Positions 1 through 64,000 of a stretch of 64,000 bases of DNA are shown here, piece by piece. Made by a program: the position numbers and the translations under genes. The notes under the pieces are model-generated. The model made no database searches. It was given only the letters and a program-made list of their open reading frames with translations, and was not told where the DNA came from. How positions within the stretch are numbered: the stretch's first letter is position 1; each line of letters opens with the position of its first letter. The DNA is from a virus (Duplodnaviria; Caudoviricetes): positions 17,222-81,221 of IMG/VR virus record IMGVR_UViG_3300033070_001161, one strand, 5' to 3'.

Positions 1-1
1 G

Positions 2-3000
2 GCAAGGGGTATAAATCTTCAAAAAGAAGGTGAAGCTTTTATTCGCCAAGGTGATGTTCTTGAAGCAAAAGATAACGAAGCAGATTATATGCATAACTAT
101 CTTGCTGTTCGTATTAAACACGGTAGATATGATTTAGTGCAGGATGATATAGAGAACTTCAGACAACAAGCAGCTTCTCCTGAAGGGCTTAATATGCTGA
201 AACAACAAGGATATGCTAATGAGAATGACACTCAACAAACATTCCTTGCTCGTGTTAATAACTTTGAAAAACATGCTAAAAACATAGATTCTCTGTATCA
301 ATCACTTAATATGGTGTATGGTGCAAAGATTAACCAAGACGGACAGCGTGTATATTCAGATGAGGTAATTGATAAAATGGTGTATGTTGGCTCAAAAATA
401 GCCGACTATGAACAACGTATTCCTGAATTATCTCAGCAACTGCTTAGTAATCAAATAGTTCTGGGCGATACATTAAGTAATATCTATAAAAATGGAGTTC
501 CTTCTGCCGATGCTGTAAAAGATGCTATTAAACAGATAGACGATCTTAGTGTAATTGATAGTAAGAAAGATGAACTGAAGCAATCCCTCCGTGATGTAAT
601 TGAATTAACAGGTAGAAGGAAAGAGTTTCTTGATGAATTCAAAAAACTTAAAACCTCTCCTGAGTCTTTTACTACAGTAACAGAACCCACTACTACCACC
701 GCTACCACTGACAAAAAGAAGATTAAACTCAAGACAAAAGATGGTGAAGAAGAGCTGGAAGTAGGCACTGAATATTTTGCAGGTTCCCAAGTTATAGAAT
801 CTAAAGAAGGTGTAGTATATGAAAAGTTCCCAAGATTTACAATAATAGGCGAGAATGAAGACGGTTCTGTTAAAATAAAAACATCAAATGGCGATATTTT
901 AGATGTAAAGAAAGATGCATTTTCTAAATATAAATTTGGTAAAGTTTCAGATACTGAAAAACATCCAAATGCAATGTTTTACGTTGAAGCTTCTGATACT
1001 ATATTTACATTTAATATGGGGAAAAAGGATAAAAACCCAAGAGGTAGATTGTCCTATGATCCTAAAACAGATAAATTATATTTTATAACATTAGATGGTA
1101 AAAAGACAATTGCTGTAACAAGGGATCAATTTTCACCTAAAAAAGGATATAGTATTGCTCAAATTTATTCTTCTGATAAACTAACACCTAAAGCAGAAGA
1201 GGCTTTAAAGCAAGAAGTTAATTTATCTGAAATACAAGAAAAGCGTGAGGCTAGACTTAAAATCATCTCTGAACTCAGAGAAGCTGCTTATGATAGACTT
1301 GATAAATTAACAGATAAGATTTCTCAAAAGAAAGAACAACTTGAAGGAGTTGAGAAAAACCTTAAAGAACTCGAAGAAAAGCTTCAAAAAGATGACAATT
1401 TCCGTAAAAATGGAAAAGGATTCAAAAAAGCTGGTAAAGAGGTAATCCGTCAGTTGAATATTCTGAGTGGAATGAGAACCCTTTTGAGTAGAGAAATAGA
1501 AGAACTTACTGCTGAACAGGAGGAAGTTGAATTTAACATATCCTATTTTGAGGATATGGGTCAGAATATTGATGAACTTCCTACAGATAGCAAAGACTTC
1601 ATAGAAGAACTTAATAATCAAGTGCTTGATCTTCAGATACTTTATGAAGAAACAGGCAAACAAATCAATTACTTATCAGGCGTATTAAGTAAGGTGGAAG
1701 ATGCGTTGAAAACAGCAGTTGATTTTGCTCTCAATCTTATTCAAAAATTTGAGAAAAAATATCCCGGATTACCCATAGCACCTGAAGCCCTTAGAAGTTT
1801 CTTAAATAAAGACTTGGAATTTAAAGGAACATGGCCTGATTATCAATCATATCTTACTGCCAATCCTAATCTTCTTTCTGATCTCAGGGAGTTTGATAGG
1901 GAACTTGCAGATATTGATGATCTGGATGTTATTCCTAATGAGCGTTCAGTAAAAGAACTTCAAGATAATATTGCTGATCTTAATAAACAACTTGCACAAT
2001 ATGAAAAGGAAATAAAAGCAAAGTCTGCAATTCTTGATAAATTTGAGGATATTGCAAAAGAATATAAACGCAAGGAAGAAGCTAAGCGTCAATATGAAAA
2101 AGATAAAGCTCTTCACGATGCTTTGTTCAAAGCACAATCTCAATTATCTGAGCAACCTTCAGATGATAGTACAGATGATGAGCTTGCTAAAATAGAAACA
2201 AAAGATAAAGAGGCTTCTAAAAAGAAAGACCTTTCTATCTATCCTATTTCTACAATAGCACCATCAAGGGAAACTGATCCTGAATTTGAGAATAAACCTC
2301 ATCTTTTAAGAGAGGAGAAATTTTTAAATAATTATGCTGCTGGTCTTCTTAAAGATGAAAATGGTAATGATATTACCCCTGATTTAAGAGTGCTTGTTAT
2401 ACATAGAAATAATCAAGCAAAATATGGACTTGACGGACTTGTAGAATTACGTAATCCCAAACAAGCCGATGAATCAGAAGAAGCATACGATAAAAGACTT
2501 ACAAATGCTGAAAGTGGAACAATTCTTTATTTATACATAAAGAAAGGGGAAGGAGAATGGGAAGTAATAGATGAAAATGGTAAGAAAATAGGAAGCTTTG
2601 ATAATGAGTTTAATCCTTCAGGAATTGATATAAATAAGGTGGTAACATCTACAGCTCCAGCAGCTAAAATATCACTTAAAGCAGGATCATTTACTAATAA
2701 AGATAACCTTAATTTAGCTGAAGTTGAAAAAGCTTGGCTTGAAAAAAGAAAACAATTATTAGAAGAGGGTGATTTACTCACTGTATCAGGAGTATCTCGT
2801 GGTGTAAAACAAGTAACAAGTACATCCGATAAGAATCCTATTACCCCTACTCTTACAGATTCAAAAACAGTTGATAAACAGCAAGTTATATTTGTATCTA
2901 CTTCGGATGTAATTAATACGCCTAATGATACTATTTATTATAAAGCAGGTAGACCTTATTTCCAAATAGGAGATAATGTTATTCTTTTAAATAATAGAAA

Positions 3001-6000
3001 TATTAATGAAAAAGAAGCAGATGCTATATTCTTAGTATTAAAAGAAGTAGCTACTAAATTCCAAGAATCAATCAAAGCAAATCGTCCTAATCTGGATAAG
3101 CAATTAGTTGATTGGTTAAATTCTATAATCTATTGGTATAGCCCATCTGAGAAAAATCCTACAGCACATAATCATCAGATTTATGTAAAATCTGGTAAAT
3201 TATTCATATCCGGCGTAGACACTGGTATATATTTTAATCCTGATAGCTTAGATGCTAATAGGAAACCTATTATCGAAACATTCCTTAAAGGAAATACCGC
3301 AGGACGGGGTACATATCACCATGTATCTCATAAAAACTTATCTTCAGATCAACCCTATATTGAGTACTACACTGAAGATGGTAAAACCTTAAAAACCAGA
3401 GAGCATAAATCATATCAGCATTATCTCATTGCTAATAACGTAGTGTCTACAAACGTAAGACCTCAAATGAGCGATACGGATAGCAACATTCGTGGTAGAT
3501 ATGCTATCACTGATATGGAACTCTCTCTTCCTAAAGAGGATGTTAAACCTCCCAAAGTTGAAAAAAAGGAAGAAGTAGTACAATCCTCTGGAAAACCTGA
3601 TAAACTTGCCGAAGCATTAGCTGTGCTTGCTGCAAATAAAGCTAAAAGACAAGCTAAAAAAGAAGGTGCTGCTGCTGAAGAAAAAGAAGAAAAATCAATA
3701 GTTCCATCTAAAGCCAATAGATTGAAATCTACAGATACAGTGTCTGTAAGTATAAAAGCTGCCGATCTTCTTGCAAAATTAAATGGTAAGGGATTTGTAG
3801 GAACTGATAGTAATGATGAAGAATATAGAAGAGTTGTAGAAAAAAGTATAGATAATGTAAAAAAAGAAGATATTGCTGCTGTAAAAGCGTGGTTTGCTAA
3901 AAATCTTCCAAATGTACCTCTCAATATTGTAGAACATATCCTCAAAACTACAGATGGTGGTTTTGCTTGGGGTAAGTTTTCAAGTGTGGGTGTTACAATG
4001 TATGAAAAAGCAAAAGAGGGTACAGGATACCATGAAGCATTTGAAGCAGTATGGAAAATGTTTATACCTGTTGAAGATAAGCAGAAGATAGTATCTGAAA
4101 TGAGACGCAGAAAAGGCTCATTCTATGATGCTATCACTGGTCAAAATACGGAATATAAATCAGCTACAGATACACAATTAAAGGAAAAACTGGCAGATGA
4201 ATTTGCAGAATATGTGCAAACAAACGGTGCTATTTCTGAAAAAATAAAAGGTCAACCTTGGATAATCAGAATATTCAGGGCTTTAAAAGAACTTTTTGAA
4301 AAACTTGTTTCTCCACAAAACAATATAGATCAATTATTTAGGAATATAAATAGTGGTCAGTATGCTACAAAACCAGTTAATCTGGAATCAGTGGTGGGGG
4401 ATGAATACAGTAGGGTGGCAGATTTATCGCATCAGCTTACAAAAGAACTTATGGAAGACATTACATCAAAGATTTTGAATAATTTCTTTGGTGCTAATGC
4501 TACATTATCTTTAGCTAATTTATCAGATAATAAGGAAATACCATTAGATGCCTATTACGATGCTATCAAACCTATGTTAGCTAATAAATTTGTATCAATT
4601 GGTAAACAAGCCCTCACTGAAGGTGATGAAGAACTTGCTCTTAATTTTTTAAGTATTGCTGATAATATCACCGATAATTGGGATGATGTTGTAAAATTAA
4701 ATAAAGAATATTTAAAAACATTTGGTCTTACAAGCAGTCATGAACAGGCATCTGATAATCTTCCTGAAAAGGTGAAAGAAGCAAAACAGGCTGAATTTGA
4801 AGATGATAATGATGGTATTCAAGATGATGATGAACCTGAATTTGAACAGGAGAATAAATCTCAATTAGAATATGATAGGGATATATTTACAATTTCTGGT
4901 AAGAAAAACGCTTCTGCCGGAATAAGGTTATTATTTGCTACACTTAGGGATGCTAAATTTATTCGTCAGTCTAAAGATGATGTGTCCGTAGTTCCAGCTA
5001 TAGAATTTGAAAGATCATCACTTAATGGATTCAAATTTGTGCAATATGCAAGAGTATTCAATCAAGTAGCAAACGCATTAGTTAATACTAATAAGATGGA
5101 AAATCTTATTAAAAAGCTTGTCAACCATGCTAAAACAAATGCTCCTATTGTAGACCTTTTAAGTCCTAATAAATTAAATATAAATAGAACAACAGGTAAA
5201 ATAAATTACAATTCATTATCATATAATGAATGGAGAATACTCTTGGATTTTGTAAAAACCATGAGTAAACAATCCCCTAATGCCCTCATATATGATATGA
5301 AAGGTAATACAGCCAAGCTTATTCCGGGTAATAAATATTCAGGAATTGAGCAAATTAAGAGGAATTTTGTAAAGAATGTAAAAAATAACAAAGAGTTATT
5401 CTCTTTTGATAAAAAGAAAAAGACATTTGTTGTCAATCCTGAATTCTTTAAAAAGAACCCAACACCAACCAATGACAAAGCATATATAGATTTTGCAAAT
5501 TCTATAGGTATTAAAACTGTAGACGGTGAATTATTATCGTTGGCTATGTTAAAAGCTATGCCTTTATTTCAAAAAGCAAAATTCAAAAGTGCTTTATCTA
5601 GGGTGTATACTCAATTAAAAAAACAAGACCCTTTATTTGATACATCAAATAAGGCATTACAGATTGAAACTCCTCTGAATGAAATAAGTATTGCTATCAT
5701 TTCCGCAACAAAAGATGACGGTTCTAACACCTTCTTAAACGTACTGAGAAAACCAGTACAGTCAGTGGTGTTGAATAACCCCCTGTCTACTTTCTTTAAT
5801 AATTTCAATTCTGTTTCCTCTCTCGATAATCTGCAAAAAGAGGAGCAAGGACTTACTGATGGGTTTTCTAAAAACTCAGTGATATTACAAAGAGGTGGTA
5901 GATTCTTTAACGAAGATGGTGATCGTACAGATGAGAAGATTGAAGTGGGATATATTGACGGTATAAAAACTCCAAGAAACTCTAAACAATCTTCTAAATT

Positions 6001-9000
6001 ATCCCTTATTCAAAGAAGACTCCTTTCTTTCAACCTTAATTTACAAGGTTGGTTTGTTCCTATCACAAATGGTGATAAGAAAACAGAATGGATACTATCT
6101 TTAGGTAATCATATATCTTTCAACCAAGTGGTTGCTGGAACTCACTGGGATTCAATATATTCTATATTTCATAACTATCTGAAAACAGAAATGGAAGTAG
6201 CACAAGTAGACGATGCTAACACATTAGCTGTTCTGGATAAACAAAAAAGGCGTGGAAATCTGAGGTTTTTCCTCAATATTCTTCCTGAAAATATTACAAA
6301 AAAAGCAAAAGTTGTAATAGATAATCTCGGAGATATTGATGAATTTATTGAAGAAAATGAGAAAAATATCAACAGTGCAATACGTAAATTCTTAGAAAAA
6401 GAAGCTAGTAGAACACGTACAGAGTTCCAGATATATAATATATTAGCAGTAGATGACAACGGAAATTATATATTTGATGGAATTGATGAAAAATTCGTAA
6501 TGGATAACATCAATGATCAGGGTGTAAATAAATTTAGTGAAGAGCAGGTTGATAATGTAATTCTCTATAGAACTGTTAATCAGGTGATTAACAATATAGA
6601 AATGCATAAACTTGTTATTGGCGACCCTGCATTTATGTCTGATCCTGCAAAACGTATTCCCGGAGCAATGGGTGGTGTAAATCAGACTACATATGGATCA
6701 CATGAATTTAATACGCATTTTTCAGCATTAGCAAATAGAACTGATGTTAATTCTAGCTCAATACAATTAGAACCTACTGATTTAGGATACACTCCTTTCT
6801 CAGATGATGTTTCTATTGTAATATATCAAGATGTTATCGTAGAAGGTAGGGTAGAAGGTAGTGACTATAAGAACACAAATGAAGTGGATGGTGGTTCAAA
6901 AATGAACCTTTCTGCATATAGAGAATTGAAAATAAGATCAGCAGAATGGACCGATGAACAGGAAAAACAATATCAATATCAAATGGCATTCTTCAGAGAT
7001 AGAATGTCAAAACAGGGAAAATATGACTATTCTTCAAAAGAATTAAAAGAACATGACGTTAACCTTTTAAAACAAGGTCAGCCTCAAGAAGGTATTTTTG
7101 AAATTATCAAACCTAAAGGATGGGGTCAGAATACAGCATCTCCATATAAAGATATAGTGTTCCTGAAAACATCAGCTCAACCTATTATCCCTACTGTAGC
7201 AAAAGATACAAACGATGAACTTCTTCTTCTGAAAATGATGAATGAAGGTATAAAAATTGCAGCTTTTGAATCAGCAGTAAAAGTAGGGGTACGTAGCACT
7301 GAAGCAGCATATGTAGATGGTAAGTTTAATGAAAATAAATACAACCCCGATGCAATACTCTATCCTTCTTGGAAAGATTTAGGTATTCAGGTAGAAACCC
7401 AATTCTCTCAAGGTAAGAATAAACTGACATTAGGTAGTCAGCTTACAACACTCGCTACACTTAACCTGTTATCTGGTGGTGTACCACAAGGATTTACAGC
7501 TACAGAATGGAGCAAACTTTCTGAAGAAGAAAGAATGGCAAAATCTGAAATATACAGAGAGGTAGTTACAAATAATCAGATTCTTGTAGAACTTACAAAT
7601 AATGGATATGTAGAACTTCTCGATAAATTAGGAATAGAAGAAGATGAAGATGGAAATTATGAAATAGTTGATTATCAACGAGTTGTAGATTTCCTTAAAG
7701 AACAGGCTCGTGACATGGATGATAATACAAAAGCTGCTCTTAAAGTGGACGATGTATTAAATTCATTAGCCGTACCTCTTGAGGCTATCCCTACATATAC
7801 TCAATTGAAAGCAATTCTTTATTCTATTGTAGATAAAAACATAGCATCTCCTAAAACATCAGGTATTGGTTTAGTGCAGATGCCGTCTACATTTACAGAA
7901 AATGAAGCGAGAACTACGCTTGTCGGTAATTCCACTTATAAATTCTATACAAAAGAAGAGCCTTGGATTGAGGTAAGTTTACCCGCATGGTTTAGAGATC
8001 ATCTTGAGAGATTTTATATTAATAATAAAAAACCCATTCCTTCAGAAGAAGAGCTGCTCAAATTATTGAATGATACTGATATATTAAATGGTATAGGTTT
8101 CCGTATCCCCACTCAGGAAATGAACTCTGTAGAGGTGTTTAAAATTAAGAGTTTTCTTCCTAAAGTGATGGGTAACACTATTATTGTACCTTCAGAAATC
8201 ACCACAAAAGCGGGTAGTGACTTTGACATTGATAAACTGAATGCGTATCTTAAAAATGTTATAATTACCAAAACGGGTAAAATATCCAAAGTAGCATCAT
8301 TTAATTCTCAGGAAGAAGCCGCTGATCATTTTGGAAGTGAATATGAAAATACTATTCAGAAGGAAATCAATAAAATTGAAAAATATGAAGATTTCCGTGA
8401 AACTCTTTTAGCTGTATTCAATGCAATAGAAAATATCAAGGGTGATATTACCTTAGATAAAATCAAAAAAGCACTCAATGAAAACCTTAAAGAATTCTAT
8501 GATGTGCATATGACTCTTCTTAATGAAATTATAGATCAAGCTGCTGAAGAACAATTAAATCCTTCAGAATATATTCAGAATCAGATAGATAGGCTTTCCC
8601 GTAAAAAAGGAAAACTTAATGCTAAGTTATTTAATGAACTGGCTAAAGAGATGTATATTAAAAAATATACAAGAAAATCTCTTGAAAACGCATACTACGA
8701 ATCCCTCGAAAGGCTTGTTCAGCTTCCTGAAAACTTTGAAAGGTTGATACAAATCAACACTACAAAAAATCTTGAAGAAATTAAGAATAACCTTAATAAG
8801 GCATTATTCACTGAGGATGAAATTAAACAAAATAACATCAATACAGGTGAAAAACTTGCATTGAACTATCTTCCTATTATCTCACCTTACACTCTGGATG
8901 AAATCAGGCATAATCTGGTTACAGGTAAGGATGGTGTTGGTATTGCTGCTGCTGCTCAAAAGAGCAACTCAATTATGCAACGTACTCAGGTAGTGATTGA

Positions 9001-11500
9001 TCCAAGTAGAGTGAATCTCCTTGACGATATTGATCCATTAAGAACACAATTAATAGGTGATGGTGTTATACGTTTTCCTCATAATAAAATTAATGGAAAA
9101 CCCACCATATCAATGTCTAAAACAGCAGATGGTAAAAAATATATTTCAGATATTATCTCTGAGTATATTAACGGATTTGTGGACGTTGTAAAGAATACAT
9201 TCATTATTGAAATGGGTGTTACCACTCGTACAGCAGGTACGTTCTTATTTATGGATAGACTTGGTAATAACACTGAACATACCACCTATTTTATGAACCA
9301 ACCTATTATCAGGCAATATTTAAAATTTCTTGATAAAAACAAGATAAATGGTATTAGACATAAAGAAAGTATAGGTGAAATTTACTCTACTTGGGGTGAT
9401 GTTAAGTATACAGGAAACGACACGCTTCCTACAGCTAATCAATTACTGGATAATATTAAAGAATATAAAGGAAAAAATAGGGATTTTAAGAATTTATCTC
9501 CTGAATTTGTAGAAGAGCAATCTAAAATATTTAATGAATTCCTGAAATATCAGGAGATGGCATCTGATTTATTTACCCTTATGCAGGGTATAAATTGGGA
9601 TACAGCCCACATGTCTGATCCTGAACAATTCCTTCTGAAGGATATTAATTACGATAAGGCAAACAACACCATATTCACTCCTGCTTCAGAGATATTGAAG
9701 AATGTATTTATTGGAAATACACGCCAAAAATTGATGGATTCTAGGAATGCAATAGGTGGTTTTATAGCCATAGAACATCCTAATGTACGTGAAGTGCTAG
9801 ATACATTAAAGCGTAAGTTCATTAGTATGAGCTTCTTCCCCAAGCCTGATGTATATAGTGCTATTGCTAAACGTATAAATAACTCCTTTTTAAACTATAT
9901 CTTACAGGTAAAAGGTGGATATAACAGAACTCAGATTGAGCAAGTTCTTTTGGATGAGCAAAATGGAGCAGCTTCACTACTTGAAGATTTACAAATTGCC
10001 ACTAAAAAAGATTCTGTTTTACATTCAATTCTGAAGCAATTCTCCATTGAAAGAAGAGGTAATGATGCTAATAGTGTAAAAGCTATTATATTCAAGAAAA
10101 GTGGTAATGATAAATACGACAGAGATACTGATATTGACAATTTCAGAATTTTAAAAGAAAACGCATACACTCAGGAATTATATAAAAAACTGGTCAGGGC
10201 AGCTCTTTTACAATCTGGTGTACAGTATTCTCCTATTTCATATTCACATTTAATACCTTCTGAAGACTATGCAAAAGCACTATCTAGTCTTGTGAATAAT
10301 CTGTCTACATACACCGATCTGGATAAATTCCTCACATCTAAATCATTTGCTAGAAACAACTGGAGTAATTCAGATGTAGCTAAACCGTTGACAATCAGTG
10401 AGAAAATGAAGGGTGTATCAGATATGGGTACAGTGTGGGCTATTCCGTTTATTCTTCCTAAACAACTTTCTAAGTTCCCTAAAGGATCAATAATGAAATC
10501 AAGAATGTTCTTAGGAGAATATGCTAAGTATCAACCACTTAACTCAATGGGTAGAGAAATGGCTTTTGTGCCCGATCTTACATATATGATAAATAAAAAG
10601 GATGCGTTTGAGAAAAACAATCCTATTTTAACAAAAACATATCTCTACGAAATTGTCAAAGACGAAATGGGTAAACCTCTTACAATTACAGAAAATTACA
10701 AAAATAAACAAGATGAAGAGGTACAAAGTGTAAGTTATCTGTATAAAGCAATCAATGCTTGGGGAGATGGTATGTATGCACAAGAGTATTATGATGCTGA
10801 ACGTTCTTCACAAATTGAAAATAATACATTCAAAGTGGATGAAACAGTAGTAAATGATACAGCTATTTATACAGCATTACGTGGAAAATCTGTATCTTTG
10901 CAAAGTAAAAAAGAAATTAAAACAGAGCTTATAGAATCTTCTAATAAAGTAATAGAAGGAGATATCTTTAGTATAAAAGGAATTCCTGTTATTACCACTA
11001 ATTTAGGAGGTGTTCATGGGGCAGGATTAGCGCAAAAAGCTAAAAGTAAAGGTCTTATCAAGCAAGGAGATGGTTTATTTAAAGCAAATAATAACGTTGT
11101 TCAACTTCCTGTAAAAAAAATATGGAGTGATAATATGGCAATGAACAACAATATGAAACTACTTGCAGAAAGTCTTAATAAATTAGTAAAAGTAGCAAAT
11201 GAAAATAAAAATAATACGTATTTATTACCACTCGCTGGACTAGGGCATGGTGAAGGAAAAGTCAGTGAAATAATGCCACTTTTAATTTCAACGTTACAAG
11301 CTTCTGAAAATATTAAATTAATATTACCTACAGAAGATATTTCTTTAGGTAGACAAGCTACTGTAAGAAAAGATGAAACTAGAAAAAAACTACCTGAAAT
11401 AAAAACAATGTTAGAAAAAGCAGGATTTATTAAAAGTAATAAGATAAATACTTCTGATAATAAATCAACTCAGGATAAAATAAACGACTGTTTAGGATAA
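2..11500 (+). CDS. Giant virion-packaged (ejected) RNA polymerase polyprotein, crAss-like; 5' end lies outside the window
   Basis: The frame is open from base 2 (ARGINLQKEG...) through the ATG at 89. It has the catalytic motif AGSDFDIDKL (DFDID at 8219-8233), typical of crAss-like virion RNAPs, preceded by GIGFRIPTQ. It also has a zincin-like HEAFE...EKLADEF region (4031 onward) and a C-terminal macrodomain. At least 3800 aa. Confidence 0.93.
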   Translation, partial: ARGINLQKEGEAFIRQGDVLEAKDNEADYMHNYLAVRIKHGRYDLVQDDIENFRQQAASPEGLNMLKQQGYANENDTQQTFLARVNNFEKHAKNIDSLYQSLNMVYGAKINQDGQRVYSDEVIDKMVYVGSKIADYEQRIPELSQQLLSNQIVLGDTLSNIYKNGVPSADAVKDAIKQIDDLSVIDSKKDELKQSLRDVIELTGRRKEFLDEFKKLKTSPESFTTVTEPTTTTATTDKKKIKLKTKDGEEELEVGTEYFAGSQVIESKEGVVYEKFPRFTIIGENEDGSVKIKTSNGDILDVKKDAFSKYKFGKVSDTEKHPNAMFYVEASDTIFTFNMGKKDKNPRGRLSYDPKTDKLYFITLDGKKTIAVTRDQFSPKKGYSIAQIYSSDKLTPKAEEALKQEVNLSEIQEKREARLKIISELREAAYDRLDKLTDKISQKKEQLEGVEKNLKELEEKLQKDDNFRKNGKGFKKAGKEVIRQLNILSGMRTLLSREIEELTAEQEEVEFNISYFEDMGQNIDELPTDSKDFIEELNNQVLDLQILYEETGKQINYLSGVLSKVEDALKTAVDFALNLIQKFEKKYPGLPIAPEALRSFLNKDLEFKGTWPDYQSYLTANPNLLSDLREFDRELADIDDLDVIPNERSVKELQDNIADLNKQLAQYEKEIKAKSAILDKFEDIAKEYKRKEEAKRQYEKDKALHDALFKAQSQLSEQPSDDSTDDELAKIETKDKEASKKKDLSIYPISTIAPSRETDPEFENKPHLLREEKFLNNYAAGLLKDENGNDITPDLRVLVIHRNNQAKYGLDGLVELRNPKQADESEEAYDKRLTNAESGTILYLYIKKGEGEWEVIDENGKKIGSFDNEFNPSGIDINKVVTSTAPAAKISLKAGSFTNKDNLNLAEVEKAWLEKRKQLLEEGDLLTVSGVSRGVKQVTSTSDKNPITPTLTDSKTVDKQQVIFVSTSDVINTPNDTIYYKAGRPYFQIGDNVILLNNRNINEKEADAIFLVLKEVATKFQESIKANRPNLDKQLVDWLNSIIYWYSPSEKNPTAHNHQIYVKSGKLFISGVDTGIYFNPDSLDANRKPIIETFLKGNTAGRGTYHHVSHKNLSSDQPYIEYYTEDGKTLKTREHKSYQHYLIANNVVSTNVRPQMSDTDSNIRGRYAITDMELSLPKEDVKPPKVEKKEEVVQSSGKPDKLAEALAVLAANKAKRQAKKEGAAAEEKEEKSIVPSKANRLKSTDTVSVSIKAADLLAKLNGKGFVGTDSNDEEYRRVVEKSIDNVKKEDIAAVKAWFAKNLPNVPLNIVEHILKTTDGGFAWGKFSSVGVTMYEKAKEGTGYHEAFEAVWKMFIPVEDKQKIVSEMRRRKGSFYDAITGQNTEYKSATDTQLKEKLADEFAEYVQTNGAISEKIKGQPWIIRIFRALKELFEKLVSPQNNIDQLFRNINSGQYATKPVNLESVVGDEYSRVADLSHQLTKELMEDITSKILNNFFGANATLSLANLSDNKEIPLDAYYDAIKPMLANKFVSIGKQALTEGDEELALNFLSIADNITDNWDDVVKLNKEYLKTFGLTSSHEQASDNLPEKVKEAKQAEFEDDNDGIQDDDEPEFEQENKSQLEYDRDIFTISGKKNASAGIRLLFATLRDAKFIRQSKDDVSVVPAIEFERSSLNGFKFVQYARVFNQVANALVNTNKMENLIKKLVNHAKTNAPIVDLLSPNKLNINRTTGKINYNSLSYNEWRILLDFVKTMSKQSPNALIYDMKGNTAKLIPGNKYSGIEQIKRNFVKNVKNNKELFSFDKKKKTFVVNPEFFKKNPTPTNDKAYIDFANSIGIKTVDGELLSLAMLKAMPLFQKAKFKSALSRVYTQLKKQDPLFDTSNKALQIETPLNEISIAIISATKDDGSNTFLNVLRKPVQSVVLNNPLSTFFNNFNSVSSLDNLQKEEQGLTDGFSKNSVILQRGGRFFNEDGDRTDEKIEVGYIDGIKTPRNSKQSSKLSLIQRRLLSFNLNLQGWFVPITNGDKKTEWILSLGNHISFNQVVAGTHWDSIYSIFHNYLKTEMEVAQVDDANTLAVLDKQKRRGNLRFFLNILPENITKKAKVVIDNLGDIDEFIEENEKNINSAIRKFLEKEASRTRTEFQIYNILAVDDNGNYIFDGIDEKFVMDNINDQGVNKFSEEQVDNVILYRTVNQVINNIEMHKLVIGDPAFMSDPAKRIPGAMGGVNQTTYGSHEFNTHFSALANRTDVNSSSIQLEPTDLGYTPFSDDVSIVIYQDVIVEGRVEGSDYKNTNEVDGGSKMNLSAYRELKIRSAEWTDEQEKQYQYQMAFFRDRMSKQGKYDYSSKELKEHDVNLLKQGQPQEGIFEIIKPKGWGQNTASPYKDIVFLKTSAQPIIPTVAKDTNDELLLLKMMNEGIKIAAFESAVKVGVRSTEAAYVDGKFNENKYNPDAILYPSWKDLGIQVETQFSQGKNKLTLGSQLTTLATLNLLSGGVPQGFTATEWSKLSEEERMAKSEIYREVVTNNQILVELTNNGYVELLDKLGIEEDEDGNYEIVDYQRVVDFLKEQARDMDDNTKAALKVDDVLNSLAVPLEAIPTYTQLKAILYSIVDKNIASPKTSGIGLVQMPSTFTENEARTTLVGNSTYKFYTKEEPWIEVSLPAWFRDHLERFYINNKKPIPSEEELLKLLNDTDILNGIGFRIPTQEMNSVEVFKIKSFLPKVMGNTIIVPSEITTKAGSDFDIDKLNAYLKNVIITKTGKISKVASFNSQEEAADHFGSEYENTIQKEINKIEKYEDFRETLLAVFNAIENIKGDITLDKIKKALNENLKEFYDVHMTLLNEIIDQAAEEQLNPSEYIQNQIDRLSRKKGKLNAKLFNELAKEMYIKKYTRKSLENAYYESLERLVQLPENFERLIQINTTKNLEEIKNNLNKALFTEDEIKQNNINTGEKLALNYLPIISPYTLDEIRHNLVTGKDGVGIAAAAQKSNSIMQRTQVVIDPSRVNLLDDIDPLRTQLIGDGVIRFPHNKINGKPTISMSKTADGKKYISDIISEYINGFVDVVKNTFIIEMGVTTRTAGTFLFMDRLGNNTEHTTYFMNQPIIRQYLKFLDKNKINGIRHKESIGEIYSTWGDVKYTGNDTLPTANQLLDNIKEYKGKNRDFKNLSPEFVEEQSKIFNEFLKYQEMASDLFTLMQGINWDTAHMSDPEQFLLKDINYDKANNTIFTPASEILKNVFIGNTRQKLMDSRNAIGGFIAIEHPNVREVLDTLKRKFISMSFFPKPDVYSAIAKRINNSFLNYILQVKGGYNRTQIEQVLLDEQNGAASLLEDLQIATKKDSVLHSILKQFSIERRGNDANSVKAIIFKKSGNDKYDRDTDIDNFRILKENAYTQELYKKLVRAALLQSGVQYSPISYSHLIPSEDYAKALSSLVNNLSTYTDLDKFLTSKSFARNNWSNSDVAKPLTISEKMKGVSDMGTVWAIPFILPKQLSKFPKGSIMKSRMFLGEYAKYQPLNSMGREMAFVPDLTYMINKKDAFEKNNPILTKTYLYEIVKDEMGKPLTITENYKNKQDEEVQSVSYLYKAINAWGDGMYAQEYYDAERSSQIENNTFKVDETVVNDTAIYTALRGKSVSLQSKKEIKTELIESSNKVIEGDIFSIKGIPVITTNLGGVHGAGLAQKAKSKGLIKQGDGLFKANNNVVQLPVKKIWSDNMAMNNNMKLLAESLNKLVKVANENKNNTYLLPLAGLGHGEGKVSEIMPLLISTLQASENIKLILPTEDISLGRQATVRKDETRKKLPEIKTMLEKAGFIKSNKINTSDNKSTQDKINDCLG
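10946..11329 (+). other. Macrodomain (DarG/Poa1p/TARG1-like) at the C-terminus of the virion RNAP
   Basis: The sequence KVIEGDIF...TTNLGGVHGAGLAQ...LPVKKIW...LLPLAGLGHGEG follows the macrodomain pattern GDIF / N..GvmG.GiA / PTK..W / P.lG.G.G. Confidence 0.8.
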
Positions 11501-11515
11501 AACAATAAAATAATT

Positions 11516-12205
11516 ATGGCCTGTCCCAATATAAACTCTCCTCAGTGGAAGGATTTAGTAAGTAAAATAGGTGTATTTGAAGCAATGAGAGAATTCATCA
11601 AAAATGGTGAAGAAATCCCAGATGCTGCAAATTATCAAGAAACATTTTCAGGTATTAATGCTACGTTAAAAGTAGTAGGAGCACTCCAGAAAATGACAAG
11701 AAACTCGTATCCTTCCAATCAGGTACAAGGATTTTATAATGACTTGATAAAATTAGGTACACCTAAGAATCAATTAGATTTATTAAAAGACCATATAGAA
11801 AGGAATAATATAAAACAAATCAATGTTAATGATTTGATTGTCAGTATTTTATCTGAAATGAACTACACAATTGAAATTAATACTGCTACAACAAGTTTAA
11901 AAAGAGATTATGATGAGGGATATGAATTTTCTGAAGAAGAGTTAATGAGAGGTCCACAATCAGAAGATTTATTAAAAAAACCAAGACCAACTACATATTA
12001 TGCTAATTTAACTGTACCGGGAGGTACTAATTATACAGAAAATGAAATAGCTACACCAGCTATTGTTCCTTCTATTAAAGGACATGCTCAATTTTCTACA
12101 GATAATGGTATTGGATGGTTTCGTTCAGATGACAAACATCCCTTTACAGGATTTTTAGAAGATTTAATTGCTTCGGGAACAATAAAAAAAGCACCTTGCG
12201 AATAA
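11516..12205 (+). CDS. N-terminal part of a large virion/ejection protein (probably a split gene)
   Basis: 229 aa ORF directly after the RNAP. It ends shortly after PSIKGHAQFSTDNGIGWFRSDD, a segment I recall being followed by TRRILExQSDLFQ in similar phage proteins; that motif is at the start of ORF 12693. Confidence 0.7.
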   Translation: MACPNINSPQWKDLVSKIGVFEAMREFIKNGEEIPDAANYQETFSGINATLKVVGALQKMTRNSYPSNQVQGFYNDLIKLGTPKNQLDLLKDHIERNNIKQINVNDLIVSILSEMNYTIEINTATTSLKRDYDEGYEFSEEELMRGPQSEDLLKKPRPTTYYANLTVPGGTNYTENEIATPAIVPSIKGHAQFSTDNGIGWFRSDDKHPFTGFLEDLIASGTIKKAPCE

Positions 12206-12690
12206 TGAAAACAGGAATATATAAAATAGAAAATAAAATAAATGGTAAATTTTATATAGGAAGTGCTGTACATTTCTATAATAGAAAATCTGACCATTTT
12301 AGAAGATTAAGATTAGGTATTCATAAAAATACTCATCTTCAAAATTCTTATAATAAATACGGCAAAGAAATTTTTACAATGTTTTTAATAGAAGAATGTA
12401 TTAAAGAAGATTTACCTATAAAAGAACAATATTATATTGATACTTTAAAGCCTGAATATAATATTTGTTTAAAAGTAGAAGGAAGATGGGGTTTAAATCA
12501 TACAGAAGAAGTTAAATCTAAAATTTCAGATTCTGTAAAAAAGTTTCATAGAGAAGTTGGACATTCTGAAGAGACTAAAAGTAAAATTGCTAATGCCTTA
12601 AAAGGTAGAAAACAATCTTCAGAAACTATTGAAAAACGTAGACAAGCTAATATTAAAGCTTGGGAACTTAAAAAATTAAACAATAATTAA
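12205..12690 (+). mobile_element. Free-standing GIY-YIG homing endonuclease gene with NUMOD3-type repeats
   Basis: GIYKIENKINGKFYIGSA, a conserved R and E, PEYN, and HTEEVKSKIS / HSEETKSKIA repeats. The ATG at 12205 overlaps the upstream stop (TAATG). Confidence 0.9.
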
Positions 12691-12692
12691 CT

Positions 12693-15600
12693 ATGGCTTG
12701 TTACGAATATAAAGGTGTAAAATATACCGAAGAAGATTTAGTAAAATTATTACAATCCCAGCAACTAAAAACAAGACGCATTTTGGAGCTCCAGTCAGAT
12801 TTATTTCAGAAAGGTAGGGATGAAAAAAAAGCACTTGCTTGGAATAGATATATTTTAGATAATAAAGGTGATGTTATAGGAGAAAATCCCAATTTTCAAT
12901 CAGAACAAGATTTTTTAAATTTACTTAGAAAAGACAATAACTGGGTAACATTCTTTGTTAAATCTATTATACAAGATAGTGCTAAAAAAGGATATGAAAA
13001 AGTGTTATTTCCTTCTGGAAATACAGCTAGTAAAGTAGAAGGTCATACTACTTTAGAAGAATTTAAGAAACAGAAAGAAAATAGGATTAAAAAACTTGAA
13101 AAACAAAGACTGGCTTTAGAAGATGAAGCAGAAAACAATACCGCTGTAGATTCTGATGGTGGTGAATATGATTATACAGAGGAATTTGAGAATATTGACA
13201 CCGAGATTTATCAACTTAAACAAGAACTTAAAAGAATAGAAGAGGAGGGCTTTGGTGCATTATTACCTATTTTCAAATTTTATGAAGAAACAGTAACCAA
13301 TGTACTCAAAAAACAAGGATACAATCCTACTCAAATCACTGATGAATATGGTAATACATGGAATGAAGTAGAAATAAATGAACTTGCAAATAACACTATA
13401 TTATTTCAAAAACAGGGAATAAAACAATCTAAAGCATCTGCAAAAACGATAGCTAAGGTAAAAGAATTCCTTAAAAGAATAGGCGTAGACATACAAGCCC
13501 TCGATACAGAACGATATGGAGGTATTAATGGTGTTGCCAATTTCTTAGAAGGATTCATACAACTTGCAGAGGGTAAAGAAGATGTTGCTATCACTGAAGA
13601 AGCAATGCACTTTCTTGTAGAAATATTAGAACTTACCAATCCTACATTATTCAAACAAATGATGAATAAGATAGGTAAGTATAACGTATTCTCAAAAGTA
13701 ATGAAATTATATTCACAAGACTCTGAATATCAAACAGATGGAAAACCTGATATTCTTAAGCTTAAAAAAGAAGCTATAGGTAAACTCCTTGCTGAATATT
13801 ATATACAGTCTGAAGATGGTCAATCTGAAGCTCCTGATTTGATGATTCAAACAAAATCATGGTGGGAGCAGATCATTGACGCTATTAAGAAATTCCTGAA
13901 AATTGCAGATTTTAATCCTTTCCAAGAAGCATTAGATAGTTTTAATGACTTAAATAACACAAATTCACCTACAAAAATATTAGCTAAAAGGATATTAGAT
14001 AGTTTGTCAGATGACAATATGTTTAAAAAAGCCATTAAAGATACATACGATAATGGTGATTATAAAGCTGTAGTAACAACCTTCTATCAACAACTTACAG
14101 ATAAGTCAGTATTTGGTATGAGTCCTTATGAATCCACTGTAAAAATGCTTGGTGGAAATGAAGAATTGGCTAAAGATATTATATCTTTAGGTAATCCTTT
14201 TTATCAATTATCTGAAGAAAAAAGAAAAAAACAGCAAGAAATTGCAAATTCTTTCGATCAAAAACTTAAAGATTTTGAGATAAGGAAAGTGACAGGTAAA
14301 GCTGAATTTGAAGAGCAAGATGATATAAACTACTATGAGCGTAAAAGAGATGGTAAGATAGGTAAGGTGGCAAAGCGTGTAACGGATTTTGTTAAAGAAA
14401 CAAAACGTCCCGATGTTCTTGCAAAATTTGAAAATGCTTCAGCCAAAGAAAAGAATACATATAAACAAAAAGCAGAATATGGTACAGCATTTCACAATGA
14501 TGCTGAATCAATTATAAAAGCATCCCTCACTTCTGATGGATATTTAAAACCTATTGATCAGATTAATGTAGATGCTATCACTCCAAATCTTCCTCAAGCT
14601 GGATTTTTGGCATTAAAGAACTATCTAGTTGGTGAAATAGACAATGAGGGTAATATCATTCCGGGTATATTATATACACAATTTCCAACAGGAACTCTCT
14701 TCAAAGTCGAGCAAATTATCTACGATGAAAAAAGAGACGTTGCTGGAACAATTGATCTTATGGGTATCACTCCCGAAGGTAAGATAATGATATATGATTG
14801 GAAAACCAAATTCCTTGATACAAAGAAATTTGACGATGTTCCTTTCTATTCTCAGGCGGATTATAGAATACAGCTTGCTCAGTATAAAGCAATGATGTAT
14901 AGATATGGATTAAAACCTAAAGAGGACGTTATTGTAGCTCAGGCAATTCCTATCGTATATAAAGGTAAGATAGACTCTTTAAATGGGGATGTCACCCTTA
15001 CAGATATAATATTTCCAGAAATAGATATAAAACAAGAAACTAGACGTTACCTTCTTCCTGTACCTATTGCTGAACAATCTTCAGGAAATACAAAAGTAGA
15101 CCAATATATTGATGCACTTAACCAATTATATCAGGTTTTGTACAAACAAAAAGATGTAAATAAAGAGCTTAAAAATGAGCAATTAAATGCAATTTCTGGT
15201 GCAATTCGTGAATTACAGGTGAAACAAGAATTTGGTCCTCTTGCAGAACAAGGACTTATTTTCTTAAAAAGTGCAGAACGTGTTATAGAAGATATAAACA
15301 CTCAACTGAAAAATGAAGATGGTACTTATAAGGAAATTGATCCTAAACAAGTAGATGAGTATTCAAAAAAACTGAAACTTATAAACGACAATATCCACAA
15401 ATATCAGTCTACTTATCAGTTATTCGATGAATTATATGGCGATAAAAATCTTACAGAATATCAGCAGGAAACCTATAATAAATTAGAAAGATTATCATTG
15501 GATAGTGGTAAGATTGCATCTAAAATTAATACGGAATATATAAATTTTGTTAAGCAATATTATACGTCAAAAGAAGGACTTGATATATTAAAGACAGAAA

Positions 15601-18263
15601 AACCAATTCAAGGTTTACTGGATAGGTCTATTCAAAGCTTATCTCGAATGCAAAATGTTGCTCTCCAATATCTTAGGAGTGTTACAGCTAGAGCAAACTT
15701 TCAAAAGCAAAGAGATGCAATAAAAAGACAGGAAGAACTTAGAAAATTACTAGATGCTTTCAAAAAAACAGCTCAGGCTAGAGGATTATCTCCTACAAAA
15801 TATTTTACACTCCTTGTCAGTAAGAACAAGAAAGGTGATCCTATGAACCAACTTATTAAAAAAATTAAGACTGAGTTCTATACAGAATTTGAAAAAGCAA
15901 CAAAAGACGAACCTGATATAAACTGGATAAAACAAAATATAGACCTTGATAAGTATATTGAGGATAAAGAAAAAGTTATTCAGAAAATGTTTGATCAGAT
16001 TGATGCTAGTATATATAGTTCTAATTCTAAAGAGGACGCTAAACGCAAAGAGGAAAAGAAAGAAGATATTATCAAAATGTATTCTTTCGACACTCCAAAT
16101 GCGTTAGGGTGGTATAGGCAAGACCTCAAATATTATATAAAGGATGAGAGTAAATGGGAAACAGATGAATATAAACAAATGTCTAAGGATAAATCTATTT
16201 TAGACTTATACGATTTTATCATAAAGCTCAATAAGGAAGCTAAAGATATGGGATATCATGATGACAAAACATCGTTGAGATTTCTCCCTTGGATGAGAGC
16301 CTCTATGCTCGACAGAATACGTACTTCTGGACTGTCAGCAATAGGCGATAGCATGGAATATCTATATAAACTTACTCCTGAAGAAGAAATCAGCTATTCT
16401 AAGGTTGATCCTAACACTGGAACAATTGAGAAATCTATTCCTGCATTTTTTACAAAAAACTTTGCTCCTGAAATAAGAGATGCTGATGGAAACATAGAAG
16501 GATATGATTTATCAGATGTATCTACAGATTTAGGAGAAACCCTACCTATGTATATAGAAGCTTTATATGAATTTAAATCTTTATCAGATATTGAACAATC
16601 TGTAAAAGCTGTACGTGACGTAGAAGCCGCTAAAAAAGCGTTCCTTTTAGATGAAAAGGGTAGAATTGTTAAGGAAAAAGGAACAAATATAAACAAATTA
16701 GCTAATGATAATGAGGCAAATGTAAAACTCTATGATAGTTTTGTAGAGGCTATTTTATATAAAAGAACATATGATAGTACAGCAAATCTGTCTACAGGGG
16801 CTACAAAAACCATCGAAAAAATGAACCAATACTTCAGATTGAAGGTGTTTGGTTTAAACATATTTACTCCAATCACCACATTTATTGGTGGTAATTTACA
16901 AGCTCTTATAAATTCAAGAAAGCTTTGGAGAGGACAGCAATTTTTAAAAAATGAAATGAAAATTGTCGGTAATCTGTTTAAAGGGGAAGAAGGTAATATA
17001 GAAAAAGGACTTATTGATTACTTTATACCTTTTACTGAAAATAGGGCAAAACTGAATGCGGAAAGAATGTCTTTTGAGAAAATTCAAAGATTTTCATTTT
17101 CTGATTTCATCATGGCTCCTATTAGAAAGACGGATATAATGGTACAAATGGCTACATCTCTTACAATGCTTGAAAATACAGTGTTGATTGATGGTGAATT
17201 AGTAAATGCTCGTGAATATATCCTTAACAGTAAAGAATATAGAGATCGCTATAAAGACTCATCTCAGTTAAAATCTTTAGAAAAAGACTTTGAAAAGAAA
17301 GTTAAAGAACTCGTTGATTCTAAAGGAGTTATGAAGTTTGCTAAGTTTAATAAGGACGGTCTTCTTGAAATAGAAGGAGTGTCAAGAGATTCTGATACTG
17401 TTAATAGATTGAGGCTCAGGATGTTAGATGAAATTAAAAATCTTACAGGTAACTTAACAGAAGAAGACAAACGAGATGCAGATAGAAACATTCTCCTCAA
17501 ATCAATGATGATGTTTAAAAACTGGATTCCTAGACTTGCTGCTGTAAGATTTGGAGATTTACAGAAAAATATTGATGCTAACCAATATGAAATGGGTAGG
17601 GTGAGAATGGTATATCAAGTGATCAAAAATGGAGACGGGGGGTGGATAAAAGGACTTACTAATGGTATACGTGATCTTAGAAATATGGTGGCAGGTAATG
17701 AGGAAGGTCTTAAAGTCCTTGCAAAATACTATGAACGTACTGCTGAAAGTTATAAAAATAAGACAGGAAATGATCTAGAAATGACTCCCGAAGAATTCTA
17801 TGATATGACTCGTAGGGCTATAGAACAAACAGCAAAAGATGCTGCTCTTTTAGCTACATTTATGACTATGTTTATTTATGCAAAATCAACACCACCCGAT
17901 GATGATGATAGTGATGAAAATAAGAATTTTTATAAAATTTCTGTAAGAATGCTGGATAAACTGACAGATGAGATTTCATTCTATTATAATCCTCTTTCAT
18001 TACAACAGATTTCTACAGGTTCTTGGATGCCGTCTATAGGTATATTAACAGACGGTATTAAGTTTTCAGGAAGTCTTATAAAAGAGGTGGGTGGACGTAC
18101 ATTTGGTGTAGAAAAATGGGAAGAAACTGCACATCCCACTAAGAATTTTTTAAATATGATCCCTATAGCTAATCAGTTTTTTAAGACATTTATACCAGTT
18201 ATTAACCCTGATATAGCTAAAGATTTGGATATACGAGTATCTACAGAATCTCGTAGAAACTAA
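12693..18263 (+). CDS. Large virion/ejection protein with zincin-like and PD-(D/E)xK nuclease domains
   Basis: 1856 aa. Contains RRILELQSDLFQKGRD, a zincin-like TEEAMHF, GTAFHN...VEQIIYD...VAGTIDLM...IYDWKT (PD-(D/E)xK), and a long helical C-terminus. It sits next to the RNAP, as in crAss-like giant-gene clusters. Confidence 0.8.
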   Translation: MACYEYKGVKYTEEDLVKLLQSQQLKTRRILELQSDLFQKGRDEKKALAWNRYILDNKGDVIGENPNFQSEQDFLNLLRKDNNWVTFFVKSIIQDSAKKGYEKVLFPSGNTASKVEGHTTLEEFKKQKENRIKKLEKQRLALEDEAENNTAVDSDGGEYDYTEEFENIDTEIYQLKQELKRIEEEGFGALLPIFKFYEETVTNVLKKQGYNPTQITDEYGNTWNEVEINELANNTILFQKQGIKQSKASAKTIAKVKEFLKRIGVDIQALDTERYGGINGVANFLEGFIQLAEGKEDVAITEEAMHFLVEILELTNPTLFKQMMNKIGKYNVFSKVMKLYSQDSEYQTDGKPDILKLKKEAIGKLLAEYYIQSEDGQSEAPDLMIQTKSWWEQIIDAIKKFLKIADFNPFQEALDSFNDLNNTNSPTKILAKRILDSLSDDNMFKKAIKDTYDNGDYKAVVTTFYQQLTDKSVFGMSPYESTVKMLGGNEELAKDIISLGNPFYQLSEEKRKKQQEIANSFDQKLKDFEIRKVTGKAEFEEQDDINYYERKRDGKIGKVAKRVTDFVKETKRPDVLAKFENASAKEKNTYKQKAEYGTAFHNDAESIIKASLTSDGYLKPIDQINVDAITPNLPQAGFLALKNYLVGEIDNEGNIIPGILYTQFPTGTLFKVEQIIYDEKRDVAGTIDLMGITPEGKIMIYDWKTKFLDTKKFDDVPFYSQADYRIQLAQYKAMMYRYGLKPKEDVIVAQAIPIVYKGKIDSLNGDVTLTDIIFPEIDIKQETRRYLLPVPIAEQSSGNTKVDQYIDALNQLYQVLYKQKDVNKELKNEQLNAISGAIRELQVKQEFGPLAEQGLIFLKSAERVIEDINTQLKNEDGTYKEIDPKQVDEYSKKLKLINDNIHKYQSTYQLFDELYGDKNLTEYQQETYNKLERLSLDSGKIASKINTEYINFVKQYYTSKEGLDILKTEKPIQGLLDRSIQSLSRMQNVALQYLRSVTARANFQKQRDAIKRQEELRKLLDAFKKTAQARGLSPTKYFTLLVSKNKKGDPMNQLIKKIKTEFYTEFEKATKDEPDINWIKQNIDLDKYIEDKEKVIQKMFDQIDASIYSSNSKEDAKRKEEKKEDIIKMYSFDTPNALGWYRQDLKYYIKDESKWETDEYKQMSKDKSILDLYDFIIKLNKEAKDMGYHDDKTSLRFLPWMRASMLDRIRTSGLSAIGDSMEYLYKLTPEEEISYSKVDPNTGTIEKSIPAFFTKNFAPEIRDADGNIEGYDLSDVSTDLGETLPMYIEALYEFKSLSDIEQSVKAVRDVEAAKKAFLLDEKGRIVKEKGTNINKLANDNEANVKLYDSFVEAILYKRTYDSTANLSTGATKTIEKMNQYFRLKVFGLNIFTPITTFIGGNLQALINSRKLWRGQQFLKNEMKIVGNLFKGEEGNIEKGLIDYFIPFTENRAKLNAERMSFEKIQRFSFSDFIMAPIRKTDIMVQMATSLTMLENTVLIDGELVNAREYILNSKEYRDRYKDSSQLKSLEKDFEKKVKELVDSKGVMKFAKFNKDGLLEIEGVSRDSDTVNRLRLRMLDEIKNLTGNLTEEDKRDADRNILLKSMMMFKNWIPRLAAVRFGDLQKNIDANQYEMGRVRMVYQVIKNGDGGWIKGLTNGIRDLRNMVAGNEEGLKVLAKYYERTAESYKNKTGNDLEMTPEEFYDMTRRAIEQTAKDAALLATFMTMFIYAKSTPPDDDDSDENKNFYKISVRMLDKLTDEISFYYNPLSLQQISTGSWMPSIGILTDGIKFSGSLIKEVGGRTFGVEKWEETAHPTKNFLNMIPIANQFFKTFIPVINPDIAKDLDIRVSTESRRN

Positions 18264-18294
18264 CCTACAATAGCTTTAAAATCAATATGTTGTC

Positions 18295-18325
18295 TTTACT
18301 TTTACATAATTTAAATCTATATTTG
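18295..18325 (+). promoter_or_regulatory. Bacteroidota-type sigma promoter ahead of the HNH gene, probably giving a leaderless transcript
   Basis: TATATTTG (TAnnTTTG) at 18318-18325, four nt before the ATG at 18330. TTTA lies 19 nt upstream as an imperfect -33 box. Confidence 0.6.
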
Positions 18326-18329
18326 CAGA

Positions 18330-18998
18330 ATGGTAAATAAAATTATTTACAAAACAGGACAAAAATTAGGCAATTTAGAATATATCTCTGAAGTAGATGC
18401 TCATGTTCGTCCCAACGGAGGAACTAGAAGAAAAGCCATATTTAGATGCAATTGTGGGAAAGAATTTATATGTTTAATTGAAAGTATTAAGTATGGAAAT
18501 ACTACATCTTGCGGATGTTTAGTAAATCGAAAAGGCGGTAAAACCACACATGGACATACAACTAAGGTAAATAATCTAAGAACTACAGAATTTATTATAT
18601 GGCAGGGTATGATTGCAAGATGTGGTGGTTATAAAACAGGTAGAAAGTATAAACGTTATGCTGCTAGGGGAATAAATGTATGTGAGAAGTGGTTAAATTC
18701 TTTTGATGATTTTTTAAAGGATATGGGGTTTAGACCTAGTAAAAATCATAGCTTAGATAGGATAGATAATAATGGAAATTATTGTCCAGAGAACTGTAGA
18801 TGGGCAACAATAAAAGAACAAAATAGGAATAAATCTACTAACAGATTAGTTACTTTTAATGGTAAAACTCAATGTATTTCGGATTGGGCAGAAGAAATAG
18901 GTATAAATAGAGCTACATTATATGATAGAATTGAAAATTGGCCAATAGAAAAGGCATTGACAACTCCATTAATGAGAAAAAATAAAAATATCGCATGA
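18330..18998 (+). mobile_element. Free-standing HNH homing endonuclease gene
   Basis: Cys-rich N-terminus (CNCG...SCGC), WQGMIARC, and SLDRIDNNGNYCPENCRWAT, a common phage HNH signature. Confidence 0.88.
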
Positions 18999-21820
18999 CT
19001 TGTAATACTATGCCAAATATAAATAATCCATGTCCCATATACGTAAAAGCCAAATGTGTAGTTTATACAGGTGTAAACCTAGACTGCATAGAAGCTACTA
19101 CTAACGAACGTTTGGATTCGATTTTATCAAAGATTAATGATAAATTATGCGCTGTAGGCACTGGTGTTTATTTAACACCGGGAACAAATATATCTATTAC
19201 AGGAACTGGTACTGAATTTAACCCATATGTAATAAATTCAACATTTAGTGGGTGGAGTATTAATGGTAATAGTGATACTACATCTGCTAATTTCTTAGGA
19301 ACTACTACTTTACAACCACTTGTATTTAAAGTAAATAATACACATGCCGGATTTATTTCTGCAAGAACAGGAAATCCTGCTGCTGTATCTGGAAGTGTTA
19401 TTCTTGGGCAATTTGCAGGTAGAGATTTAGGATTAAATAATGGTGCAAATACTATCATAGGACATGGAGCAGGTACTTTTCTAAAATACGATCCTTCAAA
19501 AGGGAACCAAAATACATTCATTGGAATGTGGGCAGGCCATGCTACTAAATATCATAGTGATCCATTTGGAGGACGTAATGTATTTGTTGGTCAATCTGCT
19601 GCATTTAGAAACTACAATGGTTCTTCATTAACTTATGTGGGAACTTTTGCCGGAGAGTTAAATAACCAAGGTAATAGCAATACAGGATTAGGTAGGGACG
19701 CACTTCGTTCAAATATTGATGGTAGTTTTAATATTGCAGTGGGAGGATTGGCTTCTTTGTATAACACTACAGGTATTAAAACTATTGCAATCACAAATGG
19801 GGGAAGTGGGTATACATTTGCAAATGTAACTATTTCTGCTCCTCCTGCAATAAGCCCCGGTGTATATCAGGTGACAGCAACTGCTACAGCTACTGTTTCT
19901 GGTGGACAAGTAATAGGTATAACAATAACTAACGCCGGAGGTGGTTATTCTCTCCTTACAGGAGAAGGTGATTTTCATACAGGTATTACAGTAACTATTA
20001 CAGGAGATGGTACAGGAGCAACCGCATCTGTCACTGAAACTAAATCAGGAATAGGTAATACTACTTTAGGATTTGCTGCCGGAATGAATAATAATTACGG
20101 CAGTTATAATGTAAACATTGGTTATCTTACAGGAAATAGAACAGAAGATAGTTATACAACATTAGTAGGAACATCAGCAGGAATAGGATCAGGCGCACCG
20201 ACCACTATAACAGGAGCAATAGCAATTGGATATAATTCTAAAGTTTCCGCTGATTATACTATGGCTCTTGGAGGAACAGGTTCTTATGCTGTTAATGTAG
20301 GTATTAATACGGAAACAGCAAGAAAGAAATTGGATGTGGTGGGTGGAGATATTCTTGTACACGAGCATACAATAGGTAGAGGAGCAGGTTCAATCGCTAC
20401 AAATACTGTATTTGGTACAAATGCATTAACAGTTAATACAACATCTTCACCAAATAATGTTGTGATAGGATATGAAGCCTCTAATACAGGTAATGTATCA
20501 TACGGATTTAATACAATTTTAGGATATAGAGCAAATTATAGCGGTAGCTATAGTGGAGCTGCCAATACTATTATTGGTGCTGAAGCAGCTTATCTGAACC
20601 ATGCTCAACAAGCAGTTGCTATAGGTTTTAGAGCAATGTATACTCAAGGTAGTAATGGATCAATAGCTGTAGGTGCTTATTCTCTTTATAATAATGTACA
20701 CAATGGATCATCTGCAAGACAATGGAATACTGCTGTTGGTGAATATACACTTTATAATCTTGGTGGATTAGGTATTCCTCAAGTAAATACTGCAATAGGA
20801 GGATATGCAGGATATGGAATAACAGCAGGTTCTTATAATGTTGCAATTGGTTCATTATCAATGGGTAAAGGATGGAGTGGTGTAGGAACAGCAGGTTCTT
20901 CAGGTAATCATAACGTAGCTTTAGGACATGCTGCCCTATATTATATAAATGATTCTACAGGTAATATTGGACTTGGACATAATGCATTTTTTAATAGTGC
21001 ATTTGCTCCTACTATAGGATATAATATAGCAATAGGATATAATGCTGGTATTGATATCACCACAGGTAACTATAATGTACTATTAGGAGGATATTCTGGT
21101 GTTGACTACGCTACATTATCAAACTATATCGTGTTTTCTGATGGTGAAGGAAACCAAAGATTTAATGTAAATAGCTCTGGTAAAATGAGAATTTTCTCAT
21201 ATGGAGCAGGAACTCATACAGGAACAGCTACTTATAACTTATCTGTAGATACTAATGGTAATGTTATTGAAACAGCTATATCAGGAGGATCATATACATT
21301 TGAAAATGGGTTAACAGAATCATTAGGAAATGTTCATCTTGGAGGCGTTCTTATAGAGAATACAACTATAGACGGTTCTGAGAATATATATGATATGATA
21401 TTTGCAAATGTTGATTCATTTGCAATACAAGATACTACTTCTTTTGATATAAATACTTTAGCTAGTGCTACAAACGGTATGTCAATAAGAGGTAAAATTG
21501 CTATAAAAGGAGCAATGTCACCTGCTCAAATAACTTCAGATCAGAATAATTATTCCCCTACAGATTTAAATTTACATTCAGTACTTCGCATTTCTTCAGA
21601 TGCATCAAGAACAATTACAGGATTGGATATAGGTTATGAAGGTAGAATTATTTACATTTTTAATGTAGGTACAAATAATATTATACTTTCTAACGAAAAT
21701 GCTTCGTCTACCGCAGCAAATAGATTCAAAATAGGATCAGATATAACAATTGGTGCAGATAGAGGAGTACAATTATGGTATGATACTACATCTAGTAGAT
21801 GGAGAGCTGTAAGTATTTAA
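18995..21820 (+). CDS. Tail fibre / adhesin-like virion protein
   Basis: Cys-rich N-terminal anchor (CVVYTGVNLDC...ILSKINDKLC), many N-x-x-(I/V/L)-G-x-x-A beta-roll repeats, an inserted ITNGGSGY module, and a C-terminal QITSDQNNY...RTITG module. Confidence 0.8.
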   Translation: MTCNTMPNINNPCPIYVKAKCVVYTGVNLDCIEATTNERLDSILSKINDKLCAVGTGVYLTPGTNISITGTGTEFNPYVINSTFSGWSINGNSDTTSANFLGTTTLQPLVFKVNNTHAGFISARTGNPAAVSGSVILGQFAGRDLGLNNGANTIIGHGAGTFLKYDPSKGNQNTFIGMWAGHATKYHSDPFGGRNVFVGQSAAFRNYNGSSLTYVGTFAGELNNQGNSNTGLGRDALRSNIDGSFNIAVGGLASLYNTTGIKTIAITNGGSGYTFANVTISAPPAISPGVYQVTATATATVSGGQVIGITITNAGGGYSLLTGEGDFHTGITVTITGDGTGATASVTETKSGIGNTTLGFAAGMNNNYGSYNVNIGYLTGNRTEDSYTTLVGTSAGIGSGAPTTITGAIAIGYNSKVSADYTMALGGTGSYAVNVGINTETARKKLDVVGGDILVHEHTIGRGAGSIATNTVFGTNALTVNTTSSPNNVVIGYEASNTGNVSYGFNTILGYRANYSGSYSGAANTIIGAEAAYLNHAQQAVAIGFRAMYTQGSNGSIAVGAYSLYNNVHNGSSARQWNTAVGEYTLYNLGGLGIPQVNTAIGGYAGYGITAGSYNVAIGSLSMGKGWSGVGTAGSSGNHNVALGHAALYYINDSTGNIGLGHNAFFNSAFAPTIGYNIAIGYNAGIDITTGNYNVLLGGYSGVDYATLSNYIVFSDGEGNQRFNVNSSGKMRIFSYGAGTHTGTATYNLSVDTNGNVIETAISGGSYTFENGLTESLGNVHLGGVLIENTTIDGSENIYDMIFANVDSFAIQDTTSFDINTLASATNGMSIRGKIAIKGAMSPAQITSDQNNYSPTDLNLHSVLRISSDASRTITGLDIGYEGRIIYIFNVGTNNIILSNENASSTAANRFKIGSDITIGADRGVQLWYDTTSSRWRAVSI

Positions 21821-21840
21821 AAAAACAATTAAGATTTTAT

Positions 21841-22380
21841 ATGAATTGGGTTGAACTTTTTGGAGAAATTGTCAAGTTTTTTAATAATTTATTTCATCTT
21901 CCGTCTCGTCAAATAAAAAGAATTGTATTTATATATGATACAATGCATAGGATTCTTGATGACACGGAAGTACAACAAGTGTTAGTATTTAAAGTGCATA
22001 ATGGGGGTGGGCTTATAAAGCCTAATTCACCTATATTTGTATCAGTACTTTATGAAGATTATACAACACCTATAAGAAGTGTAAAGGATAGTTATCAACG
22101 CTTAGAAGTAGATAGAGAATATTTGAAAATGTTATCTGAATTGTATGAAAAAAAACATATAAAAATACGTACAAATAAGTTAATACCTAAATCATTACAG
22201 CATAGTTTGAATGTTTTAGAAGGAATTCAGTATATGGAGTTCTTCTTTTTAGGTCAGGATAGAAGGAATGTATATTTCTGCGTATGTTCTTCTGTATGGG
22301 AAAATGGATGGAGTGACAAAATAGATCAGGATGCTTTTGTAAAATTATCAATAAATTCTATAAAGAATAATATAAGATAA
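21841..22380 (+). CDS. Hypothetical protein
   Basis: Intact ORF; the ATG at 21841 is more plausible than the overlapping start at 21799. No motif recognised. Confidence 0.55.
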   Translation: MNWVELFGEIVKFFNNLFHLPSRQIKRIVFIYDTMHRILDDTEVQQVLVFKVHNGGGLIKPNSPIFVSVLYEDYTTPIRSVKDSYQRLEVDREYLKMLSELYEKKHIKIRTNKLIPKSLQHSLNVLEGIQYMEFFFLGQDRRNVYFCVCSSVWENGWSDKIDQDAFVKLSINSIKNNIR

Positions 22381-22434
22381 GCTATAATAGCATTATTATT
22401 AACCGAATTAACTGGTTTTACCAAATAATCTTTA

Positions 22435-22442
22435 TATTTTTG
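22435..22442 (+). promoter_or_regulatory. Possible Bacteroidota -7 promoter box
   Basis: TATTTTTG located 15 nt before the ATG at 22458; the -33 box is not clear. Confidence 0.4.
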
Positions 22443-22457
22443 CAAAAAAATAACTAT

Positions 22458-23231
22458 ATGAAGGTTTGTTGGGTAACTTGTTTTGCAGGAAGACACGATA
22501 AAGTAGAAAGAGTAATCAAATGTTTTATGGATCAGGTATATGACGATTATATGTACCTACTACTTTATAATAATTCAAAAAATCATCAATTTCTAGATTT
22601 TATAGAAATGCCTGAAAATAAACAAATTATATTAGTTAATAACTATTTGGACAAAGAATCAGGTAGTGAATATACCAATACAGGAGCAATATTTAGAGAC
22701 GCTCTTACATTCGTACCAGAAGATGTAAATATTATTAATTTTGCAGATAGTGACGATATATTCCTACCAAACCATACAAAAGAAGGAGTAAAGGGATATA
22801 AAGATGCAATTTCTATAAATCCTGCTTTTAAAGCATATAAACCATTTTTTTCATATTATTTACATGATGATAATCAAGTAGATAAAGCTCACAATAATAT
22901 GGAGCCTTCAATTTTTGTTAATTTTGATTATGTAAAAAATACAGGTTTTTATTATGTTCCTGCATCATATCATCAAAAATGGTTAACTCCTTTACAGAAG
23001 AACTATAATATATACCAACCTTTAAAAGGTGTACCTACATTCCTATATTGTTGGGAATCAGGTCATAATACACATAAAATATCAGGACTTGGAGATCACG
23101 CTGATAATTTTACAAATCATCGAAAATTTGAAGTAGATGATGGTGATAGTGTACTATCTCCGGCTTTAAACTACGAAGTGGAGAAATATTATACATTAAT
23201 AAAACAGAAACAAATTGCCAATTTTAAATAA
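22458..23231 (+). CDS. Glycosyltransferase, GT-A fold (GT2-like)
   Basis: N-terminal VTCFAGR...LLLYNNS, N.GAIFRDAL, and a DxD motif in INFADSDDIFLPNH. Confidence 0.7.
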   Translation: MKVCWVTCFAGRHDKVERVIKCFMDQVYDDYMYLLLYNNSKNHQFLDFIEMPENKQIILVNNYLDKESGSEYTNTGAIFRDALTFVPEDVNIINFADSDDIFLPNHTKEGVKGYKDAISINPAFKAYKPFFSYYLHDDNQVDKAHNNMEPSIFVNFDYVKNTGFYYVPASYHQKWLTPLQKNYNIYQPLKGVPTFLYCWESGHNTHKISGLGDHADNFTNHRKFEVDDGDSVLSPALNYEVEKYYTLIKQKQIANFK

Positions 23232-26200
23232 TTTCGGTCCTATTATTATATCTAGTACAAATTCTAGCTCAATTACATTAGATAATTGTGCTGTAGAAAA
23301 TGTTATGGGTATAGGTAGTGCTAAAATATACGTTAATAATAAAATGACGGTTCTTGGAAAAGTTAAATTCCAGAACTCAAATAATGTATCTTTTGGCATG
23401 AATGGATCAGTTATTACGGCTTCTGCACTAGCGGGATCAGGTGCAAACTTTGTATTAAGTAATACCAATGGTATAAGTTTTGGTACGGCAGGTAGTGTTG
23501 TAACAGCAAGTTATACAGTTCCTACAGACTATTTTTCTTCAAATCAGTCTACTCTTTTACAACTTACTGCAAATAATAGTTTATCTTTAGGTACTAGTTA
23601 TACTTCCCACACACATAGTCAATATTTAAATACATCTCAATCCACTCTGTTTTTAACCAATCAGAGTGTGCAACCTATTTCTATATCTGCATCTAATGGA
23701 TCAACAACCCTGATTTCATTACAACTTGGTACTGAAAATGGTCTTACTTTATATCATAGTAATGGTTCTATATTAGGTAGTTATACAGATGGGGGCGGTG
23801 GAGGTGCAGATGGCATTAATAGAATATCAGCAGGTACGCAAATAGCAGGACTTACACAAACAGTAGTACTAAGTAATTCTAACAATGTAAGTTTTGGAAT
23901 GAATGGTAATTCAGTGGTTACTGCTTCTGCAAGTTATTCACAACCAACAGATTATATATCAACTGCTCAAAGCAGTTTGTTCCAACAGACATCATTAATG
24001 TCTAATTATTTAGGAACAGAATATACATCACATAGTCATTCTCAGTATTTAAATACATCTCAAAGTAGCTTATTTCAGGCAACTTCTGATAATTCATTAT
24101 CTCTTGGTACTGAATATACATCCCACACACATAGTCAGTATGTAAACACTTCACAAAGTAGTCTTTTTCAACAGACATCTTTGATGAGTAATTATTTAAA
24201 TACTTCACAATCATCTCTGTTTGAACAGAGTTCCCATACTACCATATTTTTAACTTCTCAAAGTGCTCAAGCATTTAGTGCTTCTGGAGGTTCTTCTACT
24301 TTTCAGACTCTTAATTTTGCAAACTCAAACGGGTTTACATTTAGCAATACTAATGGTAGTATTCGTGCAAGTTACACTGTACCAACAGATTATGTATCTA
24401 CAAACCAAAGTAGTTTATTTGCTTTAACTGCAAATGATTCTCTTTCTTTAGGTACTGGATATACAACACATACACATTCACAATATCTGAATACTTCTCA
24501 ATCATCATTGTTTGAGCAGTCTTCTCATACAACTATTTTCCTGACAACTCAGAGTGGACAAGCATATTCTGCTGGTAATGGAAGTAATACTTTCCAAACA
24601 CTCTCTGTAGCTGATAGTAATGGTGTATCATTTTCTACTGGCACTCAAGGATTATATGCTACTGTAAGAACAAACTATGCATCTTCAGATCATAGTCATG
24701 GTAATCCTACTCTTGCTTTAACAAATTTAACTGGTACAACTGCTTCAAACTCAGGAGGTTTTACATTATCTTTATCTGCCGCAGCAGGCGGAGGGGGTGC
24801 TGATGGTTATAATATATTAGCTGCTGGTACACAAACAGCAACTACGGCAGGTACTGTTGTATTGTCAAATAGTAATGGTATATCTTTTGGTATGAGTAAT
24901 AGTAGTGTTATAACTGCTTCTTATACAGTGCCTACTGATTATGTATCAACAGCTCAATCCTCCCTATTTTTTCAAACATCCAACTCATCTTTATTTGAGT
25001 TGTCATCTCATACAACTTTATTCCTTACTACTCAAAGTGGTCAGGCATTTAGCGCAAGTGGAGGATCGTCTACATTCCAAACATTATCATTTCAAGATAG
25101 TAATGGTGTATCTTTCAGTAATAATGCAGGTGCAATCAGAGTATCACACGCACTTCAATTTACAAGTAATACTTCTGCAATTACAGCAAGTGCTTTAAAT
25201 ACCTCCCAGAGTAGTCTTTTTCAGCATACTTCTGCAACAAGTGCAATTACTTCAAATGCTTTAAATACATCACAAAGTTCATTATTTCAACATACTTCAG
25301 CTACTTCAGCAATAACCTCTAATGCATTGAATACCAGTGCTTCACGAGTTATTAATATTATAGCAGCAACTAATAATACTGGTGGTGGTACAGCATCTTT
25401 ATCAAGCAATGTATCCTTTAGCAATGCTAACGGTATGACATTTTATACATCTGCTGGTAGTGCTATAGTAGGTAGTTATACAGTGCCTACTCTTACAAAC
25501 AGTTCGCTTACAATGCAAGCTGGAGCATCAACTCTTAGCTCTGTAAGTAGAATTGCTTTTGGGGATGGTAATGGAGTTTCATTTGGTGCGTCAACATCAA
25601 ACAATGGTTCAATTACTATAACTGCATCAGTAGCAACAAGTTATGCAGCATCAAATCACTCACATGGCAATCCTACATTAGCTCTTACAAACTTATCTGG
25701 AAGTACAGCAAGTAATAGTGCAGGATTAACTCTTTCTTTGTCTGCTGCTGCACCGGGGGCCGGAGGTGGTATTGTATTAGCAAACTCACAAACCACATAT
25801 ACTTCAGGAACAGTTAATTTATCTGGAGCTGGAGCTATTACAATTCAGTCTACAACAGGACAAAGCTTCCAGATTAGTGTACCTGCAACATCTTCATTAT
25901 CAGCCACTGGTATAATTTCCATTTCAACAAATGGGTCTACAGTGTCTATTGGAGCTTCTCAAAGTAACCAAAACATATCATTATATGCTTTAGGAAACAC
26001 TACTCAGAATTCTTCTACAGTGTTGAATGCCAGTGCTTTATCATTTAATGGACTTAATGGTGCTACAGTAGGATTCTCAAATGGTAGTATTCAAATTAGT
26101 GCAGCAACAGGCGGAACAGGAGGAGGTGGAGGAGGAATAGCCTTAGCTAACTCTCAGACTACTTATACTTCCGGTACAGCTCACTTATCTGGTGCAGGTG

Positions 26201-26934
26201 CTATTAGTGTTATATCTACCACTGGACAATCCTATATATTAAGTGCTCCCGGATCATCATCTATCTCTGGAACTGGTCAAGTATCTATTTCAGTAAATGG
26301 TTCTACTATTTCTATAGGAGTACCTAATGGTGAAACAAGAAGTTTTTATAATCCATATTCTGATATACCTATGGTTGCAGGTCAGGCTGGTCAGGGTACA
26401 TTAAATATAAACCCTAACGATTTTCCCAATATTACATTTGATAGAATTTATATGCCAATAAATAATACAAATTCTTCAAACTCTTCAGGATCACACACTT
26501 TATCTTTTTGGGTAGGATTATATACAAGAAATAACTCAACTTTATCTCTTGTGATGAGTGCATCACAATCATATACAATTGTTCACTCTGGTACAGCAGG
26601 AAGTTATTCCTTATATTCAGGTATGCGACATGTAAGTATTCCATTAAGTTCATCTCTAAGTGAAGGTTTATATTTTGTAGGTATAGTCTCTCGTACAACA
26701 TCTGGTGGAGCAAATGGATCATATTCTCAATTTGTAGCATCTAATATTAACTCTAACTTCTTAGGACATTTTGGTTCTTCTCATAATACAACATATCAGT
26801 TTAGACCCGGAATAGGTGTATATTCTGTTACAACTAGTGGTATACCTTCATCTATTGCAATTTCTCAACTTAGAGGTTCTGATTCACAAGGATTAAGACC
26901 TCCAGTATTAATTTTTGCAAATTCTACAATCTAA
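23215..26934 (+). CDS. Very Ser/Thr-rich, internally repetitive fibre/spike-like protein
   Basis: 1239 aa with very few charged residues. Repeated modules include SNSNxVSFG, HTHSQYLNTSQSSLF, SHGNPTLALTNL and LANSQTTYTSGT, joined by Gly linkers and followed by a globular C-terminus. The TTG start is uncertain. Confidence 0.72.
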   Translation: MPILNNFGPIIISSTNSSSITLDNCAVENVMGIGSAKIYVNNKMTVLGKVKFQNSNNVSFGMNGSVITASALAGSGANFVLSNTNGISFGTAGSVVTASYTVPTDYFSSNQSTLLQLTANNSLSLGTSYTSHTHSQYLNTSQSTLFLTNQSVQPISISASNGSTTLISLQLGTENGLTLYHSNGSILGSYTDGGGGGADGINRISAGTQIAGLTQTVVLSNSNNVSFGMNGNSVVTASASYSQPTDYISTAQSSLFQQTSLMSNYLGTEYTSHSHSQYLNTSQSSLFQATSDNSLSLGTEYTSHTHSQYVNTSQSSLFQQTSLMSNYLNTSQSSLFEQSSHTTIFLTSQSAQAFSASGGSSTFQTLNFANSNGFTFSNTNGSIRASYTVPTDYVSTNQSSLFALTANDSLSLGTGYTTHTHSQYLNTSQSSLFEQSSHTTIFLTTQSGQAYSAGNGSNTFQTLSVADSNGVSFSTGTQGLYATVRTNYASSDHSHGNPTLALTNLTGTTASNSGGFTLSLSAAAGGGGADGYNILAAGTQTATTAGTVVLSNSNGISFGMSNSSVITASYTVPTDYVSTAQSSLFFQTSNSSLFELSSHTTLFLTTQSGQAFSASGGSSTFQTLSFQDSNGVSFSNNAGAIRVSHALQFTSNTSAITASALNTSQSSLFQHTSATSAITSNALNTSQSSLFQHTSATSAITSNALNTSASRVINIIAATNNTGGGTASLSSNVSFSNANGMTFYTSAGSAIVGSYTVPTLTNSSLTMQAGASTLSSVSRIAFGDGNGVSFGASTSNNGSITITASVATSYAASNHSHGNPTLALTNLSGSTASNSAGLTLSLSAAAPGAGGGIVLANSQTTYTSGTVNLSGAGAITIQSTTGQSFQISVPATSSLSATGIISISTNGSTVSIGASQSNQNISLYALGNTTQNSSTVLNASALSFNGLNGATVGFSNGSIQISAATGGTGGGGGGIALANSQTTYTSGTAHLSGAGAISVISTTGQSYILSAPGSSSISGTGQVSISVNGSTISIGVPNGETRSFYNPYSDIPMVAGQAGQGTLNINPNDFPNITFDRIYMPINNTNSSNSSGSHTLSFWVGLYTRNNSTLSLVMSASQSYTIVHSGTAGSYSLYSGMRHVSIPLSSSLSEGLYFVGIVSRTTSGGANGSYSQFVASNINSNFLGHFGSSHNTTYQFRPGIGVYSVTTSGIPSSIAISQLRGSDSQGLRPPVLIFANSTI
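23515..25345 (+). repeat. Degenerate protein-level tandem repeats in the fibre gene
   Basis: Several copies of (Y/H)xSHTHSQYLNTSQSSLF and ASYTVPTDY, plus tandem TSAITSNALNTSQSSLFQH units (about 25170-25345). The DNA copies differ mostly at synonymous positions. Confidence 0.85.
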
Positions 26935-27482
26935 TGGCAGGTACAGCAACTATATATTGGATATCACAATCAGCAGGAGGAGGAGGTTGTCCTTTTTTAG
27001 CAACTTCTTGGGTAGGTACTACAAACTGGCAGGAATCACCTACGGGTATATGGGGTCCTATATCACATCCTCCTAATGGTGAGGGTATGGTGAATGATAG
27101 TATTGCAGGTGACGGTTATATACAAGCAGAATATAACAATACAGATAATGAATCTACAGCCATATTCCTTACAACACTAGAATCTCCAACTACTCCATAT
27201 TATGAAAATGTAGAATACGGACTGTATATAAATTCTGATGGTAATTACTGGAGTGCTACAGGAGGAGCAACATATACTGATTTATCTGTTCTTGCAGTAT
27301 CTGGCGATTTATTTAGAGTAATAAGAACAGGAACAACCATAAAAGGTCAGTATTATAGATCAGGTTCGTGGACTGATTTAGTGACATATACTACAGGAAG
27401 TACAGGAACTCTTTATTTAGGAGTATCGTCTGCCAATCCCGGTGTACCAAAATATTGTAGAAACCCAAAATATTGTAATTAA
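26934..27482 (+). CDS. Small beta-rich virion-associated protein (possible lectin-like fold)
   Basis: 182 aa rich in Trp, Tyr, Gly and Thr, translationally coupled between the fibre and beta-helix genes. The fold is inferred only. Confidence 0.45.
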   Translation: MAGTATIYWISQSAGGGGCPFLATSWVGTTNWQESPTGIWGPISHPPNGEGMVNDSIAGDGYIQAEYNNTDNESTAIFLTTLESPTTPYYENVEYGLYINSDGNYWSATGGATYTDLSVLAVSGDLFRVIRTGTTIKGQYYRSGSWTDLVTYTTGSTGTLYLGVSSANPGVPKYCRNPKYCN

Positions 27483-28780
27483 TGGCAACCTATTATATTT
27501 CTCCTTCAGGTAATGATACAACAGGTTCTGGTACAATTGGAAGTCCTTGGTTTTCTTTAAATAAAGTATGGGCTTCTGCTGGATTAGTAGCAGGAGATAC
27601 AGTTTATTTAAGGGGAGGAACTTATACATATACAATACAACAGTACTTAACTGGAAAAAATGGTTCATCTGGAAATACTATAAAACTATATAATTATCCG
27701 GGAGAGGCTCCAGTAATTACCCGTGGTGCTAGTTTTGATAAGTCAGCAGGACACCATAGAGGAATGGTTTATTTAGAAGGCAACTACTTTCATGTAAAAG
27801 GAATTAGATTTACTGGAATGTATACAGATGATAATCAGGTAGATGCTGGTCTACAAACTTACAATGTAAATAACTGTAGATTTGAATTACTGGAATGTGA
27901 TAATAATGTAGAAGGAATGATCGTAGAGAATAATTCATCAGGAAATCTGATTATAAATTGTGATTTTCACGATAATTACTCGAATTATAGTGGTACAAAT
28001 GGTGGAAACTCAGATGGACTGGGTATAACTTATAATCTAAATGCATCAAGTACAAATACCGTAGAAGGATGTAGAGCTTGGAATAACGGGGATGACGGAT
28101 TTGATACATTTGAATGTTTAGGATTTGTAACTTTTAGAAAATGTTGGTCATGGCACAATGGTTTTCAATATGGTACTACTACTCCAGCAGGTAATGGGAC
28201 AGGTTTTAAACTAGGTTCTGACTTCCTTGGCCCAAATCCGGGAGTTGTTAAACGTAGAATGGAAAACTGTATTGCATGGGATAACGGAGATTCTTCAGCA
28301 TCAGGTGGTGCAGCAGGTGCTCACATTAATGAGGCAGAACATCTTGTAGAAATATATAACTGCACATTCTTTGATAATGGTATTACAGGATTCAATCTTC
28401 ACTATAATAATGGTGCTCACGTACTTAGAAATGTAATATCTTTTAATAATGCCAGTAAGGATGTTGAAACCAGTACGAATAGTAGCTCATTAACTTGTTC
28501 TTATGGAACTGGATCAAGTGACGCTTTATCAGGATGGACTCAAAATGCCACTACTGGAGATTTTGTATCAGTAACTCCTACAGGAGTAAGTGGTGCTAGA
28601 CAAGCTGGAGGTAGTCTACCAGTTGTAACATTTTTACATCTTACAGCAGGTAGCGATATGATAGATACAGGAACAAATGTAGGACTTACTTATATAGGTT
28701 CTCCAGATAGAGGAGCTTTTGAATATGGATTATCAGAACTTGAAAGCGGAAATAATGCCACTTTAGCATGGTTTTCTTAA
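27482..28780 (+). CDS. Right-handed beta-helix protein, pectate lyase (PL9)-like depolymerase
   Basis: YYISPSGND...GSPW...AGDTVYLRGGTY, N.DG, NGDDGFD and GNGTGFKLG motifs, plus a C-terminal DRGAFEY. Confidence 0.8.
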   Translation: MATYYISPSGNDTTGSGTIGSPWFSLNKVWASAGLVAGDTVYLRGGTYTYTIQQYLTGKNGSSGNTIKLYNYPGEAPVITRGASFDKSAGHHRGMVYLEGNYFHVKGIRFTGMYTDDNQVDAGLQTYNVNNCRFELLECDNNVEGMIVENNSSGNLIINCDFHDNYSNYSGTNGGNSDGLGITYNLNASSTNTVEGCRAWNNGDDGFDTFECLGFVTFRKCWSWHNGFQYGTTTPAGNGTGFKLGSDFLGPNPGVVKRRMENCIAWDNGDSSASGGAAGAHINEAEHLVEIYNCTFFDNGITGFNLHYNNGAHVLRNVISFNNASKDVETSTNSSSLTCSYGTGSSDALSGWTQNATTGDFVSVTPTGVSGARQAGGSLPVVTFLHLTAGSDMIDTGTNVGLTYIGSPDRGAFEYGLSELESGNNATLAWFS

Positions 28781-28786
28781 TAAAAA

Positions 28787-28818
28787 TTTGCTTTTTAACT
28801 AAATACTTATTATCTTTG
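28787..28818 (+). promoter_or_regulatory. Consensus Bacteroidota primary-sigma promoter
   Basis: TTTG (28787-90), a 20 nt spacer, then TATCTTTG (28811-18), upstream of the ATG at 28840. Confidence 0.85.
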
Positions 28819-28839
28819 CACTAAAACCAAAAAATAAAG

Positions 28840-29574
28840 ATGGGTAACGAAGCTAAAATACATTTTGATCCTTTATATAGCTATGCAGGATATCATAATT
28901 CAAATCCTGAAACAAACAAAAGACTCTCAAAATCAAAAAGTTATGAAGATTTATCCACAATATGCATTGTACCTTGTGTAGGGGGAATTCCTCCAAAAAT
29001 AGTACAATCGTGGAGAGGTATGATGACACCAATGAATCAGAGATTTATTATGATTATGGTGGAAAAAATGGAAGTGGGACAGGCTTATTCAACTACAATT
29101 GAACAAATTCTTGCAAATCCTGAACTTTCTAAATGGAAATACATACTAACAATCGAGCATGATAATGCACCTCCTCCCGATGGACTTCTCAAACTATATG
29201 AAAATATGGATAAATATGACGGTATAGGAGGATTGTATTTTACAAAAGGTGAAGCTGGTCAACCTATGTGTTATGGTAAACCAAATTCATTTCCTGTTAA
29301 TTTTATTCCATTTATGCCTGATCCTGAGACAGTTACACCATGTAGAGGTATCGCTATGGGATTTTCTCTTTTCAAAATGGAAATGTTTAAGGATAAACGT
29401 CTACCAAGACCTTTATTTGAAACAAAACAAGAGTATATTCCCGGAGTAGGTGCTCAAGCTTATACACAAGACCTCAAGTTTTGTGAGGAAGCAGGTAAAT
29501 TGGGATATAAATTTGCTGTAGATTCAAGGGTTAAAGTAGGACATTACGATTACGCTAACGATTTTATGTGGTAG
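28840..29574 (+). CDS. Glycosyltransferase, GT-A fold (GT2-like)
   Basis: YILTIEHDN (DxD-like position), GGLYF, MGFSLF, and QDLKFCEEA..LGYKFAVDSRVKVGH, typical of GT2-like C-terminal motifs. Confidence 0.7.
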   Translation: MGNEAKIHFDPLYSYAGYHNSNPETNKRLSKSKSYEDLSTICIVPCVGGIPPKIVQSWRGMMTPMNQRFIMIMVEKMEVGQAYSTTIEQILANPELSKWKYILTIEHDNAPPPDGLLKLYENMDKYDGIGGLYFTKGEAGQPMCYGKPNSFPVNFIPFMPDPETVTPCRGIAMGFSLFKMEMFKDKRLPRPLFETKQEYIPGVGAQAYTQDLKFCEEAGKLGYKFAVDSRVKVGHYDYANDFMW

Positions 29575-29603
29575 ATTATTACTAATTAAAAACTAAAAAA
29601 AAA

Positions 29604-29789
29604 ATGGATATACAAAAACCTTACGTATTTTATGATCAATACGGTAATTTATGGGAATGTGAATTTGGTTCTTGTGATATTTTACCAAATCCACAAAATA
29701 TGTGGAATGGAATAGCACAAAGAATCAATTTGGAAGAAATGCAAAATGATCCTCATGAAAAAAATGTGAAAGTAAAAACAAACCAATAA
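29604..29789 (+). CDS. Small hypothetical protein
   Basis: 61 aa ORF with an A-rich leader, co-oriented and filling the gap between genes. Confidence 0.5.
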   Translation: MDIQKPYVFYDQYGNLWECEFGSCDILPNPQNMWNGIAQRINLEEMQNDPHEKNVKVKTNQ

Positions 29790-29792
29790 ATA

Positions 29793-30395
29793 ATGGCAAA
29801 AAAACAAACCAAAAAAGAAGAAAAAGTATCAGAGGTATTAGAAGTAGTACCTGTAAAACCAGTAAGAATTGACTTTGGCTGTGGTCAAAATTGTACAGTA
29901 GGTGAAGATGGTGAAAAATATATAGGAGTAGATTTTGTAAAATGTGAAGGTGTTGATATAGTGCATGATTTAACTAGTTTTCCTTATCCTTTTGAGGATA
30001 ATAGTGTAGATGAAATCGTAAGTAGTCACTTTGTAGAACACCTTACAGGTGAAGATTTCATGAAACATATGGATGAATGTTGGAGGATTCTGAAACCTAA
30101 TGGTAAAATGAGGCTCATACACCCTTATTGTTTTTCAGAAAGAGCTTTTCAGGACCCAACTCACAAGACATTTATTCCTGCTGCTCGTTATCTTTATTTT
30201 GATAAAAACTGGAGAGCAGTTAATAAATTAGATCATTACCCAATTAAGAGTGATTATAGTTTTGAAGTGCATGTATCATTCCATAATGATAAAGGTGAAA
30301 ATTGGACAATGAGAGAAGAAAAATTCAGAAATTTTGCTATGGCACATTATATTAATGTAGTAGCTGATCTGATTGTTTACTTAACTAAACGCTAA
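29793..30395 (+). CDS. Class I SAM-dependent methyltransferase (Methyltransf_11-like)
   Basis: RIDFGCG, YIGVD, DIVHDL..FPYPF.DNSVDEI.SSHFVEHL, ECWRILKPNG. Confidence 0.85.
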   Translation: MAKKQTKKEEKVSEVLEVVPVKPVRIDFGCGQNCTVGEDGEKYIGVDFVKCEGVDIVHDLTSFPYPFEDNSVDEIVSSHFVEHLTGEDFMKHMDECWRILKPNGKMRLIHPYCFSERAFQDPTHKTFIPAARYLYFDKNWRAVNKLDHYPIKSDYSFEVHVSFHNDKGENWTMREEKFRNFAMAHYINVVADLIVYLTKR

Positions 30396-30396
30396 T

Positions 30397-31503
30397 ATGA
30401 GAGAATATAGTATAATTTCATGCGTAGAGGATAATGAGCGATTTATTTGGGAAACTACTGTTCAATTACATAACGCTAGGAAATATAATCTTTCTGATAA
30501 ATTCAGAATATTAGTATTTCTACCTGCTTATAATCTTTCCAAAGGAATATCGCCAAAATGGAAGCAATTAGCAGAAATATTCAAAGAAACTAAATTCTTT
30601 TTCTTTGTAGATAAAAATGCAAAAGTTACAGATTTAGCAGTAGAATATCAATATATACCTATTCATAGGTTATCTTCATTAGAACAACATTTTAAAGATT
30701 TTCCAGAGCTTGAAAAGCAAGCTATATTATATATAGATAGTGACGTTATTTTTACATCCACTCCTAAATTCTTAGATTATTTAGATGATGATGTAAACTA
30801 CCTTTCTGATACACGTACTTATTTAAATCATGAGTATCTTGTATCTAAAACAAAGGATGTAATTAAAGAAAAGCAGGAAGAATATACAAAAGCAAATATA
30901 ATAGCTAAAGCAGTATCATTTGCAAAAATCACTGAAGAAGATTTAAAAGAACACAATGATAGCACCGGAGGAGCACATTATTTATTTAAAAATATTACAT
31001 CTAAATTCTTCTCCTCATGCATAGAAACATGTTTACTGGTAAGAATGTATTTTCAAATCGTAAATCAACAGTGGTTTCCCGGAGAGTTTCCTCAAGAAAA
31101 AGAAAACAACGGTATACAAAGTTGGTGCGCAGATATGTGGTCCATTCAATGGAATTTATGGAGATTCAAATTACCATCAGAAACACCAAGTTGGATGGAC
31201 TTCGCTTGGGCCACAGAAGAAACATCCAAATTAGATAAGCGTTTCTGGATGCATAATGCAGGGGTTACAGCAGATTCAAAAATAAGAATAGTTGATAATT
31301 TAAAAACCAAAAAAGATGAAGCTGGAAATCCTATTATTATAGATGCTCCTGCTTTTTATAAAGAAGCTTACAAGAACAAATCAGTATTTGACGATGTTGA
31401 AAATCTACAAAAAATAGTAAATCATCCTGAATCTTCTAAATATTGTACATCTGTATATGTTCAGGAAATTATAGATACATACAATTCACTAATAAAAAAA
31501 TAA
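30397..31503 (+). CDS. GT-A glycosyltransferase, possibly HPAT/peptidyl-serine galactosyltransferase-like
   Basis: YIPIHRLSSL...ILYIDSDVIF (DxD), GGAHYL and WCADMWS. The subfamily call rests on remembered motif resemblance only. Confidence 0.6.
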   Translation: MREYSIISCVEDNERFIWETTVQLHNARKYNLSDKFRILVFLPAYNLSKGISPKWKQLAEIFKETKFFFFVDKNAKVTDLAVEYQYIPIHRLSSLEQHFKDFPELEKQAILYIDSDVIFTSTPKFLDYLDDDVNYLSDTRTYLNHEYLVSKTKDVIKEKQEEYTKANIIAKAVSFAKITEEDLKEHNDSTGGAHYLFKNITSKFFSSCIETCLLVRMYFQIVNQQWFPGEFPQEKENNGIQSWCADMWSIQWNLWRFKLPSETPSWMDFAWATEETSKLDKRFWMHNAGVTADSKIRIVDNLKTKKDEAGNPIIIDAPAFYKEAYKNKSVFDDVENLQKIVNHPESSKYCTSVYVQEIIDTYNSLIKK

Positions 31504-31509
31504 ACAAAA

Positions 31510-31917
31510 ATGAATAACAGAACACGAATTTTTACACGTTTGGATGCCAAGAAAAACCGTATTCCCGGATCATCTGTACAACGCAAAAGTATGCCTAAAG
31601 TGGGCGATTGGGTTGAAGAGGATGTTAACCTATGTTGTGCCCCATATGTATTACTTACTGCTACACCAGCAGATGTTACAGATGATGTATTTAACGTAGT
31701 AATTTCATGTAGTGCTTCCCCTGTACTTACTCAGGTGGTAACACTCGCAGCAGCTACTACTACTATTCAAGAGGTAGTAGATGGATTAAACAGTAAAGCA
31801 TCCCATCTTGGTGTATTCCAAGTAGACGGAAGTAATATACTTTTAAAGTTGAAGCAAGATATAGCAGATACACTTTGTACAGATTCTGCAAATCTTACTT
31901 TAGCTATCACCGTATAA
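31510..31917 (+). CDS. Small putative structural protein
   Basis: N-terminal FTRLD..KNRIPGS...RK.MPKVGDW.E...CC pattern, which I associate with small crAss-like virion-region proteins. Function unknown. Confidence 0.5.
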   Translation: MNNRTRIFTRLDAKKNRIPGSSVQRKSMPKVGDWVEEDVNLCCAPYVLLTATPADVTDDVFNVVISCSASPVLTQVVTLAAATTTIQEVVDGLNSKASHLGVFQVDGSNILLKLKQDIADTLCTDSANLTLAITV

Positions 31918-31927
31918 ATAAACTTTT

Positions 31928-32335
31928 ATGGCAATCTTAATTGGGGATGAAAGTTCCTCTAAATCATTGACTATTGAACAAATAGCGTCAAGGCTTTCGT
32001 ATTTCTATGAGCAAATACATCTGCTCCATTGGCAAACAACATCTATTGCTGAACATCAATCTTTAGGATCATTATATGAAAAACTAGTAGATTTTAAAGA
32101 TGAAATAATTGAAAAGCTGATGGGATATATGTCAAAGCGACCGTCTGCTTTTAAAATAGAACCATTAGTTAATTATAGTCAAGGTGTTCCTCAAAAAATG
32201 GTGAAAGCATTAGCTACATTTGCTACTCAATTAGAAAGTTGGGCAGAAGAACAAGAATATTGTGATGTAGAACAAATAGCACAAACGCTAAATGGGGAAG
32301 CTAATAAGACACTATATCTATTAACTCTAAGCTAA
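31928..32335 (+). CDS. Ferritin/Dps-like protein (DUF5856-like)
   Basis: QIHLLHWQT.S.AEH.SLG.LYE......DEIIE.LMG four-helix-bundle pattern ending NKTLYLLTL. Confidence 0.75.
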   Translation: MAILIGDESSSKSLTIEQIASRLSYFYEQIHLLHWQTTSIAEHQSLGSLYEKLVDFKDEIIEKLMGYMSKRPSAFKIEPLVNYSQGVPQKMVKALATFATQLESWAEEQEYCDVEQIAQTLNGEANKTLYLLTLS

Positions 32336-32337
32336 AT

Positions 32338-32619
32338 ATGGAAGTATCATATAAGAATTTTACAAAAGATCATATTCTAGACAATGAGGCTCATTATTTT
32401 GATTTGTTGGAGACGCTTATTGATAGTATGGACAGTAATTCCTACTTCACAATAATAAAGAATCCAGAAGATTATACTTTTCGACTTAGTTTATCTATTA
32501 GAAAAATAGATCATATAATAAGTCATATAAACTCCCTCAATAACGCATGGGGAATAAAAGCAGATTTTTCTAAATCTATGAGATCAGGAAATATTTTTTG
32601 GAAAATTCATATAAGTTAA
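32338..32619 (+). CDS. Hypothetical protein
   Basis: 93 aa intact co-oriented ORF. Confidence 0.55.
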   Translation: MEVSYKNFTKDHILDNEAHYFDLLETLIDSMDSNSYFTIIKNPEDYTFRLSLSIRKIDHIISHINSLNNAWGIKADFSKSMRSGNIFWKIHIS

Positions 32620-32628
32620 TTACCTTTA
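32597..32628 (+). promoter_or_regulatory. Near-consensus Bacteroidota promoter
   Basis: TTTG, 20 nt spacer, then TACCTTTA (one mismatch), upstream of the ATG at 32651. Confidence 0.55.
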
Positions 32629-32650
32629 CACTATAAAACCAGATAAAAAA

Positions 32651-33079
32651 ATGAAAACAATTAAATTAAAAACTAAATATCTCGAAAACTATTTAGTTGA
32701 AATCTTTGGATCGGACAGGGTACAAGACCCACTTCTTTTAAAGAATATTTCTCAAAAAACTAAATTCAACCTAAAAAAACTAGGTAATTCAATTCAAACA
32801 GAATATCGTCAAGTAGTTGATCATATTAAAGAATTATTTGATGAGTACCATGAGGAATATATACCAGAAGGAGAAAGCACTCCTAAGAAAAGAATTAAAG
32901 AAGGATTAAGTGAGGAATTTAATACCAAACTTAAAGAACTTGATGAACTTGTCGTAGAGATACAAACAGTAGAATTCACCGAAAAAGACTTTACAGATGT
33001 TGTTACAAAAGAAATTGTTGCAGGAAGCGTATATTACAATATTCTCGATGTCCTGTTATGGGAAGAACAAGTTGATTGA
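32651..33079 (+). CDS. Hypothetical acidic helical protein
   Basis: 142 aa ORF, the last gene of the + strand block. Confidence 0.6.
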   Translation: MKTIKLKTKYLENYLVEIFGSDRVQDPLLLKNISQKTKFNLKKLGNSIQTEYRQVVDHIKELFDEYHEEYIPEGESTPKKRIKEGLSEEFNTKLKELDELVVEIQTVEFTEKDFTDVVTKEIVAGSVYYNILDVLLWEEQVD

Positions 33080-33099
33080 TTACATTGTTGACATAAGTA

Positions 33100-33127
33100 A
33101 AAAAGCCCCTAATTAAAGGGGCTTTTT
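33100..33127. terminator. Bidirectional intrinsic terminator between the convergent blocks
   Basis: AAAAAGCCCCT-AATTAA-AGGGGCTTTTT, a perfect inverted repeat with A and T tails at the strand switch. Confidence 0.9.
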
Positions 33128-34708
33128 CGTTTGTGGCCAATTATTAACATATTCTCTTAATTCTTCTTTTGACATTGCTCTTATCTTTTCCAGCTCTTCG
33201 TAATTCTTACCAAACATAGGATTCGATCCTCCACTATCAGGTCCACACCAATGATCTACGTGATATACTATTCCTTTGATTCTCAGGATTTTATATCCTA
33301 ATTTATCAAATCGTTCATATCTCTCCACATCTTCCGGGCCGTAGCTTATAAAGTTTTCATTCTCTCCTCCTCCTTCAAAAAACTTGTCTTTATTCCATAT
33401 AATAATATGTCCTACACTCTTAGGATCAAATGGTCGTGTTCCTTTAAACACCGTACTACCTAATATACCCACATCTCCTCCTCTATCCCTCAGTTTGCGA
33501 TACCACTCCACTCTATTTAATCGAGCTACCCTACCATCATAAGGATACACCATATCAGCTTCTCCTCGTCTAATAGCATCTACACCAAGTTTCATCTGTA
33601 GAATTGAACATATATTATCGCAATCGAAATTTATTACACACTTATAACTTAATGCACTACTAGCCATAACATTTAACATTCGAGTTCTATGAAAATGTTC
33701 TCCTCCAAATATACTATAATTATGATTGGGTAGAAATTTACCAAAGAAATTGCCTCCTTGTTCTCCTACATGAATCGTAGATTCAAAATTATTCTCAATC
33801 CATTTGAGAATTAATTCCATATTTTCTTCTCTATCTTTATGGTCATACTTTACAGGAATTGTAAAATATGCATCTTTTATATCAAGTTTTTCACCTCTAT
33901 AATCATATGATGTCCAATCTTCCGGCCAAAAATCATCAGTGTTATGTGTTTCTTCCAAATATCCTTTAAAGTATTTAGAAGGATATACAACAGTACTATC
34001 TGGTTTTTGTCCAAGATAAGCCTGCCACCATGAAAATGTGCTATTAGGTATAATAAAATGATCGCAGAATGTACCTAAACAGAGCTGTTCTATATCAGAT
34101 AATCCATCTGCAAAATGGATACTTTCATGACAATCTAAATGGCGTTTAGCATAGTCATAATTATCACTAAATACAAGAATGTTATTTTCCTGTTCCCAAT
34201 TTGGGAAATATTTATATAAAGCTCCAAGTTGATATTTAATATCTAAAATTTCATAATTTCCATTATCTACATAATCTTCTGCTACACGTATACCAATTAA
34301 TATTGTATGTTTATTATTTGAAAATATATGACTATATTGTTCATACAACCTATATTTAAATTCAGGTATAAAATTAAATAATAAACCACTTATATCAGAC
34401 CTATAGTGTGCCCAATATTTAGGAGATTGCAACCATCCTGTAACGCTAACATGTTCCTTTCCTTCAAACTGTTCCTTCCAATAATCCCATCCAGAGAATG
34501 AGTAAGATGGTTCACCTATATCCTGTTTAAAATCTCCTCTTGGAATAAGAGGAATATTAGATGTAAAATATTCAGCATAATTCCATTCAGGAAGTGCTAA
34601 TTTCCTATTAAATCGTTTTGACATTCCATATAATGCAGCTAATTGAAACATTGAGTTTCCAAGTCTACCCATTCTTCGTCCAAATTTAGAATAAGAAATA
34701 GTTTTCAT
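33113..34708 (-). CDS. Two-domain glycosyltransferase: GT11 (alpha-1,2-fucosyltransferase-like) plus a GT-A/GT7C-like domain
   Basis: GRLGNSMFQLAALY, GWLQSPKYW, IGIRVAEDY, IIPNSTFSWWQAYL (GT11 motifs), then FDCD and GGGENENFISYGPEDVE (GT7C-like). Confidence 0.85.
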   Translation of the reverse strand: MKTISYSKFGRRMGRLGNSMFQLAALYGMSKRFNRKLALPEWNYAEYFTSNIPLIPRGDFKQDIGEPSYSFSGWDYWKEQFEGKEHVSVTGWLQSPKYWAHYRSDISGLLFNFIPEFKYRLYEQYSHIFSNNKHTILIGIRVAEDYVDNGNYEILDIKYQLGALYKYFPNWEQENNILVFSDNYDYAKRHLDCHESIHFADGLSDIEQLCLGTFCDHFIIPNSTFSWWQAYLGQKPDSTVVYPSKYFKGYLEETHNTDDFWPEDWTSYDYRGEKLDIKDAYFTIPVKYDHKDREENMELILKWIENNFESTIHVGEQGGNFFGKFLPNHNYSIFGGEHFHRTRMLNVMASSALSYKCVINFDCDNICSILQMKLGVDAIRRGEADMVYPYDGRVARLNRVEWYRKLRDRGGDVGILGSTVFKGTRPFDPKSVGHIIIWNKDKFFEGGGENENFISYGPEDVERYERFDKLGYKILRIKGIVYHVDHWCGPDSGGSNPMFGKNYEELEKIRAMSKEELREYVNNWPQTKKPL

Positions 34709-35442
34709 ATTATACGTGTTTTATTATTTAAAATTCTACATATTAATGCTGTAGATACCTTATATTCTTTAGATAATTTTTTATGGGTATAATATCCAGT
34801 TTTATATTTATTTCTTATATCAATTATATCTATATCTAATAATTTGGAGTTCCAATGATCTTCTCCAAATACTTTTTTAATTTTTCCATTCTTTAATCCT
34901 ATTGTTCTAGCCGTAGATAATGCTTTTTTATGACTATCTGATTTATTAATACCTTTAGTAGATAAAGATATTTTTTGTTTTGTCTTTTCTGAATGCTTAA
35001 ATTTTTTTAATTTTCTAGTAGCTGTTCTTTTTTCTATAGATATTGGATTTAATTTAATTCCTAAATGACATTTAGATATTTTAATTTTAGTTTCTTTTGT
35101 ATGTTTTTTACTTGATAATTTTATTTTAGTTTCTTCTGAGTGTTTTCCTCTACTTCCTGCATTTCTGATATTTAAAAGAGTAAATCCACAATCTTTATAT
35201 AAATCCATATATAATTGCTCATATTTATCTAAAATATCCTGAGTTACATCCAGTGGTAACTCTTGAATTATTTGAAAATAATGATTTTCAATTCCATATT
35301 TTTTTAAAGAATTATACAACTTTTGTTGATTTATACAAGAATATGATTTATATTTAGATAATCTCGCTACTATATTCCAAGATTGTCCAATATAAATCTT
35401 ATTACTAGGGCTAATAAATTTATATATTACAGGGTTACTCAT
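34705..35442 (-). mobile_element. Free-standing GIY-YIG homing endonuclease with NUMOD3 repeats
   Basis: VIYKFISPSNKIYIGQS and KHSEETKIKLS / KHTKETKIKIS repeats. Joined to its neighbours by ATGA overlaps. Confidence 0.85.
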
Positions 35443-36005
35443 AATTTTTGAAATATTAATAGAGTATTTTTAAAATATTCATAATGTCCTTCTATAACAG
35501 ATCGAGCGTATGTAGTAGGTTCCATTAAAAATTTCATATTTCTTTTACATACTTGTTCAATCACCCATGTATTTTCTTGACAATTTACATGGCCTATTCC
35601 ATCTTGTCCCGGAACTGCCCATGATAATATTAGCACTTTTGAATGTGCTGTATTATAACATATATTGTTTAAAAATTGATCTGTATATTCAAGGGGAATG
35701 TGTTCTCCTACTTCTAAACATAATGAATTACCTATAGGGTCTTTTGTTATAGGTGATGTTAAATCTTGTTCCATTATATTTGAAAATTCTCCAAAATCTC
35801 GTATATTAGGTGTACCTTCTATACCATGTAAAAGTTCAAACCCCCTATCATGAAAATATCTAAGATATGATCCTACACCACATCCCCAGTCTATAAGTAC
35901 ATCCTTTTTATCTAAATAATCACCTATCCATTTAGCCAATCTGTAGCTAAAGTCATGGCTACTACTGGCTTCATTTATTGTCCATATTCCTGTTTCTGTA
36001 GGCAT
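35439..36005 (-). CDS. Class I SAM-dependent methyltransferase (probably acting on sugars/glycans)
   Basis: LIDWGCGVGSY, GIEG, QDLT, CLEVGEHI and SWAVPGQDGIGHVN. Confidence 0.8.
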   Translation of the reverse strand: MPTETGIWTINEASSSHDFSYRLAKWIGDYLDKKDVLIDWGCGVGSYLRYFHDRGFELLHGIEGTPNIRDFGEFSNIMEQDLTSPITKDPIGNSLCLEVGEHIPLEYTDQFLNNICYNTAHSKVLILSWAVPGQDGIGHVNCQENTWVIEQVCKRNMKFLMEPTTYARSVIEGHYEYFKNTLLIFQKL

Positions 36006-36006
36006 A

Positions 36007-36414
36007 TTATTCTTTATATTCTAAGTTATATTTACTATAATGTTTATCCCAAAGTTCTTTATCTTTCTGTTTTTCATATTGTCTAATCAAAGCTCGTTCA
36101 CCATCATAATCAAATAATTTATTAAGCATATCACGAAGAGAATCTATTGTAAAGGTAGTATTTACGGGCTTTTCTTTCATTTGTTCATATATACCTTTCG
36201 TTGATGATTTAAAATCAGGTTTAGGATACTTTTCTGCAAAATAAGCATCATGTACTTCTTGAGGGATAGATTTATATTTATGCTCCCAAGGAAACCATTC
36301 TGGATATTTATCAATAATTATACGTACTCTTTCCATTGTTTCTCTACCAACATATTTTACATGGTTATATACCATTACTTCTTGTACTTCAGTAGGGATT
36401 AAACTAGTTATCAT
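36007..36414 (-). CDS. Hypothetical protein
   Basis: 135 aa intact ORF within the operon. Confidence 0.55.
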   Translation of the reverse strand: MITSLIPTEVQEVMVYNHVKYVGRETMERVRIIIDKYPEWFPWEHKYKSIPQEVHDAYFAEKYPKPDFKSSTKGIYEQMKEKPVNTTFTIDSLRDMLNKLFDYDGERALIRQYEKQKDKELWDKHYSKYNLEYKE

Positions 36415-37058
36415 TTCTTTTCAATTACAATTAATTCTTTATAAAAAGATATAGATGCTATCATATCTTCATATTTCTCCAATCCTCCGTAATTCTGTGT
36501 ATTACTGATATGTTCAAAATTAAGAACATCAGTGAGACGCTTAAAAAAGTTCATTGTAGTGTTTGTATAAGGATCACCACCATCATCACCCTGATATTCT
36601 TCACTATCCCAATAGCTTGTATGTACATCTTCCACAATATAATACCCTCTTTCGTTTAATAGAGGAAATAATATTTCAAAAGATCGTATAGTTCTTTGAT
36701 TATTATGACTAGCATCATCAATGATAATATCAAAATGGTTCCCTTTCATTATCAATTTTAAAAAGAAATCCCTATCATTCTGATCGCCTATATGTGTTTC
36801 TATTCTGTTAGGAACATTTAAAAATTCTTTTTTATATATATCTACACCTATTATTTTAGCATTTGGTAAATAATCAGCAAAAGCTTTTAAATCACCTCCT
36901 CCCCTATCTTCATAATGATACCCACCTATTCCTAATTCTAATAATGTAAAATCAGAATGTCTAATTGGGTCTAATATTCTTGTATATATAGGGGAGTAAT
37001 TATGATGATTACTCCCCTTATCACTTCCATATTTATTAAATAATTCGTCTAACGTCAT
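36411..37058 (-). CDS. SAM-dependent sugar O-methyltransferase (MycE/TylE-like)
   Basis: KYGSDKG..HHNY, LLELGIGGY, IGVDI, GDQND, FDIIIDDASH, GYYIVEDVHTSYW. Confidence 0.82.
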   Translation of the reverse strand: MTLDELFNKYGSDKGSNHHNYSPIYTRILDPIRHSDFTLLELGIGGYHYEDRGGGDLKAFADYLPNAKIIGVDIYKKEFLNVPNRIETHIGDQNDRDFFLKLIMKGNHFDIIIDDASHNNQRTIRSFEILFPLLNERGYYIVEDVHTSYWDSEEYQGDDGGDPYTNTTMNFFKRLTDVLNFEHISNTQNYGGLEKYEDMIASISFYKELIVIEKK

Positions 37059-37315
37059 GGTTTATAGTTTAATTGCAATCCGTATTTTTTGAAATATTCA
37101 TTGATTAGACTAAAATCATGTGTCCTTTTCCAGATACGCTTTAATCTACGGCAATGATTTACAGGATGTTGTTCCCATTCTCCTATAAGTTGCTGTTTTT
37201 TCTCATTAAAATGAGTTCCCGGCCAGTATTTATGAAATGCATAATACTCGTCAGGGGGAAGTTTATTACCTTCTTGTCTAATCCATTTAAAAATATCCTT
37301 ATTTCCTATTGTCAT
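37055..37315 (-). CDS. Hypothetical protein
   Basis: 86 aa ORF coupled to both neighbours. Confidence 0.55.
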   Translation of the reverse strand: MTIGNKDIFKWIRQEGNKLPPDEYYAFHKYWPGTHFNEKKQQLIGEWEQHPVNHCRRLKRIWKRTHDFSLINEYFKKYGLQLNYKP

Positions 37316-37659
37316 ATTAGTTCTCCTTTTTCATGTAAAGATAGTAATTTTTTATATTCAGCGTACTGTTTCGGTGCTTTTTCTGGAAATTCTGAAAATT
37401 GAGTGTGTGCATCAGGATGTACAATTTTAACATTCCATTCACAAAACTTATATTGAGGATACTTAGATTTTGGTAATATATGACTATACACAACACTGGA
37501 TTGTCTATATCTATCTCTTGATAGTTTCTGACCCGTTTCAAAACATATAACGTAAGTATTACCAAAATGATTCATTATTTCTCGTTCATCCCATAATGAA
37601 AAAAAGAAGAGTTTCATTAATTCGTTTTCTGCTTTTTTTTGATCTTTTATTTTTCTCAT
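37312..37659 (-). CDS. Small HNH/NinG-like nuclease
   Basis: CFETG...YSHILPKSKYP....EWNV...H..AH pattern. Confidence 0.55.
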   Translation of the reverse strand: MRKIKDQKKAENELMKLFFFSLWDEREIMNHFGNTYVICFETGQKLSRDRYRQSSVVYSHILPKSKYPQYKFCEWNVKIVHPDAHTQFSEFPEKAPKQYAEYKKLLSLHEKGELI

Positions 37660-37913
37660 TATACCCTGCTATAAATTTTATTAAAATTTTCATTAAAGAA
37701 ATCAATCATGTTATTTGTCACTTTTCTCCATCTTTTATATAAATGTGTACGTTTATCGGGTACATTTTCTGTATAATTTTCAATTAAATCCATTAATTCA
37801 GCAGCACTTATATCCTTCATAAATACACCATTTCCAATATATTGTGGGCCTAGTGGTGCATTATCAGTGTCATAATCATCTAAATTTGGTTTTTTACTCG
37901 TATTCTTCTTCAT
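37659..37913 (-). CDS. Hypothetical protein
   Basis: Intact ORF; the ATG at 37913 is preferred over the track start at 37943. Confidence 0.5.
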   Translation of the reverse strand: MKKNTSKKPNLDDYDTDNAPLGPQYIGNGVFMKDISAAELMDLIENYTENVPDKRTHLYKRWRKVTNNMIDFFNENFNKIYSRV

Positions 37914-38052
37914 ATATCTTGAGTTTTCTATTGATATAGTCAATCTTCATTTTTTGATTTTTAGTTATGTCAATCATATCTGTATAAAAATCAATAAGCC
38001 AATCTATCACTCTGTAATATCCATTAGAAGTTATATTTATATCTCCTGTCAT
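37894..38052 (-). CDS. Small hypothetical protein (52 aa, missing from the ORF track)
   Basis: Translated by hand as MTGDINITSNGYYRVIDWLIDFYTDMIDITKNQKMKIDYINRKLKIYEEEYE*. The ATG overlaps the upstream stop and the ORF fills the gap in the operon. Confidence 0.55.
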   Translation of the reverse strand: MTGDINITSNGYYRVIDWLIDFYTDMIDITKNQKMKIDYINRKLKIYEEEYE

Positions 38053-38423
38053 TTTATTGTAGTGATTACACCATTTTTAATTGTACATGTATGTTCTCCA
38101 ATTCCAATTGGAAATTCTGCATTTCCAAGCACTTTCCACATTCTAATAAGTTCATCAGTGATCACTTTATTTTCAACATCATTTACATCTATAAGCTCAA
38201 CTCTTTCTAAAAATCTTAATTTTGCATGTTCGCTTAATACAAGTTTATCTTTTGTCAGATCAGCTATTTGAGCTTTTATACTATTGATATTCCTACTACG
38301 CTTTTTTATATTTTCAACAACCTCACACCTCTGTTTTTCCAGTACTCCCAATTCAGCTTTCTCCTTTTCAAGCCTTGAATATAACGATTTTAACGTCACT
38401 TCAGATTTTATAGATTTATCCAT
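38049..38423 (-). CDS. Coiled coil plus small RelE/DUF4258-like domain protein
   Basis: N-terminal coiled coil, then LSEHAKLRFLERV...KNGVITTI. Confidence 0.45.
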   Translation of the reverse strand: MDKSIKSEVTLKSLYSRLEKEKAELGVLEKQRCEVVENIKKRSRNINSIKAQIADLTKDKLVLSEHAKLRFLERVELIDVNDVENKVITDELIRMWKVLGNAEFPIGIGEHTCTIKNGVITTIK

Positions 38424-38425
38424 AG

Positions 38426-38791
38426 TTATTTCCTTAAAAATTCATCCCAAAGTTCTTTTTCTTCGTCTACTTTTTCTTCCTTAATATGCTTTACTACACC
38501 ATGTTCATTTGGTTTTCCCCATTTACGTTTTTTAATTATTTCAAATTTATCACGTATAAGATTGACGATATCATCATACTCATATCCATTGATATGAGCA
38601 GACTCAAATAATAGTATAAAGCAATCAGCATATTCGTTTTTTATATTTTGGCTATTTGGAGAAGTTGATTTCAACTCCTCCATAAGCTCTACAATTTCCT
38701 CTTCTAAATGTTTCAATTTAGAAACATTTGAACCATGTGGAAAGGTTTCTCTTTGCCATTCTGTTATTTCTTTAAATAATTCACTAGTCAT
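38426..38791 (-). CDS. MazG-like nucleotide pyrophosphohydrolase (DUF550-like)
   Basis: WQRETF...KLKHLEEEIVEL...EYADCFILL...KRKW, the all-alpha NTP-PPase acidic motif. Confidence 0.8.
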   Translation of the reverse strand: MTSELFKEITEWQRETFPHGSNVSKLKHLEEEIVELMEELKSTSPNSQNIKNEYADCFILLFESAHINGYEYDDIVNLIRDKFEIIKKRKWGKPNEHGVVKHIKEEKVDEEKELWDEFLRK

Positions 38792-39833
38792 TTATTTCAA
38801 TATTTTTTGTTTTAATGTATTCTTTTACTTTTGTTTCGAGTTCTGCTAAATATTCAGGATTATCTTTAAGGAATTGTTTAACTCCATCTTCTCCTTGTAG
38901 TTTTGCCTCACCTACTGTATACCAAGCACCGCCTTTTGTGATTTCTCCCATTTCAAGAGCAAGATCAATTATTTCTTGAATTCTTTGAATTCCTTTACCA
39001 AACTCTACATAATATTCAAATGTCTTATAAGGAATACCAATTTTAGATTTTGTAATTTTACCTTTTACATGTATTCCATATGCACCATTTGCATCTTTGT
39101 CTACACTTTTACTTATTTCAATTTTAAGAGATTGTAGATATTTCCAAGCTTCTCCTCCGGGTTCTGTAAGAGGTACATATCCTCCAGGATTCATTCTATA
39201 TTGGTTAAGATATATAAAACCACTAGTACTGGCACTTAATGCTCCATTCACAGCCCTATACGCTTTAGCCATCATAGACGCTACTCCTGCAAGCCTACCT
39301 CCAGAAATACCATTTGCTATCTCTACAGCAGGAATTAATGCAGCAACACTATCCATTACAACCACACCATATAAATTACTTTGCAACACTTTACATAAAA
39401 ACTCAAGCCATTCTTCACCAGATAATAATTCTCTGTCTTTAATTCCTAAATGCTTGAGTAGTGATTCTCTATCAACAAGGTGTAATTTAGAAAGGTCTAC
39501 ACCTATTGACTGAGCATATTCAAGATCAATAGTTCCTTCAACATCAAGGAATGCACATAAATTACCCTTTTTTTGTTCTTCTGCTATTATATGTAAAGCC
39601 AGTGTCGTTTTACTACTACTTTCTTTACCAATAATACATGTACATTTACCACCTTTCGGTATGCCTAATCCACCTGTAGCAGCATCCAATGTAAGACTAC
39701 CTGTACTACACCATTCTTTCACTTCATCTACTTGTCTTTCAGATGCTTTGACCATTACACCTTTACCAAAAAGTTCTTCAAATTTTTTGAAGGTTTCATC
39801 AGCTTGTGCTTCATCAGTTCTCTTTTTTGCCAT
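38784..39833 (-). CDS. recA: RecA-family recombinase
   Basis: STGSLTLD.ATGG.GIPKG, Walker A variant GKESSSKTT, AFLDVEG, VVVMDSVAAL, YLNQYR, PGGEAWKY and KSKIG.P. Confidence 0.93.
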   Translation of the reverse strand: MAKKRTDEAQADETFKKFEELFGKGVMVKASERQVDEVKEWCSTGSLTLDAATGGLGIPKGGKCTCIIGKESSSKTTLALHIIAEEQKKGNLCAFLDVEGTIDLEYAQSIGVDLSKLHLVDRESLLKHLGIKDRELLSGEEWLEFLCKVLQSNLYGVVVMDSVAALIPAVEIANGISGGRLAGVASMMAKAYRAVNGALSASTSGFIYLNQYRMNPGGYVPLTEPGGEAWKYLQSLKIEISKSVDKDANGAYGIHVKGKITKSKIGIPYKTFEYYVEFGKGIQRIQEIIDLALEMGEITKGGAWYTVGEAKLQGEDGVKQFLKDNPEYLAELETKVKEYIKTKNIEIND

Positions 39834-39845
39834 ATGTTTTTATTT

Positions 39846-39853
39846 CAAAGATA
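39846..39853 (-). promoter_or_regulatory. Bacteroidota -7 promoter box upstream of recA
   Basis: TATCTTTG on the - strand, 12 nt before the recA ATG and immediately downstream of a terminator. Confidence 0.65.
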
Positions 39854-39870
39854 AGAAATCTATCTGAAAT

Positions 39871-39906
39871 AAAAAAATTAAAGTCCCCCTATAGAAATAG
39901 GAGGAC
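39871..39906 (-). terminator. Intrinsic terminator
   Basis: Stem GTCCCCCTAT/ATAGGAGGAC (one mismatch) with a 4 nt loop, followed on the - strand by TTTAATTTTTTT. Confidence 0.75.
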
Positions 39907-39948
39907 TATTATCAGATGTAATCAGGATTAAAACCCAAAAAGACATCC

Positions 39949-40464
39949 TTAAAATGCCTCGTTTTTAGTTTTATATTTTTCTGATAATTCGTTCATGTAT
40001 GTTACAAATCTTTTATATAAATCTCGGTTGTCGTTGTTTTTTTCAAAACTTCTTGTAAATGAGAGTCTTACATCTGATGCATAACTCTTATTTGTAGTAC
40101 CAATATATTCAGCTAATAACACACCTGTTATACCATTCTCCATACCATACTTAATGAATAAGCATCTGGATATATGATAATCGTGTGTTTTATTATCTAT
40201 ACTGTTCTTAACGTTAAACCCTGTAAAACAAGCAATTGCATTTGCAATAGCTATTGTCTGAATTCGTCTTTTGTCAATATCTACCATTTTTCTCCTCCAA
40301 AGGTCTAATTTTTTATTTATTATCTTAACTTTCTCTTTATATTCATCTGGTGATTTCTTGCGTTCAGAAACACCATATTGCTCACGTAATTTATCTCGTT
40401 TCTTTAATAATTTCCAGACTTTCTTTTGAATTTCGTTTTTATATTCCCATTTATATACTTTCAC
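39949..40464 (-). CDS. Hypothetical protein, possibly HTH (DnaA C-terminal-like) DNA-binding
   Basis: Basic coiled coil, then SRCLFIKYG....TGVLLAEYIG. Weak resemblance only. Confidence 0.4.
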   Translation of the reverse strand: MKVYKWEYKNEIQKKVWKLLKKRDKLREQYGVSERKKSPDEYKEKVKIINKKLDLWRRKMVDIDKRRIQTIAIANAIACFTGFNVKNSIDNKTHDYHISRCLFIKYGMENGITGVLLAEYIGTTNKSYASDVRLSFTRSFEKNNDNRDLYKRFVTYMNELSEKYKTKNEAF

Positions 40465-41258
40465 AAAATTTCTTTTAATGATTTTATTCGTTTAAATCCT
40501 ACATCATAACGTTGATTATGGGGAGCGTCAAATAAGAATGTGCATATTCCTGCATTATTTAGCTCCACAAAGTTTTCATACCGATCATCTACAAATATCT
40601 CAATTCCACTTTTCTTGGCTACATCAATTTTACTTTCTCCAAAATTTACACTATATACTGGCATTGTAGGAAAACCATTCTTGTCAAGCCATTCCTCTGT
40701 CCATTCTTTAGGAATACTGCGGGATGTAATATAACAATGAGGTTCAAAATTAATTTCAGATGGAGGTGTTTTTACAGGAATAGAGAGCCAAAAATCTTTA
40801 TCTTCTGCTAAAAGTTTAAATTTATCTCCTATATGACGATCAAAATTCCAAGTTTCAGGTACTTCCTGACCATGATATTTTGTCCAATGCCCCACCCAAT
40901 CAGCAAGCACTTCATCTATATCAAGTCCTATTTTAGGACGATTTAAATAACTATGAGGTCTATTATCTCCTTGAGGAAATATCTTATAATATGCTATCAT
41001 AAAGTGGGCATTACAGGCTAAATGAGCAGCATGTAATTCTCCTGATTCAGGATCATAATCTTCTCCTCTTTTTATAGCAGCCATGTGTCTTTCAGCAGAT
41101 TCGTACACTTTACTCCATACCATACCTTTCTCCCAATTTCTGGGAGCATATTTCTCAGCACCTTTAGTAAGTACTCTTACCATTTGTTCGTGTGCCCAAG
41201 GATGTACTAAATCATATCTTAATTTTCCCTCATTATATCTTAATGCTTCTCCACTCAT
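40461..41258 (-). CDS. Fusion of a dATP/dGTP diphosphohydrolase N-terminal domain (DUF5664-like) and a HAD 5'(3')-deoxyribonucleotidase
   Basis: RYNEGKLRYDLV...GAEKYAPRNWEKG...SAERH....GEDYDPESGELHAAHLACN, then IGLDIDEVLADW and FVDDRYEN (HAD motifs). Confidence 0.85.
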   Translation of the reverse strand: MSGEALRYNEGKLRYDLVHPWAHEQMVRVLTKGAEKYAPRNWEKGMVWSKVYESAERHMAAIKRGEDYDPESGELHAAHLACNAHFMIAYYKIFPQGDNRPHSYLNRPKIGLDIDEVLADWVGHWTKYHGQEVPETWNFDRHIGDKFKLLAEDKDFWLSIPVKTPPSEINFEPHCYITSRSIPKEWTEEWLDKNGFPTMPVYSVNFGESKIDVAKKSGIEIFVDDRYENFVELNNAGICTFLFDAPHNQRYDVGFKRIKSLKEIL

Positions 41259-41261
41259 AAT

Positions 41262-41639
41262 CTATTGATTTTCAAGTACTTCAAATGCTTTTTTAAATGC
41301 ATCCACTTCACATTCAATCCTCGTCATACTTAAAGACGAAGGATCATTATAGGTTTCTTTAGATGTTCTAATTTGCCAAGACCATCCATGCATTTCATCA
41401 GGTCCATCTAAAAGTACTATAATATATTGTTTATCGAAAAATTCATATAACTGTCTGAAATTGAATAATATACTACCATAAATCAGATCATCTGTCAGCT
41501 CAGGTAAATCTGCTGATGTATAACCATCTCCTTGTTGTAACAAGATTTTTCCATAATTCACCAACTGATCTTTAGTAAATTCTTCCAATTTCTTATATGA
41601 ATTGGGATATTCCTTTTTTATTAATTTTATATCAATCAT
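41262..41639 (-). CDS. Hypothetical protein
   Basis: 125 aa intact ORF. Confidence 0.55.
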   Translation of the reverse strand: MIDIKLIKKEYPNSYKKLEEFTKDQLVNYGKILLQQGDGYTSADLPELTDDLIYGSILFNFRQLYEFFDKQYIIVLLDGPDEMHGWSWQIRTSKETYNDPSSLSMTRIECEVDAFKKAFEVLENQ

Positions 41640-41818
41640 GATTCAAATGTTTGTTTTATTGATTTTGAAAATTCATCTAACATTTGTATTTCCATAAGTT
41701 CAAGTATTCTCTTCACTTTTTCTTTATCTACAATACCAGATGCTTTTGAACTATCTTTATAAACAAGTTCTATTTCATCTAGTTTATCTAACGCTTTTTG
41801 TAACGGACTTTTTTCCAT
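41636..41818 (-). CDS. Small hypothetical protein
   Basis: The ATG at 41818 (MEKSPLQ...) is preferred because it reduces overlap with the upstream gene. Confidence 0.45.
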   Translation of the reverse strand: MEKSPLQKALDKLDEIELVYKDSSKASGIVDKEKVKRILELMEIQMLDEFSKSIKQTFES

Positions 41819-42371
41819 TTGCTTTAGTTTTAATTTTTTCAATATCAAGAGTCTCTTTCTCCATATCTGGAATACTCCAGAGTTCTGCATCTTTATCCAA
41901 CTCTACATCAAGAAAAAGCTCTATCTCTTTTCTGAATTTTTCATTCTGAGAAAACACATCCCACTGAAAAGTAGGAATGTGTTTCATATATACCTTTACG
42001 GTTTTATCATAGCATCCTCTAATAAATTTAGAAAGTTTTGAATATTTACCTTGTTTAAATAGTTCAAAATCTTTCTGTAAATGATCTGGTATTTTATATA
42101 TTAATACCACATACCCCCCTGCATAGTCATAATCCTCTTTAAAATGAATATTTTCAAATTCTTGAGCATTTAAAAACTGCTCAAACTGTTCAAAATCATG
42201 AGGTTTGAATAATATATACATATTATCTCCAATATCCTCTTCTCTTAGTTTATCTTTAAGGTAGGAATTAATTAATCCGTATTCACTCTCAAGATGAGAG
42301 AAATGGGAGCCTGTTATAGGCTTTAATAAAAAAAGTGTACTGCAATTATATTTAAAAAGTTCGTCGATCAT
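41784..42371 (-). CDS. Hypothetical protein
   Basis: 195 aa ORF coupled to the exonuclease gene. Confidence 0.6.
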   Translation of the reverse strand: MIDELFKYNCSTLFLLKPITGSHFSHLESEYGLINSYLKDKLREEDIGDNMYILFKPHDFEQFEQFLNAQEFENIHFKEDYDYAGGYVVLIYKIPDHLQKDFELFKQGKYSKLSKFIRGCYDKTVKVYMKHIPTFQWDVFSQNEKFRKEIELFLDVELDKDAELWSIPDMEKETLDIEKIKTKANGKKSVTKSVR

Positions 42372-43501
42372 TAATTATAGTTTTCTAAAGCTATTATACC
42401 ATTTTGTTCGTATGCCGTTTTACTGATATTCCAAACTTTACTTTCATTAGCCCATATAATATTATCAACCAACTCTTTTATTCCTCTAAATTTAGAAGAA
42501 TTTATTGAAAATCCTTCCCAAGCATCATTCAAATGCTGTTCATTTAATCTATATATTAAGGGTCTTCTATTATTTTTGGAAGTATCTGCTGATATAAATT
42601 GATACGGTTCTAATTTATAATCTTTCAGTCCGTTGTTCATCATAAATGAAGTAATACCAATGCTGTACCAACCTGCCTGAATATAATATTTTTTCTTAAT
42701 ATAATTAAATGGAAATATTGTATTATCATATGTTGATTTTAAATCATATGGGAATACAGATTTCTTATTATGATCCACAATTAATAAATCAACTTCACAT
42801 TTACCCTTAATGCTACCATTTTCTCCTTTATAGATAAAATCTATAGGAAATTTTGGTAGTTTTTCAATACCGTCTACTTCATTAGTTAAATCCAACAAAG
42901 ATTTTGTAAAATCATCTTGGAGAAGGTATGACGAAATTTCTAACGCCCTAAGTTTAAGTCCTTCACTTACAACAAGTTTACCAATATTGTCTATTTTAGA
43001 CTTAAAATATTCAGCAGGACTCATGCCTGTTTTATTCTTAGTATTAAAATCCTCTATTGCCCACTCTACAGTTTTACCTTTATATTTACCAGCCCTCTGA
43101 ACGTTATCGAAAGCTTCTCTGAATCTAGGTTCAAACTCTTCTGTTATCTCACCATCTATTATTGTTCTCTTTGTTATTTTAAAGAGTTCATCGGCTAACA
43201 TAAATCCTTGTGCACTAGAAGAAGGTTCTCCTGTTAATAATGCATATCTATCACTAAATATTTGCTCAAATTCTGTAGCATCCCCTTTAGCTGTAAGAAG
43301 TATATCGTCAATTAGATTTCCTAATAGACTTGCACTTGTATCTTCATCCTCTTTTGGAAGTCCTAATATGAATTCTTCATAGAATTTTACAGGACTTTTA
43401 TCAAAAGTAACAATACTACTATAATTTAATGCCTCGATTTTACGATATTCTACATCAGGTGTAGCTATTTTTTCACGTTTTACTTCGCCTTTTGCTCCCA
43501 T
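42371..43501 (-). CDS. PD-(D/E)xK exonuclease (RecB/ExoVIII-like)
   Basis: LNYSSI, LGNLID..L, KGKCEVDLLIVD...YDLKST, YYIQAGWY. Confidence 0.8.
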   Translation of the reverse strand: MGAKGEVKREKIATPDVEYRKIEALNYSSIVTFDKSPVKFYEEFILGLPKEDEDTSASLLGNLIDDILLTAKGDATEFEQIFSDRYALLTGEPSSSAQGFMLADELFKITKRTIIDGEITEEFEPRFREAFDNVQRAGKYKGKTVEWAIEDFNTKNKTGMSPAEYFKSKIDNIGKLVVSEGLKLRALEISSYLLQDDFTKSLLDLTNEVDGIEKLPKFPIDFIYKGENGSIKGKCEVDLLIVDHNKKSVFPYDLKSTYDNTIFPFNYIKKKYYIQAGWYSIGITSFMMNNGLKDYKLEPYQFISADTSKNNRRPLIYRLNEQHLNDAWEGFSINSSKFRGIKELVDNIIWANESKVWNISKTAYEQNGIIALENYN

Positions 43502-43902
43502 CCTCTTGTTAATTTAGTGATTACTAATCTACTACGTCTTTTATTCTCTAATTTTACATTAGTTATTTGAAACGGAAGAGATATAATTTGCTCCCTATAA
43601 GAATAAAATGTACTATTACACCATTCCAAAAAACATTTCTTAGGTGTAGCTGGATTATCAATGGTTATACTTATAACGTTAGGATGATAGTATATACCAT
43701 TATTTTCTACAACAAGTACAGTACGAGTTTTTTTATATTTTTCGTATACTTCTCTAGCTAAAGCTTTTGTAAATTGATCTTTTTTACTACATTTTAAAAT
43801 AAAAATATGTAATTTAGTCGGAGATTCTTCATCTACTTCAGCAAAAATAGCTAATCTTTTTCCTTTTTCATCGTATTTTGATAAATTACTAAAATATTTC
43901 AT
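43480..43902 (-). CDS. Hypothetical protein
   Basis: 140 aa intact ORF. Confidence 0.55.
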   Translation of the reverse strand: MKYFSNLSKYDEKGKRLAIFAEVDEESPTKLHIFILKCSKKDQFTKALAREVYEKYKKTRTVLVVENNGIYYHPNVISITIDNPATPKKCFLEWCNSTFYSYREQIISLPFQITNVKLENKRRSRLVITKLTRGWEQKAK

Positions 43903-44372
43903 AGTTTTTTTAATTTTTCTTTGTCTTCTTTTGTTTTAGCATCATGACATGGATTACAAAGTACTTGTAAACCATCCACTTCACAAAATAATTTTTCCAC
44001 AAAATCTGGAAGATCAGATGCTTGTCTTAATATACCAGCAGGTTCTATATGGTCAACAGTGATATTCTTTCCAGAAAACCACTCTTTACATATATTACAT
44101 TGATACTCAAACTTTTGTCTCTTATTTGGACCAGAATAATTCCTTCTGGATTTATCTCGACACACTGATATTGGTTTCCAATATATTGTACGCCTACGTA
44201 AAGCCGATCTAATCATTGTCCAAAATTCAGATTCTGTCCAAGTGTTATGATTCCTAGTTCTAGGTAATCCTTTTCTCTTTTTTACAAGAGCTTTCTTTTT
44301 TACAGCTACAGCTCTTCGTTTTTTTGGTGAAGTATCACTTCTTACTTTGTTATTTTTTTGTTTTTTTCTCAT
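43899..44372 (-). CDS. HNH endonuclease (Zn-binding)
   Basis: YQCNIC...VDHIEP...LQVLCNPCHDAKT. Confidence 0.85.
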   Translation of the reverse strand: MRKKQKNNKVRSDTSPKKRRAVAVKKKALVKKRKGLPRTRNHNTWTESEFWTMIRSALRRRTIYWKPISVCRDKSRRNYSGPNKRQKFEYQCNICKEWFSGKNITVDHIEPAGILRQASDLPDFVEKLFCEVDGLQVLCNPCHDAKTKEDKEKLKKL

Positions 44373-44620
44373 GTTTCGTCTATTGATTTGATCTCAACAT
44401 CGAGTATACCATCATCACACGATTGTATATGATCCTCTATAAGTCCAGCTAGACTTTTTGCAGCATTATATAACTCGCTGGTTGTCTGCTCTTTAGATAA
44501 TGGACCTTTTACACAAACGCCTACTTTTACTTTTATAACTATATTAAATTCGCCATCTATATCGTTCCAAGGCGCACCGTAACTATTTTCTGTTAAATCT
44601 GGAGGAAGGTTACTACTCAT
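44369..44620 (-). CDS. Hypothetical protein
   Basis: Likely start MSSNLPPDL...APWND at 44620. Confidence 0.5.
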   Translation of the reverse strand: MSSNLPPDLTENSYGAPWNDIDGEFNIVIKVKVGVCVKGPLSKEQTTSELYNAAKSLAGLIEDHIQSCDDGILDVEIKSIDET

Positions 44621-44686
44621 AAGTACAAATTTAAAGAACCTAGAAACATTATCCAAATATTTCTAGGTTCTTGTTATAAAAATTGT

Positions 44687-45874
44687 TTAAAATGCTGACT
44701 CTTCAACAGTATTGGTTAAGTCACTAGAACCATCTGACAGATATACGGGTGTTGATCCACCATCTGCTGTATAAAATAATGTACTAGCAGTTATATTCAT
44801 AGTACCCGGACTACTATAATAAGTACTACTACCCGTAGTACTTCCAATAGAAACATTATTGAAACCAGTAGAAATTCCGTCTCGCAGAATACTTACATCC
44901 GAATCCGTTATTGCCGGATCAGTAGCTAATACAGGCGTATCTCCATCAACGTTATGTGTAGCTGTCATATATTCGTTAAATTCATCTATTAATTCTTCTA
45001 CCTTCTTCTGAATTTCTGTACGAGATTTTCCTTGTATTTTATAAAAATTAACAAAGCAACTATCTAATATAAATTTCTCAGGTACATTCCAAACTTGGTA
45101 TCCTTGATTGATGATATTATTTAATTTAGCTTTATGTGCTTTACGTACAGTTTGACTACCCTTAAAGGAGGGGTGATCTACATCATCATTTACAAGTACA
45201 ATCACCTTGGTAGGATCAATTTTACCTGTCATTAACATATGATATTTTTGATATATGTAATTTTCAGGTAACACTACAGATATAAATGTAGGTATAAATT
45301 TAGGATTATCATCATTTCTTAGATAATACAAAGAGTTATGTAAATAAGACAGTGTTATTAATCTTCCTGCATATAATGACCTATGTACATTAGATGCAAT
45401 AAAATCAGCAAAATCATATCCTCTGCTAGAGCCTATATAACTGTCAAGTAATATAAACTCATTATTATTTATATACTTATTTATAGCATCATTTGTTACG
45501 CCAAGTATTCGTTCTATAGACCCAAATCCGTGATTATGCATATTTCTAGCAAATAAATTCGGAATAAAATCATTTGGTAACTGTTTACCACAAAATTTAT
45601 CTGTCTGATTCATTACATATTTAATACTAGACACATCTAAAAAATCTATATCTGATGCAAATAAATAACTAAGTGGTATAAAATCAGTATATGGACAAAT
45701 AATATTGCTTCTATCATTTACTTCTATATGCTCGTTATATATTTGTAGACTATTTTGTATATTCATAAACATATCAATAAAAGAAGTTTCTTCTTTTTGA
45801 CGTTTAAAAAAACTAAGTCTCTCTTTAGGTTTTCTTCTTACAACAGGTTTTTCTAAAATGGCTTCACTTGACAT
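44687..45874 (-). CDS. Hypothetical protein coupled to the ThiF/E1 gene
   Basis: 395 aa ORF overlapping the E1 stop, with a Ser/Thr/Gly-rich C-terminal tail. Confidence 0.6.
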   Translation of the reverse strand: MSSEAILEKPVVRRKPKERLSFFKRQKEETSFIDMFMNIQNSLQIYNEHIEVNDRSNIICPYTDFIPLSYLFASDIDFLDVSSIKYVMNQTDKFCGKQLPNDFIPNLFARNMHNHGFGSIERILGVTNDAINKYINNNEFILLDSYIGSSRGYDFADFIASNVHRSLYAGRLITLSYLHNSLYYLRNDDNPKFIPTFISVVLPENYIYQKYHMLMTGKIDPTKVIVLVNDDVDHPSFKGSQTVRKAHKAKLNNIINQGYQVWNVPEKFILDSCFVNFYKIQGKSRTEIQKKVEELIDEFNEYMTATHNVDGDTPVLATDPAITDSDVSILRDGISTGFNNVSIGSTTGSSTYYSSPGTMNITASTLFYTADGGSTPVYLSDGSSDLTNTVEESAF

Positions 45875-46590
45875 GATTCTACATCTTTAAGTTTATAATC
45901 AAAAATAGGAAGATACATTCTTTGATGAAAAGGTACATCCCTAAATTCCATAGCTAATTTACAGTTTGTAAGAAAGTTACATAATACAGATGTTATCATT
46001 CCTCCTATCATCATTGCGCTGAATGTAGTTTGTTTATTTGTACAATCCAGATCAGGAACATCTTTGTCATCAAAAAGCCATTTTTCTTGATATTCTTTTA
46101 TAGCCTCCTTATTATCATAATCCACTGCAAATATTTCTAATGTTTCTAATAATAATCTACCATCTATAAAAATAGCAGGTAATGAAGGTTCATATTTTTT
46201 CCTTACATCTACGCAAGACATCCAAGAATCAAATGCGTCTTTTCTAGTTTTCATGTTATCCAAAGCACTTATACAAACATTATCCATCTGTTCAGTTTCT
46301 TCAAAATAATCATCTATTGTATATATGTCATTATTACAACCAAGTTCAATTATATTACTTTTTACACATACCACTTTTGGTTTACCTACATCAGATTTTT
46401 TGTAAAATTGACCTCCTTTTACGTTAGTTTCATCTACAACATCTGGGTCAATAATTGTAATAGTATGACCTATTCTGGATAATGATAATGCTGTCCAGCT
46501 ACCTATGCCTCCAGCACCAATTAATGTAATATCTGTTTGTTGATCTGCCCAATCAGCACCACTCCATCTAGTTCCTACAGTAACGCTCAT
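45853..46590 (-). CDS. ThiF/MoeB/E1-like ubiquitin-activating enzyme
   Basis: LIGAGGIGSW, IDPDVVDETN, GKPKV, ALDNMKTRK, FIDGRL, and a candidate catalytic Cys in DLDCT (46042-46044). Confidence 0.9.
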   Translation of the reverse strand: MSVTVGTRWSGADWADQQTDITLIGAGGIGSWTALSLSRIGHTITIIDPDVVDETNVKGGQFYKKSDVGKPKVVCVKSNIIELGCNNDIYTIDDYFEETEQMDNVCISALDNMKTRKDAFDSWMSCVDVRKKYEPSLPAIFIDGRLLLETLEIFAVDYDNKEAIKEYQEKWLFDDKDVPDLDCTNKQTTFSAMMIGGMITSVLCNFLTNCKLAMEFRDVPFHQRMYLPIFDYKLKDVESCQVKPF

Positions 46591-46592
46591 AA

Positions 46593-47894
46593 TTATATAA
46601 TTTTATTTACTAAATTTATTTCTTCCGAGATAGTTGCTATCATTTCTGATACCAATCTTGATCTAAATGAATATGGATAGAGATAATCTTTTGTGATTTC
46701 TAATAATTCCACATAATCATCTACATTTTTGTATAGATGAATTACATCAAAATGTTCTGATAGAAGTGTCTGAAAATCAAGAATATACGCATCTAAAGCA
46801 TCTCTTGTAAGAAGACCTTTATCTTGCTCTACAATTTTATCTATACAATCTCTGTAATCATCACCTAAATATGTAGATTCAAGTATGGAATTTAATAAAG
46901 CTTTTGCATGCCTTATTTCAAAAGTTGGTTTCTTTTTTTTATTCTTTTTCTGATCTTTTTCAAATACATCTTTTGCTGCTTGTTCTTGTTCCCACCATTC
47001 AGCATCAGTCATCTCCATCACTTTTTTCTGTTTTTTCTTACTACCATCTTTTTCATATTCCTGAACAAGATTATATTCTTTATCTTCTTGATCGCTAAAG
47101 TCAGGAAACATACTTCCTTGCATAAGCTTTTTTTGATACCCTCCGTTATATCCACCTTGATAATAAGGATATGTATATTTTTTCTTATACTCTTCCTGTT
47201 TTGCTTTAGCTTCTGCTTCTATTGCTGCTTTTACTATATTATATCTATCTTCAAAATCCTTATCTACAGATATATTTCTTTCAACTTCAATAGTACAATC
47301 CATTACAACAAGCACCTCGTTGTCCTTTTCCCCAGATAACGTTAAAGGTTCATAACCATCTGCATTGTTTACAAAATGTAAACTTGTTCCTTTATCTGCT
47401 TCTTTTTTACCTTTAAAAGCAACTTTAGCACACCAATTACCATCAAAATTCACAATAAGCATAAGAAAATAATTACTTACCAATGCTCTATCTTCAAGAT
47501 TTTCCCAATCCGTACCACTAAAGAATGTGTTCATGCGGTGGTGTGTATGGACATGATGCAATTTTTGTTTACCTTCAAGAATATCAGGAAATTTATCATA
47601 TAGTTCTATAATATCTGAACTTTTGAATCCACCTTTTCCTACTTCATATCCTGTAAATCCAGCAGTACCTATATCTGCAAGAAACATATCTTCTGCAATA
47701 ATAGTCCATTTATCAAGATCATTTATTGTTCCTTCTTCTCTTGTTATAAGTTCACCACTCCATTCAAATGCTCCCACCTTTGAATGCAAAAAATCAATTT
47801 TATTTACAAGAGATTCTTTAATTAATAATTTAGGCTTGTTGGAAAGAGGAAACCTCTCCAAAGATTTTTTTATGATTCCTTTGCTTGTACTCAT
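46593..47894 (-). CDS. JAB/MPN-domain metallopeptidase (deubiquitinase-like) with a long C-terminal extension
   Basis: FEWSG (catalytic Glu) and HHVHTHHRMNTFFSGTD, matching the JAMM motif HxHx7Sx2D. Confidence 0.82.
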   Translation of the reverse strand: MSTSKGIIKKSLERFPLSNKPKLLIKESLVNKIDFLHSKVGAFEWSGELITREEGTINDLDKWTIIAEDMFLADIGTAGFTGYEVGKGGFKSSDIIELYDKFPDILEGKQKLHHVHTHHRMNTFFSGTDWENLEDRALVSNYFLMLIVNFDGNWCAKVAFKGKKEADKGTSLHFVNNADGYEPLTLSGEKDNEVLVVMDCTIEVERNISVDKDFEDRYNIVKAAIEAEAKAKQEEYKKKYTYPYYQGGYNGGYQKKLMQGSMFPDFSDQEDKEYNLVQEYEKDGSKKKQKKVMEMTDAEWWEQEQAAKDVFEKDQKKNKKKKPTFEIRHAKALLNSILESTYLGDDYRDCIDKIVEQDKGLLTRDALDAYILDFQTLLSEHFDVIHLYKNVDDYVELLEITKDYLYPYSFRSRLVSEMIATISEEINLVNKII

Positions 47895-49077
47895 TATGTG
47901 TTTTTTTTAAATTAAATAAATCAAATTGTTCACTTATAACTCTATGATATAATGCTACTACTGATGGGTCTAGTTTTACATGACTTTGAGGATTAGAATC
48001 GTCATACACTTTAGCTCTTAGCACTTCACCTTTCCAATCTAAAGTGTTTCTATATAAATCTTTATTTATACTCTTTATTGAATGCTCTAATTCTTGTTGG
48101 CTATATCCAGAATTACTTCTTAGTTCAGAATGTTTATCAAAATAATCGTATAAATCATCACTATCCTTTAGTGCTAATTTATTATTTAAATAATTCCAAC
48201 GACTTTTATCTATCCCTGAAATTATTTTTGCTAGATGCGGAGCACCTGTTTCACCATTAAAAGAACGAGAATATTCTATACTATTTATATATCTGTATGG
48301 GCCACCTTCAATACTTTCCCATTTTAAATAATTTTCTAAAGACATAAACATTAAATTCCAACAATCTTCTGTTTTCTCAATTTTTGTATCCATTATTAAC
48401 CTACTAAAATCGCTACTACCAAGACAAAAATCAGAAAAACTAGCTGGACTTCTTCCTGAAAAATGGCTATGTCCATAATTAGATTCCCATTCTCGAAGAG
48501 AAATTGTTAATCTTGTTCCACTAACAATAATACTTAAATCGGCTAAACTAGAAGAAGACAAAATATGAAATCTAACATATAAATCTTTTATAACATGATG
48601 ATCCTTTCTACTATTGGTTATATTTATAACAGGAAAATGAATATAAATATCATATTTGTAATTATTGAAAAAATTAGATATATCAGATTCTTTAATATAC
48701 ACCCTATCTTCTCCAAATATATCGTTTACTATCTGTAAAATATCGGAAGGATGTACTAATTTTCCTTTTTTTCTATATAACTCTATACGCTCTTCAGCTT
48801 CTTTATATACTGCTTTTTCACATTCAGCTATTTTATCTTTATCTCTTATTATTTCCTTAATTGCAGAATATTCATAAACACTAGTAATATAATTACTTCC
48901 TATTTGAATATTAAATACACATGACTGATTTGAAAACGCATTTATTTTATAAACAACGTCTTTTTTAAGATTATCTTTATTAAGAGTACTGTTTATAAAA
49001 GCGTCAGTAAGAGTTACATATATCTTACCATTAAAAGCACCCTGTTCTGAATAATCTAAAGTTTTTATTTGTCCCAT
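47830..49077 (-). CDS. Putative prokaryotic E2-like (UBC-fold) conjugating protein
   Basis: IYIHFPVINI...DLYVRF...SGTR.T......YGHSHF.G....FSDFCLGSS, with a Cys at 48424-48426 in the E2 H-P-N...C-like position, followed by GGPY. Gene context supports the call. Confidence 0.6.
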   Translation of the reverse strand: MGQIKTLDYSEQGAFNGKIYVTLTDAFINSTLNKDNLKKDVVYKINAFSNQSCVFNIQIGSNYITSVYEYSAIKEIIRDKDKIAECEKAVYKEAEERIELYRKKGKLVHPSDILQIVNDIFGEDRVYIKESDISNFFNNYKYDIYIHFPVINITNSRKDHHVIKDLYVRFHILSSSSLADLSIIVSGTRLTISLREWESNYGHSHFSGRSPASFSDFCLGSSDFSRLIMDTKIEKTEDCWNLMFMSLENYLKWESIEGGPYRYINSIEYSRSFNGETGAPHLAKIISGIDKSRWNYLNNKLALKDSDDLYDYFDKHSELRSNSGYSQQELEHSIKSINKDLYRNTLDWKGEVLRAKVYDDSNPQSHVKLDPSVVALYHRVISEQFDLFNLKKTHNEYKQRNHKKIFGEVSSFQQA

Positions 49078-49087
49078 AATATATTTT

Positions 49088-49125
49088 AAAAATAAAAAAA
49101 GCGGAAGACATTATATCTTCCGCTT
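49088..49125 (-). terminator. Intrinsic terminator after the Ubl gene
   Basis: Perfect 10 bp stem AAGCGGAAGA/TCTTCCGCTT (49099-49125) with a 7 nt loop, then a T-rich tail on the - strand. Confidence 0.85.
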
Positions 49126-49147
49126 AAAATTGATTTTTTAATAAAAA

Positions 49148-49579
49148 TTACATCATAGAACGAGCTTCACTTAAAGCTTCGTTACATTGAGCACATTGCT
49201 CTTCACTCAAATCTACACCAAAGAAATCTTCAATTACTTCAACGATCTCTGATTTTAAATCATTCACTTCATCAGAAGTGGCTTTTGCAGCAGCCAAAGC
49301 AATTGCTTCAGCAATATCCGCACCAAGTTTCCTTGCTTGGCTTTCTGTCATACCTGCTTTATTTTTTGTAGGAATCAGATAAATTCTGAATTCACCATCA
49401 GGAAGAGCTGCGTCATCCCTTGTAAGGGTAACGTTACCTGGTTTCAATACTGCTTCTACATCACCTGTAATAAGGTCTGAAATTTGTGTTTTAAACTCAC
49501 CCCAAGTTGTTGCTGAGGTTTCTACTTGTTTTGCTTTGTTTGATGCTGCACTTGCTACGATTACTTTTCTTGTTGACAT
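49148..49579 (-). CDS. Ubiquitin-like (beta-grasp) protein with a C-terminal helical extension
   Basis: RKVIVAS...VETSATTWGEFK...L.....LPDGEFRIYLIPTKNKAG ends at Gly76 (49352-49354) and is followed by 67 more residues. It heads the E2-JAB-E1 cluster. Confidence 0.72.
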   Translation of the reverse strand: MSTRKVIVASAASNKAKQVETSATTWGEFKTQISDLITGDVEAVLKPGNVTLTRDDAALPDGEFRIYLIPTKNKAGMTESQARKLGADIAEAIALAAAKATSDEVNDLKSEIVEVIEDFFGVDLSEEQCAQCNEALSEARSMM

Positions 49580-49597
49580 AAAGTTTTAATTTTTGTG

Positions 49598-49605
49598 TAA
49601 ATATA
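49598..49605 (-). promoter_or_regulatory. Possible -7 box for the Ubl gene
   Basis: TATATTTA (one mismatch) 18 nt upstream of the Ubl ATG, in an 85 nt intergenic gap. Confidence 0.4.
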
Positions 49606-49664
49606 CACGGTTAGTTATTAAATAAAAAATATTTTTTAAGGATTACGGTGTTAAAAACGGATTA

Positions 49665-49874
49665 TTAAAAAATCTCTGATTGTTTTAATAATTTTATATT
49701 ATTTGTTTCTTGTTGAGAATCAGCGTTATATCTTTTTTGAAGTTGTTTTATTAAAGAAATAATATCTGATTCTGGCCCTTTAAGTTCTTGTAAATCATTA
49801 ATTACCCACCAAAAAGCCCGATGTTTAAATAAATCGGCTTTAGCTTCATTTATATCTTGTTCTCTGGTTTTCAT
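49665..49874 (-). CDS. Small hypothetical protein
   Basis: 69 aa ORF coupled to UDG. Confidence 0.5.
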   Translation of the reverse strand: MKTREQDINEAKADLFKHRAFWWVINDLQELKGPESDIISLIKQLQKRYNADSQQETNNIKLLKQSEIF

Positions 49875-50656
49875 TAAAATGGAAGAGATTTATCTAAAAA
49901 TTCATCATAATCCCAATATATTTCTATATTGTTATTAGCTTTAAGAATTTTAGCTGTTTTTGAAAATACGTTATCTGCAAGCCATTCTTCATTTCTATTT
50001 CTTGCAGCAAAAGAGGGATGATCTGTTTCTAATATGTAATTACCCAATGGATTTATGTATTTTTTGAGCTTTTTAGCATACGCACCCATTAATATATACA
50101 CTATACCTGTAGTGCTGTATAATACATTCTGAAATAAATGTTTTTGAAAAGATTCCCATAAATTAGCTGTAGGAAACACATCTTTACTTAATTTTAGATG
50201 GCTTTCTATTCTGTTTTTTTCAACAGTGAGACTTGTATTTAGAAGAAGTATTCCTTGTTCAGAAAGAAAATCTAAGTCTGTTGAGTATTTTAATTTCTCT
50301 AATTTTAAGTCATTTTGTATTCCATGCCATAGATATTTTAAAGATGGTTGCATCTCTATATCGCCAGTGTAGGAGTTACTAAAAGCTAAACCATCAGCTA
50401 TAATTTTTCCATTTTTCACTGTAGAATATGGTTCCATTCCTACAATTACAACACTTAGATCAGTGAGTGTACATTTTGAAAATGCACGAAATGTATCAGG
50501 TGGTGCAGGGAATATATCTATTCCTTTATTACTACGAAATTTCAAATACTGATATAGATTATAGGCATCCTCACCTTCAAAAAATTCCTTCATTGTAGGC
50601 CACCAAGATTCATGAAACTTTGGTTCAAATTTGCTTATTTCCAGCTTATTACTCAT
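49874..50656 (-). CDS. ung: Uracil-DNA glycosylase (family 1-like)
   Basis: IFP...TFRAF, VVIVGMEPY (canonical GQDPY), ADGLAFS, QGILLLNTSLTV, LMG.YA and HPS. Confidence 0.85.
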   Translation of the reverse strand: MSNKLEISKFEPKFHESWWPTMKEFFEGEDAYNLYQYLKFRSNKGIDIFPAPPDTFRAFSKCTLTDLSVVIVGMEPYSTVKNGKIIADGLAFSNSYTGDIEMQPSLKYLWHGIQNDLKLEKLKYSTDLDFLSEQGILLLNTSLTVEKNRIESHLKLSKDVFPTANLWESFQKHLFQNVLYSTTGIVYILMGAYAKKLKKYINPLGNYILETDHPSFAARNRNEEWLADNVFSKTAKILKANNNIEIYWDYDEFLDKSLPF

Positions 50657-51636
50657 ATTACTCCTTTATTAATTAAACATTGTTTCCATGCATCCTTTCC
50701 AAATCTTTTTTCTAAACTATAAGGATCGTTTATATCTGGAAGTAAAGATTTTGGAGGATTTACCCAATTCCATCCATATTCTCGTGTAAGAAGAACTGAT
50801 TGCTCAACTCCTTGAGGATCAGAGCCAAATGCCACCCATATATTATCTGCAAGATTATTAATTTGATCTGCTACAGACATTGTTATTTTTGCACTTTCAT
50901 TTTGTGTTGCTATAACACATTCTGTAAATACAGAAGTACAAAGTAAGTCTTTCATGCTTTTTATAAGAACAAGCTTACTACAATGTCCTATATTATTAAT
51001 ATTCCATAGATAGTTATTAGGTACATTTCCTCTAAATCTCTCACCTTTCTCTCTTTGTGGAAAATATATCTTCACTTTATCAATATCTTCGGCATAATAT
51101 GCAAATACCACCTCATTATCACCAATTCTTATTCTTCGTCTATTAATGGCTAACTCTTTGACAGCGAATGTGTTATATTTCCTTGCGTGTTGTTCATCTA
51201 CATCTGTACCTTCCCAGAATTGATAATGTTCTTTCCTCCACTTTCTTTCAGAAAATCCAATATGTACCTCACTAGGTTCATACACTGGAGCTTTATCTAT
51301 AATTTGTACAGGACAATATTCTTTTGTTGTTTGAGATATTCCCAAATCCTGACATATCTTATCAATAGCTTCTCTATGAGATAAAGAATACTTCTTTTTT
51401 ACAAATTTTAAAGCATCACCAGCATCATCATTTGAGAAATCTTTATACATCCACACATTATCTCTAAAAAAGATAGTAAATGAAGGATGGCGATCTCGCC
51501 TAAGAGGACTTGGAAAAGCCCTACTCACTGGAAATTTACCAATTTCAATAAAAAATACATCCCATCCACCACTAGTGATAGACAGGATGTATTCCCATGT
51601 TATAGGAGATTGTTTTATTTCTCCTTTTGCTCCCAT
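50653..51636 (-). CDS. DNA primase (DnaG/Toprim-like, crAss type)
   Basis: SPLRRDRHPSF...YKDF...GD..FV N-terminal module, KIYFP, KSMKD and FGSDPQG Toprim-like motifs. Confidence 0.8.
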   Translation of the reverse strand: MGAKGEIKQSPITWEYILSITSGGWDVFFIEIGKFPVSRAFPSPLRRDRHPSFTIFFRDNVWMYKDFSNDDAGDALKFVKKKYSLSHREAIDKICQDLGISQTTKEYCPVQIIDKAPVYEPSEVHIGFSERKWRKEHYQFWEGTDVDEQHARKYNTFAVKELAINRRRIRIGDNEVVFAYYAEDIDKVKIYFPQREKGERFRGNVPNNYLWNINNIGHCSKLVLIKSMKDLLCTSVFTECVIATQNESAKITMSVADQINNLADNIWVAFGSDPQGVEQSVLLTREYGWNWVNPPKSLLPDINDPYSLEKRFGKDAWKQCLINKGVI

Positions 51637-51637
51637 T

Positions 51638-52042
51638 TTAAATGTATTTTTTTACCATTTTCTGAATAAATGAATCAATATCTTTTATATCACTATCAAT
51701 AGTACCAATATGAATATCGTCTATTATAGTAGATAAGCTAGGTACGGGTTTTATATAACTAGTCTGTAAATATAGCTTAATTTTGGAAATAAGACTATTA
51801 TCAAATGATTGATAATATGTAATCTTATAATCATCTTTAAACTTTTCAGTTAGCATTTTTTTTAAACCTTGTATCTCTTCATCTATTTTACTTTTTTGAC
51901 GAACTAATTCACTAATTCTATCAATTCTTTTGGTTAGAAAATCTTCGTCCTTTTTTGGAAGTTGTTTCCTTGGGGATTCCGACAAAAGACGATCATGTAT
52001 CCTTTTAGCTAATGCTTTTGTTTGATTACTATTTAATTTCAT
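51638..52042 (-). CDS. Hypothetical protein
   Basis: 134 aa intact ORF. Confidence 0.55.
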   Translation of the reverse strand: MKLNSNQTKALAKRIHDRLLSESPRKQLPKKDEDFLTKRIDRISELVRQKSKIDEEIQGLKKMLTEKFKDDYKITYYQSFDNSLISKIKLYLQTSYIKPVPSLSTIIDDIHIGTIDSDIKDIDSFIQKMVKKYI

Positions 52043-52054
52043 AATATTTTAATT

Positions 52055-52975
52055 TTAATAATCATCTCCTGTTTCAGATACAGGTTGTTTTGTTGTTTGA
52101 CTAGCAGCTACATCATCAGCCGGATCATATTCAGATACAGGTGCTAATGGAGCATATCCACTTGGGGGATAGTTTTTATGTGTTTCTTTATATTTATTCC
52201 AACGAGTTGTCATAAATCCTTTAGGAAATTGACAATTATTGTTAATAAATTTAACACTGTCTTTGCTCAATGTAGGCACTCCAAAATTATTGTTTGGAAT
52301 CCATAATTTTTCATAATGTTCTGTACCTTCTTTAGAAGTAGCTACTTGTAACATTACGACAAAGGGACGGAATAATTCACTTGTTAAATCTGCATAAAAT
52401 TCTTGTACATTTCCAGTGAACAATTTTTTGTAATTATAAGAAAGTTCAGCCGTAGGTTTATCATAATCTAAAGCCAATGCCTCTCTCAAAAATCGAACAA
52501 GCATATCTTCACCTTTCAAACATTTTCTAAATGTTTTCTTATCATCTGTACTCTCATACCTTTTCTCATCATCATTCCATTTTTGGAAATATTTAAACCA
52601 ATCAGGAAGTTCGTCTTCAGATGGTGCTTTTACCAACTGGCCCACTTGGTTTACAAATACATACAAATCGGGATTACCATCTTTACCCTCAAGAATAGCA
52701 GGTGTATTCTCTAAAAAAATACGATGTTTACGAGGTGTGCTATCTTTAACATTTATTCGATAATAAATATCAAAGTTAAGCTTATCATCACCTGCATCAT
52801 TTTTACCTGTATACTTTATGTCTTCACTTTCATCGGTGAGATCATAATTATACATTTTAGCCTTTTCCTCTTTTGTTGGATTGATTGCTACAATCTCCTC
52901 AACTAGGGCTAATCCTGCATACACTTTAAATCCATCTAACGCCTTACTTTGTTTTACATCTCCTTTTGCGCCCAT
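52055..52975 (-). CDS. Putative single-stranded DNA-binding/annealing replication protein
   Basis: Lies between the AAA ATPase and primase. Has YAGLA...AINPT..E, VNQVG, and an acidic-aromatic tail (ETGDDY). Inferred from context. Confidence 0.5.
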   Translation of the reverse strand: MGAKGDVKQSKALDGFKVYAGLALVEEIVAINPTKEEKAKMYNYDLTDESEDIKYTGKNDAGDDKLNFDIYYRINVKDSTPRKHRIFLENTPAILEGKDGNPDLYVFVNQVGQLVKAPSEDELPDWFKYFQKWNDDEKRYESTDDKKTFRKCLKGEDMLVRFLREALALDYDKPTAELSYNYKKLFTGNVQEFYADLTSELFRPFVVMLQVATSKEGTEHYEKLWIPNNNFGVPTLSKDSVKFINNNCQFPKGFMTTRWNKYKETHKNYPPSGYAPLAPVSEYDPADDVAASQTTKQPVSETGDDY

Positions 52976-52999
52976 AATTTTTTTCCTTTTCTTTTTTTT

Positions 53000-53665
53000 T
53001 TATGAATAATATTCGTTTATTTTATCAACAACAATTTGTAAGTTGTTGTCTATCTTTAAATCTGTAAACATATCAATAGGTGATTTTGCAGGATATTTCT
53101 TATATCTATTTGTAGCAAAGAAATATTCAGTTTTATCTCCTTTTGATTCAGTGAGCGCATATAACACCACTGTAAATAATCCTTCCATCTTGATTTGAGA
53201 GTCAATCATTTTACCAGCAGTTTTCAGCTTGTAATTTACTACTTCTCCGCTATCTTCTACTTCTTCTAAATGTGAAAAATAGAAAATATTCAAATCTTCT
53301 CTCAACTTTTTAGCTTCTTGGATAAGATTTACCATATCCTGAGCCATCACTGAAAACTTAGTGTATCCTACTTCAGTGGCTTTAGATACAAGATTAAAAG
53401 CCATGATGTAGTTACCATCTTCAATAATAACATTTTTGATGTGTGTAGCTTTTTCAGAAATCGTCCTTAACAATTTCAAAATTTCTTTGGCATCACTTAT
53501 ATCTTTATAGTTCTTATTTTCAGAATTATAAAGTTTACCACTACCTCTAAAAGGTAATTCCTTTCCAGCTACGTTAATAATGTACGTACTCTTAGAATCT
53601 AAATGTTTGATACTTGTGGACTTACCACTACCAGTATCTCCGACAATTGCAATTACTTTACTCAT
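53000..53665 (-). CDS. AAA-family ATPase (Sak4/AAA_24-like)
   Basis: IAIVGDTGSGKSTS, KELPF, IIEDGNY, KTAGKMID...EGLFTVVL, AKSP..MF. Confidence 0.85.
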   Translation of the reverse strand: MSKVIAIVGDTGSGKSTSIKHLDSKSTYIINVAGKELPFRGSGKLYNSENKNYKDISDAKEILKLLRTISEKATHIKNVIIEDGNYIMAFNLVSKATEVGYTKFSVMAQDMVNLIQEAKKLREDLNIFYFSHLEEVEDSGEVVNYKLKTAGKMIDSQIKMEGLFTVVLYALTESKGDKTEYFFATNRYKKYPAKSPIDMFTDLKIDNNLQIVVDKINEYYS

Positions 53666-53688
53666 TATATTTTTATTTTTGTACAAAT

Positions 53689-54378
53689 TTAGTCTAAATC
53701 TATAATATTTCCAAAAGAAGTTAGTCCTTTATCAAATCTTCCATCCTCTACACAAGTTGCATTTGAAAATATAGTGGGAATACCACTAAATGCAGAAACA
53801 CCCTGATTATTAATATCTTTAAAATTATGTATATGTCCAAAACACATAAGTTTAGGTGTTGTTTTATATACAGCCTTTAATAAAGACCTATCCCCACAAA
53901 ATTCAAGTTTGTTATCTATACTATAAGATAAATCTCTCACCCCCCTAGGAGGCCCATGTACTATAAGTACATCAAGTCCTTCAGGAATTGCTTCCCAATA
54001 TCTTCCTATTTTATCACGAGCTTTCATAAAACTCCATTCTCCATATGTAGGTGTATAAGGACTACCAAATATATATAACCCATTAAGATATTTAGCTTCA
54101 TGTTCTAAATAACTAATACCAACATCTTCAAATTGCTCCTTTTTTATAATTTTTCTCTCAATACTAGTATCGTGATTACCAGCTACAAATATCTTATATT
54201 TTACAGGAATATTCTTATACCATTCTATAAAATTCAATACTTCTTCTTTATTTTTATAAGTATCTCTATAGTTAGAACAATCTCCTGAATGTATCACCAT
54301 ATCTATTCCTTCAAATCTATGATCTGGAATCAGCTTATGATTTGCATGTGTATCACTAATATGCAGTATTTTTGTCAT
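53689..54378 (-). CDS. Calcineurin-like metallophosphoesterase
   Basis: ISDTH, HSGDC, AGNHD, VHGPP and FGHIH motifs. Confidence 0.9.
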   Translation of the reverse strand: MTKILHISDTHANHKLIPDHRFEGIDMVIHSGDCSNYRDTYKNKEEVLNFIEWYKNIPVKYKIFVAGNHDTSIERKIIKKEQFEDVGISYLEHEAKYLNGLYIFGSPYTPTYGEWSFMKARDKIGRYWEAIPEGLDVLIVHGPPRGVRDLSYSIDNKLEFCGDRSLLKAVYKTTPKLMCFGHIHNFKDINNQGVSAFSGIPTIFSNATCVEDGRFDKGLTSFGNIIDLD

Positions 54379-55510
54379 AATCTTTTATATATTTATTATC
54401 AATATGTTGTAATGCTTTCTTCAAATATCTTTCATCAGCAGTGCTTTTACAATAAAGAATATATAGTTCTGGACTATCTGCTCTCATTGATCTACCTGTC
54501 TTTTGAATAAACGAATTTCCATCATCTTCTCCACTATCAAGCTGTACTACTATTCCAGCTTCTATATCTTCAAGGTTTAATCCCTCTCTTCCCATATTGT
54601 TTACATATATATCATTAATTTCTAATGAATTAAATGCTTTTAGTGTGGTGAGATTGTGCTTTTTCCCTTTTTTGGAATGTATCGCATGATTCCCACCTAA
54701 TTCATCAGCTTGTTCAATGCTACCTGTAAAACAAATAAATCGTTTACCGTATATTTGATTAATTAATTTTTTTGTAGCTTCTGTTTTTAAGGATGCTAAA
54801 AATTTCTTTCTAATGCTCCCTAAAGCTACCATTTTTCCGATATTCCATTCTTCTCCAGTTTGTGCATATCGTGTTTGCCAATACTTTATATCTTTATCAA
54901 GCTTATCAGAGTATTGTCTATCTGTAAGTTGAAATGCTTTTTTTGGTACGGAATTACGTTTAATTTTATCGTCTACTTCTATAGAAATCAAGTAGATAGA
55001 CGGCTCTGGTAATATACCTTCTGCTATTGCTTTTTTTAATGATATATCATATTCCAGATAAGGATATATATCAAAAAGTCTACTTTTTACAACATCTGGT
55101 ATTTTAGCCCCATCTGATATAATTTGATCAAATTTAATAGTGGATATAATATCTTCACGTAAATCACTCACTTTTTGAGCTTCATTTAGGGCTAGATTTA
55201 AGTCTCTATTTTTAAAATTAACCAAACTAGCATAACATATTATCCCTTCAAGTTTATCTTTAAGTTTTTCAGATAAACCGTATTTCTCTATTTCTTTATT
55301 CCAGTTTTCTACTTGTAATACTTCAGGGCATACTATAAGCCATTTTTTCTCACTTTTCGATGCTAATATACATCGTAATACAGCAAGTCCCTTACCACAC
55401 CCTGTAGCCCATTGTAGTAATAAATGTCTATGTTGTAAACTTAGTTCTTCTGCAATATACTGAATTTCAGCCTTTTTCTTATTGCTTATTTCTCTATTAA
55501 AATCAGTCAT
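54356..55510 (-). CDS. Superfamily 2 helicase-like protein
   Basis: WATGCGKG (Walker A), NEAQ at the Walker B position, MGREGLNL and IQKTGRSMR. Confidence 0.8.
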   Translation of the reverse strand: MTDFNREISNKKKAEIQYIAEELSLQHRHLLLQWATGCGKGLAVLRCILASKSEKKWLIVCPEVLQVENWNKEIEKYGLSEKLKDKLEGIICYASLVNFKNRDLNLALNEAQKVSDLREDIISTIKFDQIISDGAKIPDVVKSRLFDIYPYLEYDISLKKAIAEGILPEPSIYLISIEVDDKIKRNSVPKKAFQLTDRQYSDKLDKDIKYWQTRYAQTGEEWNIGKMVALGSIRKKFLASLKTEATKKLINQIYGKRFICFTGSIEQADELGGNHAIHSKKGKKHNLTTLKAFNSLEINDIYVNNMGREGLNLEDIEAGIVVQLDSGEDDGNSFIQKTGRSMRADSPELYILYCKSTADERYLKKALQHIDNKYIKDYDKNTAY

Positions 55511-55664
55511 TTGTTAAAAAGTATGTGTTACTAAAGATATCTTTGTAGTTTTCTCCGTTCCAATTTTCACGAATATATGAACTTTTAGGCAATTCTTTAA
55601 AAATTCCACATTCTCCCTGAAAAGCTGTACCTATAGATGCATCATCAATACCGTAACTATTTTT
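55503..55664 (-). CDS. DnaB-like helicase, exon 2
   Basis: Translated by hand as KNSYGIDDASIGTAFQGECGIFKELPK...TND*. Not in the ORF track. It joins exon 1 in frame to give IKVL/KNSYG. Confidence 0.85.
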   Translation of the reverse strand, partial: KNSYGIDDASIGTAFQGECGIFKELPKSSYIRENWNGENYKDIFSNTYFLTND

Positions 55665-55832
55665 CAATTTGTTATCATAGAGTTGTTTATCTCTATATCT
55701 GTATTTTATTTTGTTATATATACAGTTCAGACTATATCATCACCCGATTTTAAGGGTGTCGGACGCTCGTGTTAACTTCATCACCGTTCTGGTGGTATGT
55801 TATTAGTCGTTGAACCTTCTAAATATTCCTAT

Positions 55833-56627
55833 TTAGCTTGGCTGCTGATTGTCCTCTTCAGGATTTTCCAGCAATTCATCCGATTTTTCAATGCTCATTT
55901 CTAAGCAAAGTCTCATAAATTCACTAATATTTTTATTTTTAGAACATCTTTGATATTTTGAAATTTTAAGTGGATATATATTATTTTTTGGTTTTGTAAA
56001 CCATTGAAATCCGCCAGCTTGATATCTATCTCCTGAACAACATAAATATATTTGAGAGTATGCTATACCTAGTTCTTTTTTTACATAAATGGGTGATTTC
56101 CATTCTTTTATAAAGTTACCATTTAAAGAATATTGTAATATATTTTTTTTGGTTCTAGCTTCTGCACTTTTCTTAATATTTTCATCTGTCCATAAATAAT
56201 CCATCTTGTATTCTCTTTTTTTATTTGCTTCAATTAAAGCAATTTTAGTGTTTGGATGAATTTTTTTACCTTTTTTAGACATAGATAATTTTAATCTTGA
56301 TTCATCAGACCATTTATAACCTGATGTATTTTCTAAATTACTGGCTTTATTATATCCATAATTTCTATCTAATGCGTTATATTTATCTATATAAAACTTT
56401 TCTCTAATCAATAGAATATCATTTTCACAAATTTCTAATATTACAAATATAAAATTTTTAATTCCATATTTATTAAAAGAATGTTGTAAATGAGTACTTC
56501 CATGTATATTATTGTTTAATTGACTTCTATGTAGTCGAATTCTACTTAATATATCTTTAGAACTACCAATATATACTTTTTTATTAACTAAGTTTTCTAT
56601 TTTATAAATTCCGCATAATTTTTTCAT
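55833..56627 (-). CDS. Intron-encoded GIY-YIG homing endonuclease (NUMOD3/NUMOD1-type tail)
   Basis: GIYKIENLVNKKVYIGSS, YGYN, KWSDESRLKLS, ILQYSLNGNFIKEWKS. The 3' end runs into the intron core. Confidence 0.9.
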   Translation of the reverse strand: MKKLCGIYKIENLVNKKVYIGSSKDILSRIRLHRSQLNNNIHGSTHLQHSFNKYGIKNFIFVILEICENDILLIREKFYIDKYNALDRNYGYNKASNLENTSGYKWSDESRLKLSMSKKGKKIHPNTKIALIEANKKREYKMDYLWTDENIKKSAEARTKKNILQYSLNGNFIKEWKSPIYVKKELGIAYSQIYLCCSGDRYQAGGFQWFTKPKNNIYPLKISKYQRCSKNKNISEFMRLCLEMSIEKSDELLENPEEDNQQPS

Positions 56628-56631
56628 ATAT

Positions 56632-56663
56632 CAAAGATATACTAAAGTATTGATATTACCAAA
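56632..56663 (-). promoter_or_regulatory. Intron-internal consensus Bacteroidota promoter for the endonuclease
   Basis: TTTG (56663-60), a 20 nt spacer, TATCTTTG (56639-32), then 4 nt to the ATG. Confidence 0.8.
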
Positions 56664-56672
56664 TTTTCTTTT

Positions 56673-57596
56673 AAGAACTTTGATATTTCTAAAATACTTA
56701 TGACCTGTATCTGGCGATTTAAACGTTGATACATCACCATAAAATTTATCATTTGTATTATATCTCAAAGGATCAAATACACTTATTACTACATCTGCTG
56801 CCTCCGCTGTTGTACCACTTTCTTTAGCGTTATCTAAATGTGGCTCAAAGCTATCTAATTTTGTATAAATTGGACTACTTAAATCCCTATTCAACTGATT
56901 TACAGCTATTTCCGACCAACCAAGATGATCCCTGAAATATTGAAAATTCTCAACAGTACGATCAATTGCTTGTTTTTTAGTAGGATAATCTTTTCCCACT
57001 TTTACTAATCCAAAGTGATCACCTGCTACAATAACATCTTCGTTCGGATCAGAGGGAATATATATTTTTTTAAATTCACTCACTTTTTCCTCTTTTCCGT
57101 GTGTTTCTGCATATTCCTTACCTATTCTAAATATATCATTAGGACTTCTACCCCCTTCATATAGGTCTATTCTGCTTTCAAGAAATACAAAGTAATCCTC
57201 GTATTGATCTATAAGTGATAGGGCTTCATCTGTTAGCTTATCTCCATACCAGTTCATCATTGTGTGCATTGGAATTATCTTTCCTGTATCAAGAAATATA
57301 CGCCTTATGAGCCATTTAGCATGGATATAGGTTTTACTTCTTTCCATTGAAAAAAGTATGTATTTTAGCTTCTTATCAGTGTCTTTTACTTTAGATAAAG
57401 CTTCTAAAGGGTTGAGAATGAATGCATCATATAACAAACTACTCTTTCCTGATCCACTAGACCCCATAATTACATAGAACATCTTTTTTCTCAAAGAGAT
57501 ATATCTATCCAATCTAGGTAATCCCAAAGAATATCCTTTATTTTTACCATCTATACCATCTTTTATAGCCTGTTTTAAATCTCCAAAAAAACTCAT
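56673..57596 (-). CDS. DnaB-like replicative helicase, exon 1
   Basis: VIMGSSGSGKSS, FSMER, VAGDHFGL, IAVNQLNR, AEAADVVIS and NIKVL. The spliced product is 361 aa. Confidence 0.88.
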
Positions 57597-58204
57597 ATTT
57601 CAAAGTCTCCTCCACTCTTAGCGGTTTTTTGTTTTTCTTTATACAATTTAATATAAGGCTCAAAATATCTTTCTCTTAGATATCTTTCAGAATTTGGAAT
57701 AAAACTCACCTGATTTTCTCTACGTTTTAAACTTAATTCCATAGCCGTTTGTAAGTGATGTTTTGTTGCCAATATAACATCGTCAGGATCGAATTCTGAA
57801 GAACACATTACATTAAATAATCGCTTACATTCATCTTTTTTAATACGTTTGTTTTGTGTTCCTTTAAAGTCAGTATTTTGAATTGTAAAATTATTTGTAG
57901 CGGGATAAGTTTCCCACCACTCATCGAATTTCTCACCATTCACTCTAGGTCTTTTTCTGGTTTTTACTTCTGTAACCACCTCATTTTTCATAGATTCATA
58001 TAATTCTTCTCCATATGAAGTAAGATTATTATGTATATCTATATATCCTTTACGCTGAAGACGCTGAATGAATGGTAGAAATTCCTCATTATCAATATCT
58101 TGTTCCTCTTTAATCATTTCAAGAATGAACATGCAATCAAGAGGTATTTTCTGTTTACATAGTGACGAATAGTGTGCTTGTGTAAAATTAAATAGTTTAG
58201 TCAT
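57593..58204 (-). CDS. Putative replication initiator/helicase-loader-like protein
   Basis: N-terminal wHTH-like LQRKGYI and FDEWWETYP...NSERYL. Coupled to the helicase gene. Confidence 0.5.
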   Translation of the reverse strand: MTKLFNFTQAHYSSLCKQKIPLDCMFILEMIKEEQDIDNEEFLPFIQRLQRKGYIDIHNNLTSYGEELYESMKNEVVTEVKTRKRPRVNGEKFDEWWETYPATNNFTIQNTDFKGTQNKRIKKDECKRLFNVMCSSEFDPDDVILATKHHLQTAMELSLKRRENQVSFIPNSERYLRERYFEPYIKLYKEKQKTAKSGGDFEI

Positions 58205-58206
58205 AT

Positions 58207-58416
58207 TTAAAATGGAAGGGGTTTATCCTTCACTGCAAATTTAGGGTTATTTATTCTATTTTTCGTTCTGATTTTATTAAAAAATAACCTCTTTTTTGCA
58301 GAATCATCTTTAAATCTTTGTAAATATTCAATTTCCTTATTATATATTTCCTCTTGTAAATCAATACTATCTTGTAGTTCTTCTTCTCTCACTTGTTCAA
58401 ATAGTTGTTTATTCAC
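58207..58416 (-). CDS. Small hypothetical protein
   Basis: 69 aa ORF with a GTG start. Confidence 0.5.
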   Translation of the reverse strand: MNKQLFEQVREEELQDSIDLQEEIYNKEIEYLQRFKDDSAKKRLFFNKIRTKNRINNPKFAVKDKPLPF

Positions 58417-58573
58417 GTTTATTTTATTAAATCTTTAGTGTAAAATATTACCGGAAACATTCTAAATAAATAATAAACTATTTTATAATCCCACCCACTT
58501 AAAATCATTCTTCCATCTGGAATGTCAGTTAATATTTGACAATATTTTGTTGGAGATAATTTTATCATAATAT

Positions 58574-58891
58574 TTAATTTAAAAATTCATTACCTATATC
58601 AACTCTTATATTTTCAGGTTTTATATAAATATCAATATGTTGAAATGCATAACGTGTAATACAATAAGCATATTTAACACCCATTATTTCAGCTATTGTA
58701 TGATGTCCTCCATTAAGTGTATCTCCACCGAGATATAAAAATCCATCAGAAGATTTAACTGATCCACGATAATCATTTATACATCCTACTATTGAAGGTG
58801 AGTATTTATTACCGTTTCTAGTAAAAACTGTCTGCCCATCATATTTTAATAATTCATCGTATGATTCTATTTTAATATAGTTCATTTTCAT
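58574..58891 (-). CDS. Hypothetical protein
   Basis: The ATG at 58891 avoids overlap with the upstream gene. Ends GNEFLN. Confidence 0.55.
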   Translation of the reverse strand: MKMNYIKIESYDELLKYDGQTVFTRNGNKYSPSIVGCINDYRGSVKSSDGFLYLGGDTLNGGHHTIAEIMGVKYAYCITRYAFQHIDIYIKPENIRVDIGNEFLN

Positions 58892-58895
58892 AATT

Positions 58896-59219
58896 TTAAT
58901 TAATAAATAATGTATCGGCTTCAATAATGTTTTCAAGAATAGCTAATTTCAATAATTTAGGAAAATCCCCACTGTAAGGTATACCTTCCTTAGTAATTGC
59001 ACAACACCATGATTTTTTCCATCCTTTTTTATTACGTGATGGTGGTTCTCCACCAGCATCACCTACATTAAAAAGAACAAAAAATCTAATATATTTCCTG
59101 TCATAATCTTCTATAGAAGTTATTTCTGCATCTTGTTCTTTACTTTTAGCACCCAGTTTTAATCTCACTTTTGATCCTTCCGTAAAGGTTTGTCCATTAT
59201 ATATAAATGTATTTTCCAT
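58896..59219 (-). CDS. Hypothetical protein (possible SH3-like beta fold)
   Basis: 107 aa, ends DTLFIN. Confidence 0.55.
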   Translation of the reverse strand: MENTFIYNGQTFTEGSKVRLKLGAKSKEQDAEITSIEDYDRKYIRFFVLFNVGDAGGEPPSRNKKGWKKSWCCAITKEGIPYSGDFPKLLKLAILENIIEADTLFIN

Positions 59220-59226
59220 AAATTAT

Positions 59227-59508
59227 TTAATTTAAAAATAAAGGTTCGTTATCAATTGATTTATCTAAAACAAAATGTAAAAATTCTTCTCTTGTTATTT
59301 TTTCAGCACCTATTTTTATGTCTGAAAAAGAATGATGTGTTTTTCTATCAGTTCCTATCTTAACACCTTCGTTATTATGTGAAGATATGTGTTCAAAGTA
59401 ACCACTGTTATATGCCGTACAATGATCTAATTGGCTATCAAACCAACTACCAGCTTCAGGAACTTCTGTGGTATTTATATACCACATATTAGGCAATGAC
59501 TCTCTCAT
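59227..59508 (-). CDS. Hypothetical protein
   Basis: 93 aa, ends EPLFLN. Confidence 0.55.
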   Translation of the reverse strand: MRESLPNMWYINTTEVPEAGSWFDSQLDHCTAYNSGYFEHISSHNNEGVKIGTDRKTHHSFSDIKIGAEKITREEFLHFVLDKSIDNEPLFLN

Positions 59509-59846
59509 TTGTAATAATTTAAAATATTATCAAAATTTATAATTTCTCCAGAAACGATATTTCTAGTTCTCCATTCTCTTCCTTGTAAATACGGAGATGT
59601 ATATTCATGCCGCATTTGACTTAATATATGATCTCTTGCTCCTGATGGTGTTCTAAATTTAGAATTCCATGAGTTTTGAGTCCAATCTTCTGTATATTCT
59701 TTTTTGGACATCCATCCTTTAGGATATTTCTCGAAATCTACACGAGAAATCCATTTATATTCTATCACCCAATTCTTTTGTTTCTTCTTTTTTGAAGGAG
59801 CACCAGCATCTATTTCTCTTATAATTCGTTTTATATATCTTTTCAT
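59505..59846 (-). CDS. Hypothetical protein
   Basis: 113 aa ORF coupled to its neighbours. Confidence 0.55.
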   Translation of the reverse strand: MKRYIKRIIREIDAGAPSKKKKQKNWVIEYKWISRVDFEKYPKGWMSKKEYTEDWTQNSWNSKFRTPSGARDHILSQMRHEYTSPYLQGREWRTRNIVSGEIINFDNILNYYK

Positions 59847-59849
59847 AAT

Positions 59850-60512
59850 TTAGAATAAATTAATTTGATTGGGGTCTTTTTTAATATTTTTTGGTTTTTT
59901 ACCAGTACTAAGTCTATATATGAGTTTTCTAATCTCATCTACATACCATTCTCTATCCACTTTTTCTAAATGTTCTTTATGTGTACTAGGTAAAAGACTA
60001 TTACATATAATTTTTTTATATTCAGCAGGTCTAATGTTTGCATCAGAGGCATTTGTATCGTTATCTTCCCGAACAATCTTCATCACTTTCACACCTTGTT
60101 TAGATACATAATACCTAATAAGCTTAGGTAGGGATTTCCATTTTCTTTCTCCTACATCATAATATTGATGATAATATGTGTCTCCTGCTGTACTTCTTCC
60201 ACAAAAATGAAATATATTATCAAAAGAATTTACAAATTCTTCTGGTTCTATACCATTTATAAAATATTCAGATAAACCTAAAGGTATCACCCTAAAGCTC
60301 TTATTTTTGTGTAACTCTGTATCTATGAGAAAATCACCTTTTCTTTTTACTTCACCATCCATCTTAACAGCTAAATAATCATTTACTGTTAAAAACCACA
60401 TATGTTTAAATTCTGCAAACTCTAACGCATATTTTGTTAGTTCGCACCATTTATTACATATTTCATAAAAGCTATCAACTTCTGTACGTTTTACTAAGAA
60501 CGTAGCACCATC
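59850..60512 (-). CDS. Family B DNA polymerase, exon 2
   Basis: Begins DGATFL, the second half of the NTDG motif C. Contains VNDYLA and KRKG.F. Confidence 0.88.
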   Translation of the reverse strand, partial: DGATFLVKRTEVDSFYEICNKWCELTKYALEFAEFKHMWFLTVNDYLAVKMDGEVKRKGDFLIDTELHKNKSFRVIPLGLSEYFINGIEPEEFVNSFDNIFHFCGRSTAGDTYYHQYYDVGERKWKSLPKLIRYYVSKQGVKVMKIVREDNDTNASDANIRPAEYKKIICNSLLPSTHKEHLEKVDREWYVDEIRKLIYRLSTGKKPKNIKKDPNQINLF

Positions 60513-60858
60513 CATTTATACTTATACTTTCATATAAGATTAGACCATATCTTTATTTCAGAACTTCGTATTGAAACAAGAAGCACCATCTGTATATTTT
60601 TTATTAAATAAAAAATACAGATGGGTGAAATATTCGGCTTTTCCAAATAATAAAATAAATTATTAAATGTACTCCCTTGCGGGATGGTCGTTGCTCCTTC
60701 TTCCTATTAGGAAGCTTGGATCAGGATTTCCCAATTTTTAATCTTTTTACTATACTGATTTGATTAGAATCACCATATATTACATTGCTGTATATATTTA
60801 GTAATTAAAACTTTAGGGGTTTCCCTGAGTTAACCGAATTTTAAAACACCAATTGTTT
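60513..60858 (-). mobile_element. ORF-less group I self-splicing intron (346 nt) in the DNA polymerase gene
   Basis: Exon end AAACACU pairs with intron GGUGUUU (P1 with U.G at the splice site) and the intron ends in G. Core-like elements are AATCCTGATCCAAGC, GGAGCAACGAC and AAGATATGGTCTA, with a P9 hairpin CTTATAT-GAAA-GTATAAG. Confidence 0.92.
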
Positions 60859-62163
60859 AGTGTTTGACATAATACATTGATTTCCAGCTAATTCTTGGTC
60901 TTCGATTAGCATAAGAATTGACATTTCTCCGGCTATACATACATTAAGTCTTGCTTGTGGATCATACATCCAGTTAGTCATATCACCCATTTTACCATAT
61001 GCAGCGTTACCAGCTTCCTTATATCCTCCAACAATACCTTTAATTTTTCTATCTTTTTTAGCTTGCGGTTTAAGAGATTCTCTCTCATTTACCACCCAAC
61101 TATAGGCATTGATAAAAGCATCTTTATTTAAGTGAGCAGGGGAAAATCTGTTATTTATAATTGTTCTTGGATAATAACCCGTTACATCCGAATCTATAAT
61201 AATATATTCTTCATCGGAATGATATTGCTTATTTTCAATAACGTTATGTATACCACCTAAAGCAAAAGTATGCACCTGATCAAATAGTTTTACAGATTCT
61301 TCAAATTCCTCTGTAGCTCCTATTTTCTTTGCTTTCATTCTTTTTAAAAACTCCTGTAATTCAGGTGTTTTAAAAGATACATATTTAGGAATACCCCATT
61401 TAAATTCTACGAATTTCCTAAATGTTCCTTTTTTAGGAAGATTTCCATAAGATATATTAGCTTGTTCACAATAGAGTTTTTTAATTATTTCATCACCAAA
61501 TTTTGAATTTGAGTGATTTAAACAATTAAATCCAAATTTTTCAGATATTGCTTCTCTTATTTCTATTTGATTATTACCTTTATATATAGTGTTATCAACC
61601 TCACCTATTACATAGAGATAATTCCTGTAAGTATTAAGTACATCATTATGGCAATAATAAATAAGGTCTTCCACCTCTTCATGAGTAAAATCTTCTTTTA
61701 AATGGCTGATTTGCATGTCTCTGACATCTTCTGCATCCATTTCATATTCAAGTCTTTTTAATCCCACTCTTCGATTTTTATTGTCAAAGTGTTGAATTTT
61801 AAAAACGTCAATAGGTTTAAAAGTTAATTGATCCTCACGGAAAGGCGGAAAACCTCCATTATTAGTTGCGTCTATTACGTCTTGAGCATATTCCCATATT
61901 AGTGCAGCAATCTCCCTACCTGATAATTTTTCCCATTTTTCATAATTTCTATAAATCCATTCGATCACTTGACCATCAAATGTTAAATTATTAAATCCTA
62001 CAAAATAATAATAGCTATTATCATCTAAAAACTTAATAAGTTTATATAAATCATTTTGATATTGATTTATAATAAAATCAATCCACTTTCCTGTTTCAGG
62101 AACAAACACACTTATTAAAAAACAACCTTTTGGGGTTTCTATATCATGCACTAATATCTTCAT
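60859..62163 (-). CDS. Family B DNA polymerase, exon 1
   Basis: Exonuclease motifs VHDIET, VGFNNLTFD and YCHNDV; polymerase motifs IDSDVTGYYP, YKEAGNAAYGK and SNT. The spliced product is 655 aa. Confidence 0.9.
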
Positions 62164-62166
62164 GTT

Positions 62167-63033
62167 CTATGCTTTTACTAATTTTTCTAATGCTTCAAGC
62201 TCATACGTATCCATATCATCAAACTCAACACCCTCATCATTAATTTTATCACATAAATTAATAAATTCATCTACATTTTTAAAATTACCAGAGCTTAATA
62301 CTTTTGTCATTAATTTCTGAATATCATTGATAATATCATAACCATACTCGTTTATAATTCTCATTAATGAATTTAAACATTCAGCACTATCATTATTTTT
62401 AAGTATATCAATAAATACACGAGCTTGTGCCTTTTTCATTTCAACGCTACCACATCCAAAACTTACTGTATCTTTTGTTACAGTGACAGAATGACCTTCT
62501 ACTGTTACCATTTTATAGGCATCAATAATAGCAATCTGTCTTTTATCTTTTACAATTTCAAATGTAGAGAAACCAAAAGCATCTTTTATTGTTTGTTTTG
62601 TCTCATCCCAATCTTGTTCTTCATATGTTGGGAATCCTTCAAAATAACCAGCATTATCGTTTTTTTCAGCTAAATTTGTTCCAGCCAATATTGCAGCTTC
62701 ACCATTAGCATAAACATCTATAACTACACCACAACATTTTGCGGCATTACCCCTCACACCTTTTCTAGTAGCGATAAAATAATCACCACCTTTAATTTTT
62801 ATCACTTCAGGTTTTTTCTCTACTACTGCTTTTTTTGCAGGAGCAATATAAGCATCAAATCTACTAGCATCTACCCACAATCCTGTAGTACCTGTACCAC
62901 TTACATATATATAATCTACATTAGCTTGTAATACTTTACCGACCCATCCGGGTTTTGTAATATTGTAGCATTTTGCATTTTTGTTACCAATCACTCGATC
63001 ACCCACTTTAAATTTTGCAACTTTTTTTGCCAT
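62167..63033 (-). CDS. Hypothetical protein
   Basis: 288 aa; the N-terminal FKVGDRV segment is suggestive of an SH3/KOW-like fold. Confidence 0.55.
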   Translation of the reverse strand: MAKKVAKFKVGDRVIGNKNAKCYNITKPGWVGKVLQANVDYIYVSGTGTTGLWVDASRFDAYIAPAKKAVVEKKPEVIKIKGGDYFIATRKGVRGNAAKCCGVVIDVYANGEAAILAGTNLAEKNDNAGYFEGFPTYEEQDWDETKQTIKDAFGFSTFEIVKDKRQIAIIDAYKMVTVEGHSVTVTKDTVSFGCGSVEMKKAQARVFIDILKNNDSAECLNSLMRIINEYGYDIINDIQKLMTKVLSSGNFKNVDEFINLCDKINDEGVEFDDMDTYELEALEKLVKA

Positions 63034-63051
63034 TTTAAAAATTTTTAATCA

Positions 63052-63399
63052 TTAATTAATTTTTGCATATATTTTGTCCACATAATCAGGAAAATAATTG
63101 AGAAGACAGGGACAAAGCCATCCTTCAATATCAGTGCCATCTAATAAATACATTCCTTCTACATCGGAATCTTTAATTCTACTCAAACTGAGTGTAAAAT
63201 TAGGAATAATATCTTTAGAAATATAAATTTCTAATGATTTTTTACCATTTGAAAACATGTCTATCACAGTATTCACGTCTCCTACAAATGGCTCAGCTAC
63301 AATACCTAGATCATCATCATCAAATGACCATACGCCATACTTGTTTCTTTTTGGATAAATTACATTTACTTGATTATTACTTTTTGTTTTTACGCTCAT
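63052..63399 (-). CDS. Conserved phage protein (DUF6717-like)
   Basis: IYP.R..YGVWSFDD..LG...EPFVG...ID...GWLCPCLL.YF. Confidence 0.6.
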   Translation of the reverse strand: MSVKTKSNNQVNVIYPKRNKYGVWSFDDDDLGIVAEPFVGDVNTVIDMFSNGKKSLEIYISKDIIPNFTLSLSRIKDSDVEGMYLLDGTDIEGWLCPCLLNYFPDYVDKIYAKIN

Positions 63400-63404
63400 A
63401 ATTT

Positions 63405-63698
63405 TTAATTAATATATAAAGAAAATTCATCAACTGTTTCAGATATAGATACAATTCTGTTTGCTTTAATGCAAGCTGAAAGCCAATTACATTCTTTTTC
63501 TGTAGCAGGTTCATATTCTGTATCAGGTCCGGAATTTTCATTAAAGCTACAACTAAGAAGATTGGCATCTTCTAAATCTGTAAAACTTTTCAGTTTTATA
63601 CATTTAGTATGTCCTTTACCATTTACCATAGGTACAATGTAATGCTGTTTTTGCCAAACTACCCTATATATTCCGTTAAGGTCATTACTATGTTTCAT
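63405..63698 (-). CDS. Hypothetical protein
   Basis: 97 aa, ends FSLYIN. Confidence 0.55.
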   Translation of the reverse strand: MKHSNDLNGIYRVVWQKQHYIVPMVNGKGHTKCIKLKSFTDLEDANLLSCSFNENSGPDTEYEPATEKECNWLSACIKANRIVSISETVDEFSLYIN

Positions 63699-63978
63699 TT
63701 TCTGTGTTTATGGTGTTTAAAACTTTATTTCCATCAATATACTTGTCACAATCGGGGCAGTACTTTGGTGCATTATCGTGGAAGAAGTAGGCGTTTTTAT
63801 GGTCGCACTCGGTTTCTTCAATGTACTCGCAGTGTTCCCCGCATTTGGGGCAGAGTTCTTGTTGTTCGTATGTTATCCAGTCATCAACAATAAATGAAAT
63901 GTGGTGACTTACATTTCCATTCTCCCCGCAGCAGTTACTTACTTTCATTGGTAAAGGTTTTGGTGTAGTATGCTTCAC
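63688..63978 (-). CDS. Small Cys-rich (zinc-ribbon) protein
   Basis: SNCCG, CPKCGEHC, CDH and CPDC motifs. The start is uncertain (GTG at 63978 or an internal ATG). Confidence 0.6.
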   Translation of the reverse strand: MKHTTPKPLPMKVSNCCGENGNVSHHISFIVDDWITYEQQELCPKCGEHCEYIEETECDHKNAYFFHDNAPKYCPDCDKYIDGNKVLNTINTENET

Positions 63979-64000
63979 AAGTTGATTGATGATTTGGCCT

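Follow-up and report, generated by a model that had tools for sequence, protein, structure and literature searches.

Giant RNA Polymerase Gene

The window analyzed in this study, a 64,000-nucleotide stretch of an 81-kb viral record, opens inside a giant gene on the plus strand whose reading frame ends with a stop codon at position 11500. Upstream of the window, the frame is open to genome position 15627 (window -1594), with its first ATG at window -1591; the true start thus lies 1.6 kb before the window begins. The full-length protein has approximately 4363 aa, and the in-window ATG at position 89 gives 3803 aa. Residues are numbered here from the latter ATG, and the addition of 560 converts them to full-protein numbering. 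The polymerase features are as follows:

1..11500, + strand: gene for the giant virion RNA polymerase (RNAP), assigned from homology (ORF translation; 5' part cut off by the window edge)
6530..9379, + strand: RNAP core, with homology to residues 850-1676 of phi14:2 gp66 (tblastn, BLASTP)
8219..8233, + strand: catalytic DFDID motif (aa 2711-2715)

BLASTP aligned residues 850-1676 of phi14:2 gp66 with the giant ORF (E = 7e-24) and placed its GSDFDIDK on gp66 1361-DFDID-1365, a motif whose function is described for gp66 (bioRxiv 10.1101/2020.03.07.982082). In tblastn searches, 145 phage records, nearly all crAss-like, matched the giant ORF, including phi14:2 g066 (4e-18), the putative RNAP of crAss001 (7e-21), and cr108_1 (2e-28). 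Sequence homology identifies the giant ORF as a crAss-like virion RNA polymerase, as proposed in the preliminary description of this DNA, and it is flanked by RNAP-block and endonuclease genes. The gp66 protein is packaged in the virion and translocated into host cells; it transcribes early genes, and in vitro it uses single-stranded or denatured DNA as template (bioRxiv 10.1101/2020.03.07.982082). Since the giant RNAP is homologous to a protein shown to be packaged and translocated, it is most likely injected along with the phage DNA. The source phage is a marine crAss-like phage, represented by a record that is approximately 70% complete, and its hosts are likely marine Bacteroidota.

Macrodomain at the C-terminus of the RNA Polymerase

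The end of the gene contains the following features, all within or next to a predicted macrodomain:

10901..10939, + strand: low-confidence linker (QSKKEIKTELIESS) N-terminal to the macrodomain (pLDDT 56, first 10 model residues)
10940..11416, + strand: predicted DarG2/AdfM/TARG1-like macrodomain, aa ~3618-3776 (AF2 model, Foldseek, VIA-align, PDB profile, hhalign, HMM envelope)
11000..11002, + strand: Asn3638, predicted active-site Asn
11015..11017, + strand: His3643 in GVHG, a family signature (Met, GVMG, in DarG and AdfM)
11114..11116, + strand: Lys3676 of LPVK, predicted catalytic Lys
11228..11257, + strand: Gly-rich phosphate-binding loop PLAGLGHGEG
11366..11383, + strand: RKDETR (R-x-D-x-T), conserved motif in a C-terminal extension, outside the DarG alignments
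11417..11500, + strand: short C-terminal tail ending in NDCLG plus stop codon, with Cys at 11489-11491

Translation of window positions 10400-11500 (+ strand) showed four motifs in frame with the giant ORF, namely GDIFS (10958-10972), NLGGVHGAGLA (11000-11032), LPVKKIW (11105-11125), and PLAGLGHG (11228-11251), all within its last ~190 residues. The pattern GDIF / N.GGVHGAGLA / LPVKKIW / PLAGLGHG, on which the preliminary description had based its macrodomain, is therefore real. A HMMER search of 1.84 billion representative proteins retrieved 91 homologues of the macrodomain segment (79 with E <= 1e-10), and the motif residues were near-invariant in this family, indicating that the pattern is not due to chance. 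The domain extends beyond the originally proposed 10946-11329, as the HMM envelope and the structural model give ~10940-11416. Only ~27-45 residues follow before the stop codon, and a C-terminal DarT-binding domain is absent there. The relatives, too, have a Cys within a few residues of their C-terminus.

The AlphaFold (AF2) model of the segment, built with a 42-sequence alignment, had a pLDDT of 87.1 and a pTM of 0.81. In a Foldseek search against the PDB, the top matches were macrodomains, led by Mycobacterium tuberculosis (Mtb) DarG (1.3e-5), with 57 matches at E <= 1e-3. VIA-align superposed the model on macrodomains with Z scores of 12-14.6 over ~130-145 residues: Mtb DarG (Z 14.6, rmsd 2.5 Å over 129 aa), Thermus aquaticus (Taq) DarG (Z 14.5), T. 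africanus DarTG (Z 13.9), alphavirus macrodomains (Z 13.7), and TARG1 (Z 13.6). These results predict with high confidence that the tail of the giant RNAP adopts the three-layer alpha/beta macrodomain fold. Although DarG came out on top in profile E-value, identity, and Z score, alphavirus macrodomains and TARG1 were less than 1 Z unit away, so that structure by itself does not single out DarG.

The Pfam Macro model (PF01661) gave no match to the giant RNAP even at E <= 10, and it matched two of 16 family members weakly (best E-value 0.0017). This is a sensitivity limit of the model, not an absence of the fold, and it indicates a divergent family that routine annotation overlooks.

Active Site and Closest Characterized Homologues

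A search of PDB chains with the family profile ranked DarTG/DarG first (1.1e-4, 3.1e-4, and 7e-3), and the lower-ranked, non-significant matches were also macrodomains. Identity to DarG was approximately 21-23%. The best structural and profile matches among solved structures were DarG2 (T. aquaticus 5M31/5M3E, M. tuberculosis 5M3I) and human TARG1. In the profile and hhalign alignments, N3638 falls on Taq DarG N22 and AdfM N23. As suspected in the preliminary description for the Lys of P-x-K-x-x-W, K3676 falls on the FPTK Lys of Taq and Mtb DarG (K80) and on AdfM K78; the catalytic Lys (DarG K80, TARG1 K84) is conserved along with N22. Published work assigns these residues to the active site, and the K80A (DarG) and K84A (TARG1) substitutions abolish rescue from DarT (PMC8501950). 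The ADP-ribose-binding loop after strand 2, N..GVHGAGLA, aligned with N..GVMGKG(I/V)A of DarG, and the P-x-x-G-x-G loop PLAGLGHGEG with PPLG(V/A)GNGGL (as in PPLGVGNGGL).

Among 103 near-full family domains, the Asn, His, and Lys were each retained in 102, which fits an enzyme under selection. The Gly residues of both ADP-ribose-binding loops were kept in at least 98; in PLAGLGHGEG, the Pro was found in all 103, the three Gly in at least 100, and the Glu in 94. In the RKDETR motif, D3762 was kept in 92 of 103, and the surrounding blocks had mean pLDDT values of 66 and 94. The DarG structural alignments stop at model residue 144, before this extension (VIA-align). The His in place of Met in the GVMG loop and an R-x-D-x-T extension with no DarG counterpart suggest that specificity may differ. 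From these residues, we infer that the domain belongs to the catalytic-lysine class (DarG2/TARG1/AdfM) and would be enzymatically competent.

AdfM of the chimallivirus PhiKZ (gp104; PMC13309987, 2026) is likewise a phage-encoded orphan DarG2-like macrodomain; it clears DNA of the ADP-ribose added by DarT2 and protects PhiKZ. tblastn found no link between AdfM and the giant-RNAP domain, whereas hhalign joined them with 96.8% probability (E = 2e-10; 49% of the first 35 aligned residues identical), with the shared N-terminal pattern I.GDIF...G..IT.N..GV.GAGLA. The GV(M/H)G loop of AdfM has Met where the present domain has His, and the present domain has an additional R-x-D-x-T extension. To our knowledge, it is the sole phage macrodomain proven to act against DarT2. 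It is a free-standing protein of 162 aa that is expressed late and enters the phage nucleus by import, whereas the present domain is part of a ~4363-aa virion RNAP; being covalently within that polymerase, it would come in with the DNA already synthesized, unlike AdfM.

Distribution and Domain Architectures

In marine metagenomes, approximately 30 further giant proteins carry the macrodomain behind an RNAP core, seven of them on viral contigs, while it was absent from 50,697 GenBank phage records. The phi14:2 gp66 protein has a homologous polymerase core but comprises only 2180 aa; its last 531 residues showed no macrodomain (hhalign probability 0.4%). No paper joining "crAss-like" and "macrodomain" was found in the literature. 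In the relatives, the tail is a variable string of enzyme domains of which the macrodomain is one, often next to AlkB-like, RNase H, SF1 helicase, and cpYpsA (SLOG) or DUF4326 domains in varying order. The C-terminal fusion described initially holds for the RNAP of the source phage but not throughout the relatives, where the domain is not always terminal. Scores for the neighbors in RNAP relatives were 34.6 bits for the Pfam AlkB-like dioxygenase (P0016), 2e-11 for RNase H, and 3e-16 for the AAA_30/PIF1 helicase; these three identified neighbors are nucleic-acid enzymes. Macro-cpYpsA (SLOG) fusions were confirmed by Pfam in L008 and P0046 and detected by jackhmmer in about eight more, and P0015 and P0031 combine such a fusion with an RNAP core. 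The retention of Asn and Lys spans RNAP-fused, free-standing, and other architectures of the family.

Proposed Role in Counter-Defense

Taken together, the homology suggests that the phage probably brings its own pre-made eraser to counter an ADP-ribosylating bacterial defense. We favor, with some reserve, the reading that the giant-RNAP macrodomain enters the cell by injection and hydrolyzes ADP-ribosyl adducts on nucleic acid in a counter-defense role. The last ~160 folded residues of the RNAP would be packaged in the capsid and cross into the cell with the DNA as part of the same polypeptide, and would therefore be close to the incoming genome ahead of all phage gene expression. There, the domain could remove ADP-ribose adducts set on nucleic acid by a host ADP-ribosyltransferase, the best candidate target being thymidine-linked ADP-ribose on single-stranded DNA from DarT2-type toxins. 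Such removal might keep the template readable for the tethered polymerase and for later replication. Homology and published precedent, namely the translocation of gp66 (bioRxiv 10.1101/2020.03.07.982082) and the countering of DarTG2 by AdfM (PMC13309987), point to such a counter to ART-based defense. Against this reading, DarT2 left PhiKZ transcription unblocked (PMC13309987). DarG antitoxins proper have an adjoining DarT and a DarT-binding C-terminal domain, and the giant RNAP has neither: a search of the 81-kb record for DarT (PF14487) gave no match at E <= 1. That no phage-encoded ART that the macrodomain might regulate was found in that record agrees with the favored reading, as do the nucleic-acid enzymes beside the domain in RNAP relatives.

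A possible but rather unlikely alternative is that the domain hydrolyzes small ADP-ribose derivatives and blunts NAD-derived immune signals or toxic metabolites at entry, such as Thoeris-type cyclic ADPR isomers, ADPr-1''-phosphate from RES toxins, or O-acyl-ADP-ribose. TARG1-class enzymes hydrolyze O-acyl-ADP-ribose as well. The recurrent Macro-cpYpsA fusions, found with an RNAP core in the two proteins above, agree with this, as the pairing of Macro with SLOG has been read as processing of soluble ADP-ribose-derived signals, and phage domains of the Macro, NADAR, SLOG, and Nudix types, often virion-packaged, have been argued to be aimed mainly at soluble ADPr derivatives (Iyer et al., PMC9503650). 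However, the giant RNAP of the source phage has no SLOG domain, identified neighbors in the half of the family that is fused to RNAP are mostly nucleic-acid enzymes, and DarG2, AdfM, and TARG1 act on DNA-linked ADP-ribose via the same Asn and Lys (PMC8501950, PMC13309987). The fusion to an RNA polymerase also raises the idea that ADP-ribose is stripped from RNA (CmdT-like-modified early transcripts, or phosphate-linked at RNA ends), which the tether would allow co-transcriptionally. An anti-phage defense based on mRNA ADP-ribosylation is documented for CmdTAC (PMC11618068), and enzymes reversing RNA ADP-ribosylation are known (PMC11833690). Nevertheless, this is improbable, since no sequence feature favors RNA over DNA and the nearest characterized homologues are DNA-directed.

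Proteins are a similarly improbable substrate, whether the domain shields the injected RNAP from host ARTs, as the preliminary description had suggested, or reverses the modification of host proteins. The position in cis would favor self-repair and TARG1 takes Glu/Asp-linked ADP-ribose off proteins (PMC8501950), but DarG2 macrodomains are reported to counteract DNA ADP-ribosylation only (PMC13309987), no phage ART partner was found, and the domains neighboring the macrodomain in relatives act on nucleic acids. Lastly, there is a very slim chance that the domain is non-catalytic and serves as an ADP-ribose or nucleotide sensor, or as a folding or packaging plug ending the ejected chain; macrodomains such as macroH2A merely bind their ligand (PMC9503650), and the domain lies at the protein end, adjoining the conserved terminal Cys. 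The near-complete retention of the catalytic Asn and Lys across architectures would be hard to explain without catalysis.

Comparison with Other Polymerase Fusions

Polyvalent proteins (Iyer et al. 2017, PMC5512222) are also giant and virion-delivered, with early effector domains strung onto a polymerase; correspondingly, an RNAP core with a macrodomain was found here and shuffled enzymatic domains in the relatives. The surveyed fusions of N4-like (T7-type) vRNAPs include ART, MPTase, lysozyme, and PBECR domains, and crAss-like two-barrel RNAPs are not mentioned in these surveys (PMC5512222, PMC9503650). Virion packaging has been described for Macro, NADAR, and Nudix domains, and Macro domains have been predicted to be packaged and to act early (Iyer et al. 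2022, PMC9503650). Alphaviruses and coronaviruses also carry macrodomains in their polymerase-bearing polyproteins (PMC9503650).

Replicases of positive-strand RNA viruses place Macro or AlkB beside a polymerase, as an AlkB-like domain stands beside the macrodomain in the phage relatives. Plant RNA-virus replicases carry AlkB. Those replicases are made by translation of the genome, whereas the present protein is a DNA-dependent two-barrel RNAP of a DNA phage, and it would be delivered by ejection from the virion.

Identification of the giant RNA polymerase gene

The region at window 10400-11500 (+) was translated without a stop and forms part of a giant open reading frame (ORF) with its stop at 11500. 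The window edge truncates this ORF, whose frame stays open for 1.6 kb further upstream, to genome position 15627. The first ATG lies at window -1591, overlapping the stop codon that ends the 845-aa ORF before it (TAATG), and gives a protein of ~4363 aa. Residues are numbered here from the in-window ATG at 89 (3803 aa); 560 is added for the full protein. The virus record is linear, 81,221 bp in length, and ~70% complete (CheckV).

Features of the polymerase gene:
genome 15627-17221, upstream extension of the RNA polymerase (RNAP), the real start not being the in-window ATG at 89
window 8219-8233, + strand, DFDID (aa 2711-2715), aligned by BLASTP on 1361-DFDID-1365 of gp66, the virion RNAP of phage phi14:2

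The whole protein (3803 aa) had no match in Pfam or PHROGs, and nothing useful was found among PDB sequences (phmmer). In a tblastn search with window 6500-10000 as query, 145 of 50,697 phage records matched, nearly all crAss-like, including phi14:2 g066 annotated as "Catalytic RNA polymerase subunit" (4e-18), the putative RNAP of crAss001 (7e-21), and cr108_1 (2e-28). BLASTP against gp66 (E 7e-24) covered gp66 850-1676 and paired TTKAGSDFDIDKLN of this phage with PTKTGSDFDIDKMY of gp66. These results bear out the preliminary description of a giant crAss-like RNAP, and support, at the sequence level, its identification as an "injected RNAP". The gp66 protein is a virion protein which undergoes translocation into the host and transcribes early genes, it shows activity with single-stranded or denatured DNA, and mutation of any Asp of DFDID abolishes its activity (bioRxiv 10.1101/2020.03.07.982082). 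From this homology, we infer that the RNAP of this phage is packaged in the virion. Genes for a DnaB-like helicase, primase, DNA polymerase, and UvsX-like recombinase were identified elsewhere in the window.

A divergent macrodomain in the RNAP tail

Four motifs that had been taken as signs of a macrodomain were all recovered by translation in the tail of the giant ORF:
window 10958-10972, + strand, GDIFS
window 11000-11032, + strand, NLGGVHGAGLA
window 11105-11125, + strand, LPVKKIW
window 11228-11251, + strand, PLAGLGHG

The tail had no match in Pfam and only weak matches in PHROGs (phrog_335 "phosphatase", 1.3e-6; phrog_2072, 3.5e-4), and a phmmer search of PDB sequences returned nothing useful. 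Two of 16 free-standing family members weakly touch Pfam Macro. The domain escapes Pfam-based annotation, which marks the family as divergent.

The AF2 model from the single sequence was uninformative (pLDDT 45), whereas the AlphaFold model built with a 42-sequence family alignment reached pLDDT 87.1 and pTM 0.81. The leading Foldseek matches of this model in the PDB were all macrodomains, namely Mtb DarG (1.3e-5), VEEV nsP3, Taq DarG, TARG1, and T. africanus DarTG, in agreement with the fold proposed at the outset for the C-terminal tail. Mtb DarG also headed the VIA-align scores (Z 14.6 over 129 aa at rmsd 2.5 A), followed by Taq DarG (14.5), DarTG (13.9), alphavirus macrodomains (13.7), and TARG1 (13.6); judged on the predicted structure alone, DarG, the alphavirus macrodomains, and TARG1 are tied. 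The profile of the family alignment ranked DarTG/DarG first among PDB sequences (1.1e-4, 3.1e-4, and 7e-3), and its lower-ranked, non-significant matches were likewise macrodomains. A LOG/SLOG fold was considered from the P-x-x-G-x-G-x-GEG motif and dropped, as the structure and profile matches were all to macrodomains.

Active site and conserved residues

In the profile alignment to Taq DarG (a chain with a 10-residue tag), the invariant Asn of the family fell on N22 and the V-K Lys on T79-K80. The family alignment was also compared by hhalign with AdfM, the gp104 protein of PhiKZ (L016:12518-13003), with 96.8% probability and an E value of 2e-10; here N3638 lies opposite AdfM N23 and K3676 opposite AdfM K78. 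BLASTP against AdfM gave 49% identity across the first 35 aligned residues. DarG K80 and TARG1 K84 are catalytic lysines whose Ala mutants do not rescue cells from DarT (PMC8501950). The suggestion that the LPVK Lys corresponds to the DarG catalytic Lys therefore held, K3676 being aligned on both DarG K80 and AdfM K78.

Among 103 near-full domains, P3714 was conserved in all, N3638, H3643, and K3676 in 102 each, E3722 in 94, and D3762 in 92. The family differs from DarG and AdfM in that the Met of their GV(M/H)G loop is replaced by His (H3643), and in a conserved extension lying outside the DarG alignments:
window 11366-11383, + strand, R-x-D-x-T motif after the macrodomain core, its Asp present in 92 of 103 domains and lacking a counterpart in the DarG alignment

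Distribution and domain architectures

When the tail segment was run as query in a full HMMER scan against 1.84 billion representative proteins, 91 homologues came up, including 35 at E <= 1e-30. Proteins of 2000-5700 aa with the macrodomain at varying positions make up many of these, and others are free-standing (150-190 aa). Seven IMG/VR contigs (L001-L007) encode the macrodomain in ORFs of 2400-4100 aa, placed 830-1100 aa downstream of a DxDxD motif and followed by a tail of 41 to 721 aa. A Cys within the last 2-7 residues was found in this RNAP (window 11489-11491) and in 7/7 of these ORFs, the C-terminal ends with Cys being NDCLG, KECY, CFRV, KCKR, SCLGKIK, IKCI, and GPCK.

The jackhmmer-based calls of domains in relatives started from Pfam-confirmed seed segments and covered a small protein set, so that over- or under-calling is possible.

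Domains adjoining the macrodomain in RNAP-bearing proteins, from collected proteins (P) and viral contigs (L)
P0016: AlkB-like 2OG-Fe(II) oxygenase (Pfam 34.6 bits, above cut-off)
L003: AlkB-like 2OG-Fe(II) oxygenase (28.6 bits, H-x-D motif visible)
L005: RNase H (2e-11)
P0012: AAA_30/PIF1-type SF1 helicase (3e-16)
P0015, P0031: cpYpsA SLOG

The RNAP polyprotein of relatives thus appears to carry a variable enzyme tail, which in this phage is down to the macrodomain alone. An AlkB-like, RNase H, or AAA_30/PIF1-type helicase segment stands directly before or after the macrodomain in L003:10490-12652, L005:10571-12160, P0011, P0012, P0016, P0021, P0023, and P0026. Outside RNAP proteins, the macrodomain either stands alone or is joined to cpYpsA (Pfam-confirmed in L008 and P0046) or to DUF4326 (L013). 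Macrodomain-cpYpsA (SLOG) fusions occur in both orders (L008:188-3781, P0046, P0070, P0074, P0076, P0082, P0015, and P0031, the last two with the crAss-like RNAP core), and a DUF4326 segment directly follows the macrodomain in two giant proteins without DxDxD (L013:5033-17095, Pfam 2e-5, and P0054). In four further IMG/VR contigs of 6.5-7.2 kb (L009, L010, L012, and L015), the macrodomain is at or near the protein N-terminus, two of the ORFs being cut by the contig end; the L009, L010, and L015 proteins (759-1001 aa) have a common conserved C-terminal end, and the remainder of the L010 protein showed nothing recognisable in Pfam.

In a quick maximum-likelihood tree, all 30 RNAP-fused domains and a few free-standing ones fell on one side of a branch with SH-aLRT 95%, and the cpYpsA-linked, other giant, and most free-standing forms on the opposite side; this is the only split of the tree to rely on.

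A survey of the distribution among crAss-like RNAPs had been proposed earlier. Seeded searches, covering the collected proteins only, found the RNAP core together with this macrodomain in ~30 other proteins (31 with this one). The macrodomain is absent from gp66, and tblastn of the tail against the 50,697 phage records (GenBank) gave no match, including none to AdfM of PhiKZ. Given these two absences, and with the family sequences coming from JGI, ENA, Logan, and TARA, the fusion appears to be an accessory trait in a crAss-like lineage that is uncultured and mainly marine.

Possible function of the macrodomain

In the simplest reading, the domain would be delivered together with the polymerase and be active as an ADP-ribosyl hydrolase belonging to the catalytic-lysine class. 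Its target would be adducts on nucleic acid, the leading candidate being DarT2-type thymidine-ADPr on ssDNA. This target is favoured because the characterised homologues act on exactly this adduct, the carrier polymerase uses single-stranded templates, the neighbouring domains in relatives are mostly nucleic-acid enzymes, and both the transcription and the replication of phages are reportedly lowered by DarT systems (PMC13309987).

The main rival is the destruction of soluble ADPr-derived signals or toxins, for which the SLOG fusions of the family speak, and which has been argued to be the chief role of phage Macro, SLOG, and NADAR domains (Iyer et al. 2022, PMC9503650). The likelihood is lower for action on RNA adducts, as in CmdTAC-type defence (PMC11618068), for action on protein adducts, and for a role limited to binding. 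No DarT, ART, NADAR, Tpt1, SLOG/cpYpsA, or AlkB homologue was found in the phage record (81,221 bp, ~70% complete), and the lack of an ART or DarT homologue makes a self-regulating ART/macro pair unlikely. The DarT2 target TNTC is not avoided (1684 and 1606 sites on the two strands, 0.97-1.05 times the Markov expectation), which is uninformative either way.

A further, rather improbable extension of the DNA-adduct reading is that the macrodomain is an in-cis template-cleaning module, making the injected polymerases self-contained "repair-coupled transcription machines" delivered by ejection. As the two-barrel RNAP opens or reads single-stranded phage DNA, the tethered eraser would strip DarT-type ADP-ribose from thymidines of the exposed strand; the AlkB-like, RNase H, and helicase domains of relatives would act likewise on alkyl lesions and RNA-DNA hybrids. 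If true, this would be a counter-defence mode not described for any phage.

Virion-delivered polyvalent proteins are known, including N4-type vRNAPs fused to ART, MPTase, lysozyme, and PBECR domains (PMC5512222), and the packaging of macrodomains into virions has been proposed as a prediction (PMC9503650). AdfM was the first phage macrodomain shown to strip DarT2 ADP-ribose from DNA and protect the phage, in 2026 (PMC13309987). Whereas AdfM is free-standing and late-expressed, the homologous domain here is built into the RNAP that crAss-like phages inject, and we found no paper in which crAss-like phages or their RNAP are connected with a macrodomain. What appears to be new is thus a Pfam-invisible, putative AdfM/DarG2-like eraser within an injected two-barrel RNAP. 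If active, it would show how a phage meets ADP-ribosylating defence before expressing any gene. It also provides a functional label for part of the ~1600 crAss-like RNAP residues without an assigned role, and a family of ~100 representative sequences that bear a clear catalytic signature and are directly testable by existing DarT/DarG assays.

Neighbouring genes

The downstream ORFs (11516-12202 and 12693-18260) had no homology to the post-macrodomain tails of relatives beyond one 40-residue N-terminal match. In the ORF that follows the RNAP gene, the first ~40 residues (window 11516-11640) match the N-termini of P0012 and P0013 (E ~1e-6). These two are macrodomain-bearing RNAP proteins from elsewhere, and the match points to an N-terminal "head" that can be reused among proteins of the RNAP gene block. 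The 1856-aa ORF at window 12693-18260 had a weak PD-(D/E)XK nuclease match at residues 588-751 (Pfam 2.8e-4, just below cut-off). Two homing endonuclease genes lie within the virion/RNAP gene block:
window 12196-12690, GIY-YIG-type homing endonuclease (phrog_314, 1.5e-32)
window 18330-18998, HNH homing endonuclease (phrog_374, 1e-56)

What the first reader, a model, noticed from the sequence alone, without database searches (positions are those of the whole stretch)
43478..52975. Three replication/recombination proteins share the N-terminal peptide MGAKG(E/D)(V/I)K
Seen: the exonuclease (43501) starts MGAKGEVKREK, the primase (51636) MGAKGEIKQSP, and the putative SSB/annealing protein (52975) MGAKGDVKQSK. 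The codons differ at synonymous sites (GGA/GGC), and the genes are kilobases apart and otherwise unrelated. No other ORF in the window starts this way. Inference: a short linear docking or modification tag that recruits these proteins to a common partner, like a PIP box. Its conserved lysines could also be acceptor sites for the Ubl system encoded between these genes. A shared RNA operator at the start codon is an alternative.
Basis: partly seen in the sequence, partly recalled or inferred. Interest (0 to 1): 0.72.

Follow-up and report, generated by a model that had tools for sequence, protein, structure and literature searches.

The report
Shared N-terminal tag on replication proteins
In this crAss-like phage the probable DNA-coating protein (SSB), the primase and a RecE-type exonuclease all begin with the same eight-residue floppy peptide. 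In related phages the peptide changes in step in these proteins, so it is most likely a shared docking tag of the DNA-copying machinery whose binding partner is still unknown.

Summary
Three minus-strand genes start with M-G-A-K-G-[ED]-[VI]-K: exonuclease 42371-43501, primase 50653-51636 and an SSB-like gene 52055-52975. The DNA pattern hits 3 times, against 0 in shuffles. The proteins share nothing else.

The peptide lies in a low-confidence, unstructured N-terminus in the two proteins modelled (SSB-like and exonuclease). It is an island of conservation in orthologues and changes in step within each genome:
- Variants K-G-T, K-E-K, V-K-G and I-K-G-K each recur across the three families of one genome.
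- Among 26 distinct crAss-like SSB/primase pairs the tags match within a genome even where they are quite different (M-Q-L-K-K; an acidic, Lys-free M-N-L-E-N-L-E type). No permutation of 5000 reached the observed score.
- The same peptide is written with different synonymous codons and the upstream DNA is unrelated. Selection therefore acts on the peptide, not on an RNA operator or by recent gene conversion.
- The lysines are not conserved, and the tag persists in relatives with no ThiF gene within 10 kb. The Ubl-acceptor idea is not supported.

Best reading (about 0.6): a co-evolving short docking tag. The receptor is not identified. By parsimony it may be the core of the SSB-like protein, by analogy with the T4 gp32 N-terminal cooperativity peptide.

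The scan has noted shared docking peptides in other phages before, but not this one.

The parts
52055..52975 (-). SSB-like protein, 306 aa (homologue of crAss001 Gp81, which is annotated as hypothetical). It has a beta-rich core, a disordered N-terminal tag and a disordered acidic C-tail ending in Tyr.
   Evidence: Translation. AlphaFold model pLDDT 76, with residues 1-14 and 268-306 below 50. Weak OB-like fold hits at Z 4.8-5.7. Family of 979 clusters whose best 150 end in Y (111) or F (23), some with D-D-L-P-F as in bacterial SSB. hhalign to crAss001 Gp81 gives 98.9%. No Pfam or PDB sequence match.
52952..52975 (-). Codons 1-8 of the SSB-like gene: the N-terminal tag.
   Evidence: G5 is conserved in at least 90% of 15 orthologues, and the following linker is variable.
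52058..52174 (-). Disordered acidic C-terminal tail of the SSB-like protein (residues 268-306), tipped by D-D-Y. This is a second, separate docking-type tail.
50653..51636 (-). DnaG-type primase, 327 aa.
   Evidence: Pfam Zn_ribbon_DnaG 26.3 bits against a cut-off of 24.9. PHROG 12622 DNA primase, E 2e-22. Orthologues.
51613..51636 (-). Codons 1-8 of the primase: the N-terminal tag.
   Evidence: Tag variants in orthologues down to about 38% identity, and absent from the most distant ones.
42371..43501 (-). RecE/Cas4/AddB-type PD-(D/E)XK exonuclease, 376 aa.
   Evidence: Pfam PDDEXK_1 is weak. PHROG 412 exonuclease VIII. Model pLDDT 89. Foldseek: 3l0a E 8.6e-6, RecE 3h4r E 1.6e-5. Invariant E236, D238, D253, K255.
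43478..43501 (-). Codons 1-8 of the exonuclease: the N-terminal tag. It is part of a 17-residue appendage before the conserved core.
   Evidence: Residues 1-8 have pLDDT below 50 and residues 1-17 are coil. Six orthologues lack the appendage and start at the core.

Best explanation
The eight-residue N-terminus is a short linear motif selected at the peptide level. It is a flexible tag that gives the SSB-like protein, the primase and (in this clade) the RecE-type exonuclease access to one and the same binding site in the phage replication/recombination machinery. That site co-evolves with the tag. What is shown: the tag exists; it sits in a low-confidence, unstructured terminus in the two proteins modelled; it is conserved; it is confined almost entirely to these three families; and it changes in step within genomes while its codons drift. 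What is inferred: that it works by docking. The receptor is unidentified. My leading candidate (about 0.3) is the folded core of the SSB-like protein itself. On that model the tag is first of all the SSB's self-association (cooperativity) peptide, as in T4 gp32. Primase and exonuclease carry a copy so that they can plug into SSB-coated single-stranded DNA.
For: (1) Three exact copies, against 0 expected.
(2) The tag is unstructured in both proteins modelled: SSB-like residues 1-14 and exonuclease residues 1-8 have pLDDT below 50, attached to confident cores. Some exonuclease and primase orthologues lack it and start at the conserved core.
(3) It is conserved in all three families down to about 37-40% core identity.
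(4) It is specific. Of 17 first-ATG ORFs with K-G in the first six residues, among 472 ORFs from 10 sequences (the 81-kb virus record and nine loci of relatives), 15 belong to these three families.
(5) It co-varies. Eight genomes with all three proteins share 3.75 of 8 identical residues within a genome, against 2.63 +/- 0.2 after permuting genomes (0 of 20000 permutations reach it). For 26 distinct SSB/primase pairs from IMG/VR and other assemblies the mean best window score is 18.7, against 11.0 +/- 0.86 (0 of 5000). These pairs include chemically different tags.
(6) Selection is on the peptide. Identical tags use different synonymous codons; in L038 all four codons after the ATG differ. K/R exchanges go through unrelated codons, and the upstream DNA is unrelated.
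(7) The N-terminal pattern M-x-[IV]-x-G-x-x-[KR]-E is the consensus of the whole SSB-like family, so the tag is old in that family.
(8) Polymerase type (PolA or PolB) and the subtypes of helicase, 203-aa protein and AAA_24 ATPase change among tag-bearing genomes. That leaves the SSB-like core as the most constant possible receptor. This is inference.
(9) Precedent: the gp32 N-terminal basic peptide binds the core of the neighbouring gp32 (PMC12893549).
Against: No binding was shown. The one co-folding job gave no verdict. The identity of the 306-aa protein as an SSB rests on its tail, its gene neighbourhood and weak OB-like fold matches only. Some pairs match poorly (L033, L044, L049). In L006 the primase tag is degenerate. 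In a close relative the exonuclease has K4Q, so single positions are tolerant. The permutation tests do not correct fully for relatedness of the genomes. A host receptor, or a function other than docking, is not excluded.
Confidence: 0.6

Rival explanations
1. Shared N-terminal stability or processing signal. The tag would be a degron or a cleavage or trimming site read by a protease or adaptor (host ClpXP/ClpS-type or phage-encoded), so that the three proteins are matured or removed together during infection.
For: The tag is always anchored at the extreme N-terminus. That position suits recognition by N-end or N-motif readers. Relatives encode a ClpS homologue or proteins with sub-threshold M42/M20 peptidase similarity near the exonuclease.
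Against: The genome with the ClpS gene is the one that lacks the K-G tag. The distance from Met1 to the conserved Gly varies from 1 to 4 residues, and residue 2 is sometimes small (Met removed) and sometimes large (Met kept). Lineage-specific co-variation over chemically different tags is hard to reconcile with a conserved host protease.
Confidence: 0.12
2. Nucleic-acid-binding arm. The tag would be a basic N-terminal arm that adds DNA affinity to three DNA-handling proteins, with no protein partner.
For: In this window the tag holds two or three Lys, and all three proteins act on DNA.
Against: The tag also holds a conserved acidic residue. Related lineages carry neutral or acidic tags without Lys that still match between SSB-like protein and primase. 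A non-specific arm would not co-vary residue by residue.
Confidence: 0.05
3. RNA-level element. The shared 5' coding sequence would be a translational operator or initiation enhancer, in the manner of T4 RegA or gp32 targets.
For: The element overlaps the start codon of three genes of one functional module. Two of the three copies contain AAAGGAGA.
Against: The upstream 24-30 nt are unrelated. Third codon positions differ within and between genomes. Identical peptides are written with different codons. K/R exchanges use AAA, AGA or CGT. Leaders in the window are A-rich and lack a Shine-Dalgarno sequence.
Confidence: 0.04
4. Acceptor site for the ThiF-linked Ubl-like system encoded between the genes.
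For: A ThiF-family gene lies at 45853-46590 (Pfam E 3e-17), between the tagged genes. The tag in this window has lysines.
Against: No Lys position is invariant: it is Q, T, S or G in orthologues. Lys-free tags exist. L008, L009, L023 and L024 keep the tag but have no ThiF-family gene within 10 kb.
Confidence: 0.03
5. No function: the similarity is kept by repeated copying (gene conversion) between the 5' ends of the genes.
For: The SSB-like and primase genes are near neighbours in all genomes examined.
Against: Synonymous sites differ between copies within a genome. The exonuclease gene lies 8-10 kb away. The tag is an island of conservation next to variable linkers, which indicates purifying selection.
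Confidence: 0.03

Closest known systems
T4 gp32 N-terminal domain (LAST motif, K-R-K-S-T, residues 3-7)
   Same: A short, mostly basic peptide at the extreme N-terminus of a phage ssDNA-binding protein, separate from the folded core. In gp32 it binds the core of the neighbouring molecule and gives cooperative binding (PMC12893549). In both cases the SSB also has an acidic C-terminal tail for other partners.
   Different: There is no sequence or fold relationship to gp32. The composition differs: Gly-centred, with an acidic residue. In T4 the peptide is not known to be shared with primase or an exonuclease (my knowledge). Self-association was not tested here.
Acidic, Phe-tipped C-terminal tails of T7 gp2.5 (SSB) and gp4 (primase-helicase), which share docking sites on gp5 polymerase (established knowledge)
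   Same: An SSB and the primase-bearing protein of one phage carry the same short flexible terminal peptide, read by a common receptor. Here the SSB-like protein also has an acidic, aromatic-tipped C-tail of that kind.
   Different: The shared peptide here is N-terminal and not acidic in this clade. It is also carried by a recombination exonuclease. The polymerase is an unlikely receptor because PolA and PolB alternate among tag-bearing genomes.
Bacterial SSB C-terminal tip (D-D-D-I-P-F) and clamp-binding or PIP-box motifs (established knowledge)
   Same: The principle is the same: a short linear motif in a disordered end acts as an address label for many genome-maintenance proteins.
   Different: In those systems one hub carries the peptide (SSB) or the pocket (clamp). 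Here the SSB-like protein is itself one of the tagged clients. The sequence has no Q or aromatic signature.
Shared docking peptides noted earlier in this scan (SP6-like phages: N-terminal acidic-aromatic tag on SSB-like protein and flap exonuclease; another crAss-like phage: acidic Phe-tipped tails)
   Same: The same kind of evidence: unrelated replication proteins, a floppy terminal peptide, and changes in step across relatives.
   Different: A different peptide, different carriers (primase included) and a different phage group. Those notes are unchecked AI notes and were not re-tested here.

Membership tests
Short linear docking motif (SLiM) shared by replisome proteins | Lies in an intrinsically disordered terminus outside the folded domain. 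| tested here: met
   pLDDT below 50 for SSB-like residues 1-14 and exonuclease residues 1-8. Orthologues without the appendage start at the core. The primase was not modelled.
Short linear docking motif (SLiM) shared by replisome proteins | An island of conservation, shared by unrelated proteins and co-varying with lineage. | tested here: met
Short linear docking motif (SLiM) shared by replisome proteins | Binds a defined receptor site. | not testable with these tools
   No receptor was identified. This needs peptide pull-down, ITC or a validated co-fold.
PIP box / beta-clamp-binding motif | Consensus Q-x-x-[LIVM]-x-x-[FY]-[FY] or Q-L-[SD]-L-F. | tested here: not met
   The tag has no Gln or aromatic residue in this window.
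T4 gp32-type N-terminal cooperativity peptide | (K/R)3(S/T)2 composition at residues 3-7 of an SSB homologous to gp32. | tested here: not met
   The composition differs. No gp32 match by sequence or fold. The functional analogy remains open.
Ubl/ubiquitin-type acceptor site | A conserved acceptor lysine, and co-occurrence with the E1-like enzyme. | tested here: not met
   Lys positions are variable and Lys-free tags exist. No ThiF gene within 10 kb in four tag-bearing relatives. Whole genomes of those relatives could not be searched.
Translational operator RNA (RegA-type) | Nucleotide conservation beyond what the peptide requires, extending into the leader. | tested here: not met
SSB (OB-fold ssDNA-binding protein with a partner-binding tail), for the 306-aa protein | Disordered acidic C-tail with an aromatic tip. 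| tested here: met
   D-D-Y tip. Y or F tip in 134 of 150 family representatives, some with D-D-L-P-F.
SSB (OB-fold ssDNA-binding protein with a partner-binding tail), for the 306-aa protein | OB fold and ssDNA binding. | tested here: inconclusive
   Best fold matches: 6jde_B Z 5.7 and the OB protein PrgE Z 4.8. Foldseek PDB and BFVD gave nothing at E <= 0.001. There are weak DUF669 leads. Binding is not testable here.
RecE/Cas4/AddB-type PD-(D/E)XK exonuclease | The fold, plus the D...(D/E)-x-K catalytic residues. | tested here: met
   Foldseek 3l0a E 8.6e-6 and RecE E 1.6e-5. Invariant D238, D253, K255.
DnaG-type primase | CHC2 zinc ribbon, and the family profile. | tested here: met
   PF01807 at 26.3 bits, above the 24.9 cut-off. 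PHROG 12622 E 2e-22.

The most novel reading that the evidence does not exclude
The tag is the self-association (cooperativity) peptide of a previously unannotated SSB family of crAss-like phages. Primase and exonuclease have copied it so that they can insert into, or cap, the SSB array on single-stranded DNA. Because tag and receptor drift together, each lineage would have its own private replisome address code, which would also insulate co-infecting phages from one another.
Probability: 0.3. Interest if true: 0.75.

Novelty: new variant of a known kind. Interest (0 to 1): 0.58.

Why it matters
Crassvirales are among the most abundant phages of the human gut, and their replication machinery has not been studied biochemically. 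The survey I read (PMC7886860) lists no SSB among their conserved replication genes.

The tag does four things:
- It links three proteins into one physical module.
- It helps to identify a large unannotated family (979 clusters; crAss001 Gp81) as the likely SSB.
- It offers a simple handle for finding the hub of the replisome: a 10-residue peptide available in many natural variants, including in the culturable phage crAss001.
- It predicts true start codons.

Lineage-specific co-variation of a docking tag is also a natural experiment on how peptide-receptor pairs drift.

Tried and rejected
- **Co-folding.** I folded exonuclease residues 1-30 together with the SSB-like core, the 203-aa protein and the DnaB-like helicase. 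The tool's verdict was 'no answer', so it counts neither for nor against binding.
- **Fold of the SSB-like protein.** Foldseek against PDB and BFVD gave nothing at E <= 0.001. PDB profile searches with 15 and with 126 sequences gave nothing relevant. Pfam on 126 members found no family. A gp2.5 or gp32 relationship could therefore not be shown.
- **Close DNA relatives** among GenBank phages: none. tblastn of the SSB-like protein: none.
- **Coordinated loss.** Loci around exonucleases that lack the tag (L021, L022, L029) did not reach the primase and SSB-like genes, except in one genome (L021 with L025). There none of the three proteins has the K-G tag. One case is too few to use for finding the receptor.
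- **ThiF in whole records of relatives:** those records are not held.
- **Helicase as a fourth carrier, rejected.** Its start resembles the tag, but that stretch is part of a helix conserved in all helicase orthologues.
- **The 433-aa protein at 46593-47894 as a fourth carrier, rejected.** Its orthologues start differently.
- **The 395-aa protein of the window as an orthologue of the peptidase-like proteins of L008 and L024, rejected**.
- **N-myristoylation-type reading of M-G, rejected.** Residue 2 is A, S, I or V in orthologues.
Full report
**1. The observation**

The window's minus-strand early block carries three genes whose first eight codons read M-G-A-K-G-[ED]-[VI]-K. They are the exonuclease (42371-43501), the primase (50653-51636) and a 306-aa protein (52055-52975).
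- The degenerate DNA pattern has 3 hits, against 0 in 100 shuffles. There is no further hit in the 81-kb virus record that holds the window.
- The copies differ at synonymous sites.
- The 24 nt upstream of each start are unrelated.
- The proteins have no similarity after residue 10.

**2. What the three proteins are**

- *Exonuclease.* It gives a confident model (pLDDT 89). The model matches RecE, Cas4-family and AddB-type PD-(D/E)XK nucleases, and the catalytic D, D and K are invariant.
- *Primase.* It passes the DnaG zinc-ribbon threshold and matches a primase PHROG.
- *The 306-aa protein.* It has no Pfam, PHROG or PDB sequence match.
  - Its model (pLDDT 76) has a beta-rich core between a disordered N-terminus (1-14) and a disordered acidic C-tail (268-306).
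  - Fold matches are only weak: an OB-containing repair protein at Z 5.7 and the OB protein PrgE at Z 4.8.
  - A profile search finds 979 clusters. Of the best 150, 111 end in Tyr and 23 in Phe, and several carry the bacterial SSB tip D-D-L-P-F.
  - The gene always follows the Sak4-like AAA_24 ATPase and precedes the primase.
  - I therefore call it SSB-like. This is an inference.
  - crAss001 Gp81, annotated as hypothetical, is a homologue.
- *The genome.* Gene order and the best annotated relatives are those of crAss-like phages. Leaders are A-rich and lack a Shine-Dalgarno sequence.

**3. The tag in relatives**

- Orthologues of all three families keep an N-terminal tag down to about 37-40% core identity.
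- It is an appendage. Six exonuclease orthologues and the most distant primases lack it and begin at the conserved core.
- In the SSB-like alignment, Gly5 is conserved in at least 90% of sequences while the next ten residues vary.
- The tag is specific. Of 472 first-ATG ORFs from 10 sequences (the 81-kb virus record and nine loci of relatives), 17 have K-G within the first six residues, and 15 of those belong to the three families.

**4. Co-variation**

Within a genome the three proteins carry the same variant:
- K-G-[ED]-h-K here (h = V or I);
- K-G-T in L023 and in L024;
- K-E-K, without the Gly, in L007;
- V-K-G in L008;
- K-G-K-Q in L009;
- no K-G at all in any of the three in L025/L021.

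A permutation test on eight genomes gives 3.75 against 2.63 +/- 0.2 identical residues of eight (0 of 20000).

A scan of IMG/VR with the SSB-like profile gave 44 more loci. ORFs assigned by HMM show that SSB-like and primase N-termini match within a genome even where the tag is entirely different. Examples are M-Q-L-K-K in both, I-G-G-h-K-R in both (h = V or I), V-T-G-[KR]-V-K in both, and an acidic Lys-free M-[ND]-L-x-N-[LI]-[EK] type. In crAss001-type genomes, Gp81 read from Met9 and the primase Gp80 match.

For 26 distinct pairs the mean best 7-residue score is 18.7, against 11.0 +/- 0.86 after permuting genomes (0 of 5000). In a within-locus scan the best match to the SSB tag is usually the primase, plus the exonuclease in this clade. 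The tests do not fully remove phylogenetic relatedness, but related lineages in the null make them conservative.

**5. Level of selection**

Identical tags are encoded differently. In L038 all four codons after the ATG differ between the two genes, and other pairs differ at Gly, Val, Lys and Thr third positions. K/R exchanges use AAA, AGA or CGT. Upstream regions are unrelated. This supports selection on the peptide. It argues against an RNA operator and against recent gene conversion.

**6. The Ubl idea**

A ThiF-family gene does lie between the tagged genes. Against an acceptor role:
- The Lys before Gly is Q in a 93%-identical relative's exonuclease, T in the L006 primase, and Q, S or G in many SSB-like proteins.
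- Some lineages have tags without any Lys.
- L008, L009, L023 and L024 keep the tag with no ThiF-family gene within 10 kb. Their whole genomes could not be searched.

**7. Mechanism**

The signature is that of a docking motif read by a receptor that drifts with it: a disordered terminal island of conservation, shared by unrelated proteins of one process, co-varying across lineages and selected as a peptide. I rate this at about 0.6.

*The receptor.* Polymerase type alternates (PolA in L006 and L007; PolB here and in L024). The helicase, the 203-aa protein upstream of it and the AAA_24 ATPase occur in divergent subtypes among tag-bearing genomes. The N-terminal pattern is the consensus of the whole SSB-like family. 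The most economical model is that the tag binds the SSB-like core. It would be the SSB's own cooperativity peptide, as in T4 gp32 (PMC12893549), borrowed by primase and exonuclease. This is inference (about 0.3). A host receptor or another phage protein is not excluded.

**8. Comparison and novelty**

The principle is known from the T7 gp2.5 and gp4 tails, the bacterial SSB tip and clamp-binding motifs. The scan has noted shared docking peptides in other phages. Those notes are unchecked and concern other peptides.

New here:
- an N-terminal tag, non-acidic in this clade, carried by the SSB-like protein itself together with the primase and a RecE-type exonuclease;
- its spread and striking co-variation across crAss-like phages;
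- the implied identification of an unannotated SSB family. The survey PMC7886860 lists no SSB among conserved crAss replication genes.

I file it as a new variant of a known kind.

**9. Limits**

No binding data exist, and the single co-folding job gave no verdict. Only two structures could be predicted, so the primase N-terminus was not modelled. SSB function is inferred. Pairing of some proteins to genomes rests on equal contig lengths, but the statistics use only loci whose DNA was read.

Noticed in passing
window 49874-50656 (UDG); L024:11984-12736 and 12739-15009; L025:12210-12671 and 14813-15469; L023:19942-20688: Several unrelated proteins of this phage group end in an L-P-F, P-P-F or Y-P-F tip, like the bacterial SSB C-terminal tip. 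They include the UDG, a 756-aa HATPase_c_3 protein and others. This may be a second, C-terminal address code, separate from the N-terminal tag.
   Followed up: no
window 52055-52975 and the family at large: The 306-aa protein belongs to a very large unannotated phage family: 979 clusters at 50% identity, no Pfam family, and 'hypothetical protein' in all GenBank crAss-like records hit. Its acidic Tyr- or Phe-tipped tails suggest it is the missing SSB of crAss-like phages.
   Followed up: partly
L026:10858-11778 (crAss001 Gp81): The tag-like sequence of crAss001 Gp81 begins at the ninth codon, a Met, and matches the start of the primase Gp80. The annotated start may therefore be eight codons too far upstream.
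   Followed up: no
window 57593-58204 and orthologues (alignment A3): The 203-aa protein that overlaps the start of the DnaB-like helicase gene keeps a conserved C-terminal tip of acidic, aromatic and Ile residues in all eight genomes. It could be a further docking tail on a possible helicase loader or replisome organiser.
   Followed up: no
window 52506-52520 (SSB-like residues 153-157): The core has an internal L-K-G-E-D, with Gly155 and Glu156 invariant in 126 family members. It resembles the K-G-[ED] of the N-terminal tag, which recalls the paired N-terminal and internal LAST motifs of gp32. It may be chance.
   Followed up: no
window 52970-52972 and 43487-43489: The rare Gly codon GGC makes up 3% of Gly codons in 18 genes of the window, yet it fills 2 of the 6 Gly positions in the three tags. 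The common codon GGT (45%) fills none.
   Followed up: no
L008:13788-15008 and L024:17910-19118: Where this window has the ThiF-linked cluster, two relatives have 402-406-aa proteins with sub-threshold M42/M20 aminopeptidase similarity. These are not orthologous to the window's 395-aa protein.
   Followed up: partly
L021:2555-2824 = L025:18666-18935: One relative encodes a ClpS homologue next to an AAA fragment. This is the genome whose three proteins lack the K-G tag.
   Followed up: no
window 38784-39833: A RecA/UvsX-like recombinase (PHROG 97, E 3e-62) is encoded in addition to the Sak4-like ATPase at 53000-53686. The phage therefore carries two RecA-superfamily recombination proteins.
   Followed up: no
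L038:808-1170: In the lineage with the M-Q-L-K-K tag, a third ORF (120 aa, unknown function) starts with a similar peptide. Other lineages may therefore tag other proteins.
   Followed up: no
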